NCBI GenBank assembly: GCA_963841435.1
Contig: CAWJCS010000002.1
Location: 640,001-704,000, forward strand
Origin: an uncultured delta proteobacterium
Lineage (GTDB): Bacteria > Myxococcota_A > Polyangia > Polyangiales > Polyangiaceae
Length of the DNA: 64,000 nt
Direction of reading: 5' to 3'
Shown here: piece by piece, positions 1 to 64,000 of the stretch
Position numbering within the stretch: the first letter of the stretch is position 1
How the letters are laid out: every line of letters begins with the position of its first letter
Notes under the pieces: model-generated
What the model saw: the letters and a program-made list of their open reading frames with translations, nothing else
Told to the model about the DNA's origin: nothing
Database searches by the model: none
Translations under genes and position numbers: made by a program

Positions 1-185
1 ACGTGGCGCCGTCAACGACATCTGGACGAGCTCACCGTCGAACGACCCCTTCAGCCAGCTCATGAAGACGCGCGGCTGGAACATTTCCCAGCTGAACGAT
101 TTTTTCGGCGACTGGGCGATGCACAACGTCACGTGGGACTACAAGGATCGGCCACCGACCGCGGGCGGCAGCCAGAGCAGCACGA
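1..185 (+). pseudogene. 5'-partial, apparently 3'-truncated fragment of a secreted-protein gene (DUF6055-like)
   Basis: Frame +2 reads RGAVNDIWTSSPSNDPFSQLMKTRGWNISQLNDFFGDWAMHNVTWDYKD with coding-like codon usage. It then loses protein-like character and runs antisense into atpG without its own stop. Family assignment is from memory. Confidence 0.4.
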
Positions 186-271
186 CGGACGTCACCGTGG
201 CACCGCCGTACGCCTGGCGAAACCGAGGCCCCCGCCGGTCGCAGGGGCGGGCGCCGCGGACGGGCGCCGGG

Positions 272-1189
272 CTATTCGCGCAGCGCTTCGGCGCCGCCGA
301 TGATTTCCATGAGCTCGGTCGTGATCGCGGCCTGGCGGGCGCGGTTGTAGACGAGCGTCAGCTTGGCGATCATCTCGGAAGCGTTCTTCGTCGCCGAATC
401 CATCGCGGTCATGCGCGCGCCGAGCTCTGCCGCCATCGACTCGAGCAGGGCGCGCAGGATCGTGACCTCGACGTACATCGGCAACAGGCGCTCGAGCAGC
501 ATCGTCTGGTCGGGCTCGAACAAGAACTCGCGGTGGTGCTCCCATTCCTGCGCGGGCGCGCTGCCCGTGGCGTCGCCCACCGCGGAGGGCGTTGCGGGGC
601 GGAGTGGAAACAGCGGCTCCGCGACGACGCGCTGACTCATCGCGCTCTTGAACTCGTTGTAAACGAGGTAAACGGCGTCGACTCTCTCCTCGACGAAGGG
701 CACGAGCACGGTGCGCGCAACGGTGCGCGCCTGCTCGAGATCCACCTTCTCCCACACGCCCGAAAAGGCGTGGAACAGGGGAGCCTTGCGGCGCGTGAAA
801 AAGTCGCGGCCCTTGCGGCCGATCGTCGCCAGCGTGACATCCATGCCCTCTGCCTGCTTCTCCTTCATGAGGCGATCGGCGGCACGCAGGATGTTCGAGT
901 TGAAGGCGCCGCATTGCCCGCGGTCGCTCGTGACGACGAGCACGAGCACCCGCCTCTCGGGGCGGCGCGCGAGCAGCGGATGGTTGTCGCCGAACTCGCC
1001 CGCTTCCTCGAGCGCGGCGGTGATCTCGCCGAGCACCTCGCCGGTTTTCACGGCGTAAGGCCGGAGCGCGAGAATGCGCTGCTGGGCGCGCGCCAGGCGG
1101 GCGCCGGCGACCATCTTCATGGCGCGGGTGATCTTCTGCGTGCCTTTGACGCTCGAGATCCGCTTGCGAATGGCCTTGAGATTGGGCAT
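272..1189 (-). CDS. atpG: F1 ATP synthase gamma subunit
   Basis: MPNLKAIRKRISSVKGTQKITRAMKMVA start, TSDRGQCGAFN, and C-terminal RMTAM...YNRARQAAITTELMEIIGGAEAL. Confidence 0.98.
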   Translation of the reverse strand: MPNLKAIRKRISSVKGTQKITRAMKMVAGARLARAQQRILALRPYAVKTGEVLGEITAALEEAGEFGDNHPLLARRPERRVLVLVVTSDRGQCGAFNSNILRAADRLMKEKQAEGMDVTLATIGRKGRDFFTRRKAPLFHAFSGVWEKVDLEQARTVARTVLVPFVEERVDAVYLVYNEFKSAMSQRVVAEPLFPLRPATPSAVGDATGSAPAQEWEHHREFLFEPDQTMLLERLLPMYVEVTILRALLESMAAELGARMTAMDSATKNASEMIAKLTLVYNRARQAAITTELMEIIGGAEALRE

Positions 1190-1240
1190 CGATGGGGGGA
1201 GTCAGGTGGTGCGGCGCGACCCGGGGGCGCGCCGGGTGCG

Positions 1241-3588
<2,348 letters not shown>

Positions 3589-3590
3589 GG

Positions 3591-4343
3591 CTAGTTCCGG
3601 GCTCCGAGGCCAGCGCCGGAGCGCGAAAGGCCCGCCAGGTACTCGTCCGCGAGGCGCCGGCGATCGTCGTCGGTGAGCCGCTTCGTCAGCACGTCCGCGG
3701 CCGAGGCTAGCGCCTGCGACACGAGCTCGCGCTTCATGTCGTCGCGTGTCGCGGCAAGCTCCTGGTCGATGAGCAAGCGAGCGTCTCGCTCCAGGCGCTC
3801 GCGCCGGGCCCGCGCGTCGGCGAGCACGCCCTCGCGCTCCCGCTGTGCGGCCTCCCTCATCTGCGCACGGACGCGTTCGATCTCGCTGTCGATGCGGTCG
3901 AGCTTCTTCTCGTACTCCTCGAGGCGAGCCTCGGCGTCCTTCTTCATGCGGGCCGCCTCGTCCATGCCGCGCAGGATGTTCGCCTTGCGGGCGCGGAGGG
4001 CTTCCTTGAGCGGCTTCTTCGTGTAGCGGTAGATGACGCCGTACAGCAGCGCGGCGTTGAGCAGGTACGCGCCGAACGGGGCCTGCATGCCCTTGGGCCG
4101 AAAGAGCAGGCTGGGCTCGCCGTCGTCGCTCTCACCCACAAAGCCGTAAAACCAGTTGATGTCGTCCCACGTGGGCACGTGGTGCGCGCCGTGGCCGTGC
4201 TCGCCGTGCGTCCCTGCCTCGGTCGCCTCGTGCGCGCCCGCCTTTTCGGCGTGCCCGTGCTCCTCGGTCTCCGCCGCGCTTACGACGGCCCCGCCCAGCA
4301 GGCTCGACAGGGAGACGAGCGCGACGACCAGGGCTTTTCTCAT
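3591..4343 (-). CDS. atpF: F0 ATP synthase subunit b, with signal-like and His-rich N-terminal extension
   Basis: TM segment followed by KKPLKEALRARKANI coiled coil; operon position. Confidence 0.9.
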   Translation of the reverse strand: MRKALVVALVSLSSLLGGAVVSAAETEEHGHAEKAGAHEATEAGTHGEHGHGAHHVPTWDDINWFYGFVGESDDGEPSLLFRPKGMQAPFGAYLLNAALLYGVIYRYTKKPLKEALRARKANILRGMDEAARMKKDAEARLEEYEKKLDRIDSEIERVRAQMREAAQREREGVLADARARRERLERDARLLIDQELAATRDDMKRELVSQALASAADVLTKRLTDDDRRRLADEYLAGLSRSGAGLGARN

Positions 4344-4828
4344 CAGCTCGGCTCCCGGCCGAGCACGCGCTCGGCGACGTCTTGTGCGAGGCGCTCGGAC
4401 TCGCGGCCGAGGTCGAAGCGCATGCGCCCGACCTCCTCCTTGATGTGGCCGCGCCCGTCCTCGACGATACGGGTGACCGACTTACGGGCCTCGTCGAGGA
4501 TTTCGGCTTCGAGCCGGGCGGTTTCGGCCCGCGCGTGATCGCGCTCTTCGCCGGCCACCTGGTTCACACGCGCGTATTCGCGCTCGTATTTCTCGAGCAG
4601 CTCGCCGGCCAGCTCGTCGAGCTCTCGTGCCTGGGCACGCTCCCCGTCGGTCCGCGCCTCACGCAGCGCAAAGACGCGCAGCACGGGCGTGAACAGCAGC
4701 GGCTCCAAGACCAGGATCAAAACCAGGAAGATGAACGCCTGGAAGACGACCGTGTTGTCGAGGTCGAGGGTGACGCCGCCGGCGAGGCCGAGCAACGTCG
4801 GGTGGAGTATCGAGAGCTCCGGGCTCAT
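4343..4828 (-). CDS. atpF2: F0 ATP synthase subunit b'
   Basis: LDLDNTVVFQAFIFLVL...LLFTPVLRVFALRE, then coiled coil ending ERVLGRE; stop overlaps the atpF start. Confidence 0.9.
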   Translation of the reverse strand: MSPELSILHPTLLGLAGGVTLDLDNTVVFQAFIFLVLILVLEPLLFTPVLRVFALREARTDGERAQARELDELAGELLEKYEREYARVNQVAGEERDHARAETARLEAEILDEARKSVTRIVEDGRGHIKEEVGRMRFDLGRESERLAQDVAERVLGREPS

Positions 4829-4893
4829 GGTGGCGTTGGCTCGGGGGCGGCTCGTAGCATCTCGCCGCGGTCATGTCCATTGGTCCTCGATTT

Positions 4894-5386
4894 CTACCAG
4901 GTGGCTCCACTGCCGCTGATTTCGCGCACGCCGCTCGCGTCCAGCGTCCGTAGAATGTCCCGGTAGGAAACGTCGTCGGTCGGATCGCAAGCGTCGGGTG
5001 CGACGTTCGAGCAAGGGGAAGAGCGCAAACGCTCGCTTTCTCAGCTCCGGATGCGGCACGCTGAGCGCCGGCGTCGCAACGGCCGTGCCCTTCGCCCACA
5101 GGATGTCGAGATCGATGAGGCGCGGCCCCCAGCGCTCGTTTCGCACCCGGCCGAGCCGCCGTTCGATGCCGAGCAGTGCCTCGAGCAGCGCGTCGGGCGC
5201 AAGGCCGATATCGAGCCTGAGCGCGGCGTTCAGGAACCTGGGCTGCGGGGGCCCGACCGGCTCGGTTTCGTAGAGGGACGACCGGCCCCGCGGGCGGCCG
5301 AGGCGTTCGATTTCGAGGGCCGCGGTCGCGAGCAGGCGCCGACTATCCCCGAGATTCGAGCCGAGGCCGATCACGGCGTCCAGCAT
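4894..5386 (-). CDS. folK: 2-amino-4-hydroxy-6-hydroxymethyldihydropteridine diphosphokinase (apparent +1 frameshift at ~5006)
   Basis: IGLGSNLGD, SSLYETEP, FLNAA, RWGPRLIDLDIL, VPHP. Removing one base at 5006/5007 restores the typical PLLDVAPD...LDASGVRE C-terminus with stop at 4894. Confidence 0.93.
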
Positions 5387-5502
5387 GCGCCGAGCGTAGC
5401 GGCTTCTGTCGGGTTTCCAAACCGGCCGCGAGCCGCCACGCGGGAGCCCTGCGCGGACTGGCGCCTTCCCCTTTGGCGCCCTCGGAGGCAGGATGGGGGA
5501 GC

Positions 5503-5643
5503 GTGCTGGGTCTCAGCTTCGGCGAGCTGTTCCTGCTGACGTTCATCGTCGGCACGATTCTCTCTGCTCGCTACTGGCCGCGCCTCGGCGAGTGGGTTGT
5601 GCGCCGCATCGCTCGTTCGACCGGCGACAGCGACCCTGAGTGA
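5503..5643 (+). CDS. small TatA/TatB-like single-pass membrane protein (46 aa; not in the ORF track)
   Basis: GTG start after GGGGGAG; MLGLSFGELFLLTFIVGTILSARYWPRLGEWVVRRIARSTGDSDPE* has the GLSFGEL-TM-PxLG amphipathic pattern of TatA/B. Confidence 0.6.
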   Translation: MLGLSFGELFLLTFIVGTILSARYWPRLGEWVVRRIARSTGDSDPE

Positions 5644-5727
5644 CCCTCTCCGCACGCGCGCAAAGCAGCGGCGCGGCATTCCGGGTGGAGAAACGCGCGG
5701 CCCCACGGTACGCTGCCGTCACCCGAG

Positions 5728-8184
5728 GTGGCAAGCTCCGATCCGAAGTCTGCCCCCGATAGCTCGCCAAGCTCGCAGGGTGCGCTCATCTTCATGAGCG
5801 ACGCCTCGGCGGAGGCAGAGCGCCTGAGTTCCGCGCTCCGCACGCGCGGGCACTGGGTGGTCGACGTGCCGCTCGGGCTGCTCGCGGGACGCGTGGCGGT
5901 GCAGCGCCCGGCCGTCGTGATCTGTGACGCCGACGCCCCGGGCACCCTGGAGACCTTGACGCGCGTCCAGATCGCGGCAGGCGAGCGTACGATCAACGTG
6001 CTGCTCATCGCTGAGCGGCTCGAATCGGTGCCCCAGGGCCGCCGCGAGCTCGAGACGCTCGCGAGCGCGCTGTTCACGCGGCCCGTCGAGCCAGAGCTTT
6101 TGATCGAGAAGGTCGAACAGATCATGGGGCCGAGCGGGTCGCGGCCCTCCGCGAGCGGTGCGTCGAGCGCCGGAGGGCGACCACCCGTGCTGGTCGCCGC
6201 AACCCGCCGCCCGTATCGCTACGAGGGCTCGAGGCCCGGCAGCCGCGGTCCATTGAGTGGCGCGCCGCCTTCCGCCGGAGCGCCGTCTTCTCCGCGGGCG
6301 TCGGGGGGAGGCTCGGCACCTCCCGGCGCGTCGCCCTCGTCGGCGCCGTCGTCGCCGCCGGCGGGAGCCCCAGCGTCCGGGCGACCCTCGAGCTCCCCGC
6401 CCGGAGTCGGGCCGCGAGGGGGATCGGTCGTGCCGCAAGCGATCGGGGCCGTCCCGCACGCGCGCCTGAGCCCCGAGCTCGAAGCGTTGCTCGGCCGCGC
6501 CGAGCAACGGGTGCGCAGCACGGCCGGCATGCCGGTCGTCGCCGAGCGGCTCTCGCCCGAGGCTGAGGTCGAGGCCGTGCTGCCGGCGGAGCTGCTCGCC
6601 GTCCTCGACGAGCCGCTCCAGGACGACGAGGACGACGAGGATGACAGCGTCCCAGGCACGGCGGGAGGCTCGGAAGGCGGCTCGCGCGGCACGCGCGGCA
6701 CCCCTGACGCGGGCACGGCCGCGGGCTCGCGTGGTGTTGCCCGGACCGAGACGACCTCGAGCCGGTCTCGCCACGTGCCCGTCGAGCCCCCACCCCCTGA
6801 GCCGCCGGAGGACAGCGCCGCCTTCGGTCAGGAAGCGCCCACGGCACCGCCTCGCGGCGGGCCGGCGCCGCCCAGCATGCTTTCGACGACGGCGCTCGAA
6901 GGGCTCGAGCATCCGCTCGAATCGCGACCGAGCCGTCCGGCGCCGACGGCACCCGGCGGAGTGATCGAGAGCCTTCCGCCCGTCGAGGTGCCTTCCACCC
7001 GCCCGCCGCGCTCCGCGCATACCGAACGCCGGCCCGAGCCGGACGGGAGGCCCGAGCCTTCGCCGCCGCGCTCGTCCGAGGTGCCGCTGCTCGCTCGCCC
7101 GCCATCGGACCCGCCCTCGATGGTGAACCGCTTGCCGGACGTGCCCGCCGTCCTCGGAGCCGGCGATGGCGTGAGAGCGCTGGCACGCTCGATCGCGTCC
7201 CGCTTCACGGGCGCCGTCGCGTTCGAGGATCCCGCGGGGATCCGCCGCGTCGTGTTCCGCGACGGCGACTTCGTCACGGCGGCGTCCAGCGCCGAGGGGG
7301 AGACACTCGTCGCGTTCCTCGCGCAGCGCGGCGATTTGTCGCCGGACGTCGTGCAGAAGGTGGCGCGGCGGCTGCCGCCGTTCGGCCGTCACGCGGGCGC
7401 GGCGCTCGTGGCTCAGGGGCACCTGCGCCAGGACGAGCTCTGGAGCGTGCTCCGCGCTCACGCGGAATGGTTGCTCGGCCGCGTTGCCGCGCTCGAGCGC
7501 GGCGGGGCGAGCCTCGAGCAGGACGTGCCGCAGCGCTTGCAAGCCGAGCCGGGCGTGTTCGGAGGCGCGACGGGCGCGGAGGTGCTCGTGGAGATGGCCC
7601 GGCGCGTGCTCGCCCCGGCCGACGCCGTCGTGCGGCTCGGTGGGCGCGAGGCTCGGCTCACGGCGGGCGGCGTGCGCGCGCTGCTCGCCGAGTGCGCGCT
7701 GCCCGACGCCGAGGTCTCGTTCGTGCACCAGGCGGACGGCGCAACCGTCGGGGAGCTCCTAGCCCGCGCCGGCAGCGACGATTTCGCGCCGGTCGTGCTT
7801 TGCCTCGTCGAGCTCGGCGTGCTGAAGACCGAGGGCGCGCTCCGGCGTGTTCCCGCGGACGCCGCGCGCGGTCCGGGCGAGTGGGATTCGCTCGATACCG
7901 ACGCCGTGCGCGCGCGCATCGCGTCGCGGCTCTCGCTCGTCGAGGAGGGCGACTACTTCGCCGTGCTCGGCGTGAGCCGCGACGCCACGAGCTATGATCT
8001 GCGTCGCGCGTATCACTCCATGCGGAAAGCGTTCGACCCGGGCGCCGTGCTCACCGCGGCGACGGTCGACCTGCGCAGCGACGTCGAGTCGATCCTCGAA
8101 GTGCTCGACGAGGCGTACGATATCCTGCGCGATCCGGTGCGGCGCGAGCGCTACCGGCGCGCGCTCGAAGCCGTGCCCCGGTAG
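5728..8184 (+). CDS. multidomain protein: pseudo-receiver, Pro/Ser-rich linker, DUF4388-like domain, degenerate C-terminal J-domain
   Basis: VVICDAD receiver-like N-terminus; RFTGAVAF...RRVVFRDGDFV; DYFAVLGVSRDA...EAYDILRDPVRRERY. Confidence 0.8.
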   Translation: MASSDPKSAPDSSPSSQGALIFMSDASAEAERLSSALRTRGHWVVDVPLGLLAGRVAVQRPAVVICDADAPGTLETLTRVQIAAGERTINVLLIAERLESVPQGRRELETLASALFTRPVEPELLIEKVEQIMGPSGSRPSASGASSAGGRPPVLVAATRRPYRYEGSRPGSRGPLSGAPPSAGAPSSPRASGGGSAPPGASPSSAPSSPPAGAPASGRPSSSPPGVGPRGGSVVPQAIGAVPHARLSPELEALLGRAEQRVRSTAGMPVVAERLSPEAEVEAVLPAELLAVLDEPLQDDEDDEDDSVPGTAGGSEGGSRGTRGTPDAGTAAGSRGVARTETTSSRSRHVPVEPPPPEPPEDSAAFGQEAPTAPPRGGPAPPSMLSTTALEGLEHPLESRPSRPAPTAPGGVIESLPPVEVPSTRPPRSAHTERRPEPDGRPEPSPPRSSEVPLLARPPSDPPSMVNRLPDVPAVLGAGDGVRALARSIASRFTGAVAFEDPAGIRRVVFRDGDFVTAASSAEGETLVAFLAQRGDLSPDVVQKVARRLPPFGRHAGAALVAQGHLRQDELWSVLRAHAEWLLGRVAALERGGASLEQDVPQRLQAEPGVFGGATGAEVLVEMARRVLAPADAVVRLGGREARLTAGGVRALLAECALPDAEVSFVHQADGATVGELLARAGSDDFAPVVLCLVELGVLKTEGALRRVPADAARGPGEWDSLDTDAVRARIASRLSLVEEGDYFAVLGVSRDATSYDLRRAYHSMRKAFDPGAVLTAATVDLRSDVESILEVLDEAYDILRDPVRRERYRRALEAVPR

Positions 8185-8215
8185 TGGGCGCGACGGCTCG
8201 TCGTTCGCGGCGATC

Positions 8216-10699
8216 TCACTCCGCGGCGCCGGCGGCGTGCTCGTGCGCGGGCTCGACGACGTCGAAGTCGAGCGCGCCGTCGGCGACCTCGAGTAGCGCC
8301 GCCGAACCGCGCGGCAGCTCGCCGCGCAGGAGCCGTTCGGCGAGCGGCGCCTCGACGAGGCGCGCGATGGTGCGTTTCATCGGCCGCGCGCCCAGGGACG
8401 GATCGTAGCCGCCCCGGTCTAGTAGGTGCTCGACGACGTCGGGGCCGTACTCGAGGCGCACGTGGCGCTGGTCGAAGAGCGCCTGGGCGATGCCGCCGAG
8501 CAGGCGGCGCGCAATCTCGCGAACCTCGCTCTTTCCGAGCGGCGAGAACACGAGCACCTCGTCGATGCGGTTGTAAAGCTCGGGGGCGAGTGCCTGGCGC
8601 ACCGCGGCCGTGACGCGTGCCTCGATGTCGCTCACGTCCACCTCGTCGCCGCCGGTGAAACCGACGCGACGGCGGGGGGAAGCGCCGCTCTCCTCGGCGC
8701 CGAGGTTCGAGGTCATCAGGATCACGGTGTTCGTGAAGTCCACGGTGCGACCGCGACCGTCGGTGAGCCGACCCTCGTCGAAGACGCCGAGGAACGCCGT
8801 GAGCACGTCCGGGTGCGCCTTCTCGATCTCGTCGAGCAAGATCACCTGGTAGGGCCTGCGGCGCACTGCCTCGGTGAGCTGACCGCCCGCTTCGTGCCCC
8901 ACGTATCCGGGCGGCGCGCCGATGAGCCGCGCCACGGCGTGGGCTTCGCTGAACTCGGAGAGGTCGAGGCGGGTCATGGCGCTCTCGCAGTGAAAGAGCG
9001 CTTCGGCGATGGCCTTCGCGGTTTCGGTCTTGCCGACGCCCGTCGGGCCGAGCAAGAGGAACGTGCCGATGGGGCGGCGCGAGCCGAGCCCCGCGGCATT
9101 GCGGCGCAAGATGCGCGCGATGCGACGGATGCCGGCGGCGTGGCCGACGACGCGCTCGGCGAGGATCTCCTCGAGCTTGAGCATGCGATCGCCGTCCGCC
9201 TCCAGCAGGCGCTCGACGGGCATGTCGGCGAGCTCGGCGACGACCTCGGCGACCGTCTCCGGGCCGACCGAGAGCCGCCCGCGCCGCCGCGCGCGTGCGC
9301 CCGCGAGATCGAGGATCGAGACGGCCTTGTCGGGCAACGCGCGACCCGGCAGGTAGCGCACCGACCAAGCGACCGCCATGGCGAGCGCCTCGGTCTGGTA
9401 GCCGACGGTGTGGTGTGCCTCGAGCATCGGCTTGAGCGCTTCGAGCACGAGGTAGGCATCCTCCCGACTCGGCTCGTCGACCTCCACGAGCGTGAAGCGC
9501 CGCGCGAGCGCCGCGTCGTTGCCGATCGTCTTCTGGTACTCCTCGACGGTCGTCGCGCCGATGCACGGGATCTCGCCGCGTGCGAGCGACGGCTTGAGTT
9601 CGGAGGCGATTTCCTCGGCGGCATCGCCCGAGAAGAGCTGATGGATCTCGTCGAAGAAGATCACGATGCGCCCGCGCGCCGCGATCGTCTCCTTGCGGAT
9701 GCCGCCGAGGCGCGCTGCCAGGGCGCCGCGCACGCCCGTTCCCGCGACGAGCTCTCCGATCGGGATCTGGATCACGATGCGCTCGTCGAGCGTGCCCTGG
9801 TCGCGGTTGTCGACGATGCGCTGGGCGAGTCCTCGTACGACGCTCGTTTTGCCGACGCCGGCGGCGCCCACGAGGCAGGGGTTGTTGCCCTCGCGCTTGG
9901 CGAGCACGTCGAGCGCCTGCTCGACGACGGCTTCGCGGCCGACGACGGGATCGAGCTCGCCGCGCACCGCCGCGAGCGTGAGGTTCTTCCCGAGCGCTGT
10001 CAGCACGGGGAAGCGCTGAGGGTCGAGCTGGAAGCGCTCCTCGGCGGAGGTATCGGGCCCGCTCGATGGCGGCCTCGCCGGGACGGGGGTCGCCGTGACC
10101 GCCGACGGCTCGGGCAGAACGACCGGCGGGTCCTCGGTCTCCACGGCGTCGGGCGGTGGGGGTCGCCTGGCGGACAGCTCGAACAGTGAGACGGCCGTCG
10201 CGGGTCGGCGCGGGGCGCTTGCCCGGTCGCGCGCCTTCGGTGGAACGGCGGCCGAGGGGACGACCGCGGCGCGATCGGGCAGGCGGCGACCTCCGATCAG
10301 GCCCTGCCCGAGATGCAGCGCCGCCGTCCGCAGGCGGGGCACGTCCGCGCCGGCCTGCTCGACGACCCGGCGCGCTGCCGAGCGCGGCTCCCCGAGCAGC
10401 GCGACGAGCAGGTGGTCGGCGGACGCCCGCGTCTTGCCCATGCGCGAGGCGATGGCGTGCGCCTTGGCGAGCAGCGCCCGGACGGCGTCGGCAAAGTCGT
10501 CGGGGACGTTGCGCCCGAGCCTGAGGATCTCGTCGAGCACGAGCTTGCGTTCGGCGAGCAGGAGCGCGACGGGGCTCGGCCGCGCGGCGATGGCGGCGAG
10601 CAGATGGGCGCTCGTGAGCCGGTCTTTTTGGCGGCCGGCGAGGTCCTCGGCAAGCTGTCTTAGGGCGTGCAGCTCGGGCTCGATACGGGCAGACGTCAT
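8216..10699 (-). CDS. ATP-dependent Clp protease ATP-binding subunit (ClpA/ClpC family)
   Basis: Clp_N repeats (HLLAAI, HLLVALL), Walker A GAAGVGKT and GPTGVGKT, FFDEIH, RLIGAPPGYVG, LLDEIEKAH, RVGF ClpP-docking loop. ATG at 10699 is preferred to 10738. Confidence 0.93.
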   Translation of the reverse strand: MTSARIEPELHALRQLAEDLAGRQKDRLTSAHLLAAIAARPSPVALLLAERKLVLDEILRLGRNVPDDFADAVRALLAKAHAIASRMGKTRASADHLLVALLGEPRSAARRVVEQAGADVPRLRTAALHLGQGLIGGRRLPDRAAVVPSAAVPPKARDRASAPRRPATAVSLFELSARRPPPPDAVETEDPPVVLPEPSAVTATPVPARPPSSGPDTSAEERFQLDPQRFPVLTALGKNLTLAAVRGELDPVVGREAVVEQALDVLAKREGNNPCLVGAAGVGKTSVVRGLAQRIVDNRDQGTLDERIVIQIPIGELVAGTGVRGALAARLGGIRKETIAARGRIVIFFDEIHQLFSGDAAEEIASELKPSLARGEIPCIGATTVEEYQKTIGNDAALARRFTLVEVDEPSREDAYLVLEALKPMLEAHHTVGYQTEALAMAVAWSVRYLPGRALPDKAVSILDLAGARARRRGRLSVGPETVAEVVAELADMPVERLLEADGDRMLKLEEILAERVVGHAAGIRRIARILRRNAAGLGSRRPIGTFLLLGPTGVGKTETAKAIAEALFHCESAMTRLDLSEFSEAHAVARLIGAPPGYVGHEAGGQLTEAVRRRPYQVILLDEIEKAHPDVLTAFLGVFDEGRLTDGRGRTVDFTNTVILMTSNLGAEESGASPRRRVGFTGGDEVDVSDIEARVTAAVRQALAPELYNRIDEVLVFSPLGKSEVREIARRLLGGIAQALFDQRHVRLEYGPDVVEHLLDRGGYDPSLGARPMKRTIARLVEAPLAERLLRGELPRGSAALLEVADGALDFDVVEPAHEHAAGAAE

Positions 10700-10786
10700 C
10701 AGGACAGAGCTTCTGCCCGGCGGCGCTCGAACGGCCAAGTTCTGGCCCCGTCCGGCGCGGGGGCCGGCGCGGGGCCACGAGGGCCG

Positions 10787-11905
10787 CTACCGCTCGAGCA
10801 GAACCTCGCCCGCCGGCAGCCCGAGCACCTCGAGCGCCCCGCTGCCCCCGACCGCCACGAACGGCACGTCGTCGCCGAGCACGACGTGCCGGTCCCGGAC
10901 GGCGCGCGCGGCCCAGCCCTCCCCTTCGGGTGGCGGACCCGGCGCGAGCTCGCGCTCGAGGACGAGCTCGGCGGCGTTCGAGAGCACCTCCAGCCGGAAG
11001 CGCCGCGGGCGGCCCGGTCCCTCGTCGACCACCACCACGGCGAGGTAGTCGCTGCTCGCCGCCGCGTCGAACGGCGGGGCCCCGAGCGAGCGGTGCTCGA
11101 GGGTGCGTAGGCGCTCGCCGATCTGAAAGAGCTCGACCGTTCCGTCCGCGCCGACGGCCCACGCCTGATCGACGCGGCGCCCGGGCAAGAGCCGCCAGGG
11201 TCGGAGCGTGGTCGAGAGCGAATGCGTGTGGCCGCCGGGCAGGGCTCTTCTGAGGCCGTGCTCGGCGCGGTAGAGCAGGGTGCCGTCGCGGAGCACCGTG
11301 ATGGGACCGCCGTCGTAGTCGGCGAGCGCGAGCGTGTCAGGGTGCTCGGTGCCGGGCTTCGTCGTGACGGGCTCCACGAGCAGCGAGGCCTGGCGGCGCT
11401 GCACCCCGAAGACGACGCTCGAGTCGCGGCGTTCCGGCAGGAGCAACATGCCCGGCAACCAGAGCAGGGGTGGCAGGTTGACCGGTGCGGTGGCGCCGGG
11501 GTCGATGCGGACGCTCGCCGTCGCCCCGACGACGACCACCGAGCCTCCCGCGATCGTCACCGCGGCGCGTGGTCCCGAAAGCTCGCTCTCGAACGCGAGC
11601 TTCGGCCCCGGCCAGCCATACGCCTCGACACGCTCCTCGCCGAGCCTCACGAGCAGGCGCCGTCCTGCGGCGAGTGGCTGGAGCTCCCATTGTGGCGCCG
11701 CCACGGAAAGCCCCTGTCGTACCGACGCCAGCGCCGAGGCGACGGCTCGCGCCGCGGCCGCCTCGGGGGCCTCGGAGCTCGGCTGTGGGGTCACGCGCCG
11801 GGGCGCACTTTCGCGCTCCTCGCAGCCGCCCGAAAGGCACGCGGCGGCGAGGGCCGCCAAAAGCCAGGCCCGGGCGATCTCCGGCGTGCGGGGGCCACGC
11901 GTCAC
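10787..11905 (-). CDS. hypothetical lipoprotein
   Basis: GTG start (uncertain), hydrophobic leader with LSGGC lipobox, beta-rich body. Confidence 0.65.
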   Translation of the reverse strand: MTRGPRTPEIARAWLLAALAAACLSGGCEERESAPRRVTPQPSSEAPEAAAARAVASALASVRQGLSVAAPQWELQPLAAGRRLLVRLGEERVEAYGWPGPKLAFESELSGPRAAVTIAGGSVVVVGATASVRIDPGATAPVNLPPLLWLPGMLLLPERRDSSVVFGVQRRQASLLVEPVTTKPGTEHPDTLALADYDGGPITVLRDGTLLYRAEHGLRRALPGGHTHSLSTTLRPWRLLPGRRVDQAWAVGADGTVELFQIGERLRTLEHRSLGAPPFDAAASSDYLAVVVVDEGPGRPRRFRLEVLSNAAELVLERELAPGPPPEGEGWAARAVRDRHVVLGDDVPFVAVGGSGALEVLGLPAGEVLLER

Positions 11906-11992
11906 GGTCGAGCCATGCAGGGTCGGAGCGCGCGTTGTCAAGCAGCCCGCGTGGTGCCGCCACGTGGGGCTCCTGCTATAGCGTCGGCTCTC

Positions 11993-12463
11993 GTGAAAGC
12001 TCGATGGCTCGCGGGCGCTGCGGCCGCCCTGGTTCTGCTCCTCGCCTGCGAGCGGCTCTCGACCGTCAAGCGCTGCCGGGCGCTTGCGAAGGAAGTGAAC
12101 CACGCGCTCGACGATATCGAGGCACAGAGCGAGCCGCGAACGCCCGCGGCGTACGCCGGCGCATCGCGCGGCTACGCGGCGCTTGCCCGCTCGCTGCCGA
12201 ACGACGAGCGCGACGCCGGCACCGACGCCGGCGCCGACGCCGCTGTCGTGGCCCCGCCGCCCGACGCCGGCGAGCTCGAGCGAGCGGTATCGGACTACCG
12301 CGCGACGCTCGAGGCCGCGTCGCGGGCGACGGCAGAGCTCGCCGAAGCGCTCGACGCGGGCAATCAGGCGAGCGCCGCCGTGATGCGGCGGGACCTCGAG
12401 GCGCTGTCGCAGAAGGCGAAGCTCAACGTGAAGCGCATCGACGCCACCTGCCGTCCGGACTGA
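11993..12463 (+). CDS. hypothetical helical lipoprotein
   Basis: GTG start, KARWLAGAAAALVLLLAC lipobox; TGCTATAGC -10-like element just upstream. Confidence 0.7.
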   Translation: MKARWLAGAAAALVLLLACERLSTVKRCRALAKEVNHALDDIEAQSEPRTPAAYAGASRGYAALARSLPNDERDAGTDAGADAAVVAPPPDAGELERAVSDYRATLEAASRATAELAEALDAGNQASAAVMRRDLEALSQKAKLNVKRIDATCRPD

Positions 12464-12518
12464 CCGCCGGGCGGCGGGCGGGCGCGCGCGCGCACGGGCC
12501 CGTCGCCTTTGCGGGCGT

Positions 12519-13768
12519 TCAGCGCTGTTTCGCGGGCGGCTTCTTCGCTCCCGCGTCGGCGTTCTTCTTTTCGTTCGCGGCGCGCTCCTCGATGCGAATC
12601 TGCGCGAGGCGCTCCGTGGCCGCCACGACGCGGCGCTCGCGCGCGCCGACCGTGACGCGTCCCCACACGTAGCTGATGCGACGGCGGAACGCGCCGGGAT
12701 CGTCGCCGCCCAGCAGCCAGATGTCGCGCGGATCGTTTTCGGCGTGGAGCAGCGGCGTCCAGGTGCCGCCGTTCGCCCACGCGAGGGTGCTCGGCTTGCC
12801 GAGCAGAACGCGGGCCACGAGCACGCCGCACGACGCGCGGCGTCCGCTCCCGGCGCACACGCTGAGCAGCGTGAGCTCGTCGTTGCCCGCGGGCCACCAG
12901 GTCCACGATCGCTCGGGCTCGAGTCTGCCGTGACGCAGAAGCTCGCTCCTGGCGTCGTCGGGGAGCGCGCCGAGAAGGAGCGGGACGAGCTTCGTGTCGA
13001 GCCGGTCTCTCGCTTCGAGCTTTCTCGGGTGACGGATTGCGAGCTCGACCTCGGGCACGTTGTCGGGGCCCTCGCAGCAACGAAAGCCGATCGACGCCGA
13101 GCGCAGGTCCGGCGGCCGTCCGATGGTGTTGGCGCAACGCCCGACGAGCTCGCCCGCGGGCGCGTTGCCGCCGCGCACGCTCGTGAGGCCTCGCGCCGTG
13201 CCGCGACCGAACGGGCTCTGCGTCCATTCCCACACGCCGCCGTGCAGGTCGCGCACGCCGAAGTCGCTGCGGCAGCCGACGTGAATGCCGCTCGGGCGCA
13301 TCAAGGGCTGCGTCCCCGTGCTGCAGGGCTCGGGCCGGTAGTGGTCGCCGTACTCGTAGAGGTGATTGTCGGGCCCCTTGCAGGCGCGCTCCCATTCGAG
13401 CTCACTGCACAGGCGCTTGCTGCGCTCGGCGCAGAGCTTCGTGGCCTCGTCCTTCGAGACGCTCGTGAGCGGAATGGCGCCTTCCTCGTTCGGGTAGGGG
13501 AAGACGTCGATGTAGAACGATCGCACGATGAGTTGCTCGCCTGGGACCTCCTCGTCGGCGAGTCGCGGGTAAGCGTCTTTCGGCGTGCCGACGACGAGCG
13601 CACCCGTCGGGATGAACACCATGCCCTGACGCGGCGTCGGCAAAGCCTGGGGTGGCGCGATGCTGCTCGGCCTTTTCGACCCGCTCGGGGCCGCCGCCGC
13701 AGGCTCATTTTTCGGCTTGCTGCACGCCGCGAGCGCAAGCCCGATGGCGAGGGCGAAGGACGGCGCGC

Positions 13769-13772
<4 letters not shown>
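12519..13772 (-). CDS. FGE-sulfatase (SUMF1/EgtB/PvdO family) domain lipoprotein
   Basis: LAAC lipobox; GMVFIPTG, KRLCSELEWERAC, FGVRDLHGGVWEWT, IGFRCC. Confidence 0.88.
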
Positions 13773-15199
<1,427 letters not shown>

Positions 15200-15628
15200 C
15201 GCGCTACTTTCTACGTGCGCCGCGCGCCGGCACGGACGCCGACGACGAGCAGAAAAAGTGGCCGGCGGCTCCGCTCGGGGGCAGGCCTGCCACGACCGCG
15301 GCGCGGTCGCCAATCCGAGCGGCGCTTGCGGCGAAAAGGTGCCGGCTTCGCCCACTCGAGGGCCCGCGCGGCGCGCTTCCCCAGGGCCTTGGAACCCGAG
15401 GCGAAAGGAGGCCAGGCGGACGCGTGGGTCGAATCGGTACTTCGCTAAGCGCGCGCCGGTTGGGGTGGCAAGAGGTGCCGGCAGACCAGCCGGCGCACGA
15501 GAAAGCACGCCACCTGGGACACGGCCGCGGCGGGCGTTGCGACCGTTTCGCGTGGAGTTCTCGGCGCCATCCGTGCTATTCGGTGAAAAGCGCGGGTCGT
15601 CTTTCCGCGCGCTCAGGTAAGTTCTGCG

Positions 15629-16471
15629 ATGCGCTTGGTCCTTGGTTGCATGGCGGCTCTGTCGCTCGTCGCGCGCTCGGGGTTGGCTTGGGCGGAGCAG
15701 CCCACCCACGCCTACGAGCCGTGCACGCACGAGGCGAGCGACGCCGACCTCACGGCAGCAAAAGCTGCGTTCCAGGCTGGCAACGTTTCCTTCAACGAGG
15801 CCGACTATCCCCGCGCCATCCTGTACTGGGAGGACGCGTTCCGGCGCGATTGCAGCGCGCACCCGCTGCTCTTGAACCTGGCGCGCGCCTACGAGCTCGA
15901 CGGGCAGAAGGCCCAGGCCGTCATCGCGCTGCAGACGTTCGTGGATCGCGAGCCCAACAGCACCGAGCATGCGCAGATCGCTCGCCGCATCGAGGTTCTG
16001 AACAAGCAGCTCCAGGAGGAAGAGGCCGCCACCAAGGCGCTGCCGCCGCCCCCTCCTGCGGCCGCGCCCGCGCCCACGCCCGCGCCCGCGCCGCCACCTG
16101 CAGAGCCCAGCAAATCGCCCCCCATCCTGCCGCTCGTCGTCGCCGGCGTCGGTGGTGCGATCTTCATCGCCGGCGGCGTCGTCTGGCTCGGCGCCTCCTC
16201 CGACGTTCGAAAGTACGAGAAGATTTGCCCGAAGGATCCGACTGACGGCGAGTTCAAGTGCCCGGCGGGCAGCGAGGACGCCATCGGTCCTGCGAACGAC
16301 GCCGCCAAGCGTCAGACCACCTCGGGCGTCGTGACGCTCATCGGCTTGCCGCTGCTCGCGGGCGGGCTCATCTGGTATTTCGCGTCCAACCCCTCGAAGC
16401 ACCCGGCCGCGCTCGTGACGCCCGCGCTGGGCCCGAATTTCGCGGGGGTCGCGGTCGACGGGCGTTTCTGA
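15629..16471 (+). CDS. secreted TPR-domain protein with C-terminal hydrophobic segments (myxobacterial type)
   Basis: Signal peptide AWA, TPR helices (LLLNLARAYE), Pro linker, ends GVAVDGRF. Confidence 0.82.
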   Translation: MRLVLGCMAALSLVARSGLAWAEQPTHAYEPCTHEASDADLTAAKAAFQAGNVSFNEADYPRAILYWEDAFRRDCSAHPLLLNLARAYELDGQKAQAVIALQTFVDREPNSTEHAQIARRIEVLNKQLQEEEAATKALPPPPPAAAPAPTPAPAPPPAEPSKSPPILPLVVAGVGGAIFIAGGVVWLGASSDVRKYEKICPKDPTDGEFKCPAGSEDAIGPANDAAKRQTTSGVVTLIGLPLLAGGLIWYFASNPSKHPAALVTPALGPNFAGVAVDGRF

Positions 16472-16474
16472 CCC

Positions 16475-16726
16475 TCAGCGTCCGCCGTCCGAGCTCGGGG
16501 TGCTCGAGCCCGGGGGTGTCTTGCCGTCGTCGGGATGGGCGTCGCCGTCTGCGGGTGCCACGCCGCCGAGCTCGCCGGGCAGCGTGGTCGCGCTGCGGTC
16601 GTAGTGGACGTTGTCGGGGGTGGGCTCCAGCGGCGGCGGCGTTTCGCTGGACAATCCACCGCAGCTCGCGAGGGGTGCGAAGAGCACGGCGCCGACAATG
16701 GCTCCCGCTAGGACTCGCGCGTGCAT
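16475..16726 (-). CDS. small hypothetical lipoprotein
   Basis: MHARVLAGAIVGAVLFAPLASC lipobox; fills the gap between the TPR gene and ruvA. Confidence 0.55.
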   Translation of the reverse strand: MHARVLAGAIVGAVLFAPLASCGGLSSETPPPLEPTPDNVHYDRSATTLPGELGGVAPADGDAHPDDGKTPPGSSTPSSDGGR

Positions 16727-16775
16727 GCTCGGCTCCCGATAGCACGGCTCCCGCAAGCTGGTAACCTCGCCGCGC

Positions 16776-17372
16776 ATGATCGGCTGGCTGCGCGGGCGCG
16801 TCCTCTCCGACGAGGTCGGGGGACAGGTCGTGATCAACGTCGGCGGCGTCGGGTACGAGCTCAGCGTGCCGCTCGGCTCGCTCGGGCGTGCGCGCGGCAC
16901 CGATGGCGACGTGGAGCTCTTCGTCCACACGCACGTGCGCGAAGACGCGCTCGAGCTCTTCGGCTTCGCGAGCGAGGCCGACCGGCGCGTCTTCCGCCAG
17001 CTGCTCGACGTTCCGAACATCGGCCCGCGGACCGCCCTCGGCGTGCTCAGCGTGCTGCCCACGAGCGACCTCGCGCGTGCCGTGAGCGAGGGCGACCATG
17101 TGGGCCTGGCACGCGTGCCGGGGATCGGCAAGAAGACGGCCGAGCGGATGGTGCTCGAGCTCAAGGGAAAGCTTTTGGTCAACGGTGAGCCCGCGAAAGC
17201 GGTGGGCCCGTCGGCCAGGTCCAGCGACGCGCGCGCCCGGCTCATGAGCGCGCTGACGAAGATGGGTTACCGAGCGTCCGAAGCCGAACGGGCGGTCGCA
17301 AGCCTGTCGGCCGACATCGAGCAAACGCCGCTGAGCGAGCTCCTGAAACAGGCGTTGGCTCGGCTGGGCTGA
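16776..17372 (+). CDS. ruvA: Holliday junction branch migration protein RuvA
   Basis: MIGWLRG, GVGYEL, HTHVRED...LFGF, VPGIGKKTAERMVLEL, ALTKMGY. Confidence 0.97.
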   Translation: MIGWLRGRVLSDEVGGQVVINVGGVGYELSVPLGSLGRARGTDGDVELFVHTHVREDALELFGFASEADRRVFRQLLDVPNIGPRTALGVLSVLPTSDLARAVSEGDHVGLARVPGIGKKTAERMVLELKGKLLVNGEPAKAVGPSARSSDARARLMSALTKMGYRASEAERAVASLSADIEQTPLSELLKQALARLG

Positions 17373-17394
17373 TGCCGCGCCCGCGGAAGGACCC

Positions 17395-17424
17395 TTGACC
17401 CCCCAAAGCTGGCATGGGTAGATT
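17395..17424 (+). promoter_or_regulatory. putative sigma70 promoter of the FHA gene
   Basis: TTGACC-N18-TAGATT, followed by GGAGG at 17481 and TTG start at 17492. Confidence 0.5.
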
Positions 17425-17491
17425 CGACTGATCCGCGGTGGGCCCGGTAGCGGGCCATGTTGAAGGCGGGGTCCCGTTCCGGAGGCCGATT

Positions 17492-18523
17492 TTGATTACC
17501 TGTCCGAAGTGCGGCAAGGAGAACCAGGACCACTACAAGTTCTGTCTCGGTTGCGGTGCGGAGCTGCCGAGAGCTGGCGCTGCGAAGCCGTTCAGCGCGC
17601 AGACGCCACCGCAAGGTGTGCCCCAAGTTTCGGCACCGCGCGCCGGTGCGCCCGCTCAGGCGGCGGCACCAGCGGCAACGCCTTCGGGCGCTCCGCGCGC
17701 CGTTCCGTCCGGGGCACCTGCCGCGTCCGCGGGGCAAGCCGCGAGCGTCGCGTGCCCGCAGTGCGGACATGGCAACGTGCCCGGCAATCGCTTCTGCGCC
17801 TCGTGCGGCTACAATCTCTCGGCACTCTCCGGAACGCAGGCGATGCCGCCGGGTGCGGCCGCCGCGGCTCCCACGGCGAGCGGCGGAAAATCCGTGATGC
17901 TGACGGCGCTGCGCGCCGACGGCACCGAGGCCGGACAGTTTCGTCTTCCTGACGGACCGCAGGTCTCGGTCGGTCGCGACACGGGGTCGATCTTCGCGGG
18001 CGATAGCTACCTCTCACCCCGTCACGCGACGTTTTCCCGGCGCGGCCCGCAGCTCTTCATCAAGGACGAAGGCTCGCTCAACGGCGTTTACCTGAAGCTC
18101 AAGCCGAACGATCCGTGCCTGCTAGAATTCGGTGACGTCTTCCGCATCGGGCAGGAAATCATCCGTTTCGAGGAGCTCAAGGGCCCGGGCCCCTCGCCCG
18201 ACGGCGTCGAGCGGCTCGGCAGCCCGGCCAAGGGCTACATCGGTCGGCTCGCGCTCGTGATCGGCCGCGACACGACCGGCAACGCGTTTCCCATTCCGGA
18301 GCGCGGCGTGCACTGTGGTCGCGAGCGCGGCGACATCCTCTTCTCGGAGGACGGCTACGTCTCGGGGCTTCACTGCCGCGTGGCGCGCGGCACCGACGGC
18401 AAGGTGTACGTCACCGACGTCGGTAGCTCGAACGGCAGCTTCGTGCGGATAGGCGGCGAGCGACCGCTCGAGGGCGGCGACATCTTGTTGATGGGGCAGC
18501 AGCTCTTTCGCGTCGATCTCTGA
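17492..18523 (+). CDS. zinc-ribbon plus tandem FHA domain protein
   Basis: CPKC..CLGC and CPQC..CASC ribbons; FHA motifs VGR..SPRHA..GSLNG and CGR..SGLHC..GSSNG. Confidence 0.9.
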   Translation: MITCPKCGKENQDHYKFCLGCGAELPRAGAAKPFSAQTPPQGVPQVSAPRAGAPAQAAAPAATPSGAPRAVPSGAPAASAGQAASVACPQCGHGNVPGNRFCASCGYNLSALSGTQAMPPGAAAAAPTASGGKSVMLTALRADGTEAGQFRLPDGPQVSVGRDTGSIFAGDSYLSPRHATFSRRGPQLFIKDEGSLNGVYLKLKPNDPCLLEFGDVFRIGQEIIRFEELKGPGPSPDGVERLGSPAKGYIGRLALVIGRDTTGNAFPIPERGVHCGRERGDILFSEDGYVSGLHCRVARGTDGKVYVTDVGSSNGSFVRIGGERPLEGGDILLMGQQLFRVDL

Positions 18524-18558
18524 CGGTTCGCTCACGGGGCGAGCTCGACCGCACGTCC

Positions 18559-18954
18559 ATGGGCATTCCGACCACCATTCGCGTCGTCGCTGCCGTCATC
18601 GCGCGCGAGGGCGCGTACCTCATCACCCAGCGCCGGGCGAGCGCCGTTTTGCCGCTGCTCTGGGAGTTTCCCGGTGGCCGCGTGGAGCCCGGCGAGACCG
18701 ACGCTCAGGCCCTGCGCCGCGAGCTCAAACACCGGCTCAACGTCGAGATCGACCCGGGAAAGCTCATCAGTTTCGTGACCCATCCGTACGAAAAATACGC
18801 CGTCGATCTCTACCTCTACGAGTGCGCGCTCTCGCGCGGCGAGCCGCGCCCCGCGAACGTCGCCGATTTTCGCTGGGTCCTAAGCAGCGACTTCGACCGC
18901 TATCCGTTCACGCCCGCCGACGAGCGCTCGATGACCAAGCTGCTCGGGCTCTGA
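18559..18954 (+). CDS. MutT/NudG-like Nudix protein with degenerate Nudix box
   Basis: VVAAVI...YLITQRR...WEFPGGRVEPGET...RRELKHRL...FTPAD. Confidence 0.88.
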   Translation: MGIPTTIRVVAAVIAREGAYLITQRRASAVLPLLWEFPGGRVEPGETDAQALRRELKHRLNVEIDPGKLISFVTHPYEKYAVDLYLYECALSRGEPRPANVADFRWVLSSDFDRYPFTPADERSMTKLLGL

Positions 18955-19018
18955 GGCTCGTTGCGTCACGCCGCCCCGGGCTCGCGCAACCGCGGCCAGG
19001 CATGGACGATGGGAGGGC

Positions 19019-19675
19019 ATGCTCGCTCGCCTGGCGCGCGCGCTCGAAGCGTTGCCCGCGGCGCTCGAAGCGACCCTCTTGCCGCGCGACTGCTCCGCCT
19101 GCGGCGCGGCGCTCGGCCGTCGGCACACGTTCTGCGCGACGTGTGATCGGGTGCTCGACGACGCGAGCGGTTGGATTCACGGGGTGCCGCTCGTCTGCGC
19201 CGGCCCGTACGCGCCGCCGCTCTCGACGGCCATCGGCCGCCTGAAGTTCCAGCGCCGAGCGGACCTCGCGGCCGAGCTGGCGCGCTTGCTCGTCGTACGT
19301 TCACGCACGCTCGAGCTCGTGCGCGACGACGCGTGGGTGCCGGTGCCGCTCCATCGCGGCAGGCTCGTGGAACGCGGCTTCAACCAGGCGGCGCTCGTCG
19401 CCCGCAGTCTCGCACGAGCGACGGGGTCGAGCTTTGCGCCGCGGGTGCTCGAGCGTCGTCGCGCGACCGAGCAACAGGCGCTGCTCGGTCGCGCTGCGCG
19501 GGCGGACAACGTTCGTGGCGCGTTCGTCGTGCGGCGTCCTTGGACCGCCGGTCGCGTCGTCCTGGTCGACAACGTCGTCACGACGGGCGCGACGCTCGGC
19601 GCCTGCATCGAGGCCCTGCGCGGCGCTGAATGCGAGGTGCACGCCGTGGTCGCTTTGGCGCGGGCGGCGGGGTAG
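19019..19675 (+). CDS. comF: ComF family phosphoribosyltransferase-like protein
   Basis: CxxC..CxxC N-terminus, VPVPLH..RLVERGFNQA, LVDNVVTTGATL. Confidence 0.9.
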   Translation: MLARLARALEALPAALEATLLPRDCSACGAALGRRHTFCATCDRVLDDASGWIHGVPLVCAGPYAPPLSTAIGRLKFQRRADLAAELARLLVVRSRTLELVRDDAWVPVPLHRGRLVERGFNQAALVARSLARATGSSFAPRVLERRRATEQQALLGRAARADNVRGAFVVRRPWTAGRVVLVDNVVTTGATLGACIEALRGAECEVHAVVALARAAG

Positions 19676-19721
19676 ACTCGCATTCACGCCGCGCGGCCGC
19701 TTCGGCCCGCCCCCTGGAGCG

Positions 19722-21836
19722 ATGACCGACGCCCACGACGACGCGAGACAATGGGCATGGATCGCACCCGACGGCGGCGAAGCCTCGGGTCGCGCGACGG
19801 ATCTCGCGGCGCGGCTGCGCTCGGGGGCGCTGCCGCCTTCCACCTGGGTATGGCGCGCGAACTGGCTCGAATGGATGCCGGCGACACGCGTCGCCGCCTT
19901 GCGGGTCGCATTGCCGGGAGACAAGGTCGAGCCGCCGCGGGAGCCTCGCGTCGGGCCGCACGGGCTCAAGCCGCCCCCGCGTCCGCCGTTGCTACCGCCG
20001 CCTGCCCCCGTCCGCCTCCCGCGCCCGCCCGGCGCCGGACCGGAGCCGCCTGCCGCGGGCGGCGGTGCCGCCCATGCAGCGGACCGGCCGAGCAGCTTCG
20101 GCGTGCTCGGCCGGCCGCGTGGCGCGAGCGTGCTCGGTCCGCGCGGGTCGCCGACCGGCACGAGCACGCTGCCGCGCGCGCCACAGCCCACGCTGACGGA
20201 CGACCCCGTCGGCGCCCGGACGACATTGCGCCCACCGGGTGCCGTGCCTCCGCCGCCGCGCGGTGGGCCGCTCGTCGGCGCGCCGCGTGTGCGGCCCGAG
20301 GAGGAAGCCGTCACGGTGCGCCGGCCGCCACCCGCGCTCGGCAGCGCTTCGGCGTCGCGCGACACGCTTGCCGACGTGACCGAACGTGCACCGGGCCCTC
20401 CGCCGACCGTGCTGCCGTCCGAGCTGCGCCCAGCCGTCGTCCTGCCGGGCGCGCCCACGGCAGTGACCATTCAGCCTGCTTCGACCGAGCACGGTTCCCG
20501 AACGTCGCCCGCGGCCGTCAACTTCGATTCCACGCTAGGCTCCACGCCGTTCGAAGCCGTTCCCGAGCGGGAGCCGGGCCCCCCGAGCACGACGCTCGAG
20601 AGCGCGGGGCCGCCCGTTTCCGTGCCGGGGCCGCCCCCGCCCTCGGACGCCCTTTCACCCGCGCCCGTTCAGGCGGGCGAGCTCGTGCCCGTCCCGAGTG
20701 TGCCGCGTGCAGCCTGGATTGGGATCTTTCTGCTCGGGGCCGTGGTCCTCCTGCTCTCGGTGGGGCTCACGGCGCTCGTCGTCGGCCGCTTGCGTGAAGG
20801 CTCGGAGACACGCGCGAGCGTGCCGAGCGCAGCGGTGCCACCCGTCGCGAGCTCGGCGCCCGCGGCACAGGGGTGCGTGCCCCTTGCGCCTGCCGCGCGC
20901 CTGTCGTCGGGCGTGCACCGCGCCGTGCAGCCCGCGTTCGCCGAGCTCGGCGCCGGAGAGCGTGTCGCCGTGGGTCTCGCCGAAACGCCGAAGGTGGCGC
21001 TCGGGCTGGTCGTGAACCCTGCGACCCTCGACGTCGAGCGTGCCTTCGAGCAACCCGGCGACGACACCGTGCACGGCGTCGTGCCGCTCGCCGCGCCAGG
21101 CGGTCCGACGTTCGCCGTGGATCGCGCGGGGCCCGATCTCACGGACGTGCGGACGCTTTCGCCGGGGGTCGTGCTCGGCGCGAGCGGCGACGATTGGGTG
21201 CGCGTCGTGGGCGGTAGGTCGGAAGTGCTCTGGGCGGGCGCCGCCGCCGACCGAGTGACCGAGCCGCGCGTTGCCCGAAACGACACCGGTCACCTCGTGA
21301 CGTTTCGTCGTGGGGGGCTCGGCGGTCGCGTCTACTACGCGTGGCTCGCACCGGACGGCAAGCCGCTCGCCCCCCCCGTCGCTCTCGAGGTGCCGGGCGT
21401 GACGCAGTCGGGAACCCCCGACGCCGCGGCGGGGCCGCACGGCGGCCTCCTCGCCTTCGCCGGGCGCATGTCGCCAAAGGAGCCGTGGCGCGTGCTGCTC
21501 GCCACGGCGCCCGTCGGCAAGAAGCCGCTCGTCAAGGCGTTCGAGACGCCGCCGGGCGGTGCCGGAGGGGGCAGCATCGCCCCGAGCGTGAGCCGACTGG
21601 GGTCGGTCGGCTGGATCTTGCAGTGGACCGAGGGCACCTCGGGGAAGTACCAAGTGCGAGTGCAACGGCTGTCCCCCGCGCTCGAGCCGCTCGGCGATGC
21701 GCAGCAGGTCTCGCCCAAGGGGGCGAACGCCGGTCAGGGCGCGGCCTTTGCCGCCGGTCAGCGCGTGCTTTCCGTTTTCGTGCAAACCACGGCCGGGCAC
21801 GACGAGCTCTGGGGAGCGAGCCTGACGTGCGATTGA
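19722..21836 (+). CDS. GYF_2 (DUF4339) domain single-pass membrane protein with large exported domain
   Basis: LPPSTWVWRANWLEWMP GYF_2 motif, long Pro-rich region, TM (WIGIFLLGAVVLLLSVGL), beta-rich C-terminus. Confidence 0.75.
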   Translation: MTDAHDDARQWAWIAPDGGEASGRATDLAARLRSGALPPSTWVWRANWLEWMPATRVAALRVALPGDKVEPPREPRVGPHGLKPPPRPPLLPPPAPVRLPRPPGAGPEPPAAGGGAAHAADRPSSFGVLGRPRGASVLGPRGSPTGTSTLPRAPQPTLTDDPVGARTTLRPPGAVPPPPRGGPLVGAPRVRPEEEAVTVRRPPPALGSASASRDTLADVTERAPGPPPTVLPSELRPAVVLPGAPTAVTIQPASTEHGSRTSPAAVNFDSTLGSTPFEAVPEREPGPPSTTLESAGPPVSVPGPPPPSDALSPAPVQAGELVPVPSVPRAAWIGIFLLGAVVLLLSVGLTALVVGRLREGSETRASVPSAAVPPVASSAPAAQGCVPLAPAARLSSGVHRAVQPAFAELGAGERVAVGLAETPKVALGLVVNPATLDVERAFEQPGDDTVHGVVPLAAPGGPTFAVDRAGPDLTDVRTLSPGVVLGASGDDWVRVVGGRSEVLWAGAAADRVTEPRVARNDTGHLVTFRRGGLGGRVYYAWLAPDGKPLAPPVALEVPGVTQSGTPDAAAGPHGGLLAFAGRMSPKEPWRVLLATAPVGKKPLVKAFETPPGGAGGGSIAPSVSRLGSVGWILQWTEGTSGKYQVRVQRLSPALEPLGDAQQVSPKGANAGQGAAFAAGQRVLSVFVQTTAGHDELWGASLTCD

Positions 21837-22672
21837 CGGCAGCGACCCTCGTCGCCTTCAGCCTTGCGGCGTTTCCCGGCTGCCGCTCCTACTTCTACCC
21901 GGAGCCGACCCACGTCGCGCAGGGGCGCTACTACGCGGCTGGAGCGCCGGACTACGACGAGTTCTTCCTCGAGCTCTACCGGACGCAGGTGGCGCTCAAA
22001 GAAGCTCCGGACGAGCTTCTGGCGGGTCGCCGCGCGCTCGAAGAGGGGCTCGGGTTGACGGCGGGCGCGAGCAAGGACGCGCTCGAGAGTGGGCTGCGTG
22101 CCCGCGCGAGCTCCCTCGCAGCCAAGGGCATCGTGCTCAGCATCCAGCGAGATTCGACCGGCAAGAGCTCCCTCTCGCGCCGTGGCAAGCCCAGCGCCGA
22201 CGACGACGTGAAGCTCGTGGCAACGCTCACCGATCTCGTGGCGACGATCGGAGCGCTGCGCGAGCGCGTGCCCGGCTTCGCGAAGGATCTCGACACGCTG
22301 CCGGTGCGCGGCGTCGCGCTCGAGCGCAACGTCAACGACGTGTTCCGTACCAAGGGGGTCGGAAAGCGCGGCGAGGTGCGCGACAATCTCGCCGACGCGC
22401 AGAAGGTCATGGGCCTCATGCGCCCGCTACTCAAAGACGTGGATGCTCGCTCGGCCGAGCTCTTTTCGATCCTCACCGATGTGCTGCGTCCGGCTCCGCC
22501 GCCTCCGCCGGCTCCCGAGCCCGAAGCGGCCGAGCCACCGCAGCTCCGGCCCCACGCTCCGCGCGCCCGGCCAAGGTCACCCAAACCTGCCGCCGCGCGG
22601 CCCGCTTCGCCGCCGCCCGCCGCCCCGAGTCCCAAGCCCGCCGGCCCCGCCAAGCCCGATTTCGAGCCCTGA
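21827..22672 (+). CDS. hypothetical lipoprotein with Pro-rich tail
   Basis: GTG overlapping the upstream stop; FPGC lipobox; ends ...DFEP. Confidence 0.7.
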   Translation: MRLTAATLVAFSLAAFPGCRSYFYPEPTHVAQGRYYAAGAPDYDEFFLELYRTQVALKEAPDELLAGRRALEEGLGLTAGASKDALESGLRARASSLAAKGIVLSIQRDSTGKSSLSRRGKPSADDDVKLVATLTDLVATIGALRERVPGFAKDLDTLPVRGVALERNVNDVFRTKGVGKRGEVRDNLADAQKVMGLMRPLLKDVDARSAELFSILTDVLRPAPPPPPAPEPEAAEPPQLRPHAPRARPRSPKPAAARPASPPPAAPSPKPAGPAKPDFEP

Positions 22673-22735
22673 CACCGCCCGGGGCCTCTGCGGCGCTCGC
22701 GTCGAACCTCGGCGTGCGTTCGCGCCGGGGCGCGT

Positions 22736-23968
22736 TCAATCGATGCGGCGGATGCCTTCGAGGAAGCGTTCCGGCGGCACGAAGTCGGTGTAGCGCGCGG
22801 CCTCGCGTCCACGCGAATCGAACACGAGCACCGTGGGCAACCCGACGATGCCGAAGCGCTCGAGCGTCGCGCTCACGGTCGGATCGTCGTCGTTCGTGGC
22901 GTCGACCTTCACGGCGAGGAACCTACCGAGCTCGGCGCCGACGGCCGGCTCGGAGAACGTCACTTTGTCGAGCTCCTTGCAGGCGCCGCACCACGCGGCC
23001 GTGAAATCGACGACGAGCGGCCGGCTCTCGCGTTGTGCCTGCGCCTGCAGCGCCGCTATGTCGCCGCGCTGCCACGCGAGCGCCTCGCTCGGCTTGGTCA
23101 AGCCGAGCACCGCCGAGAATGCCCCCGCCGAAACCAACAACAGTCCGACGCCTTTGGCGACCTTCACGCCTGCACCGGGCTCGGAAAACTCGCGATGAAT
23201 GGCGCCGAGCAGCGTGCCCACGACCACCGCGATGCCCGCAGCGACGAACAGCGCCACGCCCGGCTTCACGAATGCGCCGAGCAGCGGGAATGCTGTGTTC
23301 AGGAAGTACAGCGCTACGACGACGAGCACGACGCCGAGGATCGATTTCACGTGGACCATCCAGTGCCCGCTCTTCGGCAGCTGCACGGCGAAGGTGCCCA
23401 CGGCGAAAAAAGGCGCTCCGAGCCCGAGCGCGAACGCACCCATCGCGAGCGCGCCGAGCGGAGCGCTCTTGGTCTTCGCAATCCACGTCAGGATGCCGGT
23501 CAGCACGGGTCCCGTGCACGGCGAGGCGATGAGCCCGCACGCGAGGCCCAAGAGGAAGGCGCCGCGGTACCCGATGCCGCCGATACTCGCGAGGCGATTC
23601 GTGACCGACGACGGCAGCGCGAGCTCGAAGGCACCGAATAGCGAGGCTGCGAGCAGCAGGAACAGGGCGGCCATCGCCGCAACGACCCAGCGGTTCTGCA
23701 GCACCGCGCCGAAGATCGAGCCGGTGAGGCCGGCGATGACGCCGAGCGGCACGAACATCGCGACGATGCCGAGCACGAACGCCGCCGAGAGTGCCGCGCC
23801 CTCCCAGCGCGTCGTCGACTTGCGCGCGCCGAACACGCTGACCGTCACGGCGATCATCGGGTACACGCACGGGGTGAGGCTCACGATGAACCCACCGGCG
23901 AGGGCCGCGAGCGCGGCATAGACGGGGCCCTTGCTCAGGGCCTCGGTGAACGCATCCGAGGGAGGCAC
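22736..23968 (-). CDS. dsbD: DsbD/CcdA-type thiol:disulfide interchange protein (TM domain plus thioredoxin)
   Basis: SLTPCVYPMI, ASPCTGP, LPKSGHWM, DFTAAWCGACKE; lacks the N-terminal Ig domain. Confidence 0.92.
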   Translation of the reverse strand: MPPSDAFTEALSKGPVYAALAALAGGFIVSLTPCVYPMIAVTVSVFGARKSTTRWEGAALSAAFVLGIVAMFVPLGVIAGLTGSIFGAVLQNRWVVAAMAALFLLLAASLFGAFELALPSSVTNRLASIGGIGYRGAFLLGLACGLIASPCTGPVLTGILTWIAKTKSAPLGALAMGAFALGLGAPFFAVGTFAVQLPKSGHWMVHVKSILGVVLVVVALYFLNTAFPLLGAFVKPGVALFVAAGIAVVVGTLLGAIHREFSEPGAGVKVAKGVGLLLVSAGAFSAVLGLTKPSEALAWQRGDIAALQAQAQRESRPLVVDFTAAWCGACKELDKVTFSEPAVGAELGRFLAVKVDATNDDDPTVSATLERFGIVGLPTVLVFDSRGREAARYTDFVPPERFLEGIRRID

Positions 23969-24014
23969 CTTTTCATTTTACCCCGCCCGGGGCCGGGCGG
24001 TTTCATCGAAGGGC

Positions 24015-24770
24015 TCAGCGCGGCCGCCGGGCCCGGATCCTGCGCAAAAGGCGCTTGGCGTGGGCGACCTCTCCGGCGAGGGCGACTTCCAGGGCCACGC
24101 GCCCCGTCGTCGCGCGGCGCACGAACATGGCGAGATAGCGCTCGGCGGCGCTGTCGTCGCCCTGCTCGTAGGCGAGGCCCCCGAGCACGAACTGGCCGTA
24201 ACCCTGGCCGCAGGGGGCCTCCTCCAGGCGCTCGCGGATGCTGCGGAGGGCGCCGACCGACTCCCCGGCCGCGCGGCGCGCCAGCGCCAGCTGGGCGCGG
24301 TAGAGGGGCTTGTCGGTCGTCCCCCAGCGCGCGGCGCGGGCGAGGGCACCGGCCGCCTCGCGATGCCGCCCCGCGAGGAAAAGCACGCTCCCGAGCGTCC
24401 AGAGATGGAAAGCGCGCCGCGCCGGAGGGCTCACCCGGCTCGCGATCCTGAGATGCTCGAGGGCGCCATCCCGGTCGCCCACCCCGAGGCAGGCCCGAGC
24501 GGCATCCTGGCGCGCCACGTCCGGCATGATGGCGGAGGTGAGCATCTGCTCGGCCACGATGAGCGCCTCGGCGAAACGCCGCCCCTCCATGTGCGAGAGA
24601 TAGAGCTGCCGGAGCAGCATGGTGCGGGTCGTCCGGTCGAGGGCTCCGCGATGCGACAGGCCGCGCCGAGCGTATTTTGCTCTCGTCACGGGGGTGCGCG
24701 CCAAGCTCGCCTTTCGGAGCATCCCCTCGGGGGTGACCCGCTCTTCGAGGGCGGCGCGCGGTCGCGTCAT
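24015..24770 (-). CDS. TPR-like helical hypothetical protein
   Basis: Helical repeats (DAARACLGVG, LWTLGSVLFLAG, FVLGGLAYEQG); TGCTAGTCT -10-like element upstream. Confidence 0.7.
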   Translation of the reverse strand: MTRPRAALEERVTPEGMLRKASLARTPVTRAKYARRGLSHRGALDRTTRTMLLRQLYLSHMEGRRFAEALIVAEQMLTSAIMPDVARQDAARACLGVGDRDGALEHLRIASRVSPPARRAFHLWTLGSVLFLAGRHREAAGALARAARWGTTDKPLYRAQLALARRAAGESVGALRSIRERLEEAPCGQGYGQFVLGGLAYEQGDDSAAERYLAMFVRRATTGRVALEVALAGEVAHAKRLLRRIRARRPR

Positions 24771-24887
24771 GTCGTGTTTCAGACTAGCAGGACCTGTACA
24801 GGCGTCCAGATTTCGGCGGCCTCCGGCCGGCCCCCCCCGGCGCCCCATTTGCTACTCCGGGCGGCACGTTTCACGCTCGCACCCGCC

Positions 24888-25238
24888 ATGCGCCACGACC
24901 CAGAGCTCTCCGCGCGCGCGCCGTTTCCTCCGAGCCCCCGGGGGGCCGCGCTCGCCAGTGTGCTCGGCGTGCTGATCGCTGCGGGTGTCGTCGCGGGCTG
25001 CGGGCACCGCGCGACCGAGAAGGACTGTGAGGAGATCGTCGAGCGCGTGGCCACGCTGGAGCTCAGGCGTGCGAAGGTCGGCCCCGACACGTTCGCGAGC
25101 GAGCTCAAGATCGCCAAGGACTCGTTCAAAAAGGACGTCGGCCAGCGCTGCGTCGGTCGGCGCATCACCGACGCGGCCATGCGCTGCGTGCGCTCGGCGA
25201 AGACCGCTCAGGAGATCGAGGACGTGTGCTTCCGCTGA
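24888..25238 (+). CDS. small 4-Cys lipoprotein
   Basis: VAGC lipobox; C...C-x11-C-x13-C pattern. Confidence 0.72.
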   Translation: MRHDPELSARAPFPPSPRGAALASVLGVLIAAGVVAGCGHRATEKDCEEIVERVATLELRRAKVGPDTFASELKIAKDSFKKDVGQRCVGRRITDAAMRCVRSAKTAQEIEDVCFR

Positions 25239-25579
25239 GGCCGCTCGGACGCGTGCTCGACGGTCGCTTCACGATTGCCCCCGCGGGGCTCGGCTGCGAG
25301 CTCGTCGCGGTCGCGCTCGCGTTCTCGCTCGCCTCGTGCCAAAAGGGGGTATCAGCCGAGGCGTGCGACGCGCTCTTGGATCGCTACGTCGAGAAGCTCG
25401 TCGGGTCGGATTGGCCGGACGTGGGCGTGGGCGAGCTGGTCCGAATGCAAGCTCGCGCACGCGCGACAGCTCAAACGGACCCGGCGTTTCGTGACTGTTC
25501 GCAGCGCGTCTCGCGCGCCCAGCTCGATTGCGCGATGGAGGCGGAGAACGTCGACCGCATGGAGATCTGCCTGGAGTAG
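25226..25579 (+). CDS. small 4-Cys lipoprotein, paralog of the upstream gene (start uncertain)
   Basis: LASC lipobox; near-identical Cys spacing to 24888..25238. Confidence 0.7.
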   Translation: MLPLRPLGRVLDGRFTIAPAGLGCELVAVALAFSLASCQKGVSAEACDALLDRYVEKLVGSDWPDVGVGELVRMQARARATAQTDPAFRDCSQRVSRAQLDCAMEAENVDRMEICLE

Positions 25580-25719
25580 AGGCGCTCGCACGCCCAGGGG
25601 TCGGCCCTTTCGCCTTCCCGTCACGCGGTAGGCCAAAGTGGCAAGAGGTGGGCGACCCGCGTTGAATCGCAGGCGACCCCCTTCATTTCCTCGCGGCCCT
25701 CGGGCACGATGCCGAGGCA

Positions 25720-26958
25720 ATGGCCAAGCGCCCTCACGTTCTCGGCATGGTGCTCGCTGGCGGCGAAGGCCGGCGCCTGCACCCGCTCACGCGCGATCGC
25801 TGCAAGCCGGCCGTGCCCTTCGGTGCGAACTACCGCATCATCGATTTCGCGCTCTCGAATCTCGTGAACGGTCGCTTCCTGCGTATCGCGGTGCTCACGC
25901 AGTACAAGAGCCACAGTCTCGACCGCCACATCGCCCAGACCTGGCGCATGTCGCATCTGTTCAACAACTACGTGATGACCGTGCCCGCCCAGATGCGCCT
26001 CGGCAGGCGCTGGTTCGAGGGCTCCGCCGACGCCATCTACCAGAACCTGAATCTGATCGGCGACGAGCGGCCCGATTACATCTGCGTTTTCGGTGCCGAC
26101 CACATCTACCGCATGGATCCCGAGCAGATGGTGCAGGCGCACATCGAATCGGGAGCCGGCGTCACGGTCGCGGCGATGCGAGCCCCGCGCTCCGAGTCGT
26201 CGCGCTTCGGCGTGCTCGTGCCCGGATCGAACGGCCGCATCGCGCAGTTTCAGGAGAAGCCGGAGGTCGCCGAGGGGCTGCCGGACGATCCCGACAAGGT
26301 GTTCGTGTCGATGGGCAACTACGTGTTCAGCACGCGCGTGCTCGTCGACGCAGTCCGGACCGACGCCGAGAACAAGGACAGCGTCCACGACATGGGCGGC
26401 AACATCATCACCATGCTGGTCGAGGCGGGCATGGCCTCCGTGTACGACTTCGCGCTGAACAAGCTGCCCGGCGCCACCGAGCGTGACCGCGGGTACTGGC
26501 GCGACGTCGGCACGCTCGACAGCTACTTCGAGGCCAACATGGACCTCATCAGCGTGCACCCGATCTTCAACCTGTACAACCGCGATTGGCCGATTCACAC
26601 CGGCTTCAGTTCGCTTCCGCCTGCCAAGTTCGTGCTCGAGGAGGGCGACCGCCGCGGCGCGGCCTTCGACTCGATCATCAGCGCCGGCGTGATCGTCTCG
26701 GGTGGCACCGTGCGTCGCTCGGTGCTCTCGCCGGGAGTCTCCGTCCATTCGCGAGCGCTCGTCGAGGACTCGGTGCTTCTCGACGGGGTCGACGTGGGGC
26801 GCGACGCCATCGTGCGCCGTGCCATCGTCAACAAGAACGTGGTCATTCCGCGCGGTGCGCGCGTGGGCGTCAACGTGGACGAAGACCGGGCGCGAGGATA
26901 CACGTTCAGCGAAAACGGCATCGTCGTGCTCGGCAAGGGTGACGTGGTCAAGGCGTAG
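25720..26958 (+). CDS. glgC: glucose-1-phosphate adenylyltransferase (actinobacterial-like)
   Basis: [56 protein letters not shown]. Confidence 0.97.
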
Positions 26959-26976
26959 TCACGCCTCCGAGCCGAC

Positions 26977-28194
26977 ATGCAAAGAGAGCGCCGCCTCCAG
27001 GCCGCCATCGTCACGCGCGAGTACCCGCCCGAAATCTACGGGGGTGCGGGCGTTCACGTCGAACACCTCGTTCGCGCGCTCGCTTCCCATGTCGAGGTGC
27101 GCGTGCACTGCTTCGGCAAGCCTCGCGAGGCGCCGGAAGTGGCGGGCTGTTACGAGCCCTGGAGCGCTCTTTTGGGCTCGGAGCCCGAGCTCGCGGCGCT
27201 GCGCACGTTGTCGCTCGACCTTCTCGCAGCGCACCACCTGCGCGGCAGCGACATCGTGCACACGCACACCTGGTACGCAAACCTCGCCGGCCACCTCGCC
27301 AAGCTCCTCTACGGCGTCCCGCACGTGATGACTTCGCATAGCCTCGAGCCGCTCCGGCCCTGGAAGGTCGAGCAGCTCGGGGGCGGCTACGCGGTCTCGA
27401 GCTTCGCCGAGCGCACGGCGATCGAGAGTGCCGACGCCGTGATCGCCGTCTCGCAGGCCATGAAGCGCGACATCCTCGTGGCGTACCCCCTCGTTCCGAA
27501 CGAGCGCGTGCACGTGATCTACAACGGCATCGATCCGGACGAATACAAGCCCGACGGTGGTAGCGAGGTGCTCGCGCGCCGCGGTGTGGACGAAAAACGG
27601 CCTTACGTCGCCTTCGTAGGGCGCGTGACACGGCAGAAGGGCATCGTGCATCTCTTGCGCGCGGCGCGCTACACGGCCCCCGGCACGGCCTTCGTGCTCT
27701 GCGTGGGAGAGGCCGACACGCCCGAGATTGGCGCCGAGTTCGAGACGCTTGCTGCCGAAATCCACCGCGAGCGCGGCGGCATCGTGCGCATCGACGGCAT
27801 GGTGGCACGCTCGGAGGTTGCCCAGATCTTGAGCCACGCGCGCGCCTTCGTGTGCCCGTCGGTGTACGAGCCATTCGGCATCGTCAACCTCGAGGCCATG
27901 GCGTGCGGCGTGCCCGTCATCGCTTCGAGCGTCGGCGGCATTCCCGAAATCGTGGTCGAGGGCGAGACGGGATTTCTCGTCGCGTTCGAGGGTGACGGCA
28001 CCGCCAAGAACGAGCCGCGCGATCCCGAGGCGTTCGCTCGTGCGCTCGCGTCGCGCATCGACGAGCTCGTGAGCGATCCCGAACGAGCGCGCCGCATGGG
28101 CGAGGCCGGGCGCACCCGCGTCGTCGAGCACTTCTCGTGGGCCGCGATCGCCAAGCGCACGGCCGAGCTCTACCGGAGCCTGGTCGGGCGCTGA
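26977..28194 (+). CDS. glgA: GT4 glycogen synthase / maltose-1-phosphate synthase (Corynebacterium/Mycobacterium GlgA/GlgM type)
   Basis: TREYPPEIYGGAGVHV, HTHTWYANLAG, HSLEPLRPWKVEQLGGGY, FVGRVTRQKG, CPSVYEPFGIVNLEAMAC. Confidence 0.93.
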   Translation: MQRERRLQAAIVTREYPPEIYGGAGVHVEHLVRALASHVEVRVHCFGKPREAPEVAGCYEPWSALLGSEPELAALRTLSLDLLAAHHLRGSDIVHTHTWYANLAGHLAKLLYGVPHVMTSHSLEPLRPWKVEQLGGGYAVSSFAERTAIESADAVIAVSQAMKRDILVAYPLVPNERVHVIYNGIDPDEYKPDGGSEVLARRGVDEKRPYVAFVGRVTRQKGIVHLLRAARYTAPGTAFVLCVGEADTPEIGAEFETLAAEIHRERGGIVRIDGMVARSEVAQILSHARAFVCPSVYEPFGIVNLEAMACGVPVIASSVGGIPEIVVEGETGFLVAFEGDGTAKNEPRDPEAFARALASRIDELVSDPERARRMGEAGRTRVVEHFSWAAIAKRTAELYRSLVGR

Positions 28195-28231
28195 CCCGAG
28201 GGGCCGGACGCCGCCCCTCACGCTCGAGCGC

Positions 28232-29572
28232 TCACGGTCGGAGTCGCAACACGAAGCGTTGCGGCGCGAGGCTTCGCGGCTCGGTCGCGAGATCGACGCT
28301 CGGGTCGATGAGGCGCTGGCTCGGTCGCCCGTTGAGGGCCGCCCAGGCGTCGGCATAGACGCTCACGTGGGTGTGCCCGCGAGCGCGGTAGCGCTCGGCG
28401 ACGTACAGAGCGTACTCGTGAATCATGTCCGGTTGGATCGACATCATCGCGTATTGCATCGGCGTGAGCTCGTCGTCGGGGAGGGCGCGGAGGCGCCGTG
28501 GGGGCGTGTCGGCGACCACGGTGAGCTCGACGTGCCCCGTCTTCTCGTTCAGCATCACGCGCCACGCAAAGCGAAAGCCCTCCTCGGTCCAGCTCGCCGC
28601 TCCGGGATAGAAAAGGGAGCGAGCGGGCAACACGAGCTGCGCGGCGAGCAGGATCGCGAGCGTGACTCGTTCGACACCGCGAACGACCCGTGGCTCGAGC
28701 CGCGCGGCGGGCTCTGGCCCCGCTCGCCAGGAGAAACGCAGCCAGCCGGGCTCGAAGAAGACCGTACAGGTCAGGACCATCAACCAGGAAAACACGCCGA
28801 TCGGGAACAGCAGCCCGACGAGCCCGTGAAACGCGACGGCGACGCCGAACGCCGCCGCCCGCGAGCGCCGAAAGAGGAGGAGCGGCACGATCGCGAGATC
28901 GAAGGCCACGCCGGCAAAGCTCGCCGCGTACGCCGTGGCGGGCGACGCGACGAGCGGGCCGACGAGCGGGAGCTCCGCGAAGCGACCGAGCCAGAGCCCG
29001 AGCGGCTGGGCGGAAAACAGCCAGTCTGGGTTGAGCTTGGCGACCCCCGCGTAAAAATACACGATGAAAAGCTGCGCGCGAAGCGCGTGGTACGCGAACG
29101 CCGGCACCTTACGCTCGTGGCCCCGGCGCCGTGCGTCGAGGGAAAAGGCCGCCCCAGCGTCGAGGATCACGAAGTAGAGCGCGACGAGACTCGCGAGATA
29201 GTAGTGGTTGAGGTACGTCGCCTTGTCGAAGAGCTCGGCGAGCGTGAACGTGACGAAGAACGTGAACGCCGCGAGCCGCGTCCACGCGCCGAGCATCAGC
29301 GCGACCGCAGCGAGCGCCATCAGCGAAAAGTGCACGGCGAGGCCAAAGGCTGGCCAGGGCCGCACCCATTCGAAGCCGAGATAGGTAAAGTGAAAGGAAG
29401 GCGCGAGGTAGAGCTCGGAAATCCAGCCCTTCGCCACGAATCGCAGGGTCGAGAGCAGCATCAGCGCGCCGAAGCCGATGCGGAACGCGGCGAGTCCCGC
29501 GGCATCGACGGGTCGCGCGAGAGCGGCGAGGGCGCGGCGAGCCAGGCGACGGCCGTGTTCAGTCGCCGTCAT
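28232..29572 (-). CDS. HTTM domain protein, vitamin K-dependent gamma-carboxylase homolog
   Basis: LAAFRIGFG, DKATYLNHYYL, YFYAGVAKLNPDWL, IGVFSWLM, WTEEGFRFAWRVML, QPDMI, LNGRPSQRLIDPSVDLA. Confidence 0.92.
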   Translation of the reverse strand: MTATEHGRRLARRALAALARPVDAAGLAAFRIGFGALMLLSTLRFVAKGWISELYLAPSFHFTYLGFEWVRPWPAFGLAVHFSLMALAAVALMLGAWTRLAAFTFFVTFTLAELFDKATYLNHYYLASLVALYFVILDAGAAFSLDARRRGHERKVPAFAYHALRAQLFIVYFYAGVAKLNPDWLFSAQPLGLWLGRFAELPLVGPLVASPATAYAASFAGVAFDLAIVPLLLFRRSRAAAFGVAVAFHGLVGLLFPIGVFSWLMVLTCTVFFEPGWLRFSWRAGPEPAARLEPRVVRGVERVTLAILLAAQLVLPARSLFYPGAASWTEEGFRFAWRVMLNEKTGHVELTVVADTPPRRLRALPDDELTPMQYAMMSIQPDMIHEYALYVAERYRARGHTHVSVYADAWAALNGRPSQRLIDPSVDLATEPRSLAPQRFVLRLRP

Positions 29573-30635
29573 TTTGGCTGAAGCCCACGCTCAGTGCGAG
29601 CGCGTTCACCATCTCGATCTGCACGAGCCGACCGAGCGCCGCGAGCGCGTCGACGGCGCGGCTGACGTCGCGCGGGCTCTCGCTCACGGCGCGAGTGAGC
29701 GGCTCCGGCACGGCCTCGACCGCCGCGCGTGCCGCGGTGAGTCGCTCGGTCATCACCCCGTCGAAATCGTGCCCGCGCGAGCGCAAGTACCGGCCTAGCC
29801 CGCTGCCCGCAGGGTCGCCGAAGTAAACGAGCGAGACGCCGTCGAGCGCGTCGCCGAGATCCGCGAGCGAGCGGCCGCTGAAGCGGGACTCGGCGGCGTC
29901 CGGGGCGGCGCTGCCCTCGGGTGCCTGTCCCAGTGGCTTTTCCAGTCGATCGATGCGCATCGCTTCGAGCGAGACGCCGAGCTCCTGCAAGACCGCCGAG
30001 ACGGCCAGCGTGAGCGACGCGTAGCGCGAGCTCGTGCGACCGGCGCCGACGAGCTCACCGAGATAGTCGTCGCCCGCCGGGTCCCAGGCCGCACGCAGCT
30101 CCGTGGCGCGGACCCGGAGGTCCTCCGTGAGCGCGAGCAGGTATTCGCAGCGTCGCGGAGTGTCCGAGAGCTCGGCGACGAGGTCCGCGTTCGGCTCGTA
30201 GAGCAGATACTCGATGGCGGGCATGCCCTTCTCGGCGGCGCCGAGCGTCGTCGGCCCCTCGTCGTCGAGCGTCAACGTGGAGGCGAGCACGCCTTCGATG
30301 GCGGCCGGGCGTGCCGGCCAGAAGTCGATCTTCGGGCCCAGCCTGAGCGGCTCGTCCGAGTAGGGGCCGAAGGCGAAAGCGTCCCCGCGCTTGAGCGGCG
30401 CGCGTGCCTCCCACCATGCACCGCGCGCGGACTCGAGCGAGCCGTCATCGGGCATCTCGCAGAGCGCCTCGGTCTCGTCGCGGAGCACCTCGGTGCGCGC
30501 TTCGAAATCCCGATAAACCGGCAGCACGACGCCGCCACCGAACGATTCGAGCCACGCGCGGCGCGCGTCCGGCACCTCGTACGGACTGCACGCACCGGCC
30601 ACGAAAAAGAGGGCGAGCGGTAGCGAGCGCCTCAC
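29559..30635 (-). CDS. imelysin (peptidase M75) family lipoprotein
   Basis: AGAC lipobox, ARGAW, IDFWP, KGMPAIEYLL, ESRFSGRS, C-terminal GFSQNDGD. Confidence 0.9.
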   Translation of the reverse strand: MRRSLPLALFFVAGACSPYEVPDARRAWLESFGGGVVLPVYRDFEARTEVLRDETEALCEMPDDGSLESARGAWWEARAPLKRGDAFAFGPYSDEPLRLGPKIDFWPARPAAIEGVLASTLTLDDEGPTTLGAAEKGMPAIEYLLYEPNADLVAELSDTPRRCEYLLALTEDLRVRATELRAAWDPAGDDYLGELVGAGRTSSRYASLTLAVSAVLQELGVSLEAMRIDRLEKPLGQAPEGSAAPDAAESRFSGRSLADLGDALDGVSLVYFGDPAGSGLGRYLRSRGHDFDGVMTERLTAARAAVEAVPEPLTRAVSESPRDVSRAVDALAALGRLVQIEMVNALALSVGFSQNDGD

Positions 30636-32036
30636 AGTGACTCCACGAAGACGACGAGCGCCGAGCGCTCCTCCAACGTCATGCTGCGGAACGCCTCGCG
30701 CGAGCTAGCGCCCTCACCGTCGTGCCACAGAACGGCTTCGGCGACGCCGCGAGCGCGCCCGTCGTGCAATAGGCGGTCGTGGCCGTTGACGGCAGGGACG
30801 CGGCCGACGCCCCAGAGCGGCGGTGTGCGCCACTCGCTCCCACCGGCGCCGAAGCTCGGGCGACCGTCGGAAAGCCCTTCGCCGAGGTCGTGCAGCAGAA
30901 GATCGGTGTACGGGAAGATCACCTGATGGGAGAGCTCGGGTAGATCCTCGACGTTGCCGGTCTCGTGTCGCGGGACGTGGCAGCGATCGCAGCCCGCGCT
31001 CGAAAAGAGCGCCTGCCCGCGCCGCACGGGCGCCTGGGCCGCGTCCTGTCGCGCCGGTACGGCGAGCAGCCGTGCGTAGATCTCCACGCGGTCGAGGATG
31101 TCGGGACCGACCTCGGGGTCGCCGCCCGTCACGCGTGCGGCGCATTCGCGCTCGGCGGCCGTGCAGTCCTGCTCGACGAAGAGCGGTGTCGTGAGCCCGA
31201 GGTCGCCGAGGAAGGCGCCCGCGGCTTGCTGGCGGACGGAAGGCTGCTCCGCTTTCCAGCCGAAGCGCCCCGGCTCCTCACGGCCGAGCGCCATGTCCCA
31301 CACGCGATTGAGGCGCCCCGAGATGCCGTCCTCGTCGGCATCGTCGGGATCCTCGAGCGCGTCGAGCCGCTCGACCGGTATCGCCTCGAGCAGGCCGAGG
31401 CCGATCATCGCGGGCGCCACGCGCGGTGACACGACGAGCTCTGGGTCGAGCTCGCCGTAGCCGGGCTCGTCGATGCCGTACGTCGGGGCGAGCAGCGTGT
31501 ACGGCTCGCCGTCGGCGAACGTTCCGGCCACCTCCTCGACCTCGAGTCGCGGTGTCCCCTCGACGGGCACGTCGTCGATCGCGAACGGCTGGAGCTGTCC
31601 GCCGTACGTCGGCTCCGGCAGGGGCTCGCCGTGGGGGCCGCGCCCGGGGACGCCGAGTCGCAGGAGCAAGCCGAGGAACGCCTCGTGCGGATTCGAGCGG
31701 CGGCCGGCCGCGGCCATCCTTGAAGTGGCACGCCGCGCACGAGCGTGCGTTGAAGAGTGGTCCGAGGCCGTCGCGCCCTGCCGTGCTCGAAGGCGCCTGC
31801 ACCCAGGGCTGGTTGAAGTACGCATTGCCCGCGAAAAAGAGCGGCTCGTGCTCGTCGCTCAGATTCGCCGCGGGCAGCGTGAAAGCGTTCGAGCCGCCGA
31901 GCAGCGTGTTGGTCGTGGCGCCGCCCGGCATGCGTTCCTCGAGCGCGGGTGACGTGTCCGATGGAGCTTGCGTCGAGCCGGAGCAGGCGAGCGTCGCGAG
32001 ACCCAGCGCGAGCGATAGCCGCAGAGCTGAGCTCAT
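30632..32036 (-). CDS. di-haem oxidoreductase family (DHOR/DUF1111) lipoprotein (apparent +1 frameshift at ~31692)
   Basis: LAC lipobox, DGLGPLFNARSCAACH, PTYGGQLQ, GLGLLEAIP, GRFGWKA, CDRCH, PYTDLLLHD, WRTPPLWG, LHDGRAR. The two track ORFs join on removing one base. Confidence 0.92.
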
Positions 32037-33199
32037 GGCTCGGGGGGGGCGTCGAGCCCGAGCGACCGAAAAACGTCCTGGAGAGCGTCGGCCTGCTCGC
32101 GGAGCGCGTCGGCGAGGGCCTGGACTCGCTCGCGCCCCTCGGGGTTGTCGAAGCGGATCTCGCGATCGAAGGGCGGCACGATGGCGTTCGCCCGCGCGAG
32201 GCTCTCGTCGATGAGCGCGCCGAGGCGGTCGGCGAGCGCGGGGTCACGCGCGGCGACGAGGTCGCGGATGCCGGTTCCGCTCGCGACCTGACCGCCCGGG
32301 CTCGTGTACCTGCCGTGGTACACGTTCCAGACGCCCTGCACGTCCTGGATCATGTCGCGGTGCGTGTTGTCGCTGAAGCAGGAGTGCTCGTCTTCCTGGT
32401 TTCCCGAGTCGAGTGCCGTCTGCACGCGCTCGCCCCCGGTTTCGAAGCCGGAAAGCACGATCATGCCCGTCAGGACGCGGCGCAGCGCTTCCTTCGGCGC
32501 CACGCTCTCGAGCTCGACGCGATAGTCGGCGGCGGGGGCCCAGGCAGCGACGAGACCCGCGAGGTTTTCGACGAGCAGCTCGGAAACCGTCGCCAGGTAG
32601 AGCGCCCGTCGATCCTGGTGTTCGGCGGTGCGCGAGCCCTCGAGCGCGTAGTCGGTGGCGGGGCGGTCGCCTGGGCCGTCCTCGTCGTGATCCTGGCCCC
32701 ACAGCAAAAACTCGACGGCATGGTAGCCCGTCGCGATGTTCTCTTCGCCGCCCTTTTCGTTGAGCGCCGACAGCGACTCGGCGCTGATCGTCACCCGTGG
32801 ATCGTTGACGATGCCGGCGTCGTCGTCGCCCTCGACGTAGTCGATGTACGACTCGTCGAGCGGCCAGGCGTTCATGAGCCCCTCCGGGTCGTCGATCGGG
32901 CCGTCGTAGAAGCGGTAGACCTCGGTCTGCAGGTACGGCTCGCGCGCGTCCTTCCAAGCTTTTCTCGCCGCGTTCAGGCGCGCTTCGTTCGGCGACCGAA
33001 GAAACTCCGCGATGGTCTCTTTTAGCAGCGTCGCCCCGTCGAGCGAGTCCGCGTAGCTCGCTTCGACGATGCGGGCATAGTTGGAAATCGCGGCCGCGGT
33101 GGCCTTCGCTTCCGTCGCTGCCGCGTCGTTTCCGTCGCCGCATCCGGCGGCCGCCGGCAGCGCCATGGCGAGAAAGAGTGCGCCGAGTGGACGTTTCAA
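32033..33199 (-). CDS. iron-regulated imelysin/IrpA family lipoprotein
   Basis: GGAGG plus TTG start, AGC lipobox, TEVYRFYDGPID, NAWPLDESYIDY, TGYHAVEFLLWGQD, QEDEHSCFSDNT. Confidence 0.93.
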   Translation of the reverse strand: MKRPLGALFLAMALPAAAGCGDGNDAAATEAKATAAAISNYARIVEASYADSLDGATLLKETIAEFLRSPNEARLNAARKAWKDAREPYLQTEVYRFYDGPIDDPEGLMNAWPLDESYIDYVEGDDDAGIVNDPRVTISAESLSALNEKGGEENIATGYHAVEFLLWGQDHDEDGPGDRPATDYALEGSRTAEHQDRRALYLATVSELLVENLAGLVAAWAPAADYRVELESVAPKEALRRVLTGMIVLSGFETGGERVQTALDSGNQEDEHSCFSDNTHRDMIQDVQGVWNVYHGRYTSPGGQVASGTGIRDLVAARDPALADRLGALIDESLARANAIVPPFDREIRFDNPEGRERVQALADALREQADALQDVFRSLGLDAPPEP

Positions 33200-33215
33200 G
33201 GGTGCCTCCGGTGCG

Positions 33216-33545
33216 CTAGAGCGCTTGGTTTTGCCCCTCGGAGGCCGCCATCAGGTAGCGCACGACGAGCTCCTCCTCGCGCTCGTCGAGGCCTGCGGGC
33301 TTTGCCATCTCGCGCACGAGCCCCGGCCATCTTTCGGCGCGGAACGCCGACGGCTCGAAGGGCCGATGGCAGCGCCCGCAGTGCGAGAGCAGGATGTGCC
33401 GCCCCGCTTCGAGTGACTCGCGCGAGGAGCCGGGGAAGCGCGCTGCCGCGATCCTGACGTCGTTCGCGGTGACGGGGTGGAACGGCCCCGCGCACGCGCC
33501 CACGACGAGCGCTCCGACGAAGAGCCAGCCGAGCGCGCGCGTCAC
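33216..33545 (-). CDS. small monohaem cytochrome c lipoprotein
   Basis: GTG overlapping the upstream TGA, VGAC lipobox, CGRCH haem motif, distal W..LVREM. Confidence 0.8.
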   Translation of the reverse strand: MTRALGWLFVGALVVGACAGPFHPVTANDVRIAAARFPGSSRESLEAGRHILLSHCGRCHRPFEPSAFRAERWPGLVREMAKPAGLDEREEELVVRYLMAASEGQNQAL

Positions 33546-34378
33546 AGCCCGATTCCCACGATGGCGCGAAACCAGAATTTCCCCCATGGATCGCCCGCCA
33601 CCGCCGCCTTGCCGAAGTCGTCGAGCCGCGCGTACGCGCCGAGCGACAGGAAGTACTCGCCCGTCTGCAAGAGCAGCGTGGGTCCGAGATAGTGGTGCGC
33701 GCCCTCCTCCTCGCCAGCTTCTTCGCTTTCGAAGTTGCCGTGCACCCAGTACTCGATGCCGGGTGACACGCGCGGCGAGGCCTCGAAGCTCGCACCGAGC
33801 GTGGGGTTATACAGGTATTCCCAGCGTTTCTCGGCGAGCTTGTACTCCTGCTCGACCCAGAGGTTCGTGACGACCGTCACGGGGCCGAGCTGCTTGCTCA
33901 GAAGCACTTTCTCCTCGAGCTCGATCTCGTCGTAGAGCTCGGCGACCTCGACGTAGGCTCCCACGTTGACGGGCCACTCGCCGGCATCGGCGAAGCGGTA
34001 GCGCAAGCGCTGCTTGATGCCGTCGAGCGTCAGCCCGGGCTCGTCGGCGCTCGCCGCCTGCTGGTACGCGAAGTACCACCCGAGCTCCAGCGAATCGGTG
34101 ATGCCGAGCTCGATCTCCGATTGCATCTCGAAGCGCAGGGTCGGAACGCTCTCGGTGCCGCCCGCAAGCTCGCGCTCGGCGCGCGACGGAACAACGTCGA
34201 CGTACTGCTCGAGCTCGAGGTGCCCCGCGGGGAGCGTGACGTGCGGGTACGAAAACGGCAGCGGGTGAGGCGTCGCTCGGGCGACGCCGCTCGAGGCGAG
34301 CCCAAAAGCGCCCCCGAAGGCGGCCGCGAGCGCGTGGCGGCGCGTGGCAAAGAAAAGACGGGCGAAGCGGTCGAGCAC
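33542..34378 (-). CDS. putative outer-membrane beta-barrel protein (first gene of the Fur-box operon)
   Basis: Leader with TRRHAL...VARA, amphipathic beta-strand pattern, C-terminal FWFRAIVGIGL; start chosen downstream of the promoter. Confidence 0.7.
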   Translation of the reverse strand: MLDRFARLFFATRRHALAAAFGGAFGLASSGVARATPHPLPFSYPHVTLPAGHLELEQYVDVVPSRAERELAGGTESVPTLRFEMQSEIELGITDSLELGWYFAYQQAASADEPGLTLDGIKQRLRYRFADAGEWPVNVGAYVEVAELYDEIELEEKVLLSKQLGPVTVVTNLWVEQEYKLAEKRWEYLYNPTLGASFEASPRVSPGIEYWVHGNFESEEAGEEEGAHHYLGPTLLLQTGEYFLSLGAYARLDDFGKAAVAGDPWGKFWFRAIVGIGL

Positions 34379-34387
34379 GATGGCTAA

Positions 34388-34416
34388 ACGATAATGAAAG
34401 TGATTTGCAATTTCAA
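34388..34416 (-). promoter_or_regulatory. sigma70 promoter of the imelysin/DHOR/HTTM operon
   Basis: Minus strand TTGAAA-N17-TATCGT, overlapped by the Fur box, 9 nt before GTG. Confidence 0.7.
34390..34408. promoter_or_regulatory. Fur box
   Basis: GATAATGAAAGTGATTTGC matches 14/19 of GATAATGATAATCATTATC; lies in a conspicuous AT-rich patch upstream of iron-related genes. Confidence 0.85.
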
Positions 34417-34540
34417 CAAGAGTTTGGTGAAAGGCACCGTGACCAATGAAAACGGGCACTTGTGAGCGAGCCAGGCGTCTCCTGCGACGCTCGGCGGACA
34501 CCGGCGTGATCGTCCCGGTCGGGCTCTGCATGGAGCGGTC

Positions 34541-35911
34541 ATGGCAAACGCCCGCTTCGCACCCGCCCTCTGCACCCGCGCCGCGGCGGCGCTCGCGCTT
34601 GTCGGCCTTTCGTGCAGCGCGGGAGCGCCCGCCACCGGGTCCGACTCGCAGTCGGGCGGCAACGGCGGCTCGTCGCTCGTGACGACGGGAGGGAGCGGCG
34701 GCACGGGCAACGTTGCCGGCCTACCAGGCTCGGGCGGCAGCGCCGGAACCGGGCTAGGCAGCGGCGGCTCGATCGTCACCGCTGGCACCGGCGGCGTCTC
34801 GGGCAGCGCCGGCGACGCCACCGAGGCATGCGAGACGGCTCAGGCCGACGCCACGCTCGTGCGCGAGCCGGTTAACATCATCGTCGTACTCGACAACTCG
34901 GGGAGTATGGCCGAGGAAATGGGGGCCGCCGAGGCGAACATCAACGTCAACTTCGCTTCGATTCTCGACCAGGAAAAGGCCGACTATCGCGTGATCCTGC
35001 TCTCCCGCCACCGCAAGGGCGAGCGCAGCGGCACGGGCGAAAGCGAGGCCAACACCTCGATCTGCGTCACCGAGCCGCTGAGCGGGCTCGCCTCCTGCCC
35101 TGCCGATGATCCGGTGTTTTCGGAGCGCTTCTTTCAGTGGGGAGGCAAAATCGAAAGCTACGACGCGCTCAATTGGATGATCGACGCGTACGATCAGCCT
35201 CCCGACAATTCACGCGCCAAGGCCCTCGCGCCGAACGGCTATCACGAGTGGCTGCGTCCCGGAGCGAAGAAGGTCATCCTCGTGATGACCGACGACGACG
35301 AGTCGAACGACGACAGCGACACTCCGCTCACGGTCGCCGACTTCCTGTCTGGGTTGACCGCCAAGGACCCCGCCGCCTTCGGCACTCCCGACGCGCCGAG
35401 CTTCGTGTTCCACAGCATCGTGGGCGTCGAGGAAAAGGCAGACCCAACGGCCGCGTACGAGCCCACGGAGCCGCTCGTCACCGAGAAATGCACGGGCAAC
35501 GGCGCCGCCATCGAGGCGACGGGTGAGACGTACCAAGAGCTCGGCATCCTCACGGGCGGGCTGCGCTTCCCGCTGTGCCAGTTCCCCGGCTACGACGCGG
35601 TGTTCCGCGCCATTGCGGAAAACGTCATCGTCCAGAGCAACGTCGCTTGCGAGTTCGACATTCCGCCGCCTCCCGCGGGCACGATGCTCGACCTCGATAA
35701 GGTTGCCGTGCGGCAGACGTCGCAGACCGGAGCCGAGTCGCAGTTCTTGCAGGCGCCGACCCCGGCGGACTGCCAGGCGGACGCTTTCTACATCGATCGC
35801 ACGGCGAACCAGGTCCACCTCTGCCCCGAGGCCTGCGAGTCCGTGCGCGCCGAACCGCTCGCGAAGGTCGAGGTGCTGTTCACCTGCATGAGCACGCTGA
35901 TCGTGAAGTAG
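34541..35911 (+). CDS. vWA-domain lipoprotein (myxobacterial type)
   Basis: LSC lipobox, Gly/Ser linker, MIDAS DNSGSM, C-terminal HLCPEAC module. Confidence 0.85.
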   Translation: MANARFAPALCTRAAAALALVGLSCSAGAPATGSDSQSGGNGGSSLVTTGGSGGTGNVAGLPGSGGSAGTGLGSGGSIVTAGTGGVSGSAGDATEACETAQADATLVREPVNIIVVLDNSGSMAEEMGAAEANINVNFASILDQEKADYRVILLSRHRKGERSGTGESEANTSICVTEPLSGLASCPADDPVFSERFFQWGGKIESYDALNWMIDAYDQPPDNSRAKALAPNGYHEWLRPGAKKVILVMTDDDESNDDSDTPLTVADFLSGLTAKDPAAFGTPDAPSFVFHSIVGVEEKADPTAAYEPTEPLVTEKCTGNGAAIEATGETYQELGILTGGLRFPLCQFPGYDAVFRAIAENVIVQSNVACEFDIPPPPAGTMLDLDKVAVRQTSQTGAESQFLQAPTPADCQADAFYIDRTANQVHLCPEACESVRAEPLAKVEVLFTCMSTLIVK

Positions 35912-36052
35912 CGGCGGGTGGCCGCACCGCAGCTCGACGCTTTTCGCAGGATTTTACGATGATTATCGGCGAGTTGGCCACGCGCCCGCGCGCGCCCGCC
36001 GGGGAAAAGGCTAGCCGGACGGGGGGCCACGTGAAAAACAGATGAACCGGGC

Positions 36053-37882
36053 ATGTGCGGCATCGTCGGGTACGTCGGTCCTCGGGTGGCAGCGCCCGTC
36101 CTGCTCGAGGGGCTGAAGCGGCTCGAGTACCGGGGCTACGACTCGGCCGGCCTCGCCATTCACACGGCCAGGGGTGTCGAGGTCGCGCGCAGCGTCGGCA
36201 AGCTCGACAACCTCTCGCGCGCTCTCGGCGGCAGGAAGCTCGACGGCACGGTGGGCGTTGCTCACACGCGCTGGGCGACGCACGGCCAGCCGAGCGAATC
36301 GAACACGCATCCACACGTCAGCGGTGACGTCGCCGTGGTGCACAACGGCATCATCGAGAATCACGTCGCCTTGCGGCGCGAGCTCGAGGCCGAAGGCGTC
36401 CACATCGCGAGCGACACCGATACCGAGATCGTCGCGCACCTCGTGCGGCGCGAGCTCGATGCCGGACGACTGCTCTTCGATGCGGTGCGGGCCGCGCTTT
36501 CGCAGGTGCACGGCGCGTACGCGCTCGCCGTGCTGTCGGCGCGGCAACCGGATCGCATCATCGTGGCCAAGAGCGGCTCGCCGCTCGTCGTGGGCCTCGG
36601 GGACGGCGAGACGCTGTGCGCGAGCGACATGCCGGCGCTGCTCGCCCACACGCGCGACGTGCTGTTCCTCGAGGACGGCGAGCTCGCCGAGCTCACGACG
36701 GCGGGCGCGCGCGTCGAGACGCTCACCGGTACGCCCGTCACGCGCCCGACGCGCCGCGTCGACTGGAGCCCCGCGGAGGTCGAGAGGGCTGGATACCGCC
36801 ACTTCATGCTCAAGGAGATCTTCGAGCAGCCGCGGGCCGTCGAGGACACCCTGCGCGGTCGGGTTCGCGTCGCTGCCGGCGACATCGAGGACGCCGAGAT
36901 GGGTCTCGATCCACGTGCGCTGCGCGGCATCGAGCGCGTGTGCTTCGTCGGGTGCGGCACGAGCTACCATGCGTCGATCGCGGGGCGCTACTGGGTCGAG
37001 GAAATCGCGCGCCTGCCCGCGCAGGTGGAGCTCGCGAGCGAGGTCAGGAGCCGCTCGCCCGTGTTTTCGGAGCGCGATCTCGTGGTCGCCGTGAGCCAAT
37101 CGGGCGAAACGGCGGACACGCTGGCCGCCGTACAGCTGGCGCGCGACGCGGGGGCGTGCGTGCTCGCGATCGCGAACGTCGCCGGCGGTGCGATCCCGCT
37201 CGCGGCAGACGGCACGCTCTACACGCGAGCCGGACCGGAGGTGAGCCTCCCCTCGACCAAGTCATTTACCGCGGAGCTTGCAGCGCTGCTCTTGCTCTCA
37301 CTCTACCTTGCCAACCGGCGCGGCGTGCTCGACGAACGGGGCAGGGGCGAGGCGCTTCGGGCCCTGCTCGGCGTGCCCGCGGCGATGCGTCGCACGCTCG
37401 AGCGCTCCGACGAGGTCTTCGAGGTCGCGCGCCGCTTCCAGCACGCACGAAACGTGCTGTTCCTCGGGCGCGGCTACGGCTATCCCATCGCGCTCGAAGG
37501 CGCGCTCAAGCTCAAGGAGGTGAGCTACGTGCACGCCGAGGGCTACGCGGCCGCCGAGCTGCGGCATGGCCCGATGGCGCTCATCGACGACCAGACGCCC
37601 GTCGTGATGGTGATACCGCGTGATCGGCACTACGAAAGGACGCTGGCCAACCTGCAGGACGTGCGCGCGCGCGGTGCTCACGTGATTGCCGTCGCGAGCG
37701 ACGGCGACGAGATCGTGGCGTCCCTCGCGGAGCACGTCGTCAAGATCCCCGAGGTGCCGGAGCTCGTGCAGCCCCTGCTCGCCGCGATCCCGCTTCAGCT
37801 CCTTGCCTACTACGTCGCCGACATCAGGGGCACGGACATCGACCGCCCAAGGAACCTCTCCAAGGTGGTCGGTGCCTTGTGA
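36053..37882 (+). CDS. glmS: glutamine--fructose-6-phosphate aminotransferase (divergent)
   Basis: MCGIVG, LEYRGYDSAG, HTRWATHG, VHNGIIEN, SQSGETADT, EGALKLKE; C-terminal tail PRNLSKVVGAL. Confidence 0.93.
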   Translation: MCGIVGYVGPRVAAPVLLEGLKRLEYRGYDSAGLAIHTARGVEVARSVGKLDNLSRALGGRKLDGTVGVAHTRWATHGQPSESNTHPHVSGDVAVVHNGIIENHVALRRELEAEGVHIASDTDTEIVAHLVRRELDAGRLLFDAVRAALSQVHGAYALAVLSARQPDRIIVAKSGSPLVVGLGDGETLCASDMPALLAHTRDVLFLEDGELAELTTAGARVETLTGTPVTRPTRRVDWSPAEVERAGYRHFMLKEIFEQPRAVEDTLRGRVRVAAGDIEDAEMGLDPRALRGIERVCFVGCGTSYHASIAGRYWVEEIARLPAQVELASEVRSRSPVFSERDLVVAVSQSGETADTLAAVQLARDAGACVLAIANVAGGAIPLAADGTLYTRAGPEVSLPSTKSFTAELAALLLLSLYLANRRGVLDERGRGEALRALLGVPAAMRRTLERSDEVFEVARRFQHARNVLFLGRGYGYPIALEGALKLKEVSYVHAEGYAAAELRHGPMALIDDQTPVVMVIPRDRHYERTLANLQDVRARGAHVIAVASDGDEIVASLAEHVVKIPEVPELVQPLLAAIPLQLLAYYVADIRGTDIDRPRNLSKVVGAL

Positions 37883-37892
37883 TGGCGTCGCG

Positions 37893-38645
37893 GTGAAGCG
37901 CTTCGTCGCGTGCCTGCTCGCGATCGCCTGCGAAAGAGCGGCGATGCCAGCGCCTGCTTCGCCCGCCGAGCCGCCGCCGGTCGCTCCGAACGAGCCCTTG
38001 GCGCCCGTCGTGCCCCCCGCCGCCCCGAGCGGGCCGGTGCTCGTTCGGGCCCGGCCGGCCTGCGAGCTCGAGCTCTCGACGGCGGCCGTGCGTCGAGCCA
38101 ACGGGTACGAGGTCGTCGCGCGCGTGCACAACCCGAGCGCCCGCGCCGTCGGCTTCGAGGCGGAGGATCGCTGTCCGAGCGGTCCGGTCGTCTTCCGCGG
38201 GCTTCCCGACGGTTACGATTACTACGGTACCTGCGCGATGGGCGCCTGCGCCGGGCCGCGACCGAGGCTCAAGCTCGTGGTCGCGCCCGGCGCGACGCTC
38301 ACGCTCGCTTCGATCAACGTCGATCCCGAGGGCAGCGCGTGCAACCGCGAGCTGCCGCTCGGGCGTTATCCGGTGAGCTTCGCGCTCGAGATCGACGGCA
38401 CGGCGTGCGAGGGCGGTGGCGCGATCGTGGAGCGGCTCGGACGGAGCGAGCCCCCACCCGTGCCGCTACCGGTCCCGAGCGCGCCGCCCGCAGGGCCGAA
38501 CCACGAGCGACCGGCACCAAAGCGTGGCAAGTGCCCGCCCATGCCCGCCTGCGGCATCGCGTGCCCTCCGGGCTCGAGCATGGCGCACGACGCACAAGGT
38601 TGTTCCCTCTGTGCGTGCGAAGACCCGCCAGGTGTCCTTCGCTGA
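37893..38645 (+). CDS. Cys-rich lipoprotein with C-terminal antistasin-like domain
   Basis: GTG KRFVACLLAIAC lipobox; C-terminal CPPMPACGIACPPG..DAQGCSLCAC. Confidence 0.7.
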   Translation: MKRFVACLLAIACERAAMPAPASPAEPPPVAPNEPLAPVVPPAAPSGPVLVRARPACELELSTAAVRRANGYEVVARVHNPSARAVGFEAEDRCPSGPVVFRGLPDGYDYYGTCAMGACAGPRPRLKLVVAPGATLTLASINVDPEGSACNRELPLGRYPVSFALEIDGTACEGGGAIVERLGRSEPPPVPLPVPSAPPAGPNHERPAPKRGKCPPMPACGIACPPGSSMAHDAQGCSLCACEDPPGVLR

Positions 38646-38711
38646 GCTCCGCCGCAGGCGCAGCGCGCACGCAGCGCGGGGCGGGTCAGTCCCAAGGCAC
38701 GTTCGAGCGTC

Positions 38712-39491
38712 TCAGCGGCCCTGAAAACGCGGCTTTCGTTTTTCCGCGAACGCTCGCAGCGCCTCGCGGCGGTCCTCGCTCGAAAGGCACGCCTCGTAGG
38801 CGGCCGTCTCGGCGGCGAGCCCCGCCTCGAGCGGCAGCGTCTGCGCGGCCCGGAGCGCGACGAGGGCTGCGCGCGTTGCGAGGGGCGCCCCGTCGAGCAC
38901 GGGAGTGAGCCAGGCGAGCGCGTCGTCAACGACGTTCGCGCCGGCCGGGGTCACGCGATTGACGATGCCGAGCGCGAGCGCCTCGGCAGCGCCGAGCCGG
39001 GTGCCGAGGAGCACCAGCTCGAGCGCCTTGGCGTGGCCGACGAGGCGAGGGAGCCGCTGCGTGCCGCCCGCCGCGGGAATGATGCCGAGCGAGGTTTCGG
39101 GCAGACCCATGATGGCATGCTCGGCGGCCACGCGGAGGTCGCAGGCGAGCGCGAGCTCGAGCCCGCCCGCGAGCGCGGCGCCGTTGAGCGCGGCGACCAC
39201 GGGGAACGGCGAAGCCGAGAGCCAGCCGAGCTCGGTCCGGTAGAGGGCGAGCATGGCGCGCACCTCGTCCTCGCTCATGCCCTCGCGCTCCTTGAGATCC
39301 GCGCCGGCGCAGAAGGCCTTGTCTCCCGCGCCCGTGAGCACCGCCGCGCGCACGGAGGGGTCGCTCGAGAGCTCGCGGCCCACGCGTCCGAGCTCGCGGA
39401 TCGCCGCGCGATCGAAGGCATTGCGGCGCTCGGGCCGATTCAGCGTGACGATGGCGGCGCTATCGCGGCGGGCGAGCGTCACGGAGGCCAT
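38712..39491 (-). CDS. enoyl-CoA hydratase/isomerase family protein
   Basis: TLNRPERRNA, AFCAGADLKE, GGLELALACD, LPETSLGIIPAAGGTQRL. Confidence 0.95.
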   Translation of the reverse strand: MASVTLARRDSAAIVTLNRPERRNAFDRAAIRELGRVGRELSSDPSVRAAVLTGAGDKAFCAGADLKEREGMSEDEVRAMLALYRTELGWLSASPFPVVAALNGAALAGGLELALACDLRVAAEHAIMGLPETSLGIIPAAGGTQRLPRLVGHAKALELVLLGTRLGAAEALALGIVNRVTPAGANVVDDALAWLTPVLDGAPLATRAALVALRAAQTLPLEAGLAAETAAYEACLSSEDRREALRAFAEKRKPRFQGR

Positions 39492-39534
39492 GTCCCTCCA
39501 TCATAGCGCTCGAGCGGCCGCGCGCGTGGCCCCG

Positions 39535-42126
39535 TCAGCGAACCCGCTTGCGGGGGCGCCGCTTTTCCCTTGGGACCTTTTCGGGCTCGGGTCGGGCGGG
39601 CCGCGCTTCGGCGATCGCCACGCGGCCCTTGAGCTCGGCGAGCTCGCCGCGCAGCACCTCGAGCTCGTCGCTCAGGCGCTTGTGGTCCGCGCGGCTCCCT
39701 TCGCCGAGATCGCGCAGGACCTCGCGAATGCGCCGTGCCACGCGCCCGTCGAGCTCGTGTTCGAGCGCCGTGCGCAGCGCTCCGCGCGCGCGAGGGTCGC
39801 CAACCGAGCGCAACGCGTTGACGACCGCCACGCGAAAGTGTGGGTCCGCATCCTCGAGCAGGGCCTCGAGGTGCCGCCGGGTCGCGCGTGTGTCGGACAG
39901 CGCTGCGAGCGCCGCGACCGCGGCTCGCCGCCCGCGCGTCGGCACCCCGTAGCGCGTGCGCTCGAGCACGACCGGCACGGCGTCCTCGTCCCGCAGACCC
40001 GAAAGGCCGTCGAGCGCCCCGGCGCGCTGGCAGTCCGCCCACGACCGCTTGTCGACGAGCGTGCGGAGCGTGCGGAGCGCTCCCGGCTGCCGCGCGCGGC
40101 CGAGCGCGCGCGCCGCCTCGGCGGCGACGAGGTAGCTCGGATCCCGTCGCGCGAGCGCCGCGAGCGCCCGGGCGGCCTTCGGGCGCTGGAAGCGGCCGAG
40201 CGCCGCCGCCACGGCACGGCGCACCTTCGGGTGCTTTTCGCGCGTCGACTCGCCGAGGGCCGTGAAGGCGGCATCCGTGCGCATCTTCCCGAGCGCACGC
40301 GCCGCCTCGGCTCGCACCATCCAGGCCTCTTTCGCCGAGCCCAGAGCGCGCGCGAGCGCCGCCACGGTTGCGGGATCGTCACGCCGGCCGAGCGCTTCGG
40401 CCGAAAGCCAGCGGGCGCGCGCCGTGGGCCCGTCGGCGAGCTGGCGGCGCAAGAGATCGGCGGGCATGTCGAGCGTCACGTCGCCCACGAGGCGAAAATC
40501 CGGATCGACGATGACGAGCTCCGGCCGTGCCGACAAGGCCACCGTCAGCGTCGCGTGCGCTTCGCTCACGGTCCTCGCGTGGCGTTCGAGCTGGCCGTCG
40601 CGCGTCTTCACGAGCACCTCGAGCGGGAGCTCGAAGATCGGAACGTCCGTGCCCTTCTGCTTCTGCTTCAGCTCGACGCTGAGCAGTCCGTTTTCCCACG
40701 AAACCTTGAGCTTGAGCTCGGGGTGGCCGGGCCGAAACACCCACTGATCGAAGAACCGCTCGAGCGACTCGCCGCTCACCTCCTCGAGCGCGCGCATCAG
40801 ATCGTTGGTCTCGACGATGCCGTGCGCGTGACGCTCGAGGTAGAGCTTGAGCCCGCGAAAGAACGTGTCGTCGCCGAGCGAGCGCCTGAGCAGGTGCAGC
40901 ACGAGGCCGCCCTTTTGATAGAGATGGCGGTCGAAGAGGTCGATGGGCGCCTGGTAGTCCCGGCACACGATGGCGCGCTGATAGTGCCCTCCTGCTTCGG
41001 CGAGATACGCGTCGAGGTCGCTCGCGACGTTGTAGTCGTACTCGTCGCGACCGAGCCTTGCCTCGATCTCGACGTGCTCGAAGTACGTCGCAAAGCCCTC
41101 GTTGAGCCAGCCGTGCGACCAGTCACGGCACGTGACGTAGTCGCCGAACCACTGGTGCGCGAGCTCGTGCGCGACGAGGTCGTGCGAGGAAACGTCGAGC
41201 GCCGCCCGCCGGTCGAGCAGCACGTGCTCGTAGAGCGTGGTCGCGGTCGTGTTCTCCATGCCGCCGAAGATGAAGTCGCTCACCACGACCTGCGAGTAGC
41301 GGCTGAACGGGTAGGGGACGCCGAGCCGCTCGGAGAACAGCTCGATCATGCGCGGCGTGTCCCCGAGGCTGCGCGCCGCGTCAGCGCGCCGCCCGGGCGG
41401 TACGTAGTAGCAGACGGGCACCTTGCGCCCGCCGGGCAGCGCCGCGGGCCGGTCCTCGATCACGGCGAACTCACCGGCGACGAGCGTGACGAGGTACGAG
41501 GGATGCGGCCGGTCGAGCACGAAGTGGTACGTCGCGGAGCGCTTCGATTTTTCGATCGGCTTCGGCTCGCCGTTCGAGAGTGCCGTCCACCCCGCGGGGA
41601 CGACCACCCGGAGCTCGCTCGTCATCTTGACGTGCGGCTTGTCGAGGCAAGGAAACCAGTAGCGCGCGTCCTCGTCCTGGCATTGCGACCAGACCTGATG
41701 GGGCCGGTCCTTCACCTTGGCGTCGGGGGCCAAAAAATAGAGGCCGCGGCGCGGCGTCACGCGGTAGCGCACGCGGACCTTCCCGCGCAAAAGCTTGCCA
41801 AGACCGTGGATCGTCAGCCGATCACCGTCGTAATCGTGCTCGGCGGGCCGGAACGTGTCGCGCCGCGCGACCTCCACCGCGAGGAGCTCGAAGCCGACGG
41901 CGTCCAGCACCAGGCTGTCGGCGCTCGGCGAAAGGCGCTCGATGTCGAGCGTTGCGGTGCCGTCGGCGCTCTTTTTTGGCACGTCGAGCACGAGATCCAG
42001 GAACAGATGACGCACCGTGAACGGCCGCGAGCGCTCGTACTGCCTTCTGGTGCCCGCGAGGACGAAGGGCGCGCCGAGGCTCGAGCACGCACACGCGGCG
42101 TGGAGGCGAGAGGGCATCGTCGCCAT
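39535..42126 (-). CDS. pepN: M1 family aminopeptidase N with C-terminal HEAT repeats
   Basis: GGMEN, HELAHQWFG...WLNEGFATY, LYQKGG; start at 42126 or 42117. Confidence 0.93.
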   Translation of the reverse strand: MATMPSRLHAACACSSLGAPFVLAGTRRQYERSRPFTVRHLFLDLVLDVPKKSADGTATLDIERLSPSADSLVLDAVGFELLAVEVARRDTFRPAEHDYDGDRLTIHGLGKLLRGKVRVRYRVTPRRGLYFLAPDAKVKDRPHQVWSQCQDEDARYWFPCLDKPHVKMTSELRVVVPAGWTALSNGEPKPIEKSKRSATYHFVLDRPHPSYLVTLVAGEFAVIEDRPAALPGGRKVPVCYYVPPGRRADAARSLGDTPRMIELFSERLGVPYPFSRYSQVVVSDFIFGGMENTTATTLYEHVLLDRRAALDVSSHDLVAHELAHQWFGDYVTCRDWSHGWLNEGFATYFEHVEIEARLGRDEYDYNVASDLDAYLAEAGGHYQRAIVCRDYQAPIDLFDRHLYQKGGLVLHLLRRSLGDDTFFRGLKLYLERHAHGIVETNDLMRALEEVSGESLERFFDQWVFRPGHPELKLKVSWENGLLSVELKQKQKGTDVPIFELPLEVLVKTRDGQLERHARTVSEAHATLTVALSARPELVIVDPDFRLVGDVTLDMPADLLRRQLADGPTARARWLSAEALGRRDDPATVAALARALGSAKEAWMVRAEAARALGKMRTDAAFTALGESTREKHPKVRRAVAAALGRFQRPKAARALAALARRDPSYLVAAEAARALGRARQPGALRTLRTLVDKRSWADCQRAGALDGLSGLRDEDAVPVVLERTRYGVPTRGRRAAVAALAALSDTRATRRHLEALLEDADPHFRVAVVNALRSVGDPRARGALRTALEHELDGRVARRIREVLRDLGEGSRADHKRLSDELEVLRGELAELKGRVAIAEARPARPEPEKVPREKRRPRKRVR

Positions 42127-42204
42127 CAGTACCACCGACGGCCGCGCCTTCCGCCGGGATTTTCGGTTGCCGTCTCCCCGGCCCCGCGACAGGCTCGGGA
42201 CGCG

Positions 42205-44364
42205 GTGTCGATCACCCTCTCCGGCGAGGTCGAGCGGGTCACCTACGAAAACGAGGAGACCGGCTTCCGCGTGATCCGGGTCGGCTCGCTCGAGGGTCAG
42301 GGCGCGCGCCCGGGCGGCGTACCCGTCGTCGGGACCTTCCAGGCCGTGGGTCCGGGCACGCGCGTGCGCATCACGGGCGAGTTCACGCTCGATCCACGCC
42401 ACGGCGAGCAGTTCCGCGTCGAGGCGCTGGTTCCGCTCTCGCCGAGCACGCTCGAAGGGCTCGCGCGGTATCTCGGCTCGGGGCTCATCGGCGGCGTGGG
42501 CCCGGCGTTCGCGAAACGCATCGTCGACGCCTTCGGCATGGATAGCCTCGACGTGCTCGACCGAAAGCCCGAGCGGCTGCGCGAGGTGTCGGGCATCGGT
42601 GCGAGCCGCGCGGATCGGATTGCCAAGACGTGGGCCGCTCAGCGGGCCATGAGCGGCGTGATGGTGCTCCTGCAGACGCACGGCGCGTCGGCGCAGCTCG
42701 CGAGCCGCATCGTGAGGCACTACGGCGACCGCGCCGCCGACGTCGTCGAGCGCTCGCCCTATCGGCTGGCCCTCGAAGTGCGAGGTATCGGTTTCAAGAC
42801 GGCCGACCGCCTGGCCCGCTCGCTCGGGATCGCGGGCGATCACCCCGAGCGTGTGCAGGCAGGCCTTTTACACGTGCTCGACGCCGTGACGCTCGAGGGC
42901 CACACCTACGCCGAGCGCACGGGGCTCGTGGCAAGAACCGCCGACATGCTCGAGGTGGACGAAGCGCACGTCGAGGCCGCGCTCGACGTGGTGTGGGCGT
43001 CGGGTCGAGTGGTGAGGGAGGGGGAGCGCGTGCTGCCCGCCCACCTCTTCCGTGCCGAGGTCGAGCTCGGCCGTGCCCTTCGGCGCCTCGGGTCGGCCTC
43101 CGCAGCGCGGCTGCCGGGGGTCGATGCCGCCATCGCCGAGTTCGAGCGTGCTGCGAAGATCGAGCTCGCGGCGGAGCAGCGCCACGCCGTCGACGCGGCG
43201 GCGAGCGGCCTCGTCAGCGTCGTCACGGGCGGCCCCGGCGTCGGCAAGACTACGATCGTCAGGGCGATCGTCGATCTGTTCGCGCGCGCGAAGCTCGACG
43301 TGCGGCTCGCCGCGCCGACGGGGCGTGCCGCCAAGCGGCTCGCGCAGGCGACGGGCAGGGAAGCGACGACGCTGCACCGCCTGCTCGAGTTCGAGCCCCG
43401 TGCCATGCGCTTCCAGCGCGACGCCGACCGCCCGCTCGCCGTCGACGCCGTGATCGTCGACGAGGCGTCGATGCTCGACGTGCCGCTCGCGGCCGCGCTG
43501 CTCCAGGCGTTGCCGCCGCGCGCGCGGCTCGTCGTCGTGGGCGACGTCGATCAGCTGCCGTCGGTGGGTCCAGGCGCGTTCTTGCGCGATCTCATCGCGA
43601 GCCGCGTCGCGCGGACCACGCGCCTCGGCGAGATCTTCCGCCAGGCGAGCGAGAGCCGCATCGTCGTGAACGCGCACCGCATCCTTTCCGGCGAGCTGCC
43701 CGAGAGCGCGCCACGCGACGATCCGCGCGCCGACTTCTTCGTCGTGACGCGCTCGGACCCCGACGAGGCCGCCGCCACGGTGCTCGAGCTCGTGCTCGAG
43801 CGCATCCCACGGCGCTTCGGCTTGCGTGGCGCCGACGTCCAGGTGCTCACGCCCATGCACCGCGGTCCGGCTGGCACGATCGCGCTGAACCAGGCGCTGC
43901 AGGAGAAGCTCAACCCGCTCGGCCAGCCGATCGCCGCCGGGGGTATGCGCCTGCGCGTGGGCGACCGCGTGATGCAGACGCGAAACGACCACCAGCGGGA
44001 GGTGTATAATGGGGATCTGGGGGTCGTGAGCGGCCTCGACCCCGAAACGGGCAACGTGCGCGTGCTGTTCGACCAGCGCGAGGTCGAGCTCGAGCCCGCC
44101 GATCTCGATGCGCTCACGCTTTCCTACGCGACGAGCATCCACAAGAGCCAGGGCAGCGAGTACCCCGCCGTGGTCGTGCCACTTCTCACGACGCACTTCG
44201 TGATGCTGTCGAAGAATCTCGTTTACACGGCGGTGACACGCGCCCGAAAGCTGTGCGTGCTCGTCGCGCATCCGCGCGCGCTCAAGATCGCGCTCTCCGA
44301 AGTGCGTCGCGAGGAGCGCATGACGCTGCTCGTCGAGCGGATCCAGAACGCGCTCGACGCGTAA
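42205..44364 (+). CDS. recD2: ATP-dependent RecD-like DNA helicase (RecD2)
   Basis: GEVERVTYEN N-terminus, HhH motifs, TGGPGVGKTT, APTGRAAKR, DEASM, GDVDQLPSVG, SIHKSQGSEY, YTAVTRA. Confidence 0.96.
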   Translation: MSITLSGEVERVTYENEETGFRVIRVGSLEGQGARPGGVPVVGTFQAVGPGTRVRITGEFTLDPRHGEQFRVEALVPLSPSTLEGLARYLGSGLIGGVGPAFAKRIVDAFGMDSLDVLDRKPERLREVSGIGASRADRIAKTWAAQRAMSGVMVLLQTHGASAQLASRIVRHYGDRAADVVERSPYRLALEVRGIGFKTADRLARSLGIAGDHPERVQAGLLHVLDAVTLEGHTYAERTGLVARTADMLEVDEAHVEAALDVVWASGRVVREGERVLPAHLFRAEVELGRALRRLGSASAARLPGVDAAIAEFERAAKIELAAEQRHAVDAAASGLVSVVTGGPGVGKTTIVRAIVDLFARAKLDVRLAAPTGRAAKRLAQATGREATTLHRLLEFEPRAMRFQRDADRPLAVDAVIVDEASMLDVPLAAALLQALPPRARLVVVGDVDQLPSVGPGAFLRDLIASRVARTTRLGEIFRQASESRIVVNAHRILSGELPESAPRDDPRADFFVVTRSDPDEAAATVLELVLERIPRRFGLRGADVQVLTPMHRGPAGTIALNQALQEKLNPLGQPIAAGGMRLRVGDRVMQTRNDHQREVYNGDLGVVSGLDPETGNVRVLFDQREVELEPADLDALTLSYATSIHKSQGSEYPAVVVPLLTTHFVMLSKNLVYTAVTRARKLCVLVAHPRALKIALSEVRREERMTLLVERIQNALDA

Positions 44365-44399
44365 GACGCGACCGATAGGCTCCGGGTAAGACCTCCGGC

Positions 44400-45518
44400 C
44401 TACCGCCGCCGCGGCGCCTTCGCGATCGAGGTCTCCTCGCCGCCTTCCTGGACCTTCAGCGTCGCCTTGGGGTCGATGCCCGAGAGCAGCTCGACGTCGA
44501 GACCGTCGGACAACCCGAGCTTCACCTCGCGGCGCTCGAACTGTTGGGGCGTCGTTTCGACCTCCACGTACGCCTTGCCTTGCTCGAACTTCACCAGGCT
44601 TTCCGAGATCGACACGACGTGATCGCGCCGCTCGAGGATGATGTCGGCGTTGGCGCTGTAGTTCGCGCGGACGAACACGCCGGGTTCGAGCTTGAGCTTG
44701 GCGCGCACCTCGAACTGGATGGTGCCGTCCTTGGGAACGCCCTTGGGGGCGATGTATTCGAGCGTGCCCTCGAACTTGCGGTCACCGAGCGCACCCACGG
44801 TGATCGAGGCGGGCATGCCTTCTTTCACCTTGCCGACCTCCGACTCGTCGACCGTTCCCGAGAAGATGAGGTCGCTCATGTCGGCGACCGAGGCGATGGT
44901 GGTCCCCTCGTTGAAGTTGTTGGCCTCGATGACGCTCCCACCCTCCTTGACGGGCACCTCGAGCACCATGCCCTCGACGGTGGAGTAAACGACGTTCGAG
45001 ACCGCCCCCGAGCGCTTCGAGGCACCGACCTTGACGAGCTGGAGATTGTTCTCCGCGGTGTCGAGCTCCTGACGCTTGAGCTCGGCATTGAGCCGCTGCT
45101 GGTTGTACTCCGTCTCGGACACCAGGCCCTGGGCGTGGAGCTTCTCGTAGCGAGTGAGCTCCTGACGCGCATTCTCTTCGCTGATCTGCGCGGCCTTGAG
45201 GCGCGACTCGGCGTTGTTGAGGCTCACGACGTCGGGAATGATGCGGATCTTGGCGATCAGCGCGCCCTGCTTGACGTAGTCGCCTGGCAGCACCTGGATC
45301 TTCTCGAGCACCCCGGAGACGCGCGGTTTGATCGTGACCTCGCGGCGAGGAATGATGGACCCGGGCGCGACGGCCTTCTTCACGATGTCCATCACGCGCG
45401 GCTTCTGCGTCTTGAACGTGAGCGGGCGCGCCTGCGACTTTTCGTACAGGAAAAGCAGGGTCCAGGCGAAGGCTGCCAGGATCCCGATGGTGATGACGAA
45501 GGGGATGAACCGCTTCAC
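44400..45518 (-). CDS. efflux periplasmic adaptor (MacA-like)
   Basis: N-terminal TM, IKPRVSG...GDYVKQG lipoyl halves, VDESEVGK, VKLGLSDG. Confidence 0.92.
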   Translation of the reverse strand: MKRFIPFVITIGILAAFAWTLLFLYEKSQARPLTFKTQKPRVMDIVKKAVAPGSIIPRREVTIKPRVSGVLEKIQVLPGDYVKQGALIAKIRIIPDVVSLNNAESRLKAAQISEENARQELTRYEKLHAQGLVSETEYNQQRLNAELKRQELDTAENNLQLVKVGASKRSGAVSNVVYSTVEGMVLEVPVKEGGSVIEANNFNEGTTIASVADMSDLIFSGTVDESEVGKVKEGMPASITVGALGDRKFEGTLEYIAPKGVPKDGTIQFEVRAKLKLEPGVFVRANYSANADIILERRDHVVSISESLVKFEQGKAYVEVETTPQQFERREVKLGLSDGLDVELLSGIDPKATLKVQEGGEETSIAKAPRRR

Positions 45519-45675
45519 GAAATACCAGCCGGAATGTTGCCCAGGGGGCCCGCTAGGGCAAGGAAAAGACCATCTTTGCGCGCTTCGCTAAGCGGCGTCG
45601 GGCTCGCATGCCGGTGGAATTCCGGGCGAGACGCGCGCGAGTGTGCACGAGGCTCGTTCTGCCGGGTGCGCGGCG

Positions 45676-46935
45676 TCATTCGGCGCGCAGCGCCTCCACG
45701 GGTGCGACGCGCGACGCGAAGCGTGCAGGCACGATGCTCGCGATGGCACCCGCGACGGCGAGCACGACGATCGCGAGCAGGGCGGCCTTGAAATCGACCT
45801 CGGGCTTGCTGACGGGCGCCTGGTCAATCGTGTCGAGGAAGCGCGAGATCCCCTCGAGCGCCGCGACGCCGGCCACGAGCCCGAGGTAGCCCGCGAGGGA
45901 GGTGAGCGCCATGGCTTCCTGCACGATCAAGCGGACGATCGAGGCGGGCGTCGCGCCGAGCGCCTTGCGCACGCCGATCTCACGCGTGCGCTCCTTGACG
46001 CTGATGAGCAGGATGTTGCTGACGCCGAGCGCTCCGGCGAGGAGCGTGAGCGTGCCCACGAACCACACGAAGCCGCGGATGCCGCGAAACAGCGCCTGGA
46101 TCTTGTCGAACTGCTCGGCGGCGTCGAACGAGCCGATGGCCTGGTCGTCGAAGGGGCTCACGCGATGCCGCTCGCCGAGCACGGCGCGCACCGCTTTCTC
46201 GACCTCGCCCGACGACGCCCCTGGGCCGACGCCGAGCGTGAACCAGCCGACGCGATTGGGCTGGTTGAACGCCTGCTGAAAGGTCGAAAATGGCAAGAAC
46301 ACGCTGTTGTCGATGCGGTCGCCGTCCTCGCCCCCTTTTTGCGAGCGCAGCTCACCGACGACCCTGAGGTGCACGCCGTTCACCTCGATCCACTTGCCGA
46401 GCGGATTTTCGTCCTCGAACAGCACGACGCGCGCCTGGCGCCCGATCACGCACACCTTGCGGGCTTCCTTCACGTCGGGATCGTTCAGGAAGCGGCCTCG
46501 CTCGAGCAGCAGCGGCTCGATGCGGATGTAGGCCGGCATGTCACCGAGCACGTTCACGGCGCCTGTGCGCCCCTGGTAGACGACGCGAGCGCTGTCGCGC
46601 CACCCGCCGAGCCGCAGCCGTGCCGACACGTACTCGACGCCCGGCACCGCGGCGACGCGTGCGATGTCGTCGTTCTCGAACCGCACGTAGCGGCCCGGCT
46701 GAAGCCCGCGGTACGGGATCCCCGTCCGCTGCCCCCAGACGTAGACCGCGTGCGGCGCGAGATCGGCGAGGTTCTTGCGCGCGCCGTTCTCGAGGCCCTG
46801 TCCGAGGCCCAGCATGAGGATCAGCATGAATACCCCCCAGAACACGCCGGACGCCGTGAGCAGCGCGCGCAGGCGATTCTTGCGCAACGTCGCCCAGATC
46901 TCCTGCCAGGTGTCGAGGTCGAACAGGCCGCCCAT
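45676..46935 (-). CDS. ABC transporter permease (MacB/FtsX family)
   Basis: NRLRALLTASGVFWG, GVSNILLISVKERTREIGVRKALGA, PVEALRAE. Confidence 0.93.
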   Translation of the reverse strand: MGGLFDLDTWQEIWATLRKNRLRALLTASGVFWGVFMLILMLGLGQGLENGARKNLADLAPHAVYVWGQRTGIPYRGLQPGRYVRFENDDIARVAAVPGVEYVSARLRLGGWRDSARVVYQGRTGAVNVLGDMPAYIRIEPLLLERGRFLNDPDVKEARKVCVIGRQARVVLFEDENPLGKWIEVNGVHLRVVGELRSQKGGEDGDRIDNSVFLPFSTFQQAFNQPNRVGWFTLGVGPGASSGEVEKAVRAVLGERHRVSPFDDQAIGSFDAAEQFDKIQALFRGIRGFVWFVGTLTLLAGALGVSNILLISVKERTREIGVRKALGATPASIVRLIVQEAMALTSLAGYLGLVAGVAALEGISRFLDTIDQAPVSKPEVDFKAALLAIVVLAVAGAIASIVPARFASRVAPVEALRAE

Positions 46936-46961
46936 GGTCGTAAGGTCGCGGGCTTTGCCCG

Positions 46962-48248
46962 CTACTCCTCCCTCAGCGCGGTGATGGGGTTCACGTGGGC
47001 AGCGCGGAGCGCGGGGAAGAGCCCCGCGAGCACGCCCGCGACGACGACGAGCCCCGTGAGCTCGAGCGCCGTCCCGATGTCGACGGAGGGGTTCCGGACG
47101 AACGGTACGTTCGTGAGCCGCTCGGACGCCAGCTCCACGAGCCCGACGCCGCCGACCAGCCCCGCGTAGCCCGCGGTGGCCGTGATGAGCAGCGATTCGA
47201 ACAGCACCATCCACACGAGCGCAAGCGGCGTGGCCCCGAGCGCCTTGCGGATGCCGATCTCCCGGGTTCGCTCGGCCACGCTGATGAGCATGATGTTGGA
47301 GACGCTGACCATGCCGGCGAGCAGCGTCCCCAGGCTCACGAACCAGACGAATCCGTTCACCCAGGTGAAGACCTGGGAGACCTTCTGGAAGCGCTCGAGA
47401 TTGTTCTGCGTGCGCAGGGCGCGCTTGTCGTCCATCGAAACCTGGTGCCGCGCGGCCAGCAGCCGGTGCACCTCGAGCTCGATGGCCTTGCTCTGGTCGA
47501 CGCTGGCGTCCCCGACCGTGAACATCAGCGTGTGGATGCGGCCCGGATCGTTGTAGACGAGTTGGGCCGTCGTGATCGGGACGTAGATCTTGCGAAGCTC
47601 GTTCTCGCCGCCCTGGTCCTGAAAGACGCCCACGACGAGGTACGCGAGCCCGCGGATCTCGATGGTGTGGCCGATCGGGTCCTCGTTGCGGAACAGCGCC
47701 GTGCGCACCAGCTCCCCGATCACGGCCACCTTGCGCCGCTCCGAGACGTCGCGTTCGTTGATGTAGCGCCCCTCGGTCATCTCGGTCTTCTCGAGGTAAC
47801 GCTGGTCGGGGTGCGAGCCGAGCACCTCGAAGGCCGAGTGCCGCTCCTTGTAGCGGACGCTGAATTCCCCCCACAGGTAGAAGCGCCCCGTGAGGTTTTC
47901 GATGCTGGGCATGCGCCGGATGGCGTCGTAGTCGGCGTTCATGAAGCGGATATCGCGCCCCGGGCCGCGCCCGGCGTACGGCTGCGACGTGAGGCCGCTC
48001 CAGATCCAGATCGAGTTCAGCGCGTCGTCGCGAAATTCCCAGGTGACGCCGTTCTCGAGGCCGCGGCCGGCTCCGAGCAGCACGACGAGCATGAAGGTGC
48101 CCCACGCCACCGAGAGGCTCGTGAGCAGCGTGCGCAGCTTGTTGCGTCTCAGCGTCGCGAAGAGCTCGTCGAAGGAGTCGAAGCCGATGCGACTCGCGAA
48201 GCGCGAAAACAGGCTCGGCGCGCCTGGCTCTTCCGGGCTAGCCCGCAT
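46962..48248 (-). CDS. ABC transporter permease (MacB/FtsX family)
   Basis: NKLRTLLT, SNIMLISVAERTREIGIRKALGA, PITALREE. Confidence 0.93.
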   Translation of the reverse strand: MRASPEEPGAPSLFSRFASRIGFDSFDELFATLRRNKLRTLLTSLSVAWGTFMLVVLLGAGRGLENGVTWEFRDDALNSIWIWSGLTSQPYAGRGPGRDIRFMNADYDAIRRMPSIENLTGRFYLWGEFSVRYKERHSAFEVLGSHPDQRYLEKTEMTEGRYINERDVSERRKVAVIGELVRTALFRNEDPIGHTIEIRGLAYLVVGVFQDQGGENELRKIYVPITTAQLVYNDPGRIHTLMFTVGDASVDQSKAIELEVHRLLAARHQVSMDDKRALRTQNNLERFQKVSQVFTWVNGFVWFVSLGTLLAGMVSVSNIMLISVAERTREIGIRKALGATPLALVWMVLFESLLITATAGYAGLVGGVGLVELASERLTNVPFVRNPSVDIGTALELTGLVVVAGVLAGLFPALRAAHVNPITALREE

Positions 48249-48927
48249 GGCTCGCCGCTTCTTCGGGTGGCGCGACCCTGCCGTCCTTGATGCGGATCAC
48301 GCGCTGCGTCCGCGCGGCGATGTCCGGCTCGTGCGTCACGATCACCATCGTGATGCCCTCGCGGTTGAGCTGCTGGAGCAGATCCATGAGCTCGTAGGAC
48401 GTCTGGGTGTCGAGGGCCCCGGTCGGTTCGTCGGCTAGCACGAGCTTGGGCTTGGTCACGAGAGCGCGCGCGATGGCGACGCGCTGGCGTTCGCCGCCCG
48501 AGAGCTGGCTGGGCAGGTGCTCCGCGCGCTTTTCGAGCCCGACGCGCTCGAGGTACTCGTAAGCGATCTTGTTCCGCGCCCGGCGCGAGACGCCCTGGTA
48601 GTAGAGCGGTAACGCGACGTTCTCGAGCGCGGTTTTGAAGCCGAGCAGGTTGAACGCCTGGAACACGAAGCCGATGAAGCGGTTCCGGTATTCCGCGGCG
48701 AGCCGTTCCGGAAGCGCGCGGACCAGCCGGTCGCCTAGCCAGTATTCGCCCGAGTCGTAGTCGTCGAGGATGCCGAGCACGTTCAGCAACGTGCTCTTGC
48801 CCGAGCCCGAGGAGCCCATGATGCTCGCGAGCTCGCCCTGTTCGATCGTGAGCTCCACGTCCTTGAGAACGTGCAGCGTCCGATCGCCTTCGCCGTAGCT
48901 CTTGTTCAGGCGGTGGAGCCGAATCAT
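48238..48927 (-). CDS. ABC transporter ATP-binding protein (LolD/MacB type)
   Basis: [31 protein letters not shown]. Confidence 0.95.
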
Positions 48928-48994
48928 GGGAGAGCGGGTTGGGAGCCTTGCACCCAAATCGCCCCCGGTCACGTTTCGGCGCGGGCAGGCCCGC

Positions 48995-49933
48995 TTACTG
49001 AACCAGCATCACGTCGTCGAGCGTGAGATCGACGGCATACGGGTCGGTCCCGTCCGCCCAGTCGAATTCCCACTGCAACCCGACGACGGCGCTCTGGTCC
49101 ACGGAATCCGACGGCGACCCGCCCGTGAGGTCACTGAATGAAACGGTCATGACGGCCGGCGAGGCGGGCACGTCGATCATCGTGGCGCCCGGCGCGCAGG
49201 TGCCGGAGGTCGCGTCGCAAGCGCCGCGGCCCGGTAGGCACATGTCCGGCTCGGAGTTCTCCGAGGTCGCGACGGAGAACTTCAACGTGCCCGTGCTGCC
49301 GACGCTGCCGCCGATCTTGAAGGAAATGCCCGAGTACCCTGACATGTCGACGAGGCACTGCCCGAACCAGATGCCGAACCCCGAGTACGTGCCGACCGTG
49401 CCGGTCACGTGCATCGAGCCGCCGGTGTCGTCGCGCGTCACCACCGTCGCGGGCGCCGGATCGGTGGAGCAAGCGTCGGGCTCGGCGGGGTAGGCGAAGC
49501 CGCCGGAGAAGTAGCCCGTCCACCATTCGGTCGTGAGGGTATCCATGTCGTCGAGGACGCCGAAGATGCCGCCCATCGGCGAGTCGTCGGGGAAGTAGAG
49601 ATGGTCGAAGTCGTCGAGCACGTCGGTCGGGGGCGTGTTCGTCGTGCAGGCGGTCACCGTGCACGCGGCACAGTCGCCGCCGGTGCCGGCGTCGCCCCCG
49701 GTGCCCGCCGCGCTGCCGCCGGTGCCGGCGCTACCGCCAGTGCCGGCCCCGGAGCCGCCGCTGCCGCCGAGCGCTCCCGCGCCCGCGGAGCCCCCCGTCG
49801 TGCCGCCGGTGCCGGCGCCACCCGTCTCGTCTGGCGTTCCAGAGCCACCGCCGCAAGCCGAGAGCAGCGTGCCGCTGACCAAGAGACCAAGACCAATCGA
49901 GTGTGACCAGACAGAGGGGAGACGACCGAGCAT
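48995..49933 (-). CDS. lipoprotein with Gly-rich linker and carbohydrate-binding-like jelly-roll domain
   Basis: LSAC lipobox; VDMSGYSGISF...LQWEF...LTLDDV pattern. Confidence 0.7.
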   Translation of the reverse strand: MLGRLPSVWSHSIGLGLLVSGTLLSACGGGSGTPDETGGAGTGGTTGGSAGAGALGGSGGSGAGTGGSAGTGGSAAGTGGDAGTGGDCAACTVTACTTNTPPTDVLDDFDHLYFPDDSPMGGIFGVLDDMDTLTTEWWTGYFSGGFAYPAEPDACSTDPAPATVVTRDDTGGSMHVTGTVGTYSGFGIWFGQCLVDMSGYSGISFKIGGSVGSTGTLKFSVATSENSEPDMCLPGRGACDATSGTCAPGATMIDVPASPAVMTVSFSDLTGGSPSDSVDQSAVVGLQWEFDWADGTDPYAVDLTLDDVMLVQ

Positions 49934-50097
49934 GGAAGAACCTCCGACAGAAACGAGTAAGTGGAGCAGAAAAGCAATCGATCGGGCCGGGACGAGGGTT
50001 TTTCAGGCCCCGGGCGCTCGCCCAAGGAACCTACGAGATAGGCCACGGGGTGTCCAGGCGACCTCTCCAAGACGCCAAATCGGAGCCCCACCAAGCT

Positions 50098-51642
50098 CTA
50101 GTTGATGCGAAAGCTCTTCGAAACGGTGACGGGGTTGCCCGAGAACGCGGGGATGCGCGCGCGGCGGAAGACTCCCGCCACGCAGCCACCGACGGACGTG
50201 CCCGCGAAGGGCGGCGTCGACACGTTGGCCGTCGTGACCCTGCCGCTCGAGGCGAACGTCACCGTCGCTTTGCCCGTGCCCGTGGGGCCGCCCGACTTCG
50301 CGCAGCTTGACGCGTTGGCTGCCGCCTGAGTGAGCGCGACCTGGGCTGCCGACACGCTGAACGGGCCGCTTCCCGAGACCGGCATCGTCTTCGTGTCCTC
50401 TTCCTTGGTCAACTTCTTGGAGCTGGAGCTGGAGCTCGAGCTCGAGCCGCTGCTCGAGCTGGAGCTGCCCGAACCCGAGCTGGCGCTGGAGCCACTGCCG
50501 GTGTTGGCGGCCACCTTCGCCGGCTCGGGCGCGGCCGAGGCCGAAGCTCGAGCTGCGGCAGCCGCCGCCTCCGCCTTCTTCCTGGCTTCCTCGGCCTTCT
50601 TCCGTTCCTCTTCGGCCTTCTTCTTCGCGTCCGCCGCCTCCTGCTCCGCCGCGGCGAGGGCCGAGGCCGCTGCCCTCGCGCTCGCCTCTGCCTCGGGCGA
50701 ATCGCCGCCGCTCTTGCCGATCAGGAGACCGAGGAGCAACAGGATCAGCGCGCCGGCCGCGCCCGCGCCATAGAGGACCATCTTGTTGATCGGCTTTCCC
50801 GCGACGGCCACCGCCTCCACGCGCGGTGGTGGCGGGTCGGGGGGCGCGGGCGCCGTGAGCAGCGCCTGGTTGGCGTTGAGCGAAAAGAGGGGGTTGGCAC
50901 CGCCGAGCTCCGCCGGACCCATCGCAAACGGATCGCCGCTGGGCGCGGGCGGGCGCTGCTGCGGCTCGGGCCTCTTTCCCGGCGCCTGTCCCGTGAGCCC
51001 ACCCTTCAGCGAGTCGAGCGAGAAGAGCACGGAGTTCTCGTTGCGCGCTCCGGTCATCTTGCCGTCGTCGTAGGCACTGGTTCCAGCGGCCGGCAGGTGC
51101 GGAGCGCTCGTCGCGACCTCGTCCTCGTCGTTGCTCTGGGCATCGAAGAGGTCCACGGCTCCGCCCCCCGTGCGTCCCCCGGCCAGCTTGGCCGGCATCG
51201 GCGCCGTCACGACGGTGGGGCCGAATGGGGTCCCCGCGGGCACGCCGGCGGCCGGCAGCACCACCTTGAGCTCCTCGCATTCGCCGATGGCGACCCAGTC
51301 GGCCATGCCGTCCTTCCAGACGTAGGCGTCGTGCGTCACGACCCCGCTCTGCCAGCCCGCGACAATCTCTTGCGTCGTCATGGTGCGCTGGTCGGTCTCG
51401 CTCAGGTTGACGGACCACGCGATCTCGGGCGCGCCACCGGCGGTGGGCGGCGCAGCGGCAGGGTCCGCGGCGGGAGCGGCCGCCTGTGCGGCCGCGGCTT
51501 CGGCGGCCGCCGCCTCTTGTGCTTGGCCGTCCACCACGATGGGCGTCCCGCAGCTCTTGCAGCGGATCTTGACCTTCCGCCCCCGGACCTTCTCGTCCGA
51601 GATGGTGTACTTGGCGCCGCAGGCTTGGCAGCTGACTTTCAT
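50098..51642 (-). CDS. AgmX/GltJ-like protein (zinc ribbon, GYF_2, TM, TonB_C-like C-terminus)
   Basis: CQACGAKYTISDEKV..KIRCKSCG, YVWKDGMADW, TGARNENSVLFSL, TM, C-terminal VTFASSGRV..GCVAGVFRRARIPAF. Confidence 0.82.
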   Translation of the reverse strand: MKVSCQACGAKYTISDEKVRGRKVKIRCKSCGTPIVVDGQAQEAAAAEAAAAQAAAPAADPAAAPPTAGGAPEIAWSVNLSETDQRTMTTQEIVAGWQSGVVTHDAYVWKDGMADWVAIGECEELKVVLPAAGVPAGTPFGPTVVTAPMPAKLAGGRTGGGAVDLFDAQSNDEDEVATSAPHLPAAGTSAYDDGKMTGARNENSVLFSLDSLKGGLTGQAPGKRPEPQQRPPAPSGDPFAMGPAELGGANPLFSLNANQALLTAPAPPDPPPPRVEAVAVAGKPINKMVLYGAGAAGALILLLLGLLIGKSGGDSPEAEASARAAASALAAAEQEAADAKKKAEEERKKAEEARKKAEAAAAAARASASAAPEPAKVAANTGSGSSASSGSGSSSSSSGSSSSSSSSSKKLTKEEDTKTMPVSGSGPFSVSAAQVALTQAAANASSCAKSGGPTGTGKATVTFASSGRVTTANVSTPPFAGTSVGGCVAGVFRRARIPAFSGNPVTVSKSFRIN

Positions 51643-51774
51643 CGGGAGTTACCTAGGGTTCCGGTGATCTCTTGCACCGGCCGGGATGCTAAACTTACAA
51701 AAATTCGCGCCTCCCGGGAAGCATTGGGCATTTTTACGCAAAAGCGGCGGCTTCGTCTCGAGCCCAGGGGGCGG

Positions 51775-53256
51775 CTAGTTCACCGGTACCAGAGCGGCGC
51801 CGCATTGGCCGCAAAATTGGCTCTCGCCCACGTACTGGGCGCCACAGACGGGACAAATCTTACGGGTCTCCTTGGGGACGGCCATGGTGCGGCTCGCAAA
51901 GACGGAAGGCGGCACGAGGGGCTCGTCGTGCTTCGGGCAAATGTTGACGCCCGGGTCAAAGCCCTGGCCGCACACCGGGCATACCGCGCCCGTGGGGATG
52001 GGGCCGCGCGTCGGCTCGAGCGGCACGAGCCGGTTGCCGTCAACGGCGCAAAACTGTGCGTCGGGTGGGTACTCGTCGCGGCACGTGGGGCAGACCATGG
52101 GCGCGCGGGGTGCCGCCGGCGACGCCTGCCGGCGGCTCGACGGTGCCCCTGTCTTCTCGGCGCGCCGATTGCGCCGCGCGAGCACGAAGCCAAGCAAGCC
52201 GAGCAAGAGCGCGGCGCCTCCCACGACGCCGACGAACAAAGTGCGACGGTGCCCTGACTCGTCTTCGATGACGGTCGAGCGCGCGCCGACCAATCCGCTT
52301 TCGAGACGCAGAACGGCAGCGTCCGCCGAAGCACCCGTCTCGTCGAAGCCACCGCCGGCCAGCAACGCGGAGAACCGCTCCTTCGAGACGATGTCGAGCG
52401 CCGCGCTCACGGAGCGGCCGCCCACGGTCGCGACGAGCCTCGCATCGCCCTCGGGTGCGTCGTCCGCGACGTGCACGGCACCGCCCGAAAGCGTCACGCC
52501 CTCGACGTCCCCCTCCAGGCGGAAGCTCGGGCTCACCGAGAGCGAGCATCCCTTCGCATCGAGGACGGCGGCCTGGAAGGCGAACGATTGCCCCGGCTGA
52601 ATCAGCTTTCGGGAAGGACGAAGCTCGATTCTCGCCGCGGGGCCGACGCTCGCGCAGGAGGACTCGCGCGAAGGCTTCGCGGTCGCAGCGCCGCGCCCGG
52701 GGCTGCTCGCGGCCGGCGTCGCGCTCGTGCCGCCGGCCGGCGCCGCCCTCACGGGTTGGAAGTAGCGTGTGCGGCGGACGCTCGCCGTGCAGTTCTGACC
52801 TTGGATCACGAACTGGTACTGCCCCGTCTCGTCGAACGTCACGAGCGTGTCGGTCGCCGTCACGGTCGTGACGAGCCGCGCCTGTCGCGCGTCGCCGGTG
52901 GGGCTCCTGCAGCTCGTCTGCCAGCGACGGGTGCTCGCGCTGTGACCGGTGCGGCTGAGACCGGGAAACTGCTCCCAGCATTCGGTGGTGCGGTACGTTC
53001 GCCCGACGCCACTAATGACGAGCTCCTTGCCGTTCTCCGCGATCGTCGCGATGCCGCCGGGCTCGCCGCCGCCGTTCGGCCTCGGGCCGCACGCCGGACC
53101 CCAATCGCCGATGTTCCAGCTCGCCGTCATGGCCGTCGCCGTCCAGCGGCCGGCGAGCGAAGCTGTGTCGGCGTGAGCCAACGGCGCACCGAGGAGCACG
53201 AGCGTGAACCACGAGAGTCCCACCCGCGGAACGATTCTTGATTGCCGAAGCTCCAT
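51775..53256 (-). CDS. exported-domain membrane protein with three C-terminal zinc ribbons
   Basis: Signal peptide AHA, TM (LFVGVVGGAALLLGLLGFVL), CPTC/CAVD, CPVC/CPKH, CPVC/CGQC. Confidence 0.78.
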   Translation of the reverse strand: MELRQSRIVPRVGLSWFTLVLLGAPLAHADTASLAGRWTATAMTASWNIGDWGPACGPRPNGGGEPGGIATIAENGKELVISGVGRTYRTTECWEQFPGLSRTGHSASTRRWQTSCRSPTGDARQARLVTTVTATDTLVTFDETGQYQFVIQGQNCTASVRRTRYFQPVRAAPAGGTSATPAASSPGRGAATAKPSRESSCASVGPAARIELRPSRKLIQPGQSFAFQAAVLDAKGCSLSVSPSFRLEGDVEGVTLSGGAVHVADDAPEGDARLVATVGGRSVSAALDIVSKERFSALLAGGGFDETGASADAAVLRLESGLVGARSTVIEDESGHRRTLFVGVVGGAALLLGLLGFVLARRNRRAEKTGAPSSRRQASPAAPRAPMVCPTCRDEYPPDAQFCAVDGNRLVPLEPTRGPIPTGAVCPVCGQGFDPGVNICPKHDEPLVPPSVFASRTMAVPKETRKICPVCGAQYVGESQFCGQCGAALVPVN

Positions 53257-53334
53257 CCTGAGGCCCGAGAACCATCTCCCGTCTGGCGCCGAGGATCTTA
53301 GCCAAAAGCGGCGTCGGCCCGCGAGATTCCCGCG

Positions 53335-53364
53335 TTGACACTCGAAATTCACGGGTGCTAGCTT
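53335..53364 (+). promoter_or_regulatory. putative sigma70 promoter of the OmpA/TSP3 gene
   Basis: TTGACA-N18-TAGCTT with TG extended -10. Confidence 0.6.
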
Positions 53365-53406
53365 GCGAACGCCTTCGCCCGAAGGCCTGAAAATCGACCG
53401 GTCGCG

Positions 53407-55464
53407 ATGCTGCCCCGCCCCTGCTTGCCGCGTACCCACGCCCTCACACGTGCTGCTGTGGCCCTTTTCGGGCTCCTGGCGGTCTGCCGGCCGGCGGCCG
53501 CCCAAATCACCGACTCGGGCCGCCGCGTCCCGGCGAGCAACGGCGATGGCATGGACACGCACCTGTTCCGTCCCGCCGTCGATTCCAAGGGCTTCTTCTC
53601 GGTCAACGGCTCGGACATCCTCGGTCACCAGAACATCAGCTTCGGGTTGGTCCTCGACTACGGGCACAACATCATGCGCACGCGCTCCGATCGCGTGCCC
53701 ATCGATCCGAGCTCCGTGCCCGCGGGCGGCGAGTGCCAGGACCAGACCTGTGAGTTCGTGCCCGGCGAGGATGGCTCGGGCGTCCCGGCGCTGATTCAAA
53801 ACTCGTTCCAAGGCACGTTCGGTTTCAACTACGGCCTGTTCAACCGTGCGGTCGTTGGCCTCACGGTGCCGGTGGTGCTCATCTCGGGCGACCCGGCCTA
53901 TCAGATCGGGCCGAACGGCGGCCTCTACAATTCGGCAGTCCTCGACGCTCAGGCCCTCAGCACCATCGCACTCCACGGAAAATTGCGCCTCACGCGCGTC
54001 GATCGCGGGCCGGGCCTCGCGCTCATCGTGCAGGCCGGCATCCCGATCGGCGCGACGCCGCGCGGCCTGGGTGCCGATCCGGGGCTCTGGTACTGGCCGC
54101 GGGCCGTGTTGGAGCAACGGCTCGGTGACACGAACTGGTTCAAGGTGGGCGTGAACGTCGGCTACCGCGGCCACACCGGCAAGAATCCACGCTTCGAGCA
54201 GGACTTCGGCAACCGCGACCAGCTCAAGGAAGGCAACTTCGAGTACGGCAACCTCGCGACGCTCGGGCTCGGCCTGTCGATCCGAGCGCTCGACGCGCTC
54301 GACATCGTTGCCGAAACGTACGGCACCTACCAGATGGACGGCGCCTCGGACGCGGGGCAGAAGATGAGCCAGGAGATCATCGGCGGTATCAAGCTGTTCA
54401 TCGAGAAGAACAGCTACCTGATGATGGGCGGCGGCAGCCGCGCGTTCAGCACGGGCTTCGAGGCCGCCGACGTGCGCCTCGTGCTCGGCTTCGTCTTCGA
54501 GCCGTCGATCGGCGATCGCGATGGCGACGGTTACAAGGACGACGTCGACCAGTGCCCCGACGAGCCCGAAGATTTCGACGGCTTCAAGGACGAGGACGGC
54601 TGCCCCGATCCCGACAACGACGACGACGGAATCCTCGACATCAACGACCGCTGCCCGAACATCCCCGAGGATCGCGACGGCGATCAGGACGAGGACGGCT
54701 GCCCCGAGGGCAAGAAGGACGGCGACCGCGACGGTGACGGCATCCTCGACTCGAGGGACAAGTGCCCCGACGACCCCGAGGACAAGGACGGCTTCGAGGA
54801 CGCCGACGGCTGCCCCGATCTCGACAACGACAAGGATGGCATCCCCGACGCCTCCGACCAGTGCCCTAACGACCCCGAGGACTTCGATAAGTTCGAGGAC
54901 AAGGACGGCTGCCCCGAGCCGGACAACGACCACGACCAGATCCCCGACGCCAAGGACAAGTGCCCGCTCGAGCCCGAGACCTACAACGGGTTCCAGGACC
55001 AGGACGGTTGCCCCGACAAGGGCAAGGTCATCATCGAGGGCAACGAAATCGTGATCCTCGAGAAGGTGCAGTTCGAGACGAACAGCGCGAAGATCCTGCC
55101 CCAGTCAACCGAAATCCTCGACGCCGTCGCGGCGACGCTCAAGGGCCACCCGGAGTTCCTCGTGGTGGAGGTAGCTGGACACGCCGACGAGCGCGCGAGC
55201 GACGACTACAACCTCCGACTCACCAAGGCGCGCGCGGCCTCCGTCGTGGAGGCGCTGCGCTTGCGTGGCATCACCTCCTCGCGGCTCGTGTCGCAAGGGT
55301 ACGGCGAGTATTGCCCGGCCGACAACGCTTCCAACCCAGAAGCGTGGGAGCGGAACCGCCGCGTCGAGTTCAAAGTCGTGAAGACCGAGGACGGCGTGAC
55401 GGACGCCAAGCGGGGCTGCCCCATCGCGACCGATCACGGCGTCGTGCCGCCCCCCGTGAAGTAG
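53407..55464 (+). CDS. outer-membrane beta-barrel + thrombospondin type-3 repeats + OmpA domain protein (TraB-like architecture)
   Basis: Signal peptide AAA-Q, beta-rich N-domain, DxDxDG..DxCP..PED repeats, GHADER..YNLRLTKARA..GYGE..NRRVEF. Confidence 0.92.
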   Translation: MLPRPCLPRTHALTRAAVALFGLLAVCRPAAAQITDSGRRVPASNGDGMDTHLFRPAVDSKGFFSVNGSDILGHQNISFGLVLDYGHNIMRTRSDRVPIDPSSVPAGGECQDQTCEFVPGEDGSGVPALIQNSFQGTFGFNYGLFNRAVVGLTVPVVLISGDPAYQIGPNGGLYNSAVLDAQALSTIALHGKLRLTRVDRGPGLALIVQAGIPIGATPRGLGADPGLWYWPRAVLEQRLGDTNWFKVGVNVGYRGHTGKNPRFEQDFGNRDQLKEGNFEYGNLATLGLGLSIRALDALDIVAETYGTYQMDGASDAGQKMSQEIIGGIKLFIEKNSYLMMGGGSRAFSTGFEAADVRLVLGFVFEPSIGDRDGDGYKDDVDQCPDEPEDFDGFKDEDGCPDPDNDDDGILDINDRCPNIPEDRDGDQDEDGCPEGKKDGDRDGDGILDSRDKCPDDPEDKDGFEDADGCPDLDNDKDGIPDASDQCPNDPEDFDKFEDKDGCPEPDNDHDQIPDAKDKCPLEPETYNGFQDQDGCPDKGKVIIEGNEIVILEKVQFETNSAKILPQSTEILDAVAATLKGHPEFLVVEVAGHADERASDDYNLRLTKARAASVVEALRLRGITSSRLVSQGYGEYCPADNASNPEAWERNRRVEFKVVKTEDGVTDAKRGCPIATDHGVVPPPVK
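54514..55020 (+). repeat. coding TSP3 Ca-binding repeats
   Basis: About 5 imperfect units of D(R/N)DxDGIxDxxDxCPxxPE..DG..DxDGCP. Confidence 0.85.
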
Positions 55465-55468
55465 CGCG

Positions 55469-57157
55469 TCAGGGTCGCCGTTTTAGGCGGTCGATGCCGA
55501 GCAGCGAGCCGAAAAACTCCGCGAGGTCCTCGAACAGCATGCCGTCGAGGCTCGTCACGGAGAGCAGGGCGACGCCACGCGGCTCGGCGCCGAGCACCAC
55601 CGGCAGCATGACGAGCGCGCGCCCGCTGCGCTCGAAGAGCGGATGGCAGGGCAGGCTGCGCGGCTCGACGTTCTCGCTTCCGGCGCGGCGACCACCCGGC
55701 CCGTAGCCGAACAGCACGCGCGCCGTCGTGTCACCTGGTTCGAGCTCGGCGAGCAGTCCGGCCTCGATGCCGGCGGGCGAAAGCTCCTCGGCGGCAACGT
55801 CGCCGAGCGCTTCGGGGTTCACGAAGAGCGCTGTCGTCGCGCGCCGCTCGAAGCGCAGGAAGCGCCGCGCGGCGACCTGCGCACGCAGCGCTTCCGACTG
55901 CGACGTGAAGCTCGTCGCGGCGACGCGCGCGGCGTGCAGCGCCTCCTCCAGCCGCGCGCGAGCCGTCAGGTCCGCGACGACGCAGGGCAGGGCCTGCAGG
56001 CGTAGCGCCGAGATCACCTCCTGGGCCACGCTGGCGTCGGCGTGTGCGCGCTCCACCTTGCGCAAGATCTGTCCGAGCTGCTTTTGCAGCCCGCCGGGCT
56101 CCCCGCGACGAAGCTCGGCGATGAGCGCATCGAGCAGCCGACCTTCCCAGCCGGTGCCCGCGGCTCCGAACGTGCCCTTGGCGGCGCGCACCATCTCGGC
56201 GAGGATGATCTGGCGCCGCTGCACGAACGATGTTTCGACGCCGCCGGTGGCGGTCGCGCTCGCCTGGGACGCGAGGCCCACGCGCTTCTCGACGCACCCG
56301 CAGGAGGAGCGGACGACGAGCTCGGTGGGAAGCCTCCCGGTCCCAGGCTGCTCGCCGCGCGCGACCGCGAGCAGTCGCTGCACGCCTTCGCGTCCGAGCT
56401 CGTGTCCGGGCTGGTGCGCCGTCGTGAGGGGTGGATGGGAGCTCTTGGCGGAATCCACGTCGTCGAAGCCGGCGACCGCGATCTCGTCGGGCACGGAGAT
56501 GCCTCGCCGGTCGAGCTCGTCGATCACGCCGAGCGCCATGTAGTCGTTGGCGGCCACGACGGCCTGCACGGCACCGACGGGCACGCGGCGCTCGTCGAGG
56601 AGCGTGCGCAGAGCCGCGCTGCCGCTTGCGCGCGTGTAGTCGCCGTCGAGCTCGAGCCGCGCGTCTGGAACGACGGACGCTCCGGCGAGCGCCGCGCGGT
56701 AGGCGTCGAGCCGCTCCTCGGCCTCCTGGCTGGCGCGCGGCCCACACACGAACGCGATGCGCTCGAGGTGATGCGCGCTCACGAGATGCTCCACGACCTC
56801 GCGCATGCCGCCCGCATTCTCGACGGTGACGCTCGGGCGCCCCGGTACGTCCATCCCGAGGCAGGTCACGGGCAGCGGGTCGAAGCGCCCGAGCCACGCT
56901 GCCATACGCTCCGTTCCGAGCGCGGTTGCGACCGCGCCGCACAGCGCCACGACGCCGGAGACGTTCTCGGGCCCCACCAGGTCGAACACGAAGTTTCGCG
57001 CGCGCCGCCGCGGGTCGGTGTCGTTCAACGCGCCGCCCGCGACGCAGAGCACCGTTGCATCGACCGTTCGCGCGCCCGCGATGGTGCCGCTCAAGACGTC
57101 AACTTCGTGCTCGTCGTCGAGCGACTCGGTCAATAAGCCAATGAGCGTACCCTTCAC
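55469..57157 (-). CDS. LacI/GalR-type ligand-binding domain protein without HTH
   Basis: VTVENAGGM, IAFVCGP..EAEERL, AANDYMALG, VPDEIAVAGFDD, PPLTT, LVVRSSCGC; GTG overlaps the tyrS stop. Confidence 0.85.
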   Translation of the reverse strand: MKGTLIGLLTESLDDEHEVDVLSGTIAGARTVDATVLCVAGGALNDTDPRRRARNFVFDLVGPENVSGVVALCGAVATALGTERMAAWLGRFDPLPVTCLGMDVPGRPSVTVENAGGMREVVEHLVSAHHLERIAFVCGPRASQEAEERLDAYRAALAGASVVPDARLELDGDYTRASGSAALRTLLDERRVPVGAVQAVVAANDYMALGVIDELDRRGISVPDEIAVAGFDDVDSAKSSHPPLTTAHQPGHELGREGVQRLLAVARGEQPGTGRLPTELVVRSSCGCVEKRVGLASQASATATGGVETSFVQRRQIILAEMVRAAKGTFGAAGTGWEGRLLDALIAELRRGEPGGLQKQLGQILRKVERAHADASVAQEVISALRLQALPCVVADLTARARLEEALHAARVAATSFTSQSEALRAQVAARRFLRFERRATTALFVNPEALGDVAAEELSPAGIEAGLLAELEPGDTTARVLFGYGPGGRRAGSENVEPRSLPCHPLFERSGRALVMLPVVLGAEPRGVALLSVTSLDGMLFEDLAEFFGSLLGIDRLKRRP

Positions 57158-58428
57158 GAGAACCTGAGCACGTGCCAGAGCTTCTTCCCGCGACGGACCA
57201 ACAGCAGGCGGCCGAACATGAGGTCGTCGCTTTTGACCACGATCTCGAGCGTTGCACGATCTCCATTCACGAGCACGGCGCCCTGCTCGAGCAGCTCTCG
57301 CGCTTCGCGCTTGCTCTTGGCGACGCCGCCTTCCACGAGGAGCTCGAGCAGCGGAGCGCCCTCGCCTTCGACGCGCGCCCGCGGCATGCCGGCGCTCGGC
57401 GCGCTCTCGAACACCTCGGCGAGCACTTGTTCGCCCAGGGCGCGCACGTTGCCCGAGAACAGAGCCTCCGTTGCGGCCTCCGCGCGCGCGAGGCCCTCGG
57501 CCCCGTGCACGAGCTCGGTGACGTGACGGGCGAGCTCGCGCTGAGCCAGCCGCTTCGCGGGATCCCCCGTGTGCGCGGCGAGGACCTGCCTGAGCTCGTC
57601 GAGCGGTTTCAAGTCGTAGACGAAGAGGAAGCGCCCGACATCGGCGTCGGCCGTGTTGAGCCAGAACTGGTAAAAGGCGTAGGGCGACGTCCGTTCCGGG
57701 CTGAGCCAGATCGCTCCCGACTCCGTCTTGCCGAACTTGCCGCCGTCCGCTTTCGTGACGAGCGGCGCCGTGAGACCGTGTGCCTGGGCGCGCTCCGTGC
57801 GGCGGACGAGATCGATACCCGCCACGATGTTGCCCCACTGATCCGAGCCCGCGACCTCGAGCGTGACGCCGTGTGCGCGGTAAAGGTGCAGGAAATCGTA
57901 GGCCTGGAGCAGCATGTAGCTAAATTCGGTGTAGCTGATGCCTTGCTCGCGATTTTCGAGTCGCTCTCGCACGCTGTCCTTCTGGATCATCATGTTGACC
58001 GAGAAGTGCTTGCCGATGTCGCGTAGCACCTCGATGAACGACAGCTCGCACAGCCAGTCGGCGTTGTTCACGTAACGGACGGGGTTCTCTCCGCCCCCAT
58101 CGAGCAGGCGGTCGAAAATACGCCGCTGGCTCGCGACGTTCGCCTCGACGGCAGCGCGGTCGCGCAGGGTACGTTCGGCATCCTTGCCCGATGGATCGCC
58201 GATGAGCCCGGTGCCGCCGCCGAGCAGCACGACGGGCCGGTGCCCCGCGAGCTGAAAGCGCCTGAGGAGCAGGATCGGGACGAGATTACCGACGGTGAGG
58301 GAGTCGGCTGTCGGATCGAAACCCGCGTACAGCGAGCGACTGCCGCTTTCGAGGTGGCTCCTGAGCTCGGCGGCATCGGTCGTCTGATGGAGCAGGCCGC
58401 GCTCGTCGAGGTCGTTCAAGATGTCCAT
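57154..58428 (-). CDS. tyrS: tyrosine--tRNA ligase
   Basis: YAGFDPTADSL, GGGTGLIGDPSGK, YMLLQAYDF, GSDQWGNI, KFGKT, C-terminal S4 domain RRGKK. Confidence 0.97.
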   Translation of the reverse strand: MDILNDLDERGLLHQTTDAAELRSHLESGSRSLYAGFDPTADSLTVGNLVPILLLRRFQLAGHRPVVLLGGGTGLIGDPSGKDAERTLRDRAAVEANVASQRRIFDRLLDGGGENPVRYVNNADWLCELSFIEVLRDIGKHFSVNMMIQKDSVRERLENREQGISYTEFSYMLLQAYDFLHLYRAHGVTLEVAGSDQWGNIVAGIDLVRRTERAQAHGLTAPLVTKADGGKFGKTESGAIWLSPERTSPYAFYQFWLNTADADVGRFLFVYDLKPLDELRQVLAAHTGDPAKRLAQRELARHVTELVHGAEGLARAEAATEALFSGNVRALGEQVLAEVFESAPSAGMPRARVEGEGAPLLELLVEGGVAKSKREARELLEQGAVLVNGDRATLEIVVKSDDLMFGRLLLVRRGKKLWHVLRFS

Positions 58429-58459
58429 GCGGGCGCCCAGATTAGATCATTATCCCGGC

Positions 58460-60167
58460 TCATCCGCCGTTCGGCATCGATCGCACGCCGTTCGTGGGCG
58501 TTGGCGCGCCGTTCGGGGGTGCGACGGCCGGTGCCGAACGCGCGTCCTCCGGCGCCTGCGGCGCGCCGCTTGCGCCCTTTTGGGCGCCATTCGGTGCGGG
58601 CGGTCCGGCGGTCGGCGACAGCCAGCGAAGCGGACCTGCGAGCACGTGCTCGGCGCTCGGGCCGCCGCCGTCGGCGACGAGCACGTCACCCGAGGGAGTG
58701 AGCGCGAGCGGCCGTTGCTTGAGCTCGTTCAGCACCGCGGGGCGCTCGAGGTCGACCACGAACGAGCCCACCACGGCGCTCGAATCCGGCGACGATCGGC
58801 GCGTCGCCGCCCCCCGCGTCGTCGAGCAGCACGCGCTCCGCACCTCGCTCGGCGTCGAAGACCACGAGCGCCCGACCGCGCAGCAGGTAGGCCCTCGTGC
58901 CGAGCGTCGCGAGCACCCGATCGCCCGGCTTCGTGGCCAGCGTGCGGCGCCGTTCGAGATCGACGAGCACGGTGTCAGGGCCCGGGTAAAGTGGAACGAG
59001 ACGAGCGGGTGGCTCGGGCCAGCGATCCAGCGCGAGCGGCTGCAGCTCGAGCCCGAGCGGCAGGCGATAGGCGGGCCCGACCAGCTCGACCTTGGCGCGA
59101 AAGGACACCTTGCCGCTGCAGGCCATGAGGAGCAGCTGCCGGTCCGGATCGGCGGCGAGCACGCGCCCGGAGCAATCCGCGCTCGAGAGCGGTATGCGAC
59201 GCTCCCCGCGATGCAGCACGAGCGCGCCGTCCCGGGAGCGCAGGATCCGATCGGTTCCGAACGGGAGCGCGAGGTCTTGCGACGGTGGCCCGTGCTGGCC
59301 GTCGCGCCCGACGACCACGCTGCTCGGTCGGTCGCCCGTTTCACTCGCGACCCGGAAATGAGGGATGGGCCCCTGGCAGCGCAGGCGCGGCTCTTTGGCG
59401 AGCGCCACGGGAAAATCGATACGTCCGTTGCCGCTCGTGTCCTCGCTCATGACGAACGCCACGAGCGCGTCGCCGCGGCCGTCCCAGGCGAGCCGCCAGA
59501 CCTCGCCGCCTAGGCTCGGGACCGGCGTTTCCCGTCCCGTCGCGAGCTCTCTCAGCACGAGGCCTGGCGACGCACCTCGTCGCACGTAGGCGAGCAGCTC
59601 TCCGCGCGGGTCGAACGCGAGGGCGCGGTGCTGGCGGTAGTCGAGCACGTCGTCCCGGGTGTCGAGCCCGAGCTCGCCGAGGTCAACCGGCGCACCGCCC
59701 GACGTGTCGAGCAGCCGCACGTGCCCTGCCTGCCGGACGACGAGGTAGCGCCCCTTGGGGTCGAAGCCGAACAGATCGTCGATGGGCTCGGCGGGCGCCG
59801 CGCCGACGAACAGCTCCGGAACGAGCGCGTCGCCGCCGAGTCGCCCGTCGCCGGCGACGGTCACCTCGAGCTTGCCGTCGTGATTGGTGTCGGCGCGCGC
59901 GACGCACGCCGCGATCCACCGCCCGGTGCGGCCGACCTCGAGCAGCGTGAGGGGGACGGGGTCGCCGAGCACCGCGAGCGCTCCGGGCGGCTCGGCCGCC
60001 GTGGGCGGCTCAGGTGTCGCTTTCGGCCGGGGCGCGGGGGGCTGCGCCGCGTGACTCGCGGCGGGGGGCGCGGGCCGGGGGGGGGCCACCGCCGCGCGGG
60101 GCCGGGGTGCGCTCGCGCAGCCGGCCGCGAGCACGAGCATCAGCGAGCTTGCACGAAAGAGGGCCAC
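58460..60167 (-). CDS. hypothetical beta-propeller-like lipoprotein (apparent +1 frameshift at ~58783)
   Basis: LAAGC lipobox, DTNHDG and DTSGNG Ca-loop-like motifs. Track ORFs 58686..60314 and 58460..59344 join as IVAGSSAVVGSFVVDLE on removing one base. Start uncertain (60167 or 60140). Confidence 0.7.
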
Positions 60168-60229
60168 GATCGAAAGGACAGTAGGCTCGGATGGAGCATT
60201 CCAAAAAGTTCTGCTACGAGGTCTCGCCG

Positions 60230-60703
60230 ATGAGGTTCGGGCACGCTCGAAAGCTGGCGCTCCTCGGTGCGCTTTTCGGCTCGGTCGCCTGCGGCAGCAA
60301 GGGCAACGTGGCACTGATCGGCCGCATCGACAAGCCGAGCCTCGCGGTCAACCGGTCGGCGGTCGGCGCCGACGTGACGGGCGGCTTCGATCTCGTGCTC
60401 GAGCTCGGTGAGCTCGCGAGCGACGCCACGAGCGTATCGCTCGGCGCCTTCTCGATCGAGCGCTCCGGCTCTGAGCTCCTCTCGCCCCTCTCGCTCGCGG
60501 GCACGACCTTTCCCGTGCTCGTCGGCGTCGGCGAGACGAAGACGATTCACCTCACGCTGTCGCAGACGCCGGACCTCGACGTTGCCGACAAGCTGTGCGA
60601 GGCCGACGTTTCGTTTCGCGGCTCGGTGACGGACACGCTCGTCGAGAACCGACCGACGACGCTTCTGAGCAGCGCGTTCACGCCGAGCTGCCCGGCGCCC
60701 TAG
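60230..60703 (+). CDS. hypothetical lipoprotein
   Basis: MRFGHARKLALLGALFGSVAC lipobox, beta-rich. Confidence 0.72.
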   Translation: MRFGHARKLALLGALFGSVACGSKGNVALIGRIDKPSLAVNRSAVGADVTGGFDLVLELGELASDATSVSLGAFSIERSGSELLSPLSLAGTTFPVLVGVGETKTIHLTLSQTPDLDVADKLCEADVSFRGSVTDTLVENRPTTLLSSAFTPSCPAP

Positions 60704-60715
60704 CCTCGCGGCTCG

Positions 60716-62188
60716 TCAGAGACCAAGCGCTGCGATCGGGCCGCTGCACTTCGTGAGCAGCGCCTCGACTTCGCTCGCAGGGTCGAGCGTGTACTGGTAA
60801 AAGTCACTCGGATCGAAGAACGAGTACGTCGTGCCCGACGATTCGCGCTGGCCGGTCGTGCTCCGGTAGACGTTACCCGTCGCGACGAGCGTTCCCGTGT
60901 CGTAGTAGTGCGGGTCCTTGACCTGATCGAAGACACTGTTCTCGAGCACCATGTTGGTGCCTCCGCGCGCGTAGTTGCCGTAGGAAGCGATGCGAAGCAG
61001 CCAGTTATTGTAGAGGTGCGCGCGGAGCACGTTGTCGGTGCTCGGGTTTCGCTGGTTCAGGTCCCGAAAGACATTGTGGTGGATCGTCATCTGGGCCGTC
61101 ACGTTGTCGGTCCAGCCGATGCCGAATGCCTTGTTGTGGTCGCTGAGGACGTTCCACGAAACGGTGAGGTAGGTCGTGTCCTTGCGGCTGTCGATGATGC
61201 CGTCGCCGATGTGATGGAAGTGGCAGTGGTCGATCCAGACGTGGTGCGCCGTGTCCATCTGCACGCCATCGAAGTCCTGGGTCTTGCCCTCCCAGTCACC
61301 GTCCACGTAGGTGCCGCCGATCGTGAGGTTCCGGATGATGACGTTGTGGACTCCGTCGGCGAGGAAGAAGCCGCCCTGGACGATCTCACCCGCCGTGCCG
61401 ACACCGAGGATGGTCTTGTTCGACGCGACGCGGATCTCCGTGCCTTTCGGCGAGATCATCACGGGCCCCTGCACGCGGATCGTGTAGGGCTCCGTCGCCG
61501 TCGCGTAGCGATCGAGATCGGCTTGGTTGCTCACGGTCACGGTCTGGCCGTCGCGCCCGCCGTACGTGCCGTTCTGGCCGTCGGCGTTCAGCGTCGCGAA
61601 GCCTTCGAGCGTCAGCGGGCAGCCGCTCGCGCCACTCATGCCCGCCGTTCCCGCCGTTCCGCTCGCCCCAGCTCCGCTGCCGGCGGCCCCGCCCGCTCCC
61701 GACGCCCCGCTCGCGCCGCCGGCGCCCGCACTGCCGGCCGCCCCGCTCGCTGCGACGGCCCCGCTTGCTCCCGCTTCGGCGCCGCCGGCTCCACTGGCCC
61801 CGCCCGCGCCGCCGACCCCGCCGGCTCCACTGGCCCCGCCCGCGCCGCCGACCCCGCCTTCGCCGCTCGTTGCGCCGGCTCCGGCGCTGCCCGCGCTTCC
61901 CCCGGTCGCGGGCATGGCACCGCTCGCGCCAGCGCTCCCGGAGCTTCCCGCCGCGCCGGCGCCGCCTCCCGTCGCCGGTGCGCCGCCGGGGCTCGCGCCG
62001 CCGAGACCGCCCCGTCCCGCCGTTGCGTTGCCCGCCGACCCGCCGAGCGCGGTCCCGCCCGAGCTCGGCGTGCCACCGGTTCCGGCGCCGTCCGAGCGCG
62101 AGGATTCGGTGTCCGCGGAGCAGGCGACGGCCACGCCGAGGCCGCAGAGCGAGATTGCGAGCGCGCAGAATCTTGTTGAATCGTTCAT
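60716..62188 (-). CDS. pectate lyase (PL1) lipoprotein with long Gly/Ala/Ser linker
   Basis: VAC lipobox; GTYGG, VASNKTILG, NVIIRNL, HVWIDHC, TIHHN..QRNP. Confidence 0.92.
   Translation of the reverse strand: MNDSTRFCALAISLCGLGVAVACSADTESSRSDGAGTGGTPSSGGTALGGSAGNATAGRGGLGGASPGGAPATGGGAGAAGSSGSAGASGAMPATGGSAGSAGAGATSGEGGVGGAGGASGAGGVGGAGGASGAGGAEAGASGAVAASGAAGSAGAGGASGASGAGGAAGSGAGASGTAGTAGMSGASGCPLTLEGFATLNADGQNGTYGGRDGQTVTVSNQADLDRYATATEPYTIRVQGPVMISPKGTEIRVASNKTILGVGTAGEIVQGGFFLADGVHNVIIRNLTIGGTYVDGDWEGKTQDFDGVQMDTAHHVWIDHCHFHHIGDGIIDSRKDTTYLTVSWNVLSDHNKAFGIGWTDNVTAQMTIHHNVFRDLNQRNPSTDNVLRAHLYNNWLLRIASYGNYARGGTNMVLENSVFDQVKDPHYYDTGTLVATGNVYRSTTGQRESSGTTYSFFDPSDFYQYTLDPASEVEALLTKCSGPIAALGL
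61782..61858. repeat. perfect 36-bp tandem duplication in the linker
   Basis: CCGCCGGCTCCACTGGCCCCGCCCGCGCCGCCGACC x2 (plus 5 nt), encoding GGVGGAGGASGA twice. Confidence 0.9.
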
Positions 62189-62195
62189 GGGTTCC

Positions 62196-64000
62196 TCAAC
62201 AGCCGCTCACGAAGAAGACGGCCTCCTTGCTCATCCTGGTTCCGGCACCGTCGCGAACGCCGAGCGAGACCGAGCCGAAGCCACAGCCCGAGGGCGTGAA
62301 CGTCGCCGTCTGCCCCGATACGTTCACGGTGCCTCCGACGGCCCCGGTTGCGGAGTAAGTCGGGCTGCTGACGAAGCCTGCAAACAGCTTTTTCAGATCG
62401 ATGGTGACCGGGGTGCCCATCGTCGCGAGAAAATGGGGCTTGGACAGCCAGTCGAGGTATTCGTCCAGGTTCGTGAAGCCGTCCCCGTCCGGATCGGCGT
62501 TCGCGTCTGAAAAATCGGACGCGGGCGAGGCCGGATTCGTGCCCTTCGCCGTCTCCCAGAAGTCGGGCAGCCCGTCGCCGTCGGTGTCGAAGCCCGCCTC
62601 GCGATTGGTCGTCGGGTAGCTCTCGTAGCCTCCCACGTCCTTTTCGTTGTCGGGTAGCCCCGGTTTTCCGGACACGCTGCCCTTGTAGGTCGTCGTGCCG
62701 TTCAGCGTTTCGTTCACGATGCGCACGTCGTGATCGTCGAAGACGGGCTCGGTACAGCCCACGTCGGAAAGCACCGACTTGAAGGCGTTTCCCGCGGTTT
62801 CGAGCGCGGCGTACGAGGGGAAGAAGGAGCTCGAGACCCACGGGCTGTAGCCTTGCGGCGTTCCCGCGTACGTCCGGCCCGTCAACTGACTATTTTCGTC
62901 GAAGTAGCCCGGCATGACGTTGCCGGAGAAGAAGTATTGTTGGGTGCCGGGGAAGTTGTCGTACTGGGCGTTGAGCGCCACGAAGATCGAAGTGGCGGCG
63001 CCAGGGCGGTAGTAGTTGTTGACGAAGTTGACTTCGTGCGCCCCGCCGTCCGTCGAACGGCCGCCCCAGTTGTAAACGACGTTGTCGAAGATATCGAGGC
63101 GCCCCGAGTAGTCCCCGTTGCCGTCGAGCCCGCCCGCGAGGCTCCAATTGCGCCCTTCGCAATGCGCGAGCAGATTGTGGTGGAACGAGCCGGTATCGCC
63201 GCTGATGCTCGCGGCGTAGCCGTGCGCGGTTCCTGCTGGGTAGTTCTGGTGGCCAGCGATGTTCAGTGCCTCGGAGATGAGCGTCCGCTGGAGCGTGATG
63301 TTGTGGGCGTTTCTCGAGCTGAACGCTTCGTCGATCGTCCAACTGATCGAGCAGTGATCGATGATGGCGTGATCGCTGCCCGCCATGCCCATCCCATCGA
63401 ACGTGGGGCCGCCGCCGAGGCGCACGCGAAGGTGGCGGATGACCGAATCCACCGAGCCGCTCGTCCCGAACGGAGCGCTGCGAATGACGATCCCCTTGCC
63501 GGGCGCCGTTTGGCCCGCGACGGTCACGTACTTGCTCGACAGCGTCAGGCGCGAGCCGAGCGCGATGATCCCGCCCACGTCGAAGACGACGGTGCGCGGA
63601 CCGATGTCGTGCTCGATCGCTTCGCGTAGGCTGCCCGGCCCCGAGTCGTCGAGGTTCGTCACGTGGACGACCGCGCCCCCGCGCCCTCCACGAGCAAAGC
63701 GCCCGTAGCCCTCGGCACCCGGGAACGCGAGCTGTCGCGGACGGAAGTACCAGACGTTCCCCTTGGTCACGACGCCGCCGCCGCCGACCTCGTCGATTCG
63801 CCAGAAGTACGTCTTCATGCTGTAGAGCCCGGAAGCCGGAAAGCTCGTCGTGCTCTGGTTCCCCCGGAAAGCGGAGGACCCGTGGTCGGCGAAGAACACG
63901 GTCGGAAGGTCCTCGCCGAAGAAGACGTCGTGCGAAACGGCGTCCTTCGCGGCGGTAAAGCTCAAAACGAGGTTCCCGTCGTCGGCGTCAACGTGCTCGT
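62196..64000 (-). CDS. PL1-family pectate lyase, multidomain (5'-partial)
   Basis: AFPGAEGYG..ARGGRGG, VTNLDDSGPGSLR, AGQTAPG, IIDHCSISWTIDE, DTDGDGLPDFWE, DGDGFTNLDEYL; frame is open to the window edge. Confidence 0.92.
   Translation of the reverse strand, partial: EHVDADDGNLVLSFTAAKDAVSHDVFFGEDLPTVFFADHGSSAFRGNQSTTSFPASGLYSMKTYFWRIDEVGGGGVVTKGNVWYFRPRQLAFPGAEGYGRFARGGRGGAVVHVTNLDDSGPGSLREAIEHDIGPRTVVFDVGGIIALGSRLTLSSKYVTVAGQTAPGKGIVIRSAPFGTSGSVDSVIRHLRVRLGGGPTFDGMGMAGSDHAIIDHCSISWTIDEAFSSRNAHNITLQRTLISEALNIAGHQNYPAGTAHGYAASISGDTGSFHHNLLAHCEGRNWSLAGGLDGNGDYSGRLDIFDNVVYNWGGRSTDGGAHEVNFVNNYYRPGAATSIFVALNAQYDNFPGTQQYFFSGNVMPGYFDENSQLTGRTYAGTPQGYSPWVSSSFFPSYAALETAGNAFKSVLSDVGCTEPVFDDHDVRIVNETLNGTTTYKGSVSGKPGLPDNEKDVGGYESYPTTNREAGFDTDGDGLPDFWETAKGTNPASPASDFSDANADPDGDGFTNLDEYLDWLSKPHFLATMGTPVTIDLKKLFAGFVSSPTYSATGAVGGTVNVSGQTATFTPSGCGFGSVSLGVRDGAGTRMSKEAVFFVSGC

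Follow-up and report, generated by a model that had tools for sequence, protein, structure and literature searches.

A core-only homologue of the vitamin K-dependent carboxylase paired with an IPPA-type imelysin in a candidate iron-acquisition operon of an uncultured myxococcotal bacterium

What do bacterial homologues of the vitamin K-dependent carboxylase do? The question has stood since such a gene was noticed in Leptospira, and the accessible parts of the published record offer a single enzyme of natural-product synthesis, MloH, and the general remark that catalytic residues are conserved. Here, we address it for a single locus in an uncultured member of the Polyangiaceae, using a window of 64,000 nucleotides (the whole stretch of DNA that was analyzed). 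An open reading frame at 28232..29572 (- strand) translates without stops into a 446-aa protein, P0001, which is a "core" homologue of the carboxylase with an HTTM membrane domain. An initial annotation had read this protein as a relative of GGCX, the human blood-clotting carboxylase, that may write gamma-carboxyglutamate (Gla) onto exported proteins of the same operon. We propose instead that P0001 is a periplasm-facing, menaquinol- and O2-dependent carboxylase/epoxidase, reduced to the core, that forms a fixed two-gene module with an IPPA-type imelysin in an iron-acquisition operon, and we put the probability of this reading at roughly 40%.

The relationship to GGCX is firm. In Pfam, P0001 exceeds the 27.7-bit cutoff for two domains. 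HTTM (PF05090) spans residues 20-277 at 250.6 bits (E 2.5e-74) and covers positions 2-259 of a 259-position profile; behind the membrane domain, VKGC_lumenal_dom (PF22777) occupies residues 303-444 at 146.3 bits (E 8.9e-43) and covers positions 7-149 of 152. When PDB chains were searched with phmmer, eight distinct sequences matched, all of them human vitamin K-dependent gamma-carboxylase, with a best E of 2.8e-38. Likewise, the structural comparison suggested in the initial annotation led to the same protein: Foldseek matched the AlphaFold2 model of P0001 (pLDDT 82.7, pTM 0.82) to 16 PDB entries at E <= 0.001, all of them GGCX, and the next best match had an E of 0.076. The query-normalised TM was 0.65-0.82, or about 0.8 over the whole query at best, and the target-normalised TM was 0.53-0.58. 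The match of the predicted structure is far beyond chance, and the claim of true homology to GGCX holds. The gene itself is an ordinary, already annotated member of its family; no NCBIfam model matched P0001, its partner imelysin P0002, or the pieces of the di-haem oxidoreductase (DHOR) described below.

Relative to human GGCX (PDB 9bvk, 9l20, 9wf3, and others), P0001 is about 310 residues shorter and shares the HTTM membrane domain and the first part of the lumenal domain at 26-28% identity. The model features nine predicted membrane helices and, on the periplasmic side, a small domain of three beta-strands that corresponds to clamp A; in the phmmer alignment, the protein stops near human residue 505, without clamp B and without the C-terminal domain. 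Positive charges cluster in alternate loops, while the opposite side holds the small C-terminal domain of P0001 and every active-site residue, as would be expected if the N-terminus is cytoplasmic and the active site periplasmic. Both homology and the positive-inside rule place the active site of P0001 toward the periplasm, which is the compartment of the imelysins; as in the human enzyme, it is oriented away from the cytoplasm.

The catalytic core is intact. All five strings quoted in the initial annotation occur in the translation of P0001, and each pairs in the phmmer alignment with the human motif named there: YLNHYYL with WNNHSYL, YFYAGVAKLNPDW with YFIAGVKKLDADW, WTEEGFRFAWRVM with WTNGLYGYSWDMM, QPDMI with HADML, and LNGRPSQRLIDPSVDL with INDRFQQRIFDPRVDI. 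Our residue map between the two proteins rests on this alignment and on a family alignment of 82 sequences (80 loci plus the window); full-length GGCX numbering equals chain numbering plus 31, because the 758-aa chains match at 49-318. H160 and the catalytic K218, both said at the outset to be kept, correspond to H123 and K179 of P0001 and are invariant in the family. The same holds for N159, W223, D263, F299, W390, and W399, whose equivalents are identical in 82 of 82 members, although overall identity across phyla is only about 40%. According to the accessible text of the human cryo-EM study (Wu 2025, PMC12647623), K218, W223, and D263 serve quinol deprotonation with K218 as the general base, F299 forms the CO2 pocket and stacks, and N159, H160, and Y395 are the three ligands of the Glu carboxylate. 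In P0001, the quinol-deprotonation set is K179, W184, and D225, the CO2-pocket residue is F261, and the first two carboxylate ligands are N122 and H123. The retention of F299 and N159/H160 along with the quinol site is an argument that the protein still handles CO2 and a carboxylate substrate.

This conservation bears on the possibility that the HTTM protein is a non-catalytic partner, namely an inner-membrane anchor, receptor, or permease for imelysin-bound iron that replaces EfeU of EfeUOB-like systems. It is the sole polytopic membrane protein of the window operon, and imelysin operons of this type are described as lacking an EfeU permease in the accessible part of Xu 2011 (PMC3143127). Every residue with a known part in GGCX catalysis, however, stays invariant across phyla while overall identity is about 40%, which is the signature of an enzyme rather than a scaffold. 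Neither REXXE-type permease motifs nor other transporter folds were found in P0001, where Foldseek returned GGCX only, and we regard this explanation as the least probable of those considered here.

Substrate recognition is another matter. The segment initially labeled as the Glu-binding region does align with GGCX, but its functional positions differ (L394 G, Y395 F, D400 R, H404 N, R436 M, H440 Q). These changes are largely properties of the family: the Y395 position is Phe in 64 members, Tyr in 16, and another residue in 2 of 82; L394 is Gly in 79/82 and H440 is Gln in 73/82; and the R436 position is variable (Q 41, M 26, R 9 of 82), as is that of H404. R406 is replaced by Lys in P0001 and in all 82 sequences. 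The G396 and D400 positions carry Arg in 79/82 and 75/82, respectively, within a near-invariant, family-specific loop, W-x-E-E-G-F/Y-R-F-A/S-W-R-V-M. Counted on the phmmer alignment, P0001 has V, A, and E where the human enzyme contacts the propeptide through Y415, Y425, and V430. The propeptide exosite of GGCX is described as bipartite, with clamp A and clamp B, alongside a C-terminal domain; as P0001 lacks the clamp B jelly-roll and the C-terminal domain, it has no bipartite propeptide cleft. Judged from these alignments, P0001 does not recognize substrates as the animal enzyme does.

Alternatively, the enzyme may be an epoxidase only, oxygenating menaquinol without carboxylating anything, with the base or the consumption of quinol and O2 serving the iron module in some other way. 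For example, it could deprotonate a different substrate, or it could control redox and O2 locally where the imelysins and the di-haem protein handle Fe(II)/Fe(III). The diverged Glu-binding loop and the missing exosite favor this alternative, as does the Leptospira orthologue. A Leptospiraceae locus in our set (L030) shares the motifs YLNHYYL, AKLNGDW, and EEGFRFAWRVM with P0001 and the DHOR-imelysin-HTTM gene order with the window, so that the published Leptospira biochemistry probably concerns the P0001 family; by sequence, the Leptospira carboxylase orthologue and P0001 are probably members of the same subfamily. In the 2005 work of Rishavy et al., that orthologue reportedly showed epoxidase activity and no detectable Glu-carboxylase activity. 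The substrates were reportedly of the animal Glu type, which the P0001 family would not be expected to recognize, and the negative result therefore weighs less than it might. The same study is said to have viewed the gene as a recent transfer from animals; this does not fit the breadth of the subfamily, whose sequence pattern is found in at least 582 of the 600 matches listed, across many phyla.

A further argument comes from the residue next to the general base. In the accessible part of a 2025 preprint, K217 couples epoxidation to Glu binding and is lost in the Leptospira homologue, which is without substrate activation of epoxidation. This position is Ala178 in P0001 and Ala in 77 of 82 family members, and K217 is thus conserved neither in the P0001 family nor, per the preprint, in Leptospira homologues. 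The invariance of F299 and N159/H160 would nevertheless be difficult to account for in an enzyme that binds neither CO2 nor a carboxylate substrate. Moreover, MloH, an HTTM/VKGC-family carboxylase of malonomycin biosynthesis (Law et al. 2018), is reported in the available text to act on an aspartyl rather than a Glu substrate and to do so without a propeptide system of the animal kind, which shows that carboxylation is possible without the animal exosite. On balance, we consider epoxidation alone unlikely, yet weighty enough to be carried alongside the proposed carboxylase/epoxidase.

MloH is a family precedent for P0001 in that carboxylase chemistry of the HTTM/VKGC type can be used in bacteria, but the settings differ. 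As described in the accessible sections, MloH acts on a polyketide/non-ribosomal peptide intermediate within a biosynthetic cluster; by comparison, neither 51 ORFs of the window nor 84 ORFs from 12 related loci contain NRPS/PKS domains. The initial annotation had stated that no substrate is established for this operon type. That much is right, but both the conservation of catalytic residues in bacterial homologues and a bacterial carboxylase were already in print, the former in what is accessible of Wu 2025 (PMC12647623).

The surroundings of P0001 are those of iron uptake. All genes named at the outset, two imelysins and an outer-membrane-like protein with ESEEAGEEEGAHH, are present, and the operon reads outer-membrane (OM) barrel, cytochrome c, imelysin, di-haem oxidoreductase, imelysin, HTTM. 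Immediately upstream of the HTTM gene, at 29559..30635 (- strand), lies the partner P0002, a 358-aa IPPA-type imelysin lipoprotein with a GxxxxE variant motif, a lipobox Cys16, and a C-terminus ending in NDGD. Its stop is overlapped by the start of P0001 by 14 nt, and gene overlaps in the operon suggest translational coupling. P0002 matches Pfam Peptidase_M75 (E 8.8e-44); a profile of its 52 orthologues matches IPPA (PDB 3pf0) at 3.8e-31 and aligns through the final residue of 3pf0; and Foldseek places the AlphaFold2 model with 4ecg, 3pf0, and 7xrx. The model has a pLDDT of 93, with an average of 58 over the last 8 residues.

Next in the operon is the DHOR/DUF1111 lipoprotein gene (30632..32036, - strand), which is read in two frames with a one-base frame change between 31698 and 31684. 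The Pfam profile is split accordingly, with positions 211-499 in ORF 30632..31825 and positions 7-85 in ORF 31278..32036. Three DHOR orthologues place the switch in the same interval by tblastn, where the window has 13 nt against 4 codons in the orthologue of locus L001. The canonical imelysin, P0125 (32033..33199, - strand; 388 aa), is a lipoprotein with a GxHxxE motif (GYHAVE) and a strong Pfam Peptidase_M75 match (7.4e-77); it also matches the NCBIfam model for the Leptospira imelysin LruB weakly (1.9e-37, below the model cutoff). In Leptospira, LruB (LIC_10713) has been linked to LIC_10712 and LIC_10711 via STRING only (PMC8308593). A small predicted lipoprotein with one CxxCH haem-c motif (CGRCH) follows at 33216..33587 (- strand; start codon uncertain), with same-position homologues in L001 and L002 only.

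The outer-membrane beta-barrel-like protein at 33542..34351 (- strand) carries the ESEEAGEEEGAHH loop. Its true start is probably near 34350 rather than at the ATG at 34531, since its orthologues align from residue 68-78 onward. It has no Pfam match; look-alikes in the ESM Atlas fall in DUF6662 / Phenol_MetA_deg clusters (score 0.96-0.97), which is a lead only. Finally, no epoxide-recycling gene of the VKOR family or DsbB type was found among the 51 window ORFs scanned.

The first three genes that the window operon has in common with the proteobacterial EfeO-like/DUF1111/EfeO-like/DUF1513 operon (P. aeruginosa PA4370-PA4373 type) define the imelysin/DUF1111 pattern of a GxHxxE imelysin, a di-haem oxidoreductase, and a GxxxxE imelysin. 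The two operons differ in the fourth gene, which encodes a periplasmic DUF1513 beta-propeller there and an HTTM enzyme in the window. The accessible parts of two sources link the PA4370-PA4373 type to Fur or iron (Xu 2011, PMC3143127; bioRxiv 10.1101/072470), and the latter reports that its genes are cofit and assigns them to iron uptake. As DUF1513 is non-homologous to HTTM and occupies the HTTM slot of the operon in Proteobacteria, the function of that slot need not be carboxylation, a hint in favor of epoxidation alone. The HTTM version of the operon appears to go with phyla that use menaquinone, and the DUF1513 version with Proteobacteria, which mostly use ubiquinone; the cofactor of P0001 is presumed to be the menaquinol of the bacterial membrane, a further difference from human GGCX along with the placement of its gene in an iron-uptake operon.

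Regulatory sequence may point in the same direction. A candidate operon promoter, TTGAAA-17-TATCGT at 34388..34416 (- strand), is the sole sigma-70-like site in 28000-34700, where 0.2 are expected. It lies in an island of 27% G+C and is overlapped by a Fur-box-like site (34390-34408) that agrees with a 19-mer Fur consensus at 14/19 positions, the best match in the whole window; this score was reached in 5 of 300 block shuffles. A second Fur-box-like site (13/19) lies six bases on. Expression evidence for the iron regulation of HTTM clusters comes from Riemerella only, where consecutive genes for a TonB receptor, a "vitamin K-dependent gamma-carboxylase", an imelysin, and a hypothetical protein are listed as putatively Fur-regulated and induced by iron restriction (PMC5609570, Table 4). 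Apart from that gene table, we found no mention of the HTTM-imelysin gene context in the literature searched, and among the HTTM papers listed none concerns iron uptake by title or abstract.

The pairing of HTTM with imelysin is strongly conserved across loci. In 73 of 80, which represent at least five phyla, the immediate neighbor of the HTTM gene is an IPPA-type imelysin; the carriers are Myxococcota, Bacteroidota, Balneolaceae, Chloroflexota, Leptospiraceae, and Binatia. Three of the remaining seven are cut by contig ends and two have the imelysin 1.5-3.6 kb off, leaving two of 77 informative loci with no imelysin within about 7 kb. The clusters are of two types, imelysin-DHOR-imelysin-HTTM or DUF4856-imelysin-HTTM-TonB receptor, and a Chondrinema replicon encodes imelysin, di-haem oxidoreductase, imelysin, HTTM, and a TonB receptor in its RefSeq annotation. 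Most Bacteroidota loci have neither the canonical imelysin nor DHOR, yet keep HTTM and the IPPA-type imelysin. A Paracoccus plasmid homologue, by comparison, adjoins a DUF393 gene instead of an imelysin. Of six longer HTTM relatives listed, none is fused to an imelysin domain and three carry MORN repeats, which is weak evidence on the pairing. The accessible text of a preprint predicts that the periplasmic or lumenal side of a bacterial HTTM-DCC protein is completed by DUF5819, the product of a neighboring gene (bioRxiv 10.64898/2026.08.19.745780). The same pairing logic could apply to HTTM and imelysin, although the partner family is another one and the C-terminus there is DCC1-like, whereas P0001 has the VKGC lumenal domain.

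These distributions bear on the original model, in which P0001 writes Gla on Glu residues of both imelysins and on the ESEEAGEEEGAHH loop of the OM protein. An intact catalytic core, a periplasmic active site beside exported acidic proteins of the same operon, and the conserved imelysin linkage all speak for it. The OM loop, however, is rejected as a substrate: the protein has orthologues in only 3 of 80 loci (L001, L002, and L050), and among these the acidic loop is gapped and variable. The canonical imelysin is missing, with DHOR, from most Bacteroidota loci. In the partner imelysin itself, the case for Glu is weakened, as none of the Glu columns is invariant among the 52 orthologues (the best is 43/52) and at the GxxxxE position 27 of them have E and 23 have D. 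Together with the loss of the Glu-recognition residues Y395, L394, R436, and H440, this makes the original model very improbable.

What the partner imelysin does conserve is its tail. C16, D356, and D358 are invariant in the 52 orthologues, and the two tail Asp are thus the only invariant acidic residues. The Asp-Gly-Asp tail was considered as an HTTM-specific mark of a substrate, and this idea is weakened: the tail also ends the GxxxxE IPPA-type imelysin of PA4370-PA4373-type operons, including a P. aeruginosa plasmid operon in which DUF1513 replaces HTTM, and the Psychrobacter IPPA (PDB 3pf0). As it occurs where HTTM is replaced, it is not HTTM-specific.

For the proposed carboxylase/epoxidase, we infer the following sequence of events. 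P0001 would bind menaquinol in the inner membrane, and Lys179 (human K218), held by Trp184 and Asp225, would deprotonate it. The quinolate would react with O2 to give a strong base. From a substrate whose carboxylate is bound by Asn122/His123, this base would abstract a C-H proton, and CO2 would then be added from the Phe261 pocket. The Glu-binding loop is rebuilt with two family-specific arginines, and there is no clamp B or C-terminal domain to hold a propeptide. Since the HTTM-imelysin module is fixed within an iron operon, the target would most likely be an acidic residue in one of the module's periplasmic partners, the adjacent imelysin being the first candidate.

A more specific extension can be drawn, which we consider distinctly improbable as a whole. 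P0001 would be the first bacterial protein-modifying vitamin K-dependent carboxylase, using menaquinol, O2, and CO2 to carboxylate an acidic residue of its partner imelysin and so build a metal site for iron capture in menaquinone-using phyla. The most conserved candidates would be the Asp residues of the flexible C-terminal Asp-x-Asp-Gly-Asp tail, which could become beta-carboxy-Asp, a malonate-type chelator, and form a high-affinity metal site. The two family-specific arginines of the active-site loop would hold the imelysin tail, and DUF1513 would perform an equivalent step in Proteobacteria.

In summary, the window and the 80 loci reveal a large, widespread HTTM subfamily tied to one partner, an IPPA-type imelysin, in uptake clusters that are probably iron-regulated. 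This tie reduces the question of substrate to a short, testable list of candidates, and it joins two poorly understood systems, imelysin/DUF1111 iron uptake and the HTTM enzymes. If periplasmic proteins are indeed carboxylated, the module would represent a new bacterial post-translational modification in metal acquisition and a second natural setting in which quinol chemistry drives CO2 fixation; if the enzyme performs epoxidation only, it would represent a new use of vitamin K base chemistry.

The window is chromosomal DNA of about 70% G+C that carries housekeeping genes (ATP synthase, ClpB, GlmS and TyrRS), and the nearest relatives of its proteins come from Myxococcota. P0001, the HTTM/VKGC protein encoded at 28232..29572 (-), is 446 residues long by ORF translation and features a Pfam HTTM domain (residues 20-277, E = 2.5e-74) with a vitamin K-dependent gamma-carboxylase lumenal domain C-terminal to it (residues 303-444, E = 8.9e-43); no NCBIfam model matched it. 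Against all PDB chains, phmmer matched P0001 to eight distinct sequences, all of them human GGCX (best E = 2.8e-38), with residues 12-280 aligned to GGCX 49-318 and a second stretch, 304-430, to about 367-490. The AlphaFold2 model (27 homologues as input; mean pLDDT 82.7, pTM 0.82) gave 16 Foldseek matches in the PDB at E ≤ 0.001, GGCX structures without exception, with TM-scores of 0.65-0.82 by query but just 0.53-0.58 by target; the first match beyond these had E = 0.076. Because the phmmer and Foldseek matches are all GGCX, the resemblance is confirmed as far beyond chance. The alignment and structural comparison suggested by the initial annotation return GGCX alone, and phmmer matches the five motif pairs exactly as that annotation gave them. 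Relatives are abundant: of 8000 scored candidates, at least 2946 reached E ≤ 1e-10. Both Pfam domains occur in every one of the 120 listed, many of which have already been annotated as "vitamin K-dependent gamma-carboxylase" or "HTTM domain-containing protein." The gene truly belongs to the bacterial VKGC/HTTM family, where it is annotated already, and represents a "core-only" type. Rare long forms of 902-1037 aa (P0129-P0131) contain MORN-repeat variants (PF07661) alongside their HTTM and VKGC lumenal domains.

In human GGCX, according to Wu et al. 2025 (PMC12647623), K218 acts as the general base, stacking on W223 beside D263, and F299 stacks on CO2. The Glu carboxylate is held by N159, H160 and Y395, the substrate backbone by R436, and the preceding Gla by R406 and H440; the propeptide occupies a cleft between the three-stranded sheet of clamp A and the jelly roll of clamp B, and a C-terminal domain follows the clamps. 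We counted positions along the phmmer alignment and aligned P0001 with 81 homologues, translated from the DNA of 80 loci. All 82 sequences share the residues N122, H123, K179, W184, D225, F261, W328 and W337 of P0001, which correspond to N159, H160, K218, W223, D263, F299, W390 and W399, respectively. R406 is replaced by Lys in 82/82 (K344), K217 by Ala in 77 (A178), L394 by Gly in 79 (G332), G396 by Arg in 79 (R334), D400 by Arg in 75 (R338) and H440 by Gln in 73 (Q380), while Y395 is Phe in 64 (F333 in P0001) and Tyr in 16. M401 and M402 correspond to V339 and M340, and the positions of H404 (N342) and R436 (M376) are variable. These counts therefore define a nearly fixed active-site loop peculiar to the family, W-x-E-E-G-F/Y-R-F-A/S-W-R-V-M, which is present in Myxococcota, Bacteroidota, Chloroflexota and one Leptospiraceae genome.

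The C-terminus of P0001 corresponds to about residue 505 of human GGCX. The P0001 model shows just three strands beyond the membrane domain, equivalent to clamp A; by phmmer alignment, AlphaFold2 model and Foldseek, the protein lacks clamp B and the C-terminal domain. Overall, the family keeps the residues that perform the chemistry, not the animal apparatus for substrate recognition. The proposed retention of GGCX catalytic residues thus holds for the quinol site, the CO2 site and part of the carboxylate site (82/82), but does not extend to the elements that recognize Glu and propeptide. We regard a non-catalytic role as highly improbable. Lys and Arg are concentrated at the N-terminus and in every other loop of the modeled helices (5, 0, 5, 2 and 5, against 2, 1, 2 and 0 in the remaining loops); this distribution puts N122/H123, K179/W184, F261 and the entire C-terminal domain on the periplasmic side, a predicted placement that agrees with the lumenal active site of human GGCX. 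Since P0001 contains a single Cys, it is unlikely to use a VKOR- or DsbB-type thiol relay.

In the window, three same-strand genes are found upstream of HTTM by ORF and Pfam reading, their stop and start codons overlapping: the IPPA-type imelysin P0002 at 29559..30635 (-), a di-haem oxidoreductase (DHOR/DUF1111) at 30632..32036 (-), and the canonical GxHxxE imelysin P0125 at 32033..33199 (-). Further upstream are a small lipoprotein-like protein with one CxxCH haem-c motif, CGRCH, at 33216..33587 (-), which has homologues in the same place in two related loci only (L001 and L002), and an outer-membrane-like protein carrying ESEEAGEEEGAHH at 33542..about 34350 (-), which has no Pfam match and whose ESM Atlas look-alikes, as a lead only, are DUF6662/MetA-type barrels. 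By sequence, all four periplasmic proteins have lipoprotein-like signal peptides ending in Cys. The operon is intact except for one frame change in DHOR between 31698 and 31684 (-), where 13 nt separate the conserved GRGRPP and EAFLGL segments versus 4 codons in the L001 orthologue; this reflects either an error of sequencing or assembly or a genuine frameshift lesion. Across 28000-34700, a single sigma-70-like promoter occurs, at 34416-34388 (-). Over it lies the best Fur-box-like site in the window, scoring 14/19 against the Fur-box consensus, a score reached anywhere in the window by 5/300 block shuffles; a second, overlapping site (13/19) follows six bases beyond, and all three elements fall within a 27% G+C island in 70% G+C surroundings. 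GlgC- and GlgA-like genes (25720-28194, (+)) converge on the HTTM gene across a gap of just 37 nt, and, about 4 kb away from the operon, 22736-23968 (-) encodes a DsbD-like membrane protein with a fused thioredoxin domain.

Scanning one genome per species recovered at least 582 relatives in 600 pattern matches, and the best 80 of these were compared as loci; they derive from Myxococcota, Bacteroidota, Balneolaceae, Chloroflexota (Dehalococcoidia and Ardenticatenaceae), Leptospiraceae and Binatia. A P0002-type imelysin adjoins HTTM in 66 of these 80 loci by phmmer and in 73 by a profile of 52 such imelysins. In three of the seven remaining loci, no more than about 260 nt separate the HTTM start from the end of the contig; two others have an imelysin 1.5 kb (L063) or 3.6 kb (L042) upstream, and two (L003 and L045) showed none by profile search in the roughly 7 kb available. 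In L042 (Tenacibaculum finnmarkense; 2254-8335), a fatty-acid-hydroxylase-family gene and a TonB receptor separate the pair. Pfam analysis of 12 loci (84 ORFs) and the RefSeq entry for a Chondrinema replicon revealed two arrangements: imelysin-DHOR-imelysin-HTTM in Myxococcota, Chloroflexota and a Leptospiraceae fragment, and DUF4856-imelysin-HTTM-TonB-dependent receptor in Bacteroidota and Balneolaceae, sometimes with the first imelysin and DHOR close by on the opposite strand. Chondrinema encodes imelysin-DHOR-imelysin-HTTM-TonB receptor in a single row. The IPPA-type imelysin and HTTM are the constant pair. One Bacteroidota locus encodes, 3 kb downstream of its imelysin-linked HTTM, a further HTTM paralogue (L016:5557-6891) that is divergent: its active-site loop differs (YNNHYYL; EEAYRMSWMMM) and at some positions is nearer the animal pattern. 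A Paracoccus albus plasmid (L081:6437-8305) places the same HTTM family in a different context: its homologue (37% identity) has no imelysin nearby and neighbors a gene for DUF393, a DCC-type thiol-disulfide oxidoreductase, that is transcribed divergently.

Several reports connect these modules to iron. According to Xu et al. 2011 (PMC3143127), P. aeruginosa PA4370-PA4373 is a Fur-regulated operon of two imelysins and a DUF1111 protein, and IPPA-family imelysins lack the His of GxHxxE. Four consecutive Riemerella anatipestifer genes (TonB receptor, "vitamin K-dependent gamma-carboxylase," imelysin and hypothetical protein) are putatively Fur-regulated and induced under iron restriction (PMC5609570, Table 4). 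Price et al. (bioRxiv 10.1101/072470) describe an EfeO-like/DUF1111/EfeO-like/DUF1513 operon whose genes are cofit, and assign it to iron uptake. The P. aeruginosa RW109 plasmid (L083:3491-7081) confirms this architecture, encoding DHOR, an imelysin with a C-terminal HDGD, and DUF1513 (E = 2e-109). The fourth slot of the operon is therefore held by DUF1513 in Proteobacteria and by HTTM in Myxococcota, Bacteroidota, Chloroflexota and Leptospiraceae. This alternation looks like non-homologous replacement. The choice between HTTM and DUF1513 may track menaquinone versus ubiquinone use.

Most likely, P0001 would act in the periplasm as a menaquinol- and O2-dependent enzyme within this iron-regulated imelysin module, and we assign a probability of roughly 0.4 to its carboxylating a partner. 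The specific Gla targets proposed in the initial annotation, the imelysins and an acidic outer-membrane loop, are very doubtful. The outer-membrane protein occurs in only 3/80 loci (L001, L002 and L050) and its loop is a gapped, variable stretch in their alignment, and we rejected it as a conserved substrate; the 52 partner imelysins have no invariant Glu column (best 43/52), the GxxxxE position being E in 27 and D in 23. What is invariant in them is the lipobox Cys and the two Asp of a C-terminal Asp-Gly-Asp (DGD in 51, DAD in one), which forms the very C-terminus in 45 but precedes 1-3 further residues in the seven Chloroflexota sequences; in longer form the tail is an almost invariant Asp-x-Asp-Gly-Asp (29559-29582 for P0002). 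The IPPA crystal structure 3pf0 likewise ends in DGD. Its last six residues are disordered (Xu et al. 2011, PMC3143127), and in the P0002 model pLDDT falls from 93 overall to 58 in the final block; the tail is thus probably flexible. That paper contains neither "carboxylase" nor "DGD" and does not discuss the tail. Because a DGD-type tail also occurs without HTTM, on the imelysin beside DUF1513 (L083:4914-5975), it marks IPPA imelysins in general and not the pairing with HTTM. It is possible that the enzyme carboxylates this acidic tail, a model with which the two additional arginines in the active-site loop would agree; none of six longer relatives is an imelysin-HTTM fusion.

Alternatively, P0001 may only epoxidize its quinol, a reading we consider somewhat less probable than carboxylation of a partner: the CO2-stacking Phe is retained throughout, while Ala at the K217 position points the other way. 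The Leptospira enzyme reportedly has epoxidase activity with undetectable Glu-carboxylase activity (Rishavy and colleagues, 2005). A 2025 preprint holds that in Leptospira homologues without K217, epoxidation is not substrate-activated. In Wu et al. 2025 (PMC12647623), MloH is cited as an aspartyl carboxylase from bacteria, and the conservation panel of bacterial active sites already includes a Chondromyces and a Kordia species. Another HTTM protein is predicted to pair with a neighboring DUF5819 protein (bioRxiv 10.64898/2026.08.19.745780). Neither the tight HTTM-imelysin linkage across phyla nor the apparent HTTM/DUF1513 alternation was found in the literature searched. Together, this linkage and alternation make the role of bacterial vitamin K carboxylase homologues directly testable.

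Follow-up and report, generated by a model that had tools for sequence, protein, structure and literature searches.

Gene neighborhood comparisons indicate that an IPPA-type imelysin lipoprotein followed at once by a GGCX-like HTTM protein is an evolutionarily fixed core. In the DNA analysed here, a 64,000-nucleotide stretch from an uncultured delta proteobacterium (the window), this pair lies at the end of an operon with a Fur box in its promoter. We consider it fairly probable that the operon encodes a Fur-repressed, iron-starvation-induced iron-acquisition module built around the imelysin bound to a menaquinone-dependent HTTM enzyme. The preliminary description had read the locus as an iron-uptake/redox module whose membrane component is carboxylase-like; control by Fur and iron is supported, but the six-gene set as a unit is not.

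The six genes are co-oriented, as originally described, and occupy positions 28232-34378 of the minus strand. Start and stop codons mostly overlap, again as described: in the DNA, four of the five junctions are overlaps, three of 4 nt (GTGA, ATGA and GTGA) and one of 14 nt, and the remaining junction is a 16-nt gap containing GGAGG. Judging from these junctions, the genes behind the Fur box are translationally coupled. The features, in the direction of transcription, are the following:

34388..34416, minus strand: predicted sigma-70-like promoter, with TTGAAA at 34416-34411, a 17-nt spacer and TATCGT at 34393-34388
34394..34410, minus strand: Fur box, 17-bp delta-proteobacterial type TTGCAAATCACTTTCAT, agreeing with 14 of the 16 specified positions of WTGAAAATNATTTTCAW
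33542..34378, minus strand: predicted 12-strand outer-membrane beta-barrel of 278 aa, with a GTG start and a 35-aa signal peptide ending in ARA
33216..33587, minus strand: small mono-haem cytochrome c lipoprotein with CGRCH (DHC, 3e-4; TorC C-terminus, 8e-8)
32033..33199, minus strand: IrpA-type imelysin lipoprotein (Peptidase_M75, PF09375, 7.4e-77) with GYHAVE (GxHxxE)
30632..32036, minus strand: di-haem DHOR with CAACH and CDRCH, frameshifted (Pfam DHOR in two frames)
29559..30635, minus strand: IPPA-type imelysin lipoprotein (Peptidase_M75, PF09375, 8.8e-44) with a GxxxxE motif
28232..29572, minus strand: putative GGCX-like membrane enzyme, HTTM (PF05090, 2.5e-74) and VKGC_lumenal (PF22777, 8.9e-43)

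The cytochrome c gene likely starts at GTG 33545, where it overlaps the stop codon of the barrel gene as GTGA; its longest open reading frame runs from ATG 33587. The gene of the IrpA-type imelysin has a TTG start with GGAGG in front, and its product is assigned to this class by the M75 fold together with GxHxxE. Because the HTTM gene overlaps the upstream gene by 14 nt and no internal promoter-like site was found, it is likely carried on the same transcript rather than transcribed separately; between 27900 and 34700 one promoter-like sigma-70 site was found against 0.2 expected, and this site is the putative operon promoter. Family profiles searched against the operon's proteins matched no TonB-dependent receptor (TBDR), ABC permease or FTR1/EfeU permease, in agreement with the preliminary description. 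A divergent 456-aa lipoprotein gene at 34541-35911 was rejected as a part of the system; it has no family and adjoins none of the related operons.

In 73 of 75 loci the gene immediately upstream of HTTM, in the same orientation, encodes an imelysin, and in the phylum the two genes adjoin in 35 of 36 assessable loci, although the surveyed loci are related to one another and these counts overstate their independence. HTTM orthologs without an adjacent imelysin occur at loci L009, L012 and L166. The HTTM protein has at least 589 confirmed relatives in one-per-species genomes, and an ortholog is carried by 38 of the 201 sampled genomes of the phylum. Both imelysin genes of the genome studied lie in the operon, so that none of its five other HTTM paralogs can be imelysin-linked. 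The anticipated recurrence of HTTM, Peptidase_M75 and DHOR together is thus seen for the imelysin-HTTM pair but not throughout for DHOR, which is present in about half of the loci; of 37 phylum loci, 18 have the IrpA-type imelysin and DHOR together with the core, as do 13 of 57 loci that come mainly from Bacteroidota. The identical six-gene order was found in two other genomes, and the whole set did not prove to be a conserved unit; that unit is the second imelysin with HTTM. As far as our searches found, this widespread pairing seems new to the literature: no description of it was retrieved, the available part of a Riemerella anatipestifer paper (PMC5609570) is silent on it, and nothing related was found for the HTTM domain and iron. 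The cassette occurs in flavobacteria and myxobacteria that are non-pathogenic and in culture.

The product of the first gene had been described as a putative outer-membrane barrel, and its AF2 model (pLDDT 90.6) indeed has the form of a 12-strand beta-barrel. The nearest structures in a Foldseek search are the 12-strand outer-membrane channels FapF, COG4313 channel and NanC (TM about 0.6). No Pfam or NCBIfam family was matched by the barrel, a homolog matched DUF5777 weakly (0.032), and none of the 265 proteins in the barrel family carries a Pfam domain. The barrel adjoins HTTM in five same-genus genomes. In most lineages its slot is occupied by a TBDR, which lies directly downstream in 72 of the 74 loci of the set surveyed besides the phylum sample; the Bacteroidota form of the cassette is DUF4856-imelysin-HTTM-TBDR. 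Related loci have FEA1-like DUF4856 genes as well as TBDR genes as neighbors; a literature search for DUF4856 found nothing.

The HTTM protein, with 446 aa, consists of an HTTM transmembrane domain followed by a VKGC lumenal domain (here periplasmic), the arrangement of GGCX-type proteins. It matches human GGCX, the vitamin K-dependent carboxylase, in sequence (E 2.8e-38), and its AF2 model matched GGCX structures only (TMq 0.75-0.81, 25-28% identity, 15 of 16 chains). K179 and H123 align with GGCX K218 and H160, the latter presumably catalytic. All 118 HTTM orthologs compared carry K179, H123, Y120 and H249, the equivalents of K218, H160 and H287 being invariant among them, and H123 is replaced in all five HTTM paralogs of the genome. 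K218 is described as the catalytic base of GGCX (10.1101/2025.02.09.637231), and the same source places the propeptide-binding region at about human residues 495-513. Unlike human GGCX, which has 758 aa, the bacterial protein lacks part of this region and the C-terminal region, since the match ends at about human residue 490; it also has Ala for K217 and Tyr for W157. Neither a propeptide-binding exosite nor a propeptide-bearing, Glu-rich substrate was found, there being no propeptide or Gla-like gene in the operon, and the iron-regulated context is a further difference from GGCX. Cofactor supply is represented in the genome by menB and menD, both above cut-offs, and two VKOR homologs; the futalosine pathway marker PF02621 was not found there, and the classical men pathway was found instead.

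The imelysin adjacent to HTTM has the M75 fold with G137-M-P-A-I-E142, in which GxxxxE replaces GxHxxE, as expected for the IPPA type. Its extreme C-terminus reads N-D-G-D, and partner imelysins end in D-x-D-COOH in 112 of 112 cases. The imelysin profile matches the crystallised Psychrobacter IPPA (3pf0) to the last residue. As 3pf0 also ends in D-G-D, this ending was rejected as an HTTM-specific marker, and, with no HTTM link documented for the Psychrobacter protein, such a tail does not by itself imply that HTTM acts on it. One imelysin was recognised in a same-genus barrel cluster that lacks HTTM, and it ends in PEFVEE. Structure prediction of the imelysin-HTTM complex gave ipSAE values of 0.82, 0.85 and 0.83, compared with 0.00 for the best of three controls; 85% or more of the contacts recur between runs, and the pLDDT of the partner is 85 or higher. 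Among solved complexes 116 of 157 attain this ipSAE mark, and among mismatched pairs 2 of 215; as custom alignments were used, the calibration applies here only approximately. The models support docking of the imelysin on the periplasmic face of HTTM by its last helix and acidic D-x-D-COOH tail, with predicted contacts that include the H123-bearing loop.

A 14/19 Fur box overlapping a TTGAAA-N17-TATCGT promoter had been noted at the outset, and the 19-bp match of E. coli type is present at 34390-34408. The E. coli consensus alone was discarded as a criterion for being too unspecific, as 17 sites across the whole genome match it at 14/19 or more, many of them GATCATC coding repeats. It was replaced by the dFUR pattern WTGAAAATNATTTTCAW, a 17-bp palindrome published for delta-proteobacteria and derived from feoAB and fur promoters (PMC545781). 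With two mismatches, the operon box is one of just two such-or-better sites in the 7.8 Mb genome. The other precedes the bacterioferritin gene (TIGR00754, 194.5 bits) by about 140 nt, a location that fits simple iron repression poorly. Sites with three mismatches (n = 4) are uninformative, two being within ORFs and two adjoining a sigma-54 activator or an unannotated protein. A PWM trained only on the sites of seven relatives, with the operon's own site excluded, ranks the operon site first in a scan of 7.78 Mb (38.5 bits, next best 26.4); matches three to five were dismissed, one being at the end of a convergent gene and the rest beside unannotated or unrelated genes. The box occupies the -35/-10 spacer exactly. 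The predicted -10 element is just 9 nt from the GTG start of the barrel gene, which implies either a leaderless mRNA on that start or a wrong promoter or start call.

Inspection by eye revealed a delta-type Fur box upstream of all eight related operons examined. Of the 33 clusters in the phylum sample, 17 have a dFUR box in the promoter zone, at a density about 30 times that elsewhere in those loci, and 16 have none at three or fewer mismatches in the scanned zone. In Riemerella anatipestifer the adjacent genes RAYM_09779-09794, annotated as a TBDR, a vitamin K-dependent gamma-carboxylase, an imelysin lipoprotein and a hypothetical protein, are listed as more highly expressed when iron is restricted (-Fe/+Fe ratios, 2.11-3.07) and when fur is mutated (ratios, 1.36-1.93; PMC5609570, Table 4). 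The likeness of this cluster is one of annotations and gene order only; it matches the Bacteroidota form of the cassette and, unlike the operon studied here, has no barrel, cytochrome c, IrpA-type imelysin or DHOR among the genes listed. The boxes of the related operons, the rank of the site within its genome and the iron- and fur-responsive Riemerella cluster together favor the proposed Fur/iron control, and the dFUR palindrome in the promoter makes the operon a candidate member of the Fur regulon.

The earlier account of the fourth gene, a di-haem DHOR with CAACH and CDRCH, is right as to both motifs but not as to a single open frame. CAACH lies in the N part and CDRCH in the C part, in different frames separated by a +1/-2 frameshift at about 31690-31715 (near 31700), between GRGRPPLE and NPHEAFLGLLLRL. 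The Pfam DHOR match is split between frames, with positions 7-85 in the first and 211-499 in the second, and a tblastn search with an intact homolog splits likewise over two frames; a single uninterrupted chain with a signal peptide and both CxxCH motifs was not found. This means either that the accessory branch proposed below no longer works in this strain or that the assembly is in error here. As DHOR is frameshifted in this assembly, redox supply by the haem proteins cannot be general.

Fur-regulated imelysin-DHOR-imelysin operons have been described in P. aeruginosa (PA4370-PA4373) and V. cholerae (VC1264-VC1266) by Xu et al. (2011, PMC3143127), whose text contains neither "carboxylase" nor "vitamin". 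As far as these operons are described there, ours shares with them the order of IrpA/ICMP-type imelysin, DUF1111/DHOR and IPPA-type imelysin, control by Fur and the lack of EfeU, and differs in the GGCX-like HTTM after the IPPA-type imelysin and the added barrel and cytochrome c. We take PA4373 to be a DUF1513 protein. EfeUOB/EfeM ferrous-iron uptake resembles the locus in its periplasmic M75 (imelysin) protein, haem peroxidase and iron control; the operon, however, has no FTR1-type permease, cupredoxin domain or DyP, a di-haem DHOR replaces EfeB, and the putative HTTM enzyme is the membrane component.

In the module that we propose, Fur would repress the operon and iron starvation would induce an envelope system in which the IPPA-type imelysin docks on the periplasmic face of HTTM with its tail near the H123 loop. 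HTTM would use menaquinol together with O2, in the way that vitamin K hydroquinone serves GGCX, and could act chemically on the docked tail or its metal, a step needed for iron capture or hand-on. The IrpA-type imelysin, DHOR and the small cytochrome c may make up an accessory periplasmic branch, similar to EfeO/EfeB, for Fe(II)/peroxide redox reactions, and the 12-strand barrel would give outer-membrane passage in place of the TBDR. A narrower version, in which HTTM is a menaquinone-dependent protein carboxylase and carboxylation of Asp in the invariant, flexible D-x-D-COOH tail of the imelysin creates malonate-type iron-chelating groups, is speculative and seems to us distinctly unlikely. 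Its precedent for Asp rather than Glu as a target is MloH of malonomycin biosynthesis, a bacterial HTTM-family carboxylase described as acting on an aspartyl group (10.64898/2026.08.19.745780, citing Law et al. 2018) and likened here by description, not by sequence. MloH belongs to a secondary-metabolite cluster and modifies a polyketide-peptide intermediate, whereas the candidate substrate here is the tail of a protein encoded in an iron operon.

It is also conceivable that HTTM is non-enzymatic, an inner-membrane iron acceptor or permease equivalent to EfeU/FTR1 to which the imelysin tail brings the metal ion. It is the sole integral inner-membrane protein of the cassette in every arrangement seen, EfeU is reported missing from such imelysin operons (Xu et al., PMC3143127), and the D-x-D-COOH tail, present also in Psychrobacter IPPA, resembles a metal-chelating arm. 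However, all 118 orthologs retain the equivalents of K218 and H160, H123 is lost in the five paralogs that are not imelysin-linked, and the fold search gave GGCX only and no transporter; we regard this reading as rather unlikely.

Peroxide or oxidative-stress defence under a PerR-like regulator, with DHOR as a cytochrome c peroxidase, cytochrome c as its donor and no iron uptake, appears very unlikely. The DHOR is annotated as "putative peroxidase" and the second Fur-type box precedes bacterioferritin, but the genome's one Fur-family gene product, which scores 80.8 bits against the PerR model, is scored best by Fur models (114.3 bits). Furthermore, the box fits one derived from feoAB and fur promoters (PMC545781), the correspondingly annotated Riemerella cluster is up-regulated when iron is restricted (PMC5609570), about half of the loci have the conserved core without DHOR, and the TBDR and FEA1-like DUF4856 neighbors suggest metal uptake. 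We likewise give little credence to decay of the operon in this strain, with a real DHOR frameshift and a module partly or wholly non-functional. The frameshift is unique to the operon studied, all 18 DHOR genes of the phylum sample being uninterrupted at that point; on the other hand, the sequence at this point is rich in G+C, which makes an indel introduced during assembly plausible, and no other gene of the operon is damaged, their motifs being conserved and their junctions coupled. In addition, the stretches compared from four genomes of the same genus contain neither an IrpA-type imelysin nor DHOR beside imelysin-2, HTTM and barrel, so that the core would not necessarily be disabled by DHOR loss.

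The iron response of imelysin/DHOR cassettes is known, and bacterial GGCX homologs lack an assigned role; the locus joins both, turning two orphan problems into one testable hypothesis. The finding bears on the origin of the animal vitamin K-dependent carboxylase. Carboxylation of the Asp tail, if true, would be a vitamin K-dependent protein modification without bacterial precedent, and would point to metal acquisition as the ancestral role of the family to which the blood-clotting carboxylase belongs.

The segment 28232-34378 holds a series of co-oriented genes on the minus strand, bounded on either side by genes that are not part of the unit.

Genes of the operon, in order of transcription, and its two flanks
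33542-34378, minus: 278-aa protein without a Pfam or NCBIfam family (the barrel)
33216-33587, minus: lipobox-bearing cytochrome c (CGRCH), matching DHC and the TorC C-terminus weakly
32033-33199, minus: imelysin-1 (IrpA-type), Peptidase_M75 (7.4e-77), GYHAVE
30632-32036, minus: DHOR, by Pfam
29559-30635, minus: imelysin-2 (IPPA-type), Peptidase_M75 (8.8e-44)
28232-29572, minus: HTTM protein, HTTM (2.5e-74) and VKGC_lumenal (8.9e-43)
Downstream of the operon, convergent: GT4 glycosyltransferase
34541-35911, upstream, divergent: 456-aa lipoprotein of no family with a Gly/Ser-rich linker

The DNA shows a GTGA overlap between the barrel and cytochrome c genes, a 16-nt gap containing GGAGG before imelysin-1, an ATGA junction between imelysin-1 and DHOR, a GTGA junction between DHOR and imelysin-2, and a 14-nt overlap between imelysin-2 and HTTM. 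The six genes of the preliminary description are confirmed, except that DHOR, taken there for one open gene, is split between two frames, with CAACH in one and CDRCH in the other. The overlooked switch lies at about 31700 (31690-31715), in a G+C-rich run between ...GRGRPPLE and NPHEAFLGLLLRL, and the gene is unbroken at the equivalent point in all 18 DHOR genes of the phylum sample described below; the break may be a true pseudogene or an assembly indel, both being possible. The divergent lipoprotein was absent near every related operon examined; it has two full-length paralogs elsewhere in the genome (the best, on contig C4, at 54% identity) and several shorter C-terminal matches. The ordinary neighbors at 25720-28194 and 36053-37882 include the GT4 glycosyltransferase, a GlmS-type amidotransferase (GATase and SIS domains) and a nucleotidyltransferase that we take to be GlgC-like.

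In order to determine how the cassette is conserved, we examined the genomic neighborhoods of HTTM relatives in three sets. In the first, one-per-species genomes were searched using A1, an alignment of HTTM relatives. Confirmation succeeded for 589 of 600 pattern matches, and the best 80 of the 589, chiefly from Bacteroidota with Balneolaceae and Polyangiales, were analyzed by profile searches. Among the 75 loci whose upstream DNA extends for 1200 nt or more, 73 have a same-strand imelysin directly upstream of HTTM (the exceptions are L009 and L012). A TonB-dependent receptor (TBDR) lies directly downstream in 72/74, and DUF4856 upstream in 62/71; DHOR and an IrpA-type imelysin occur within 10 kb in 13/57 and 14/57, respectively. 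Pfam bore out the order DUF4856, imelysin, HTTM in 11/11 sampled loci and the downstream TBDR in 10/11, with L014 as the exception. The Bacteroidota cassette begins with DUF4856, for which our literature search found no paper; DUF4856 matches the NCBIfam FEA1-related lipoprotein weakly and under the cut-off (6e-6, e.g. L017:7552-8790), a hint that it may be an iron-binding protein. One Bacteroidota contig (L052) carries two HTTM genes about 3 kb apart (1289-2551 and 5578-6822; 43% and 31% identity to the query).

The second set was an evenly drawn sample of 201 genomes from the phylum of the window, in which orthologs were accepted at E 1e-70 or better. An HTTM ortholog is present in 38 genomes, including that of the window. 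An IPPA-type imelysin adjoins HTTM in 35 of the 37 other genomes (34 upstream, 1 downstream), the remaining two being L136, which starts at a contig end, and L166, which has none. IrpA-type imelysin and DHOR are both present in 18/37, an adjacent TBDR in 13/37, DUF4856 in 10/37, and the exact six-gene order of the window in 2/37 (L130, L131). The expectation of recurrent co-occurrence in other genomes is well supported by comparison. As a control of specificity, the genome of the window encodes six HTTM genes against two imelysin genes, and both imelysins are in the operon.

The third set comprised genomes of the same genus. Four of them (G001, G015, G004 and G021; loci L112, L113, L114 and L116, respectively) carry imelysin-HTTM-barrel opposite a divergent scramblase gene (PF03803, about 1e-40), and a fifth, G012, has the order DHOR-imelysin-HTTM-barrel. 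In G016 (L117), G003 (L118) and G014 (L121) a DHOR-like gene is followed by a barrel paralog (40% identity), and there is no HTTM; in both G003 and G016 an imelysin was recognized between these genes. A 182-aa protein of no family immediately precedes the paralog in G016, and in G024 (L119) a barrel paralog in an HTTM-less cluster is followed by a small cytochrome c. Because the barrel recurs both with imelysin-HTTM and in HTTM-less DHOR/imelysin clusters, it belongs with imelysin systems. The barrel protein comes from a family of 265 proteins in which no Pfam domain occurs, and the AF2 model of the window protein is confident (pLDDT 90.6); the closest folds, at TM about 0.6, are FapF, a COG4313 channel and NanC, all 12-strand outer-membrane barrels. 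The barrel fills the slot held by a TBDR in other lineages; in L076 the order is TBDR, a gene of unknown function, imelysin-1, DHOR, imelysin-2, HTTM.

The HTTM protein matches human vitamin K-dependent carboxylase (GGCX) at E 2.8e-38, and its AF2 model (pLDDT 80.5) has structure matches to GGCX chains only: 16 at E <=0.001 with 22-28% identity, 15 of them with TMq 0.75-0.81 and one with 0.62. K179 aligns to the catalytic K218 of GGCX and H123 to H160; none of the 118 orthologs departs from these two residues, or from Y120 (at the position of W157), N122 or H249. The five other HTTM paralogs of the genome retain K179 and H249, have H123 replaced in 5/5, and do not align with the lumenal part of the operon protein. 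The role of K218 and an exosite at 495-513 are described in a study of GGCX (10.1101/2025.02.09.637231); unlike GGCX, the bacterial protein stops short of the exosite. Menaquinone supply and possibly recycling are plausible, because menB and menD score over their cut-offs in this genome and two VKOR homologs are present.

Imelysins adjoining HTTM bear GxxxxE(D), and 112/112 end in D-x-D-COOH: 76 DGD and 1 DAD in the first set, and 17 DGD, 14 DND, 2 DSD, 1 DDD and 1 DAD in the phylum sample. This ending is absent from the IrpA-type proteins listed alongside, and the imelysin of the HTTM-less barrel cluster L118 ends in ...PEFVEE. Such a tail is not confined to HTTM contexts, since IPPA of Psychrobacter (3pf0) also terminates in ...TDGD; its final six residues are described as disordered in the crystal (PMC3143127).

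We predicted the complex of the HTTM protein (A1) with imelysin-2 residues 17-358 (alignment A3). The ipSAE values were 0.82, 0.85 and 0.83, against 0.00 for the best of three controls, with contact agreement between runs of at least 85% and partner pLDDT of at least 85. In calibration the ipSAE mark was reached by 116/157 solved complexes and 2/215 mismatched pairs, counts that are approximate here because the alignments were our own. The predicted interface takes in residues 336-358 of imelysin-2, including its whole tail, and residues 118-119, 121-123, 190-200, 256-261, 339-347 and 410-418 of the HTTM protein, which comprise the H123 loop and invariant lumenal motifs; the HTTM monomer model has three segments of low confidence, and two of them (118-123 and 322-342) overlap the interface. 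The model supports, rather than demonstrates, binding of imelysin-2 to the HTTM protein.

The preliminary description placed the operon behind a 14/19 Fur box. As a match to the consensus of E. coli this site is genuine (34390-34408), but by itself it counts for little, since the genome contains 17 sites of that quality. By eye, a 7-1-7 palindrome, TGAAArT-C-AyTTTCA, lies upstream of 8/8 operons inspected (the window, L010, L011, L076, L112, L113, L114 and L116). It is the delta-proteobacterial Fur (dFUR) box WTGAAAATNATTTTCAW, for which Rodionov et al. (PMC545781) used feoAB and fur promoters as the source. The window site, TTGCAAATCACTTTCAT (34410-34394), has two mismatches to this box and occupies exactly the 17-nt spacer of TTGAAA/TATCGT, the sole sigma-70-like site in 27900-34700 (1 found, 0.2 expected). 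Since the -10 element is just 9 nt from the GTG start of the barrel gene, either the transcript is leaderless or the promoter or start call is off. A PWM made from the sites of the seven relatives, with that of the window withheld, places the window site first in 7.78 Mb (38.5 bits; runner-up 26.4). The one other dFUR site in the genome with <=2 mismatches precedes bacterioferritin (TIGR00754, 194.5 bits) by about 140 nt. That box (G000 C4:242403, in the window's own genome; L122:4400-4424) sits between an 88-aa ORF of no family and bacterioferritin, with an ECF-type sigma factor gene about 1 kb downstream.

Across the phylum sample, a dFUR box (<=3 mismatches, 600-nt zone) is found at the cluster start in 17/33 clusters, four of the 37 loci (L136, L152, L164, L166) being left out with starts cut off, convergent or absent. 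Start zones hold 21 sites in 19.8 kb, versus 16 in the other 464 kb, a comparison to be read with the higher A+T content of promoters than of coding sequence in mind. A single Fur-family protein is encoded in the window's own genome; it scores highest with Fur models (114.3 bits) and lower with PerR (80.8) and Zur (57.5), all under equivalog cut-offs.

Table 4 of PMC5609570 gives the Riemerella anatipestifer cluster RAYM_09779-09794 (TBDR, vitamin K-dependent gamma-carboxylase, imelysin lipoprotein and hypothetical protein by annotation), likened to the window cassette by annotation and gene order only, WT-Fe/WT+Fe ratios of 2.11-3.07 and fur-mutant/WT ratios of 1.36-1.93; the paper makes no comment on the pairing of a carboxylase-like gene with imelysin. 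The iron/Fur reading is well supported by comparison. Fur-regulated imelysin-DHOR-imelysin operons were described in the available text of Xu et al. 2011 (PMC3143127), in which the words 'carboxylase' and 'vitamin' are both missing, and our literature search found no paper treating imelysin together with HTTM. What is new here is that an IPPA-type imelysin is almost always paired, probably physically, with a GGCX-like enzyme whose catalytic residues are conserved. Candidate roles for the enzyme are that it may modify the acidic imelysin tail, act on the bound iron, or accept iron.
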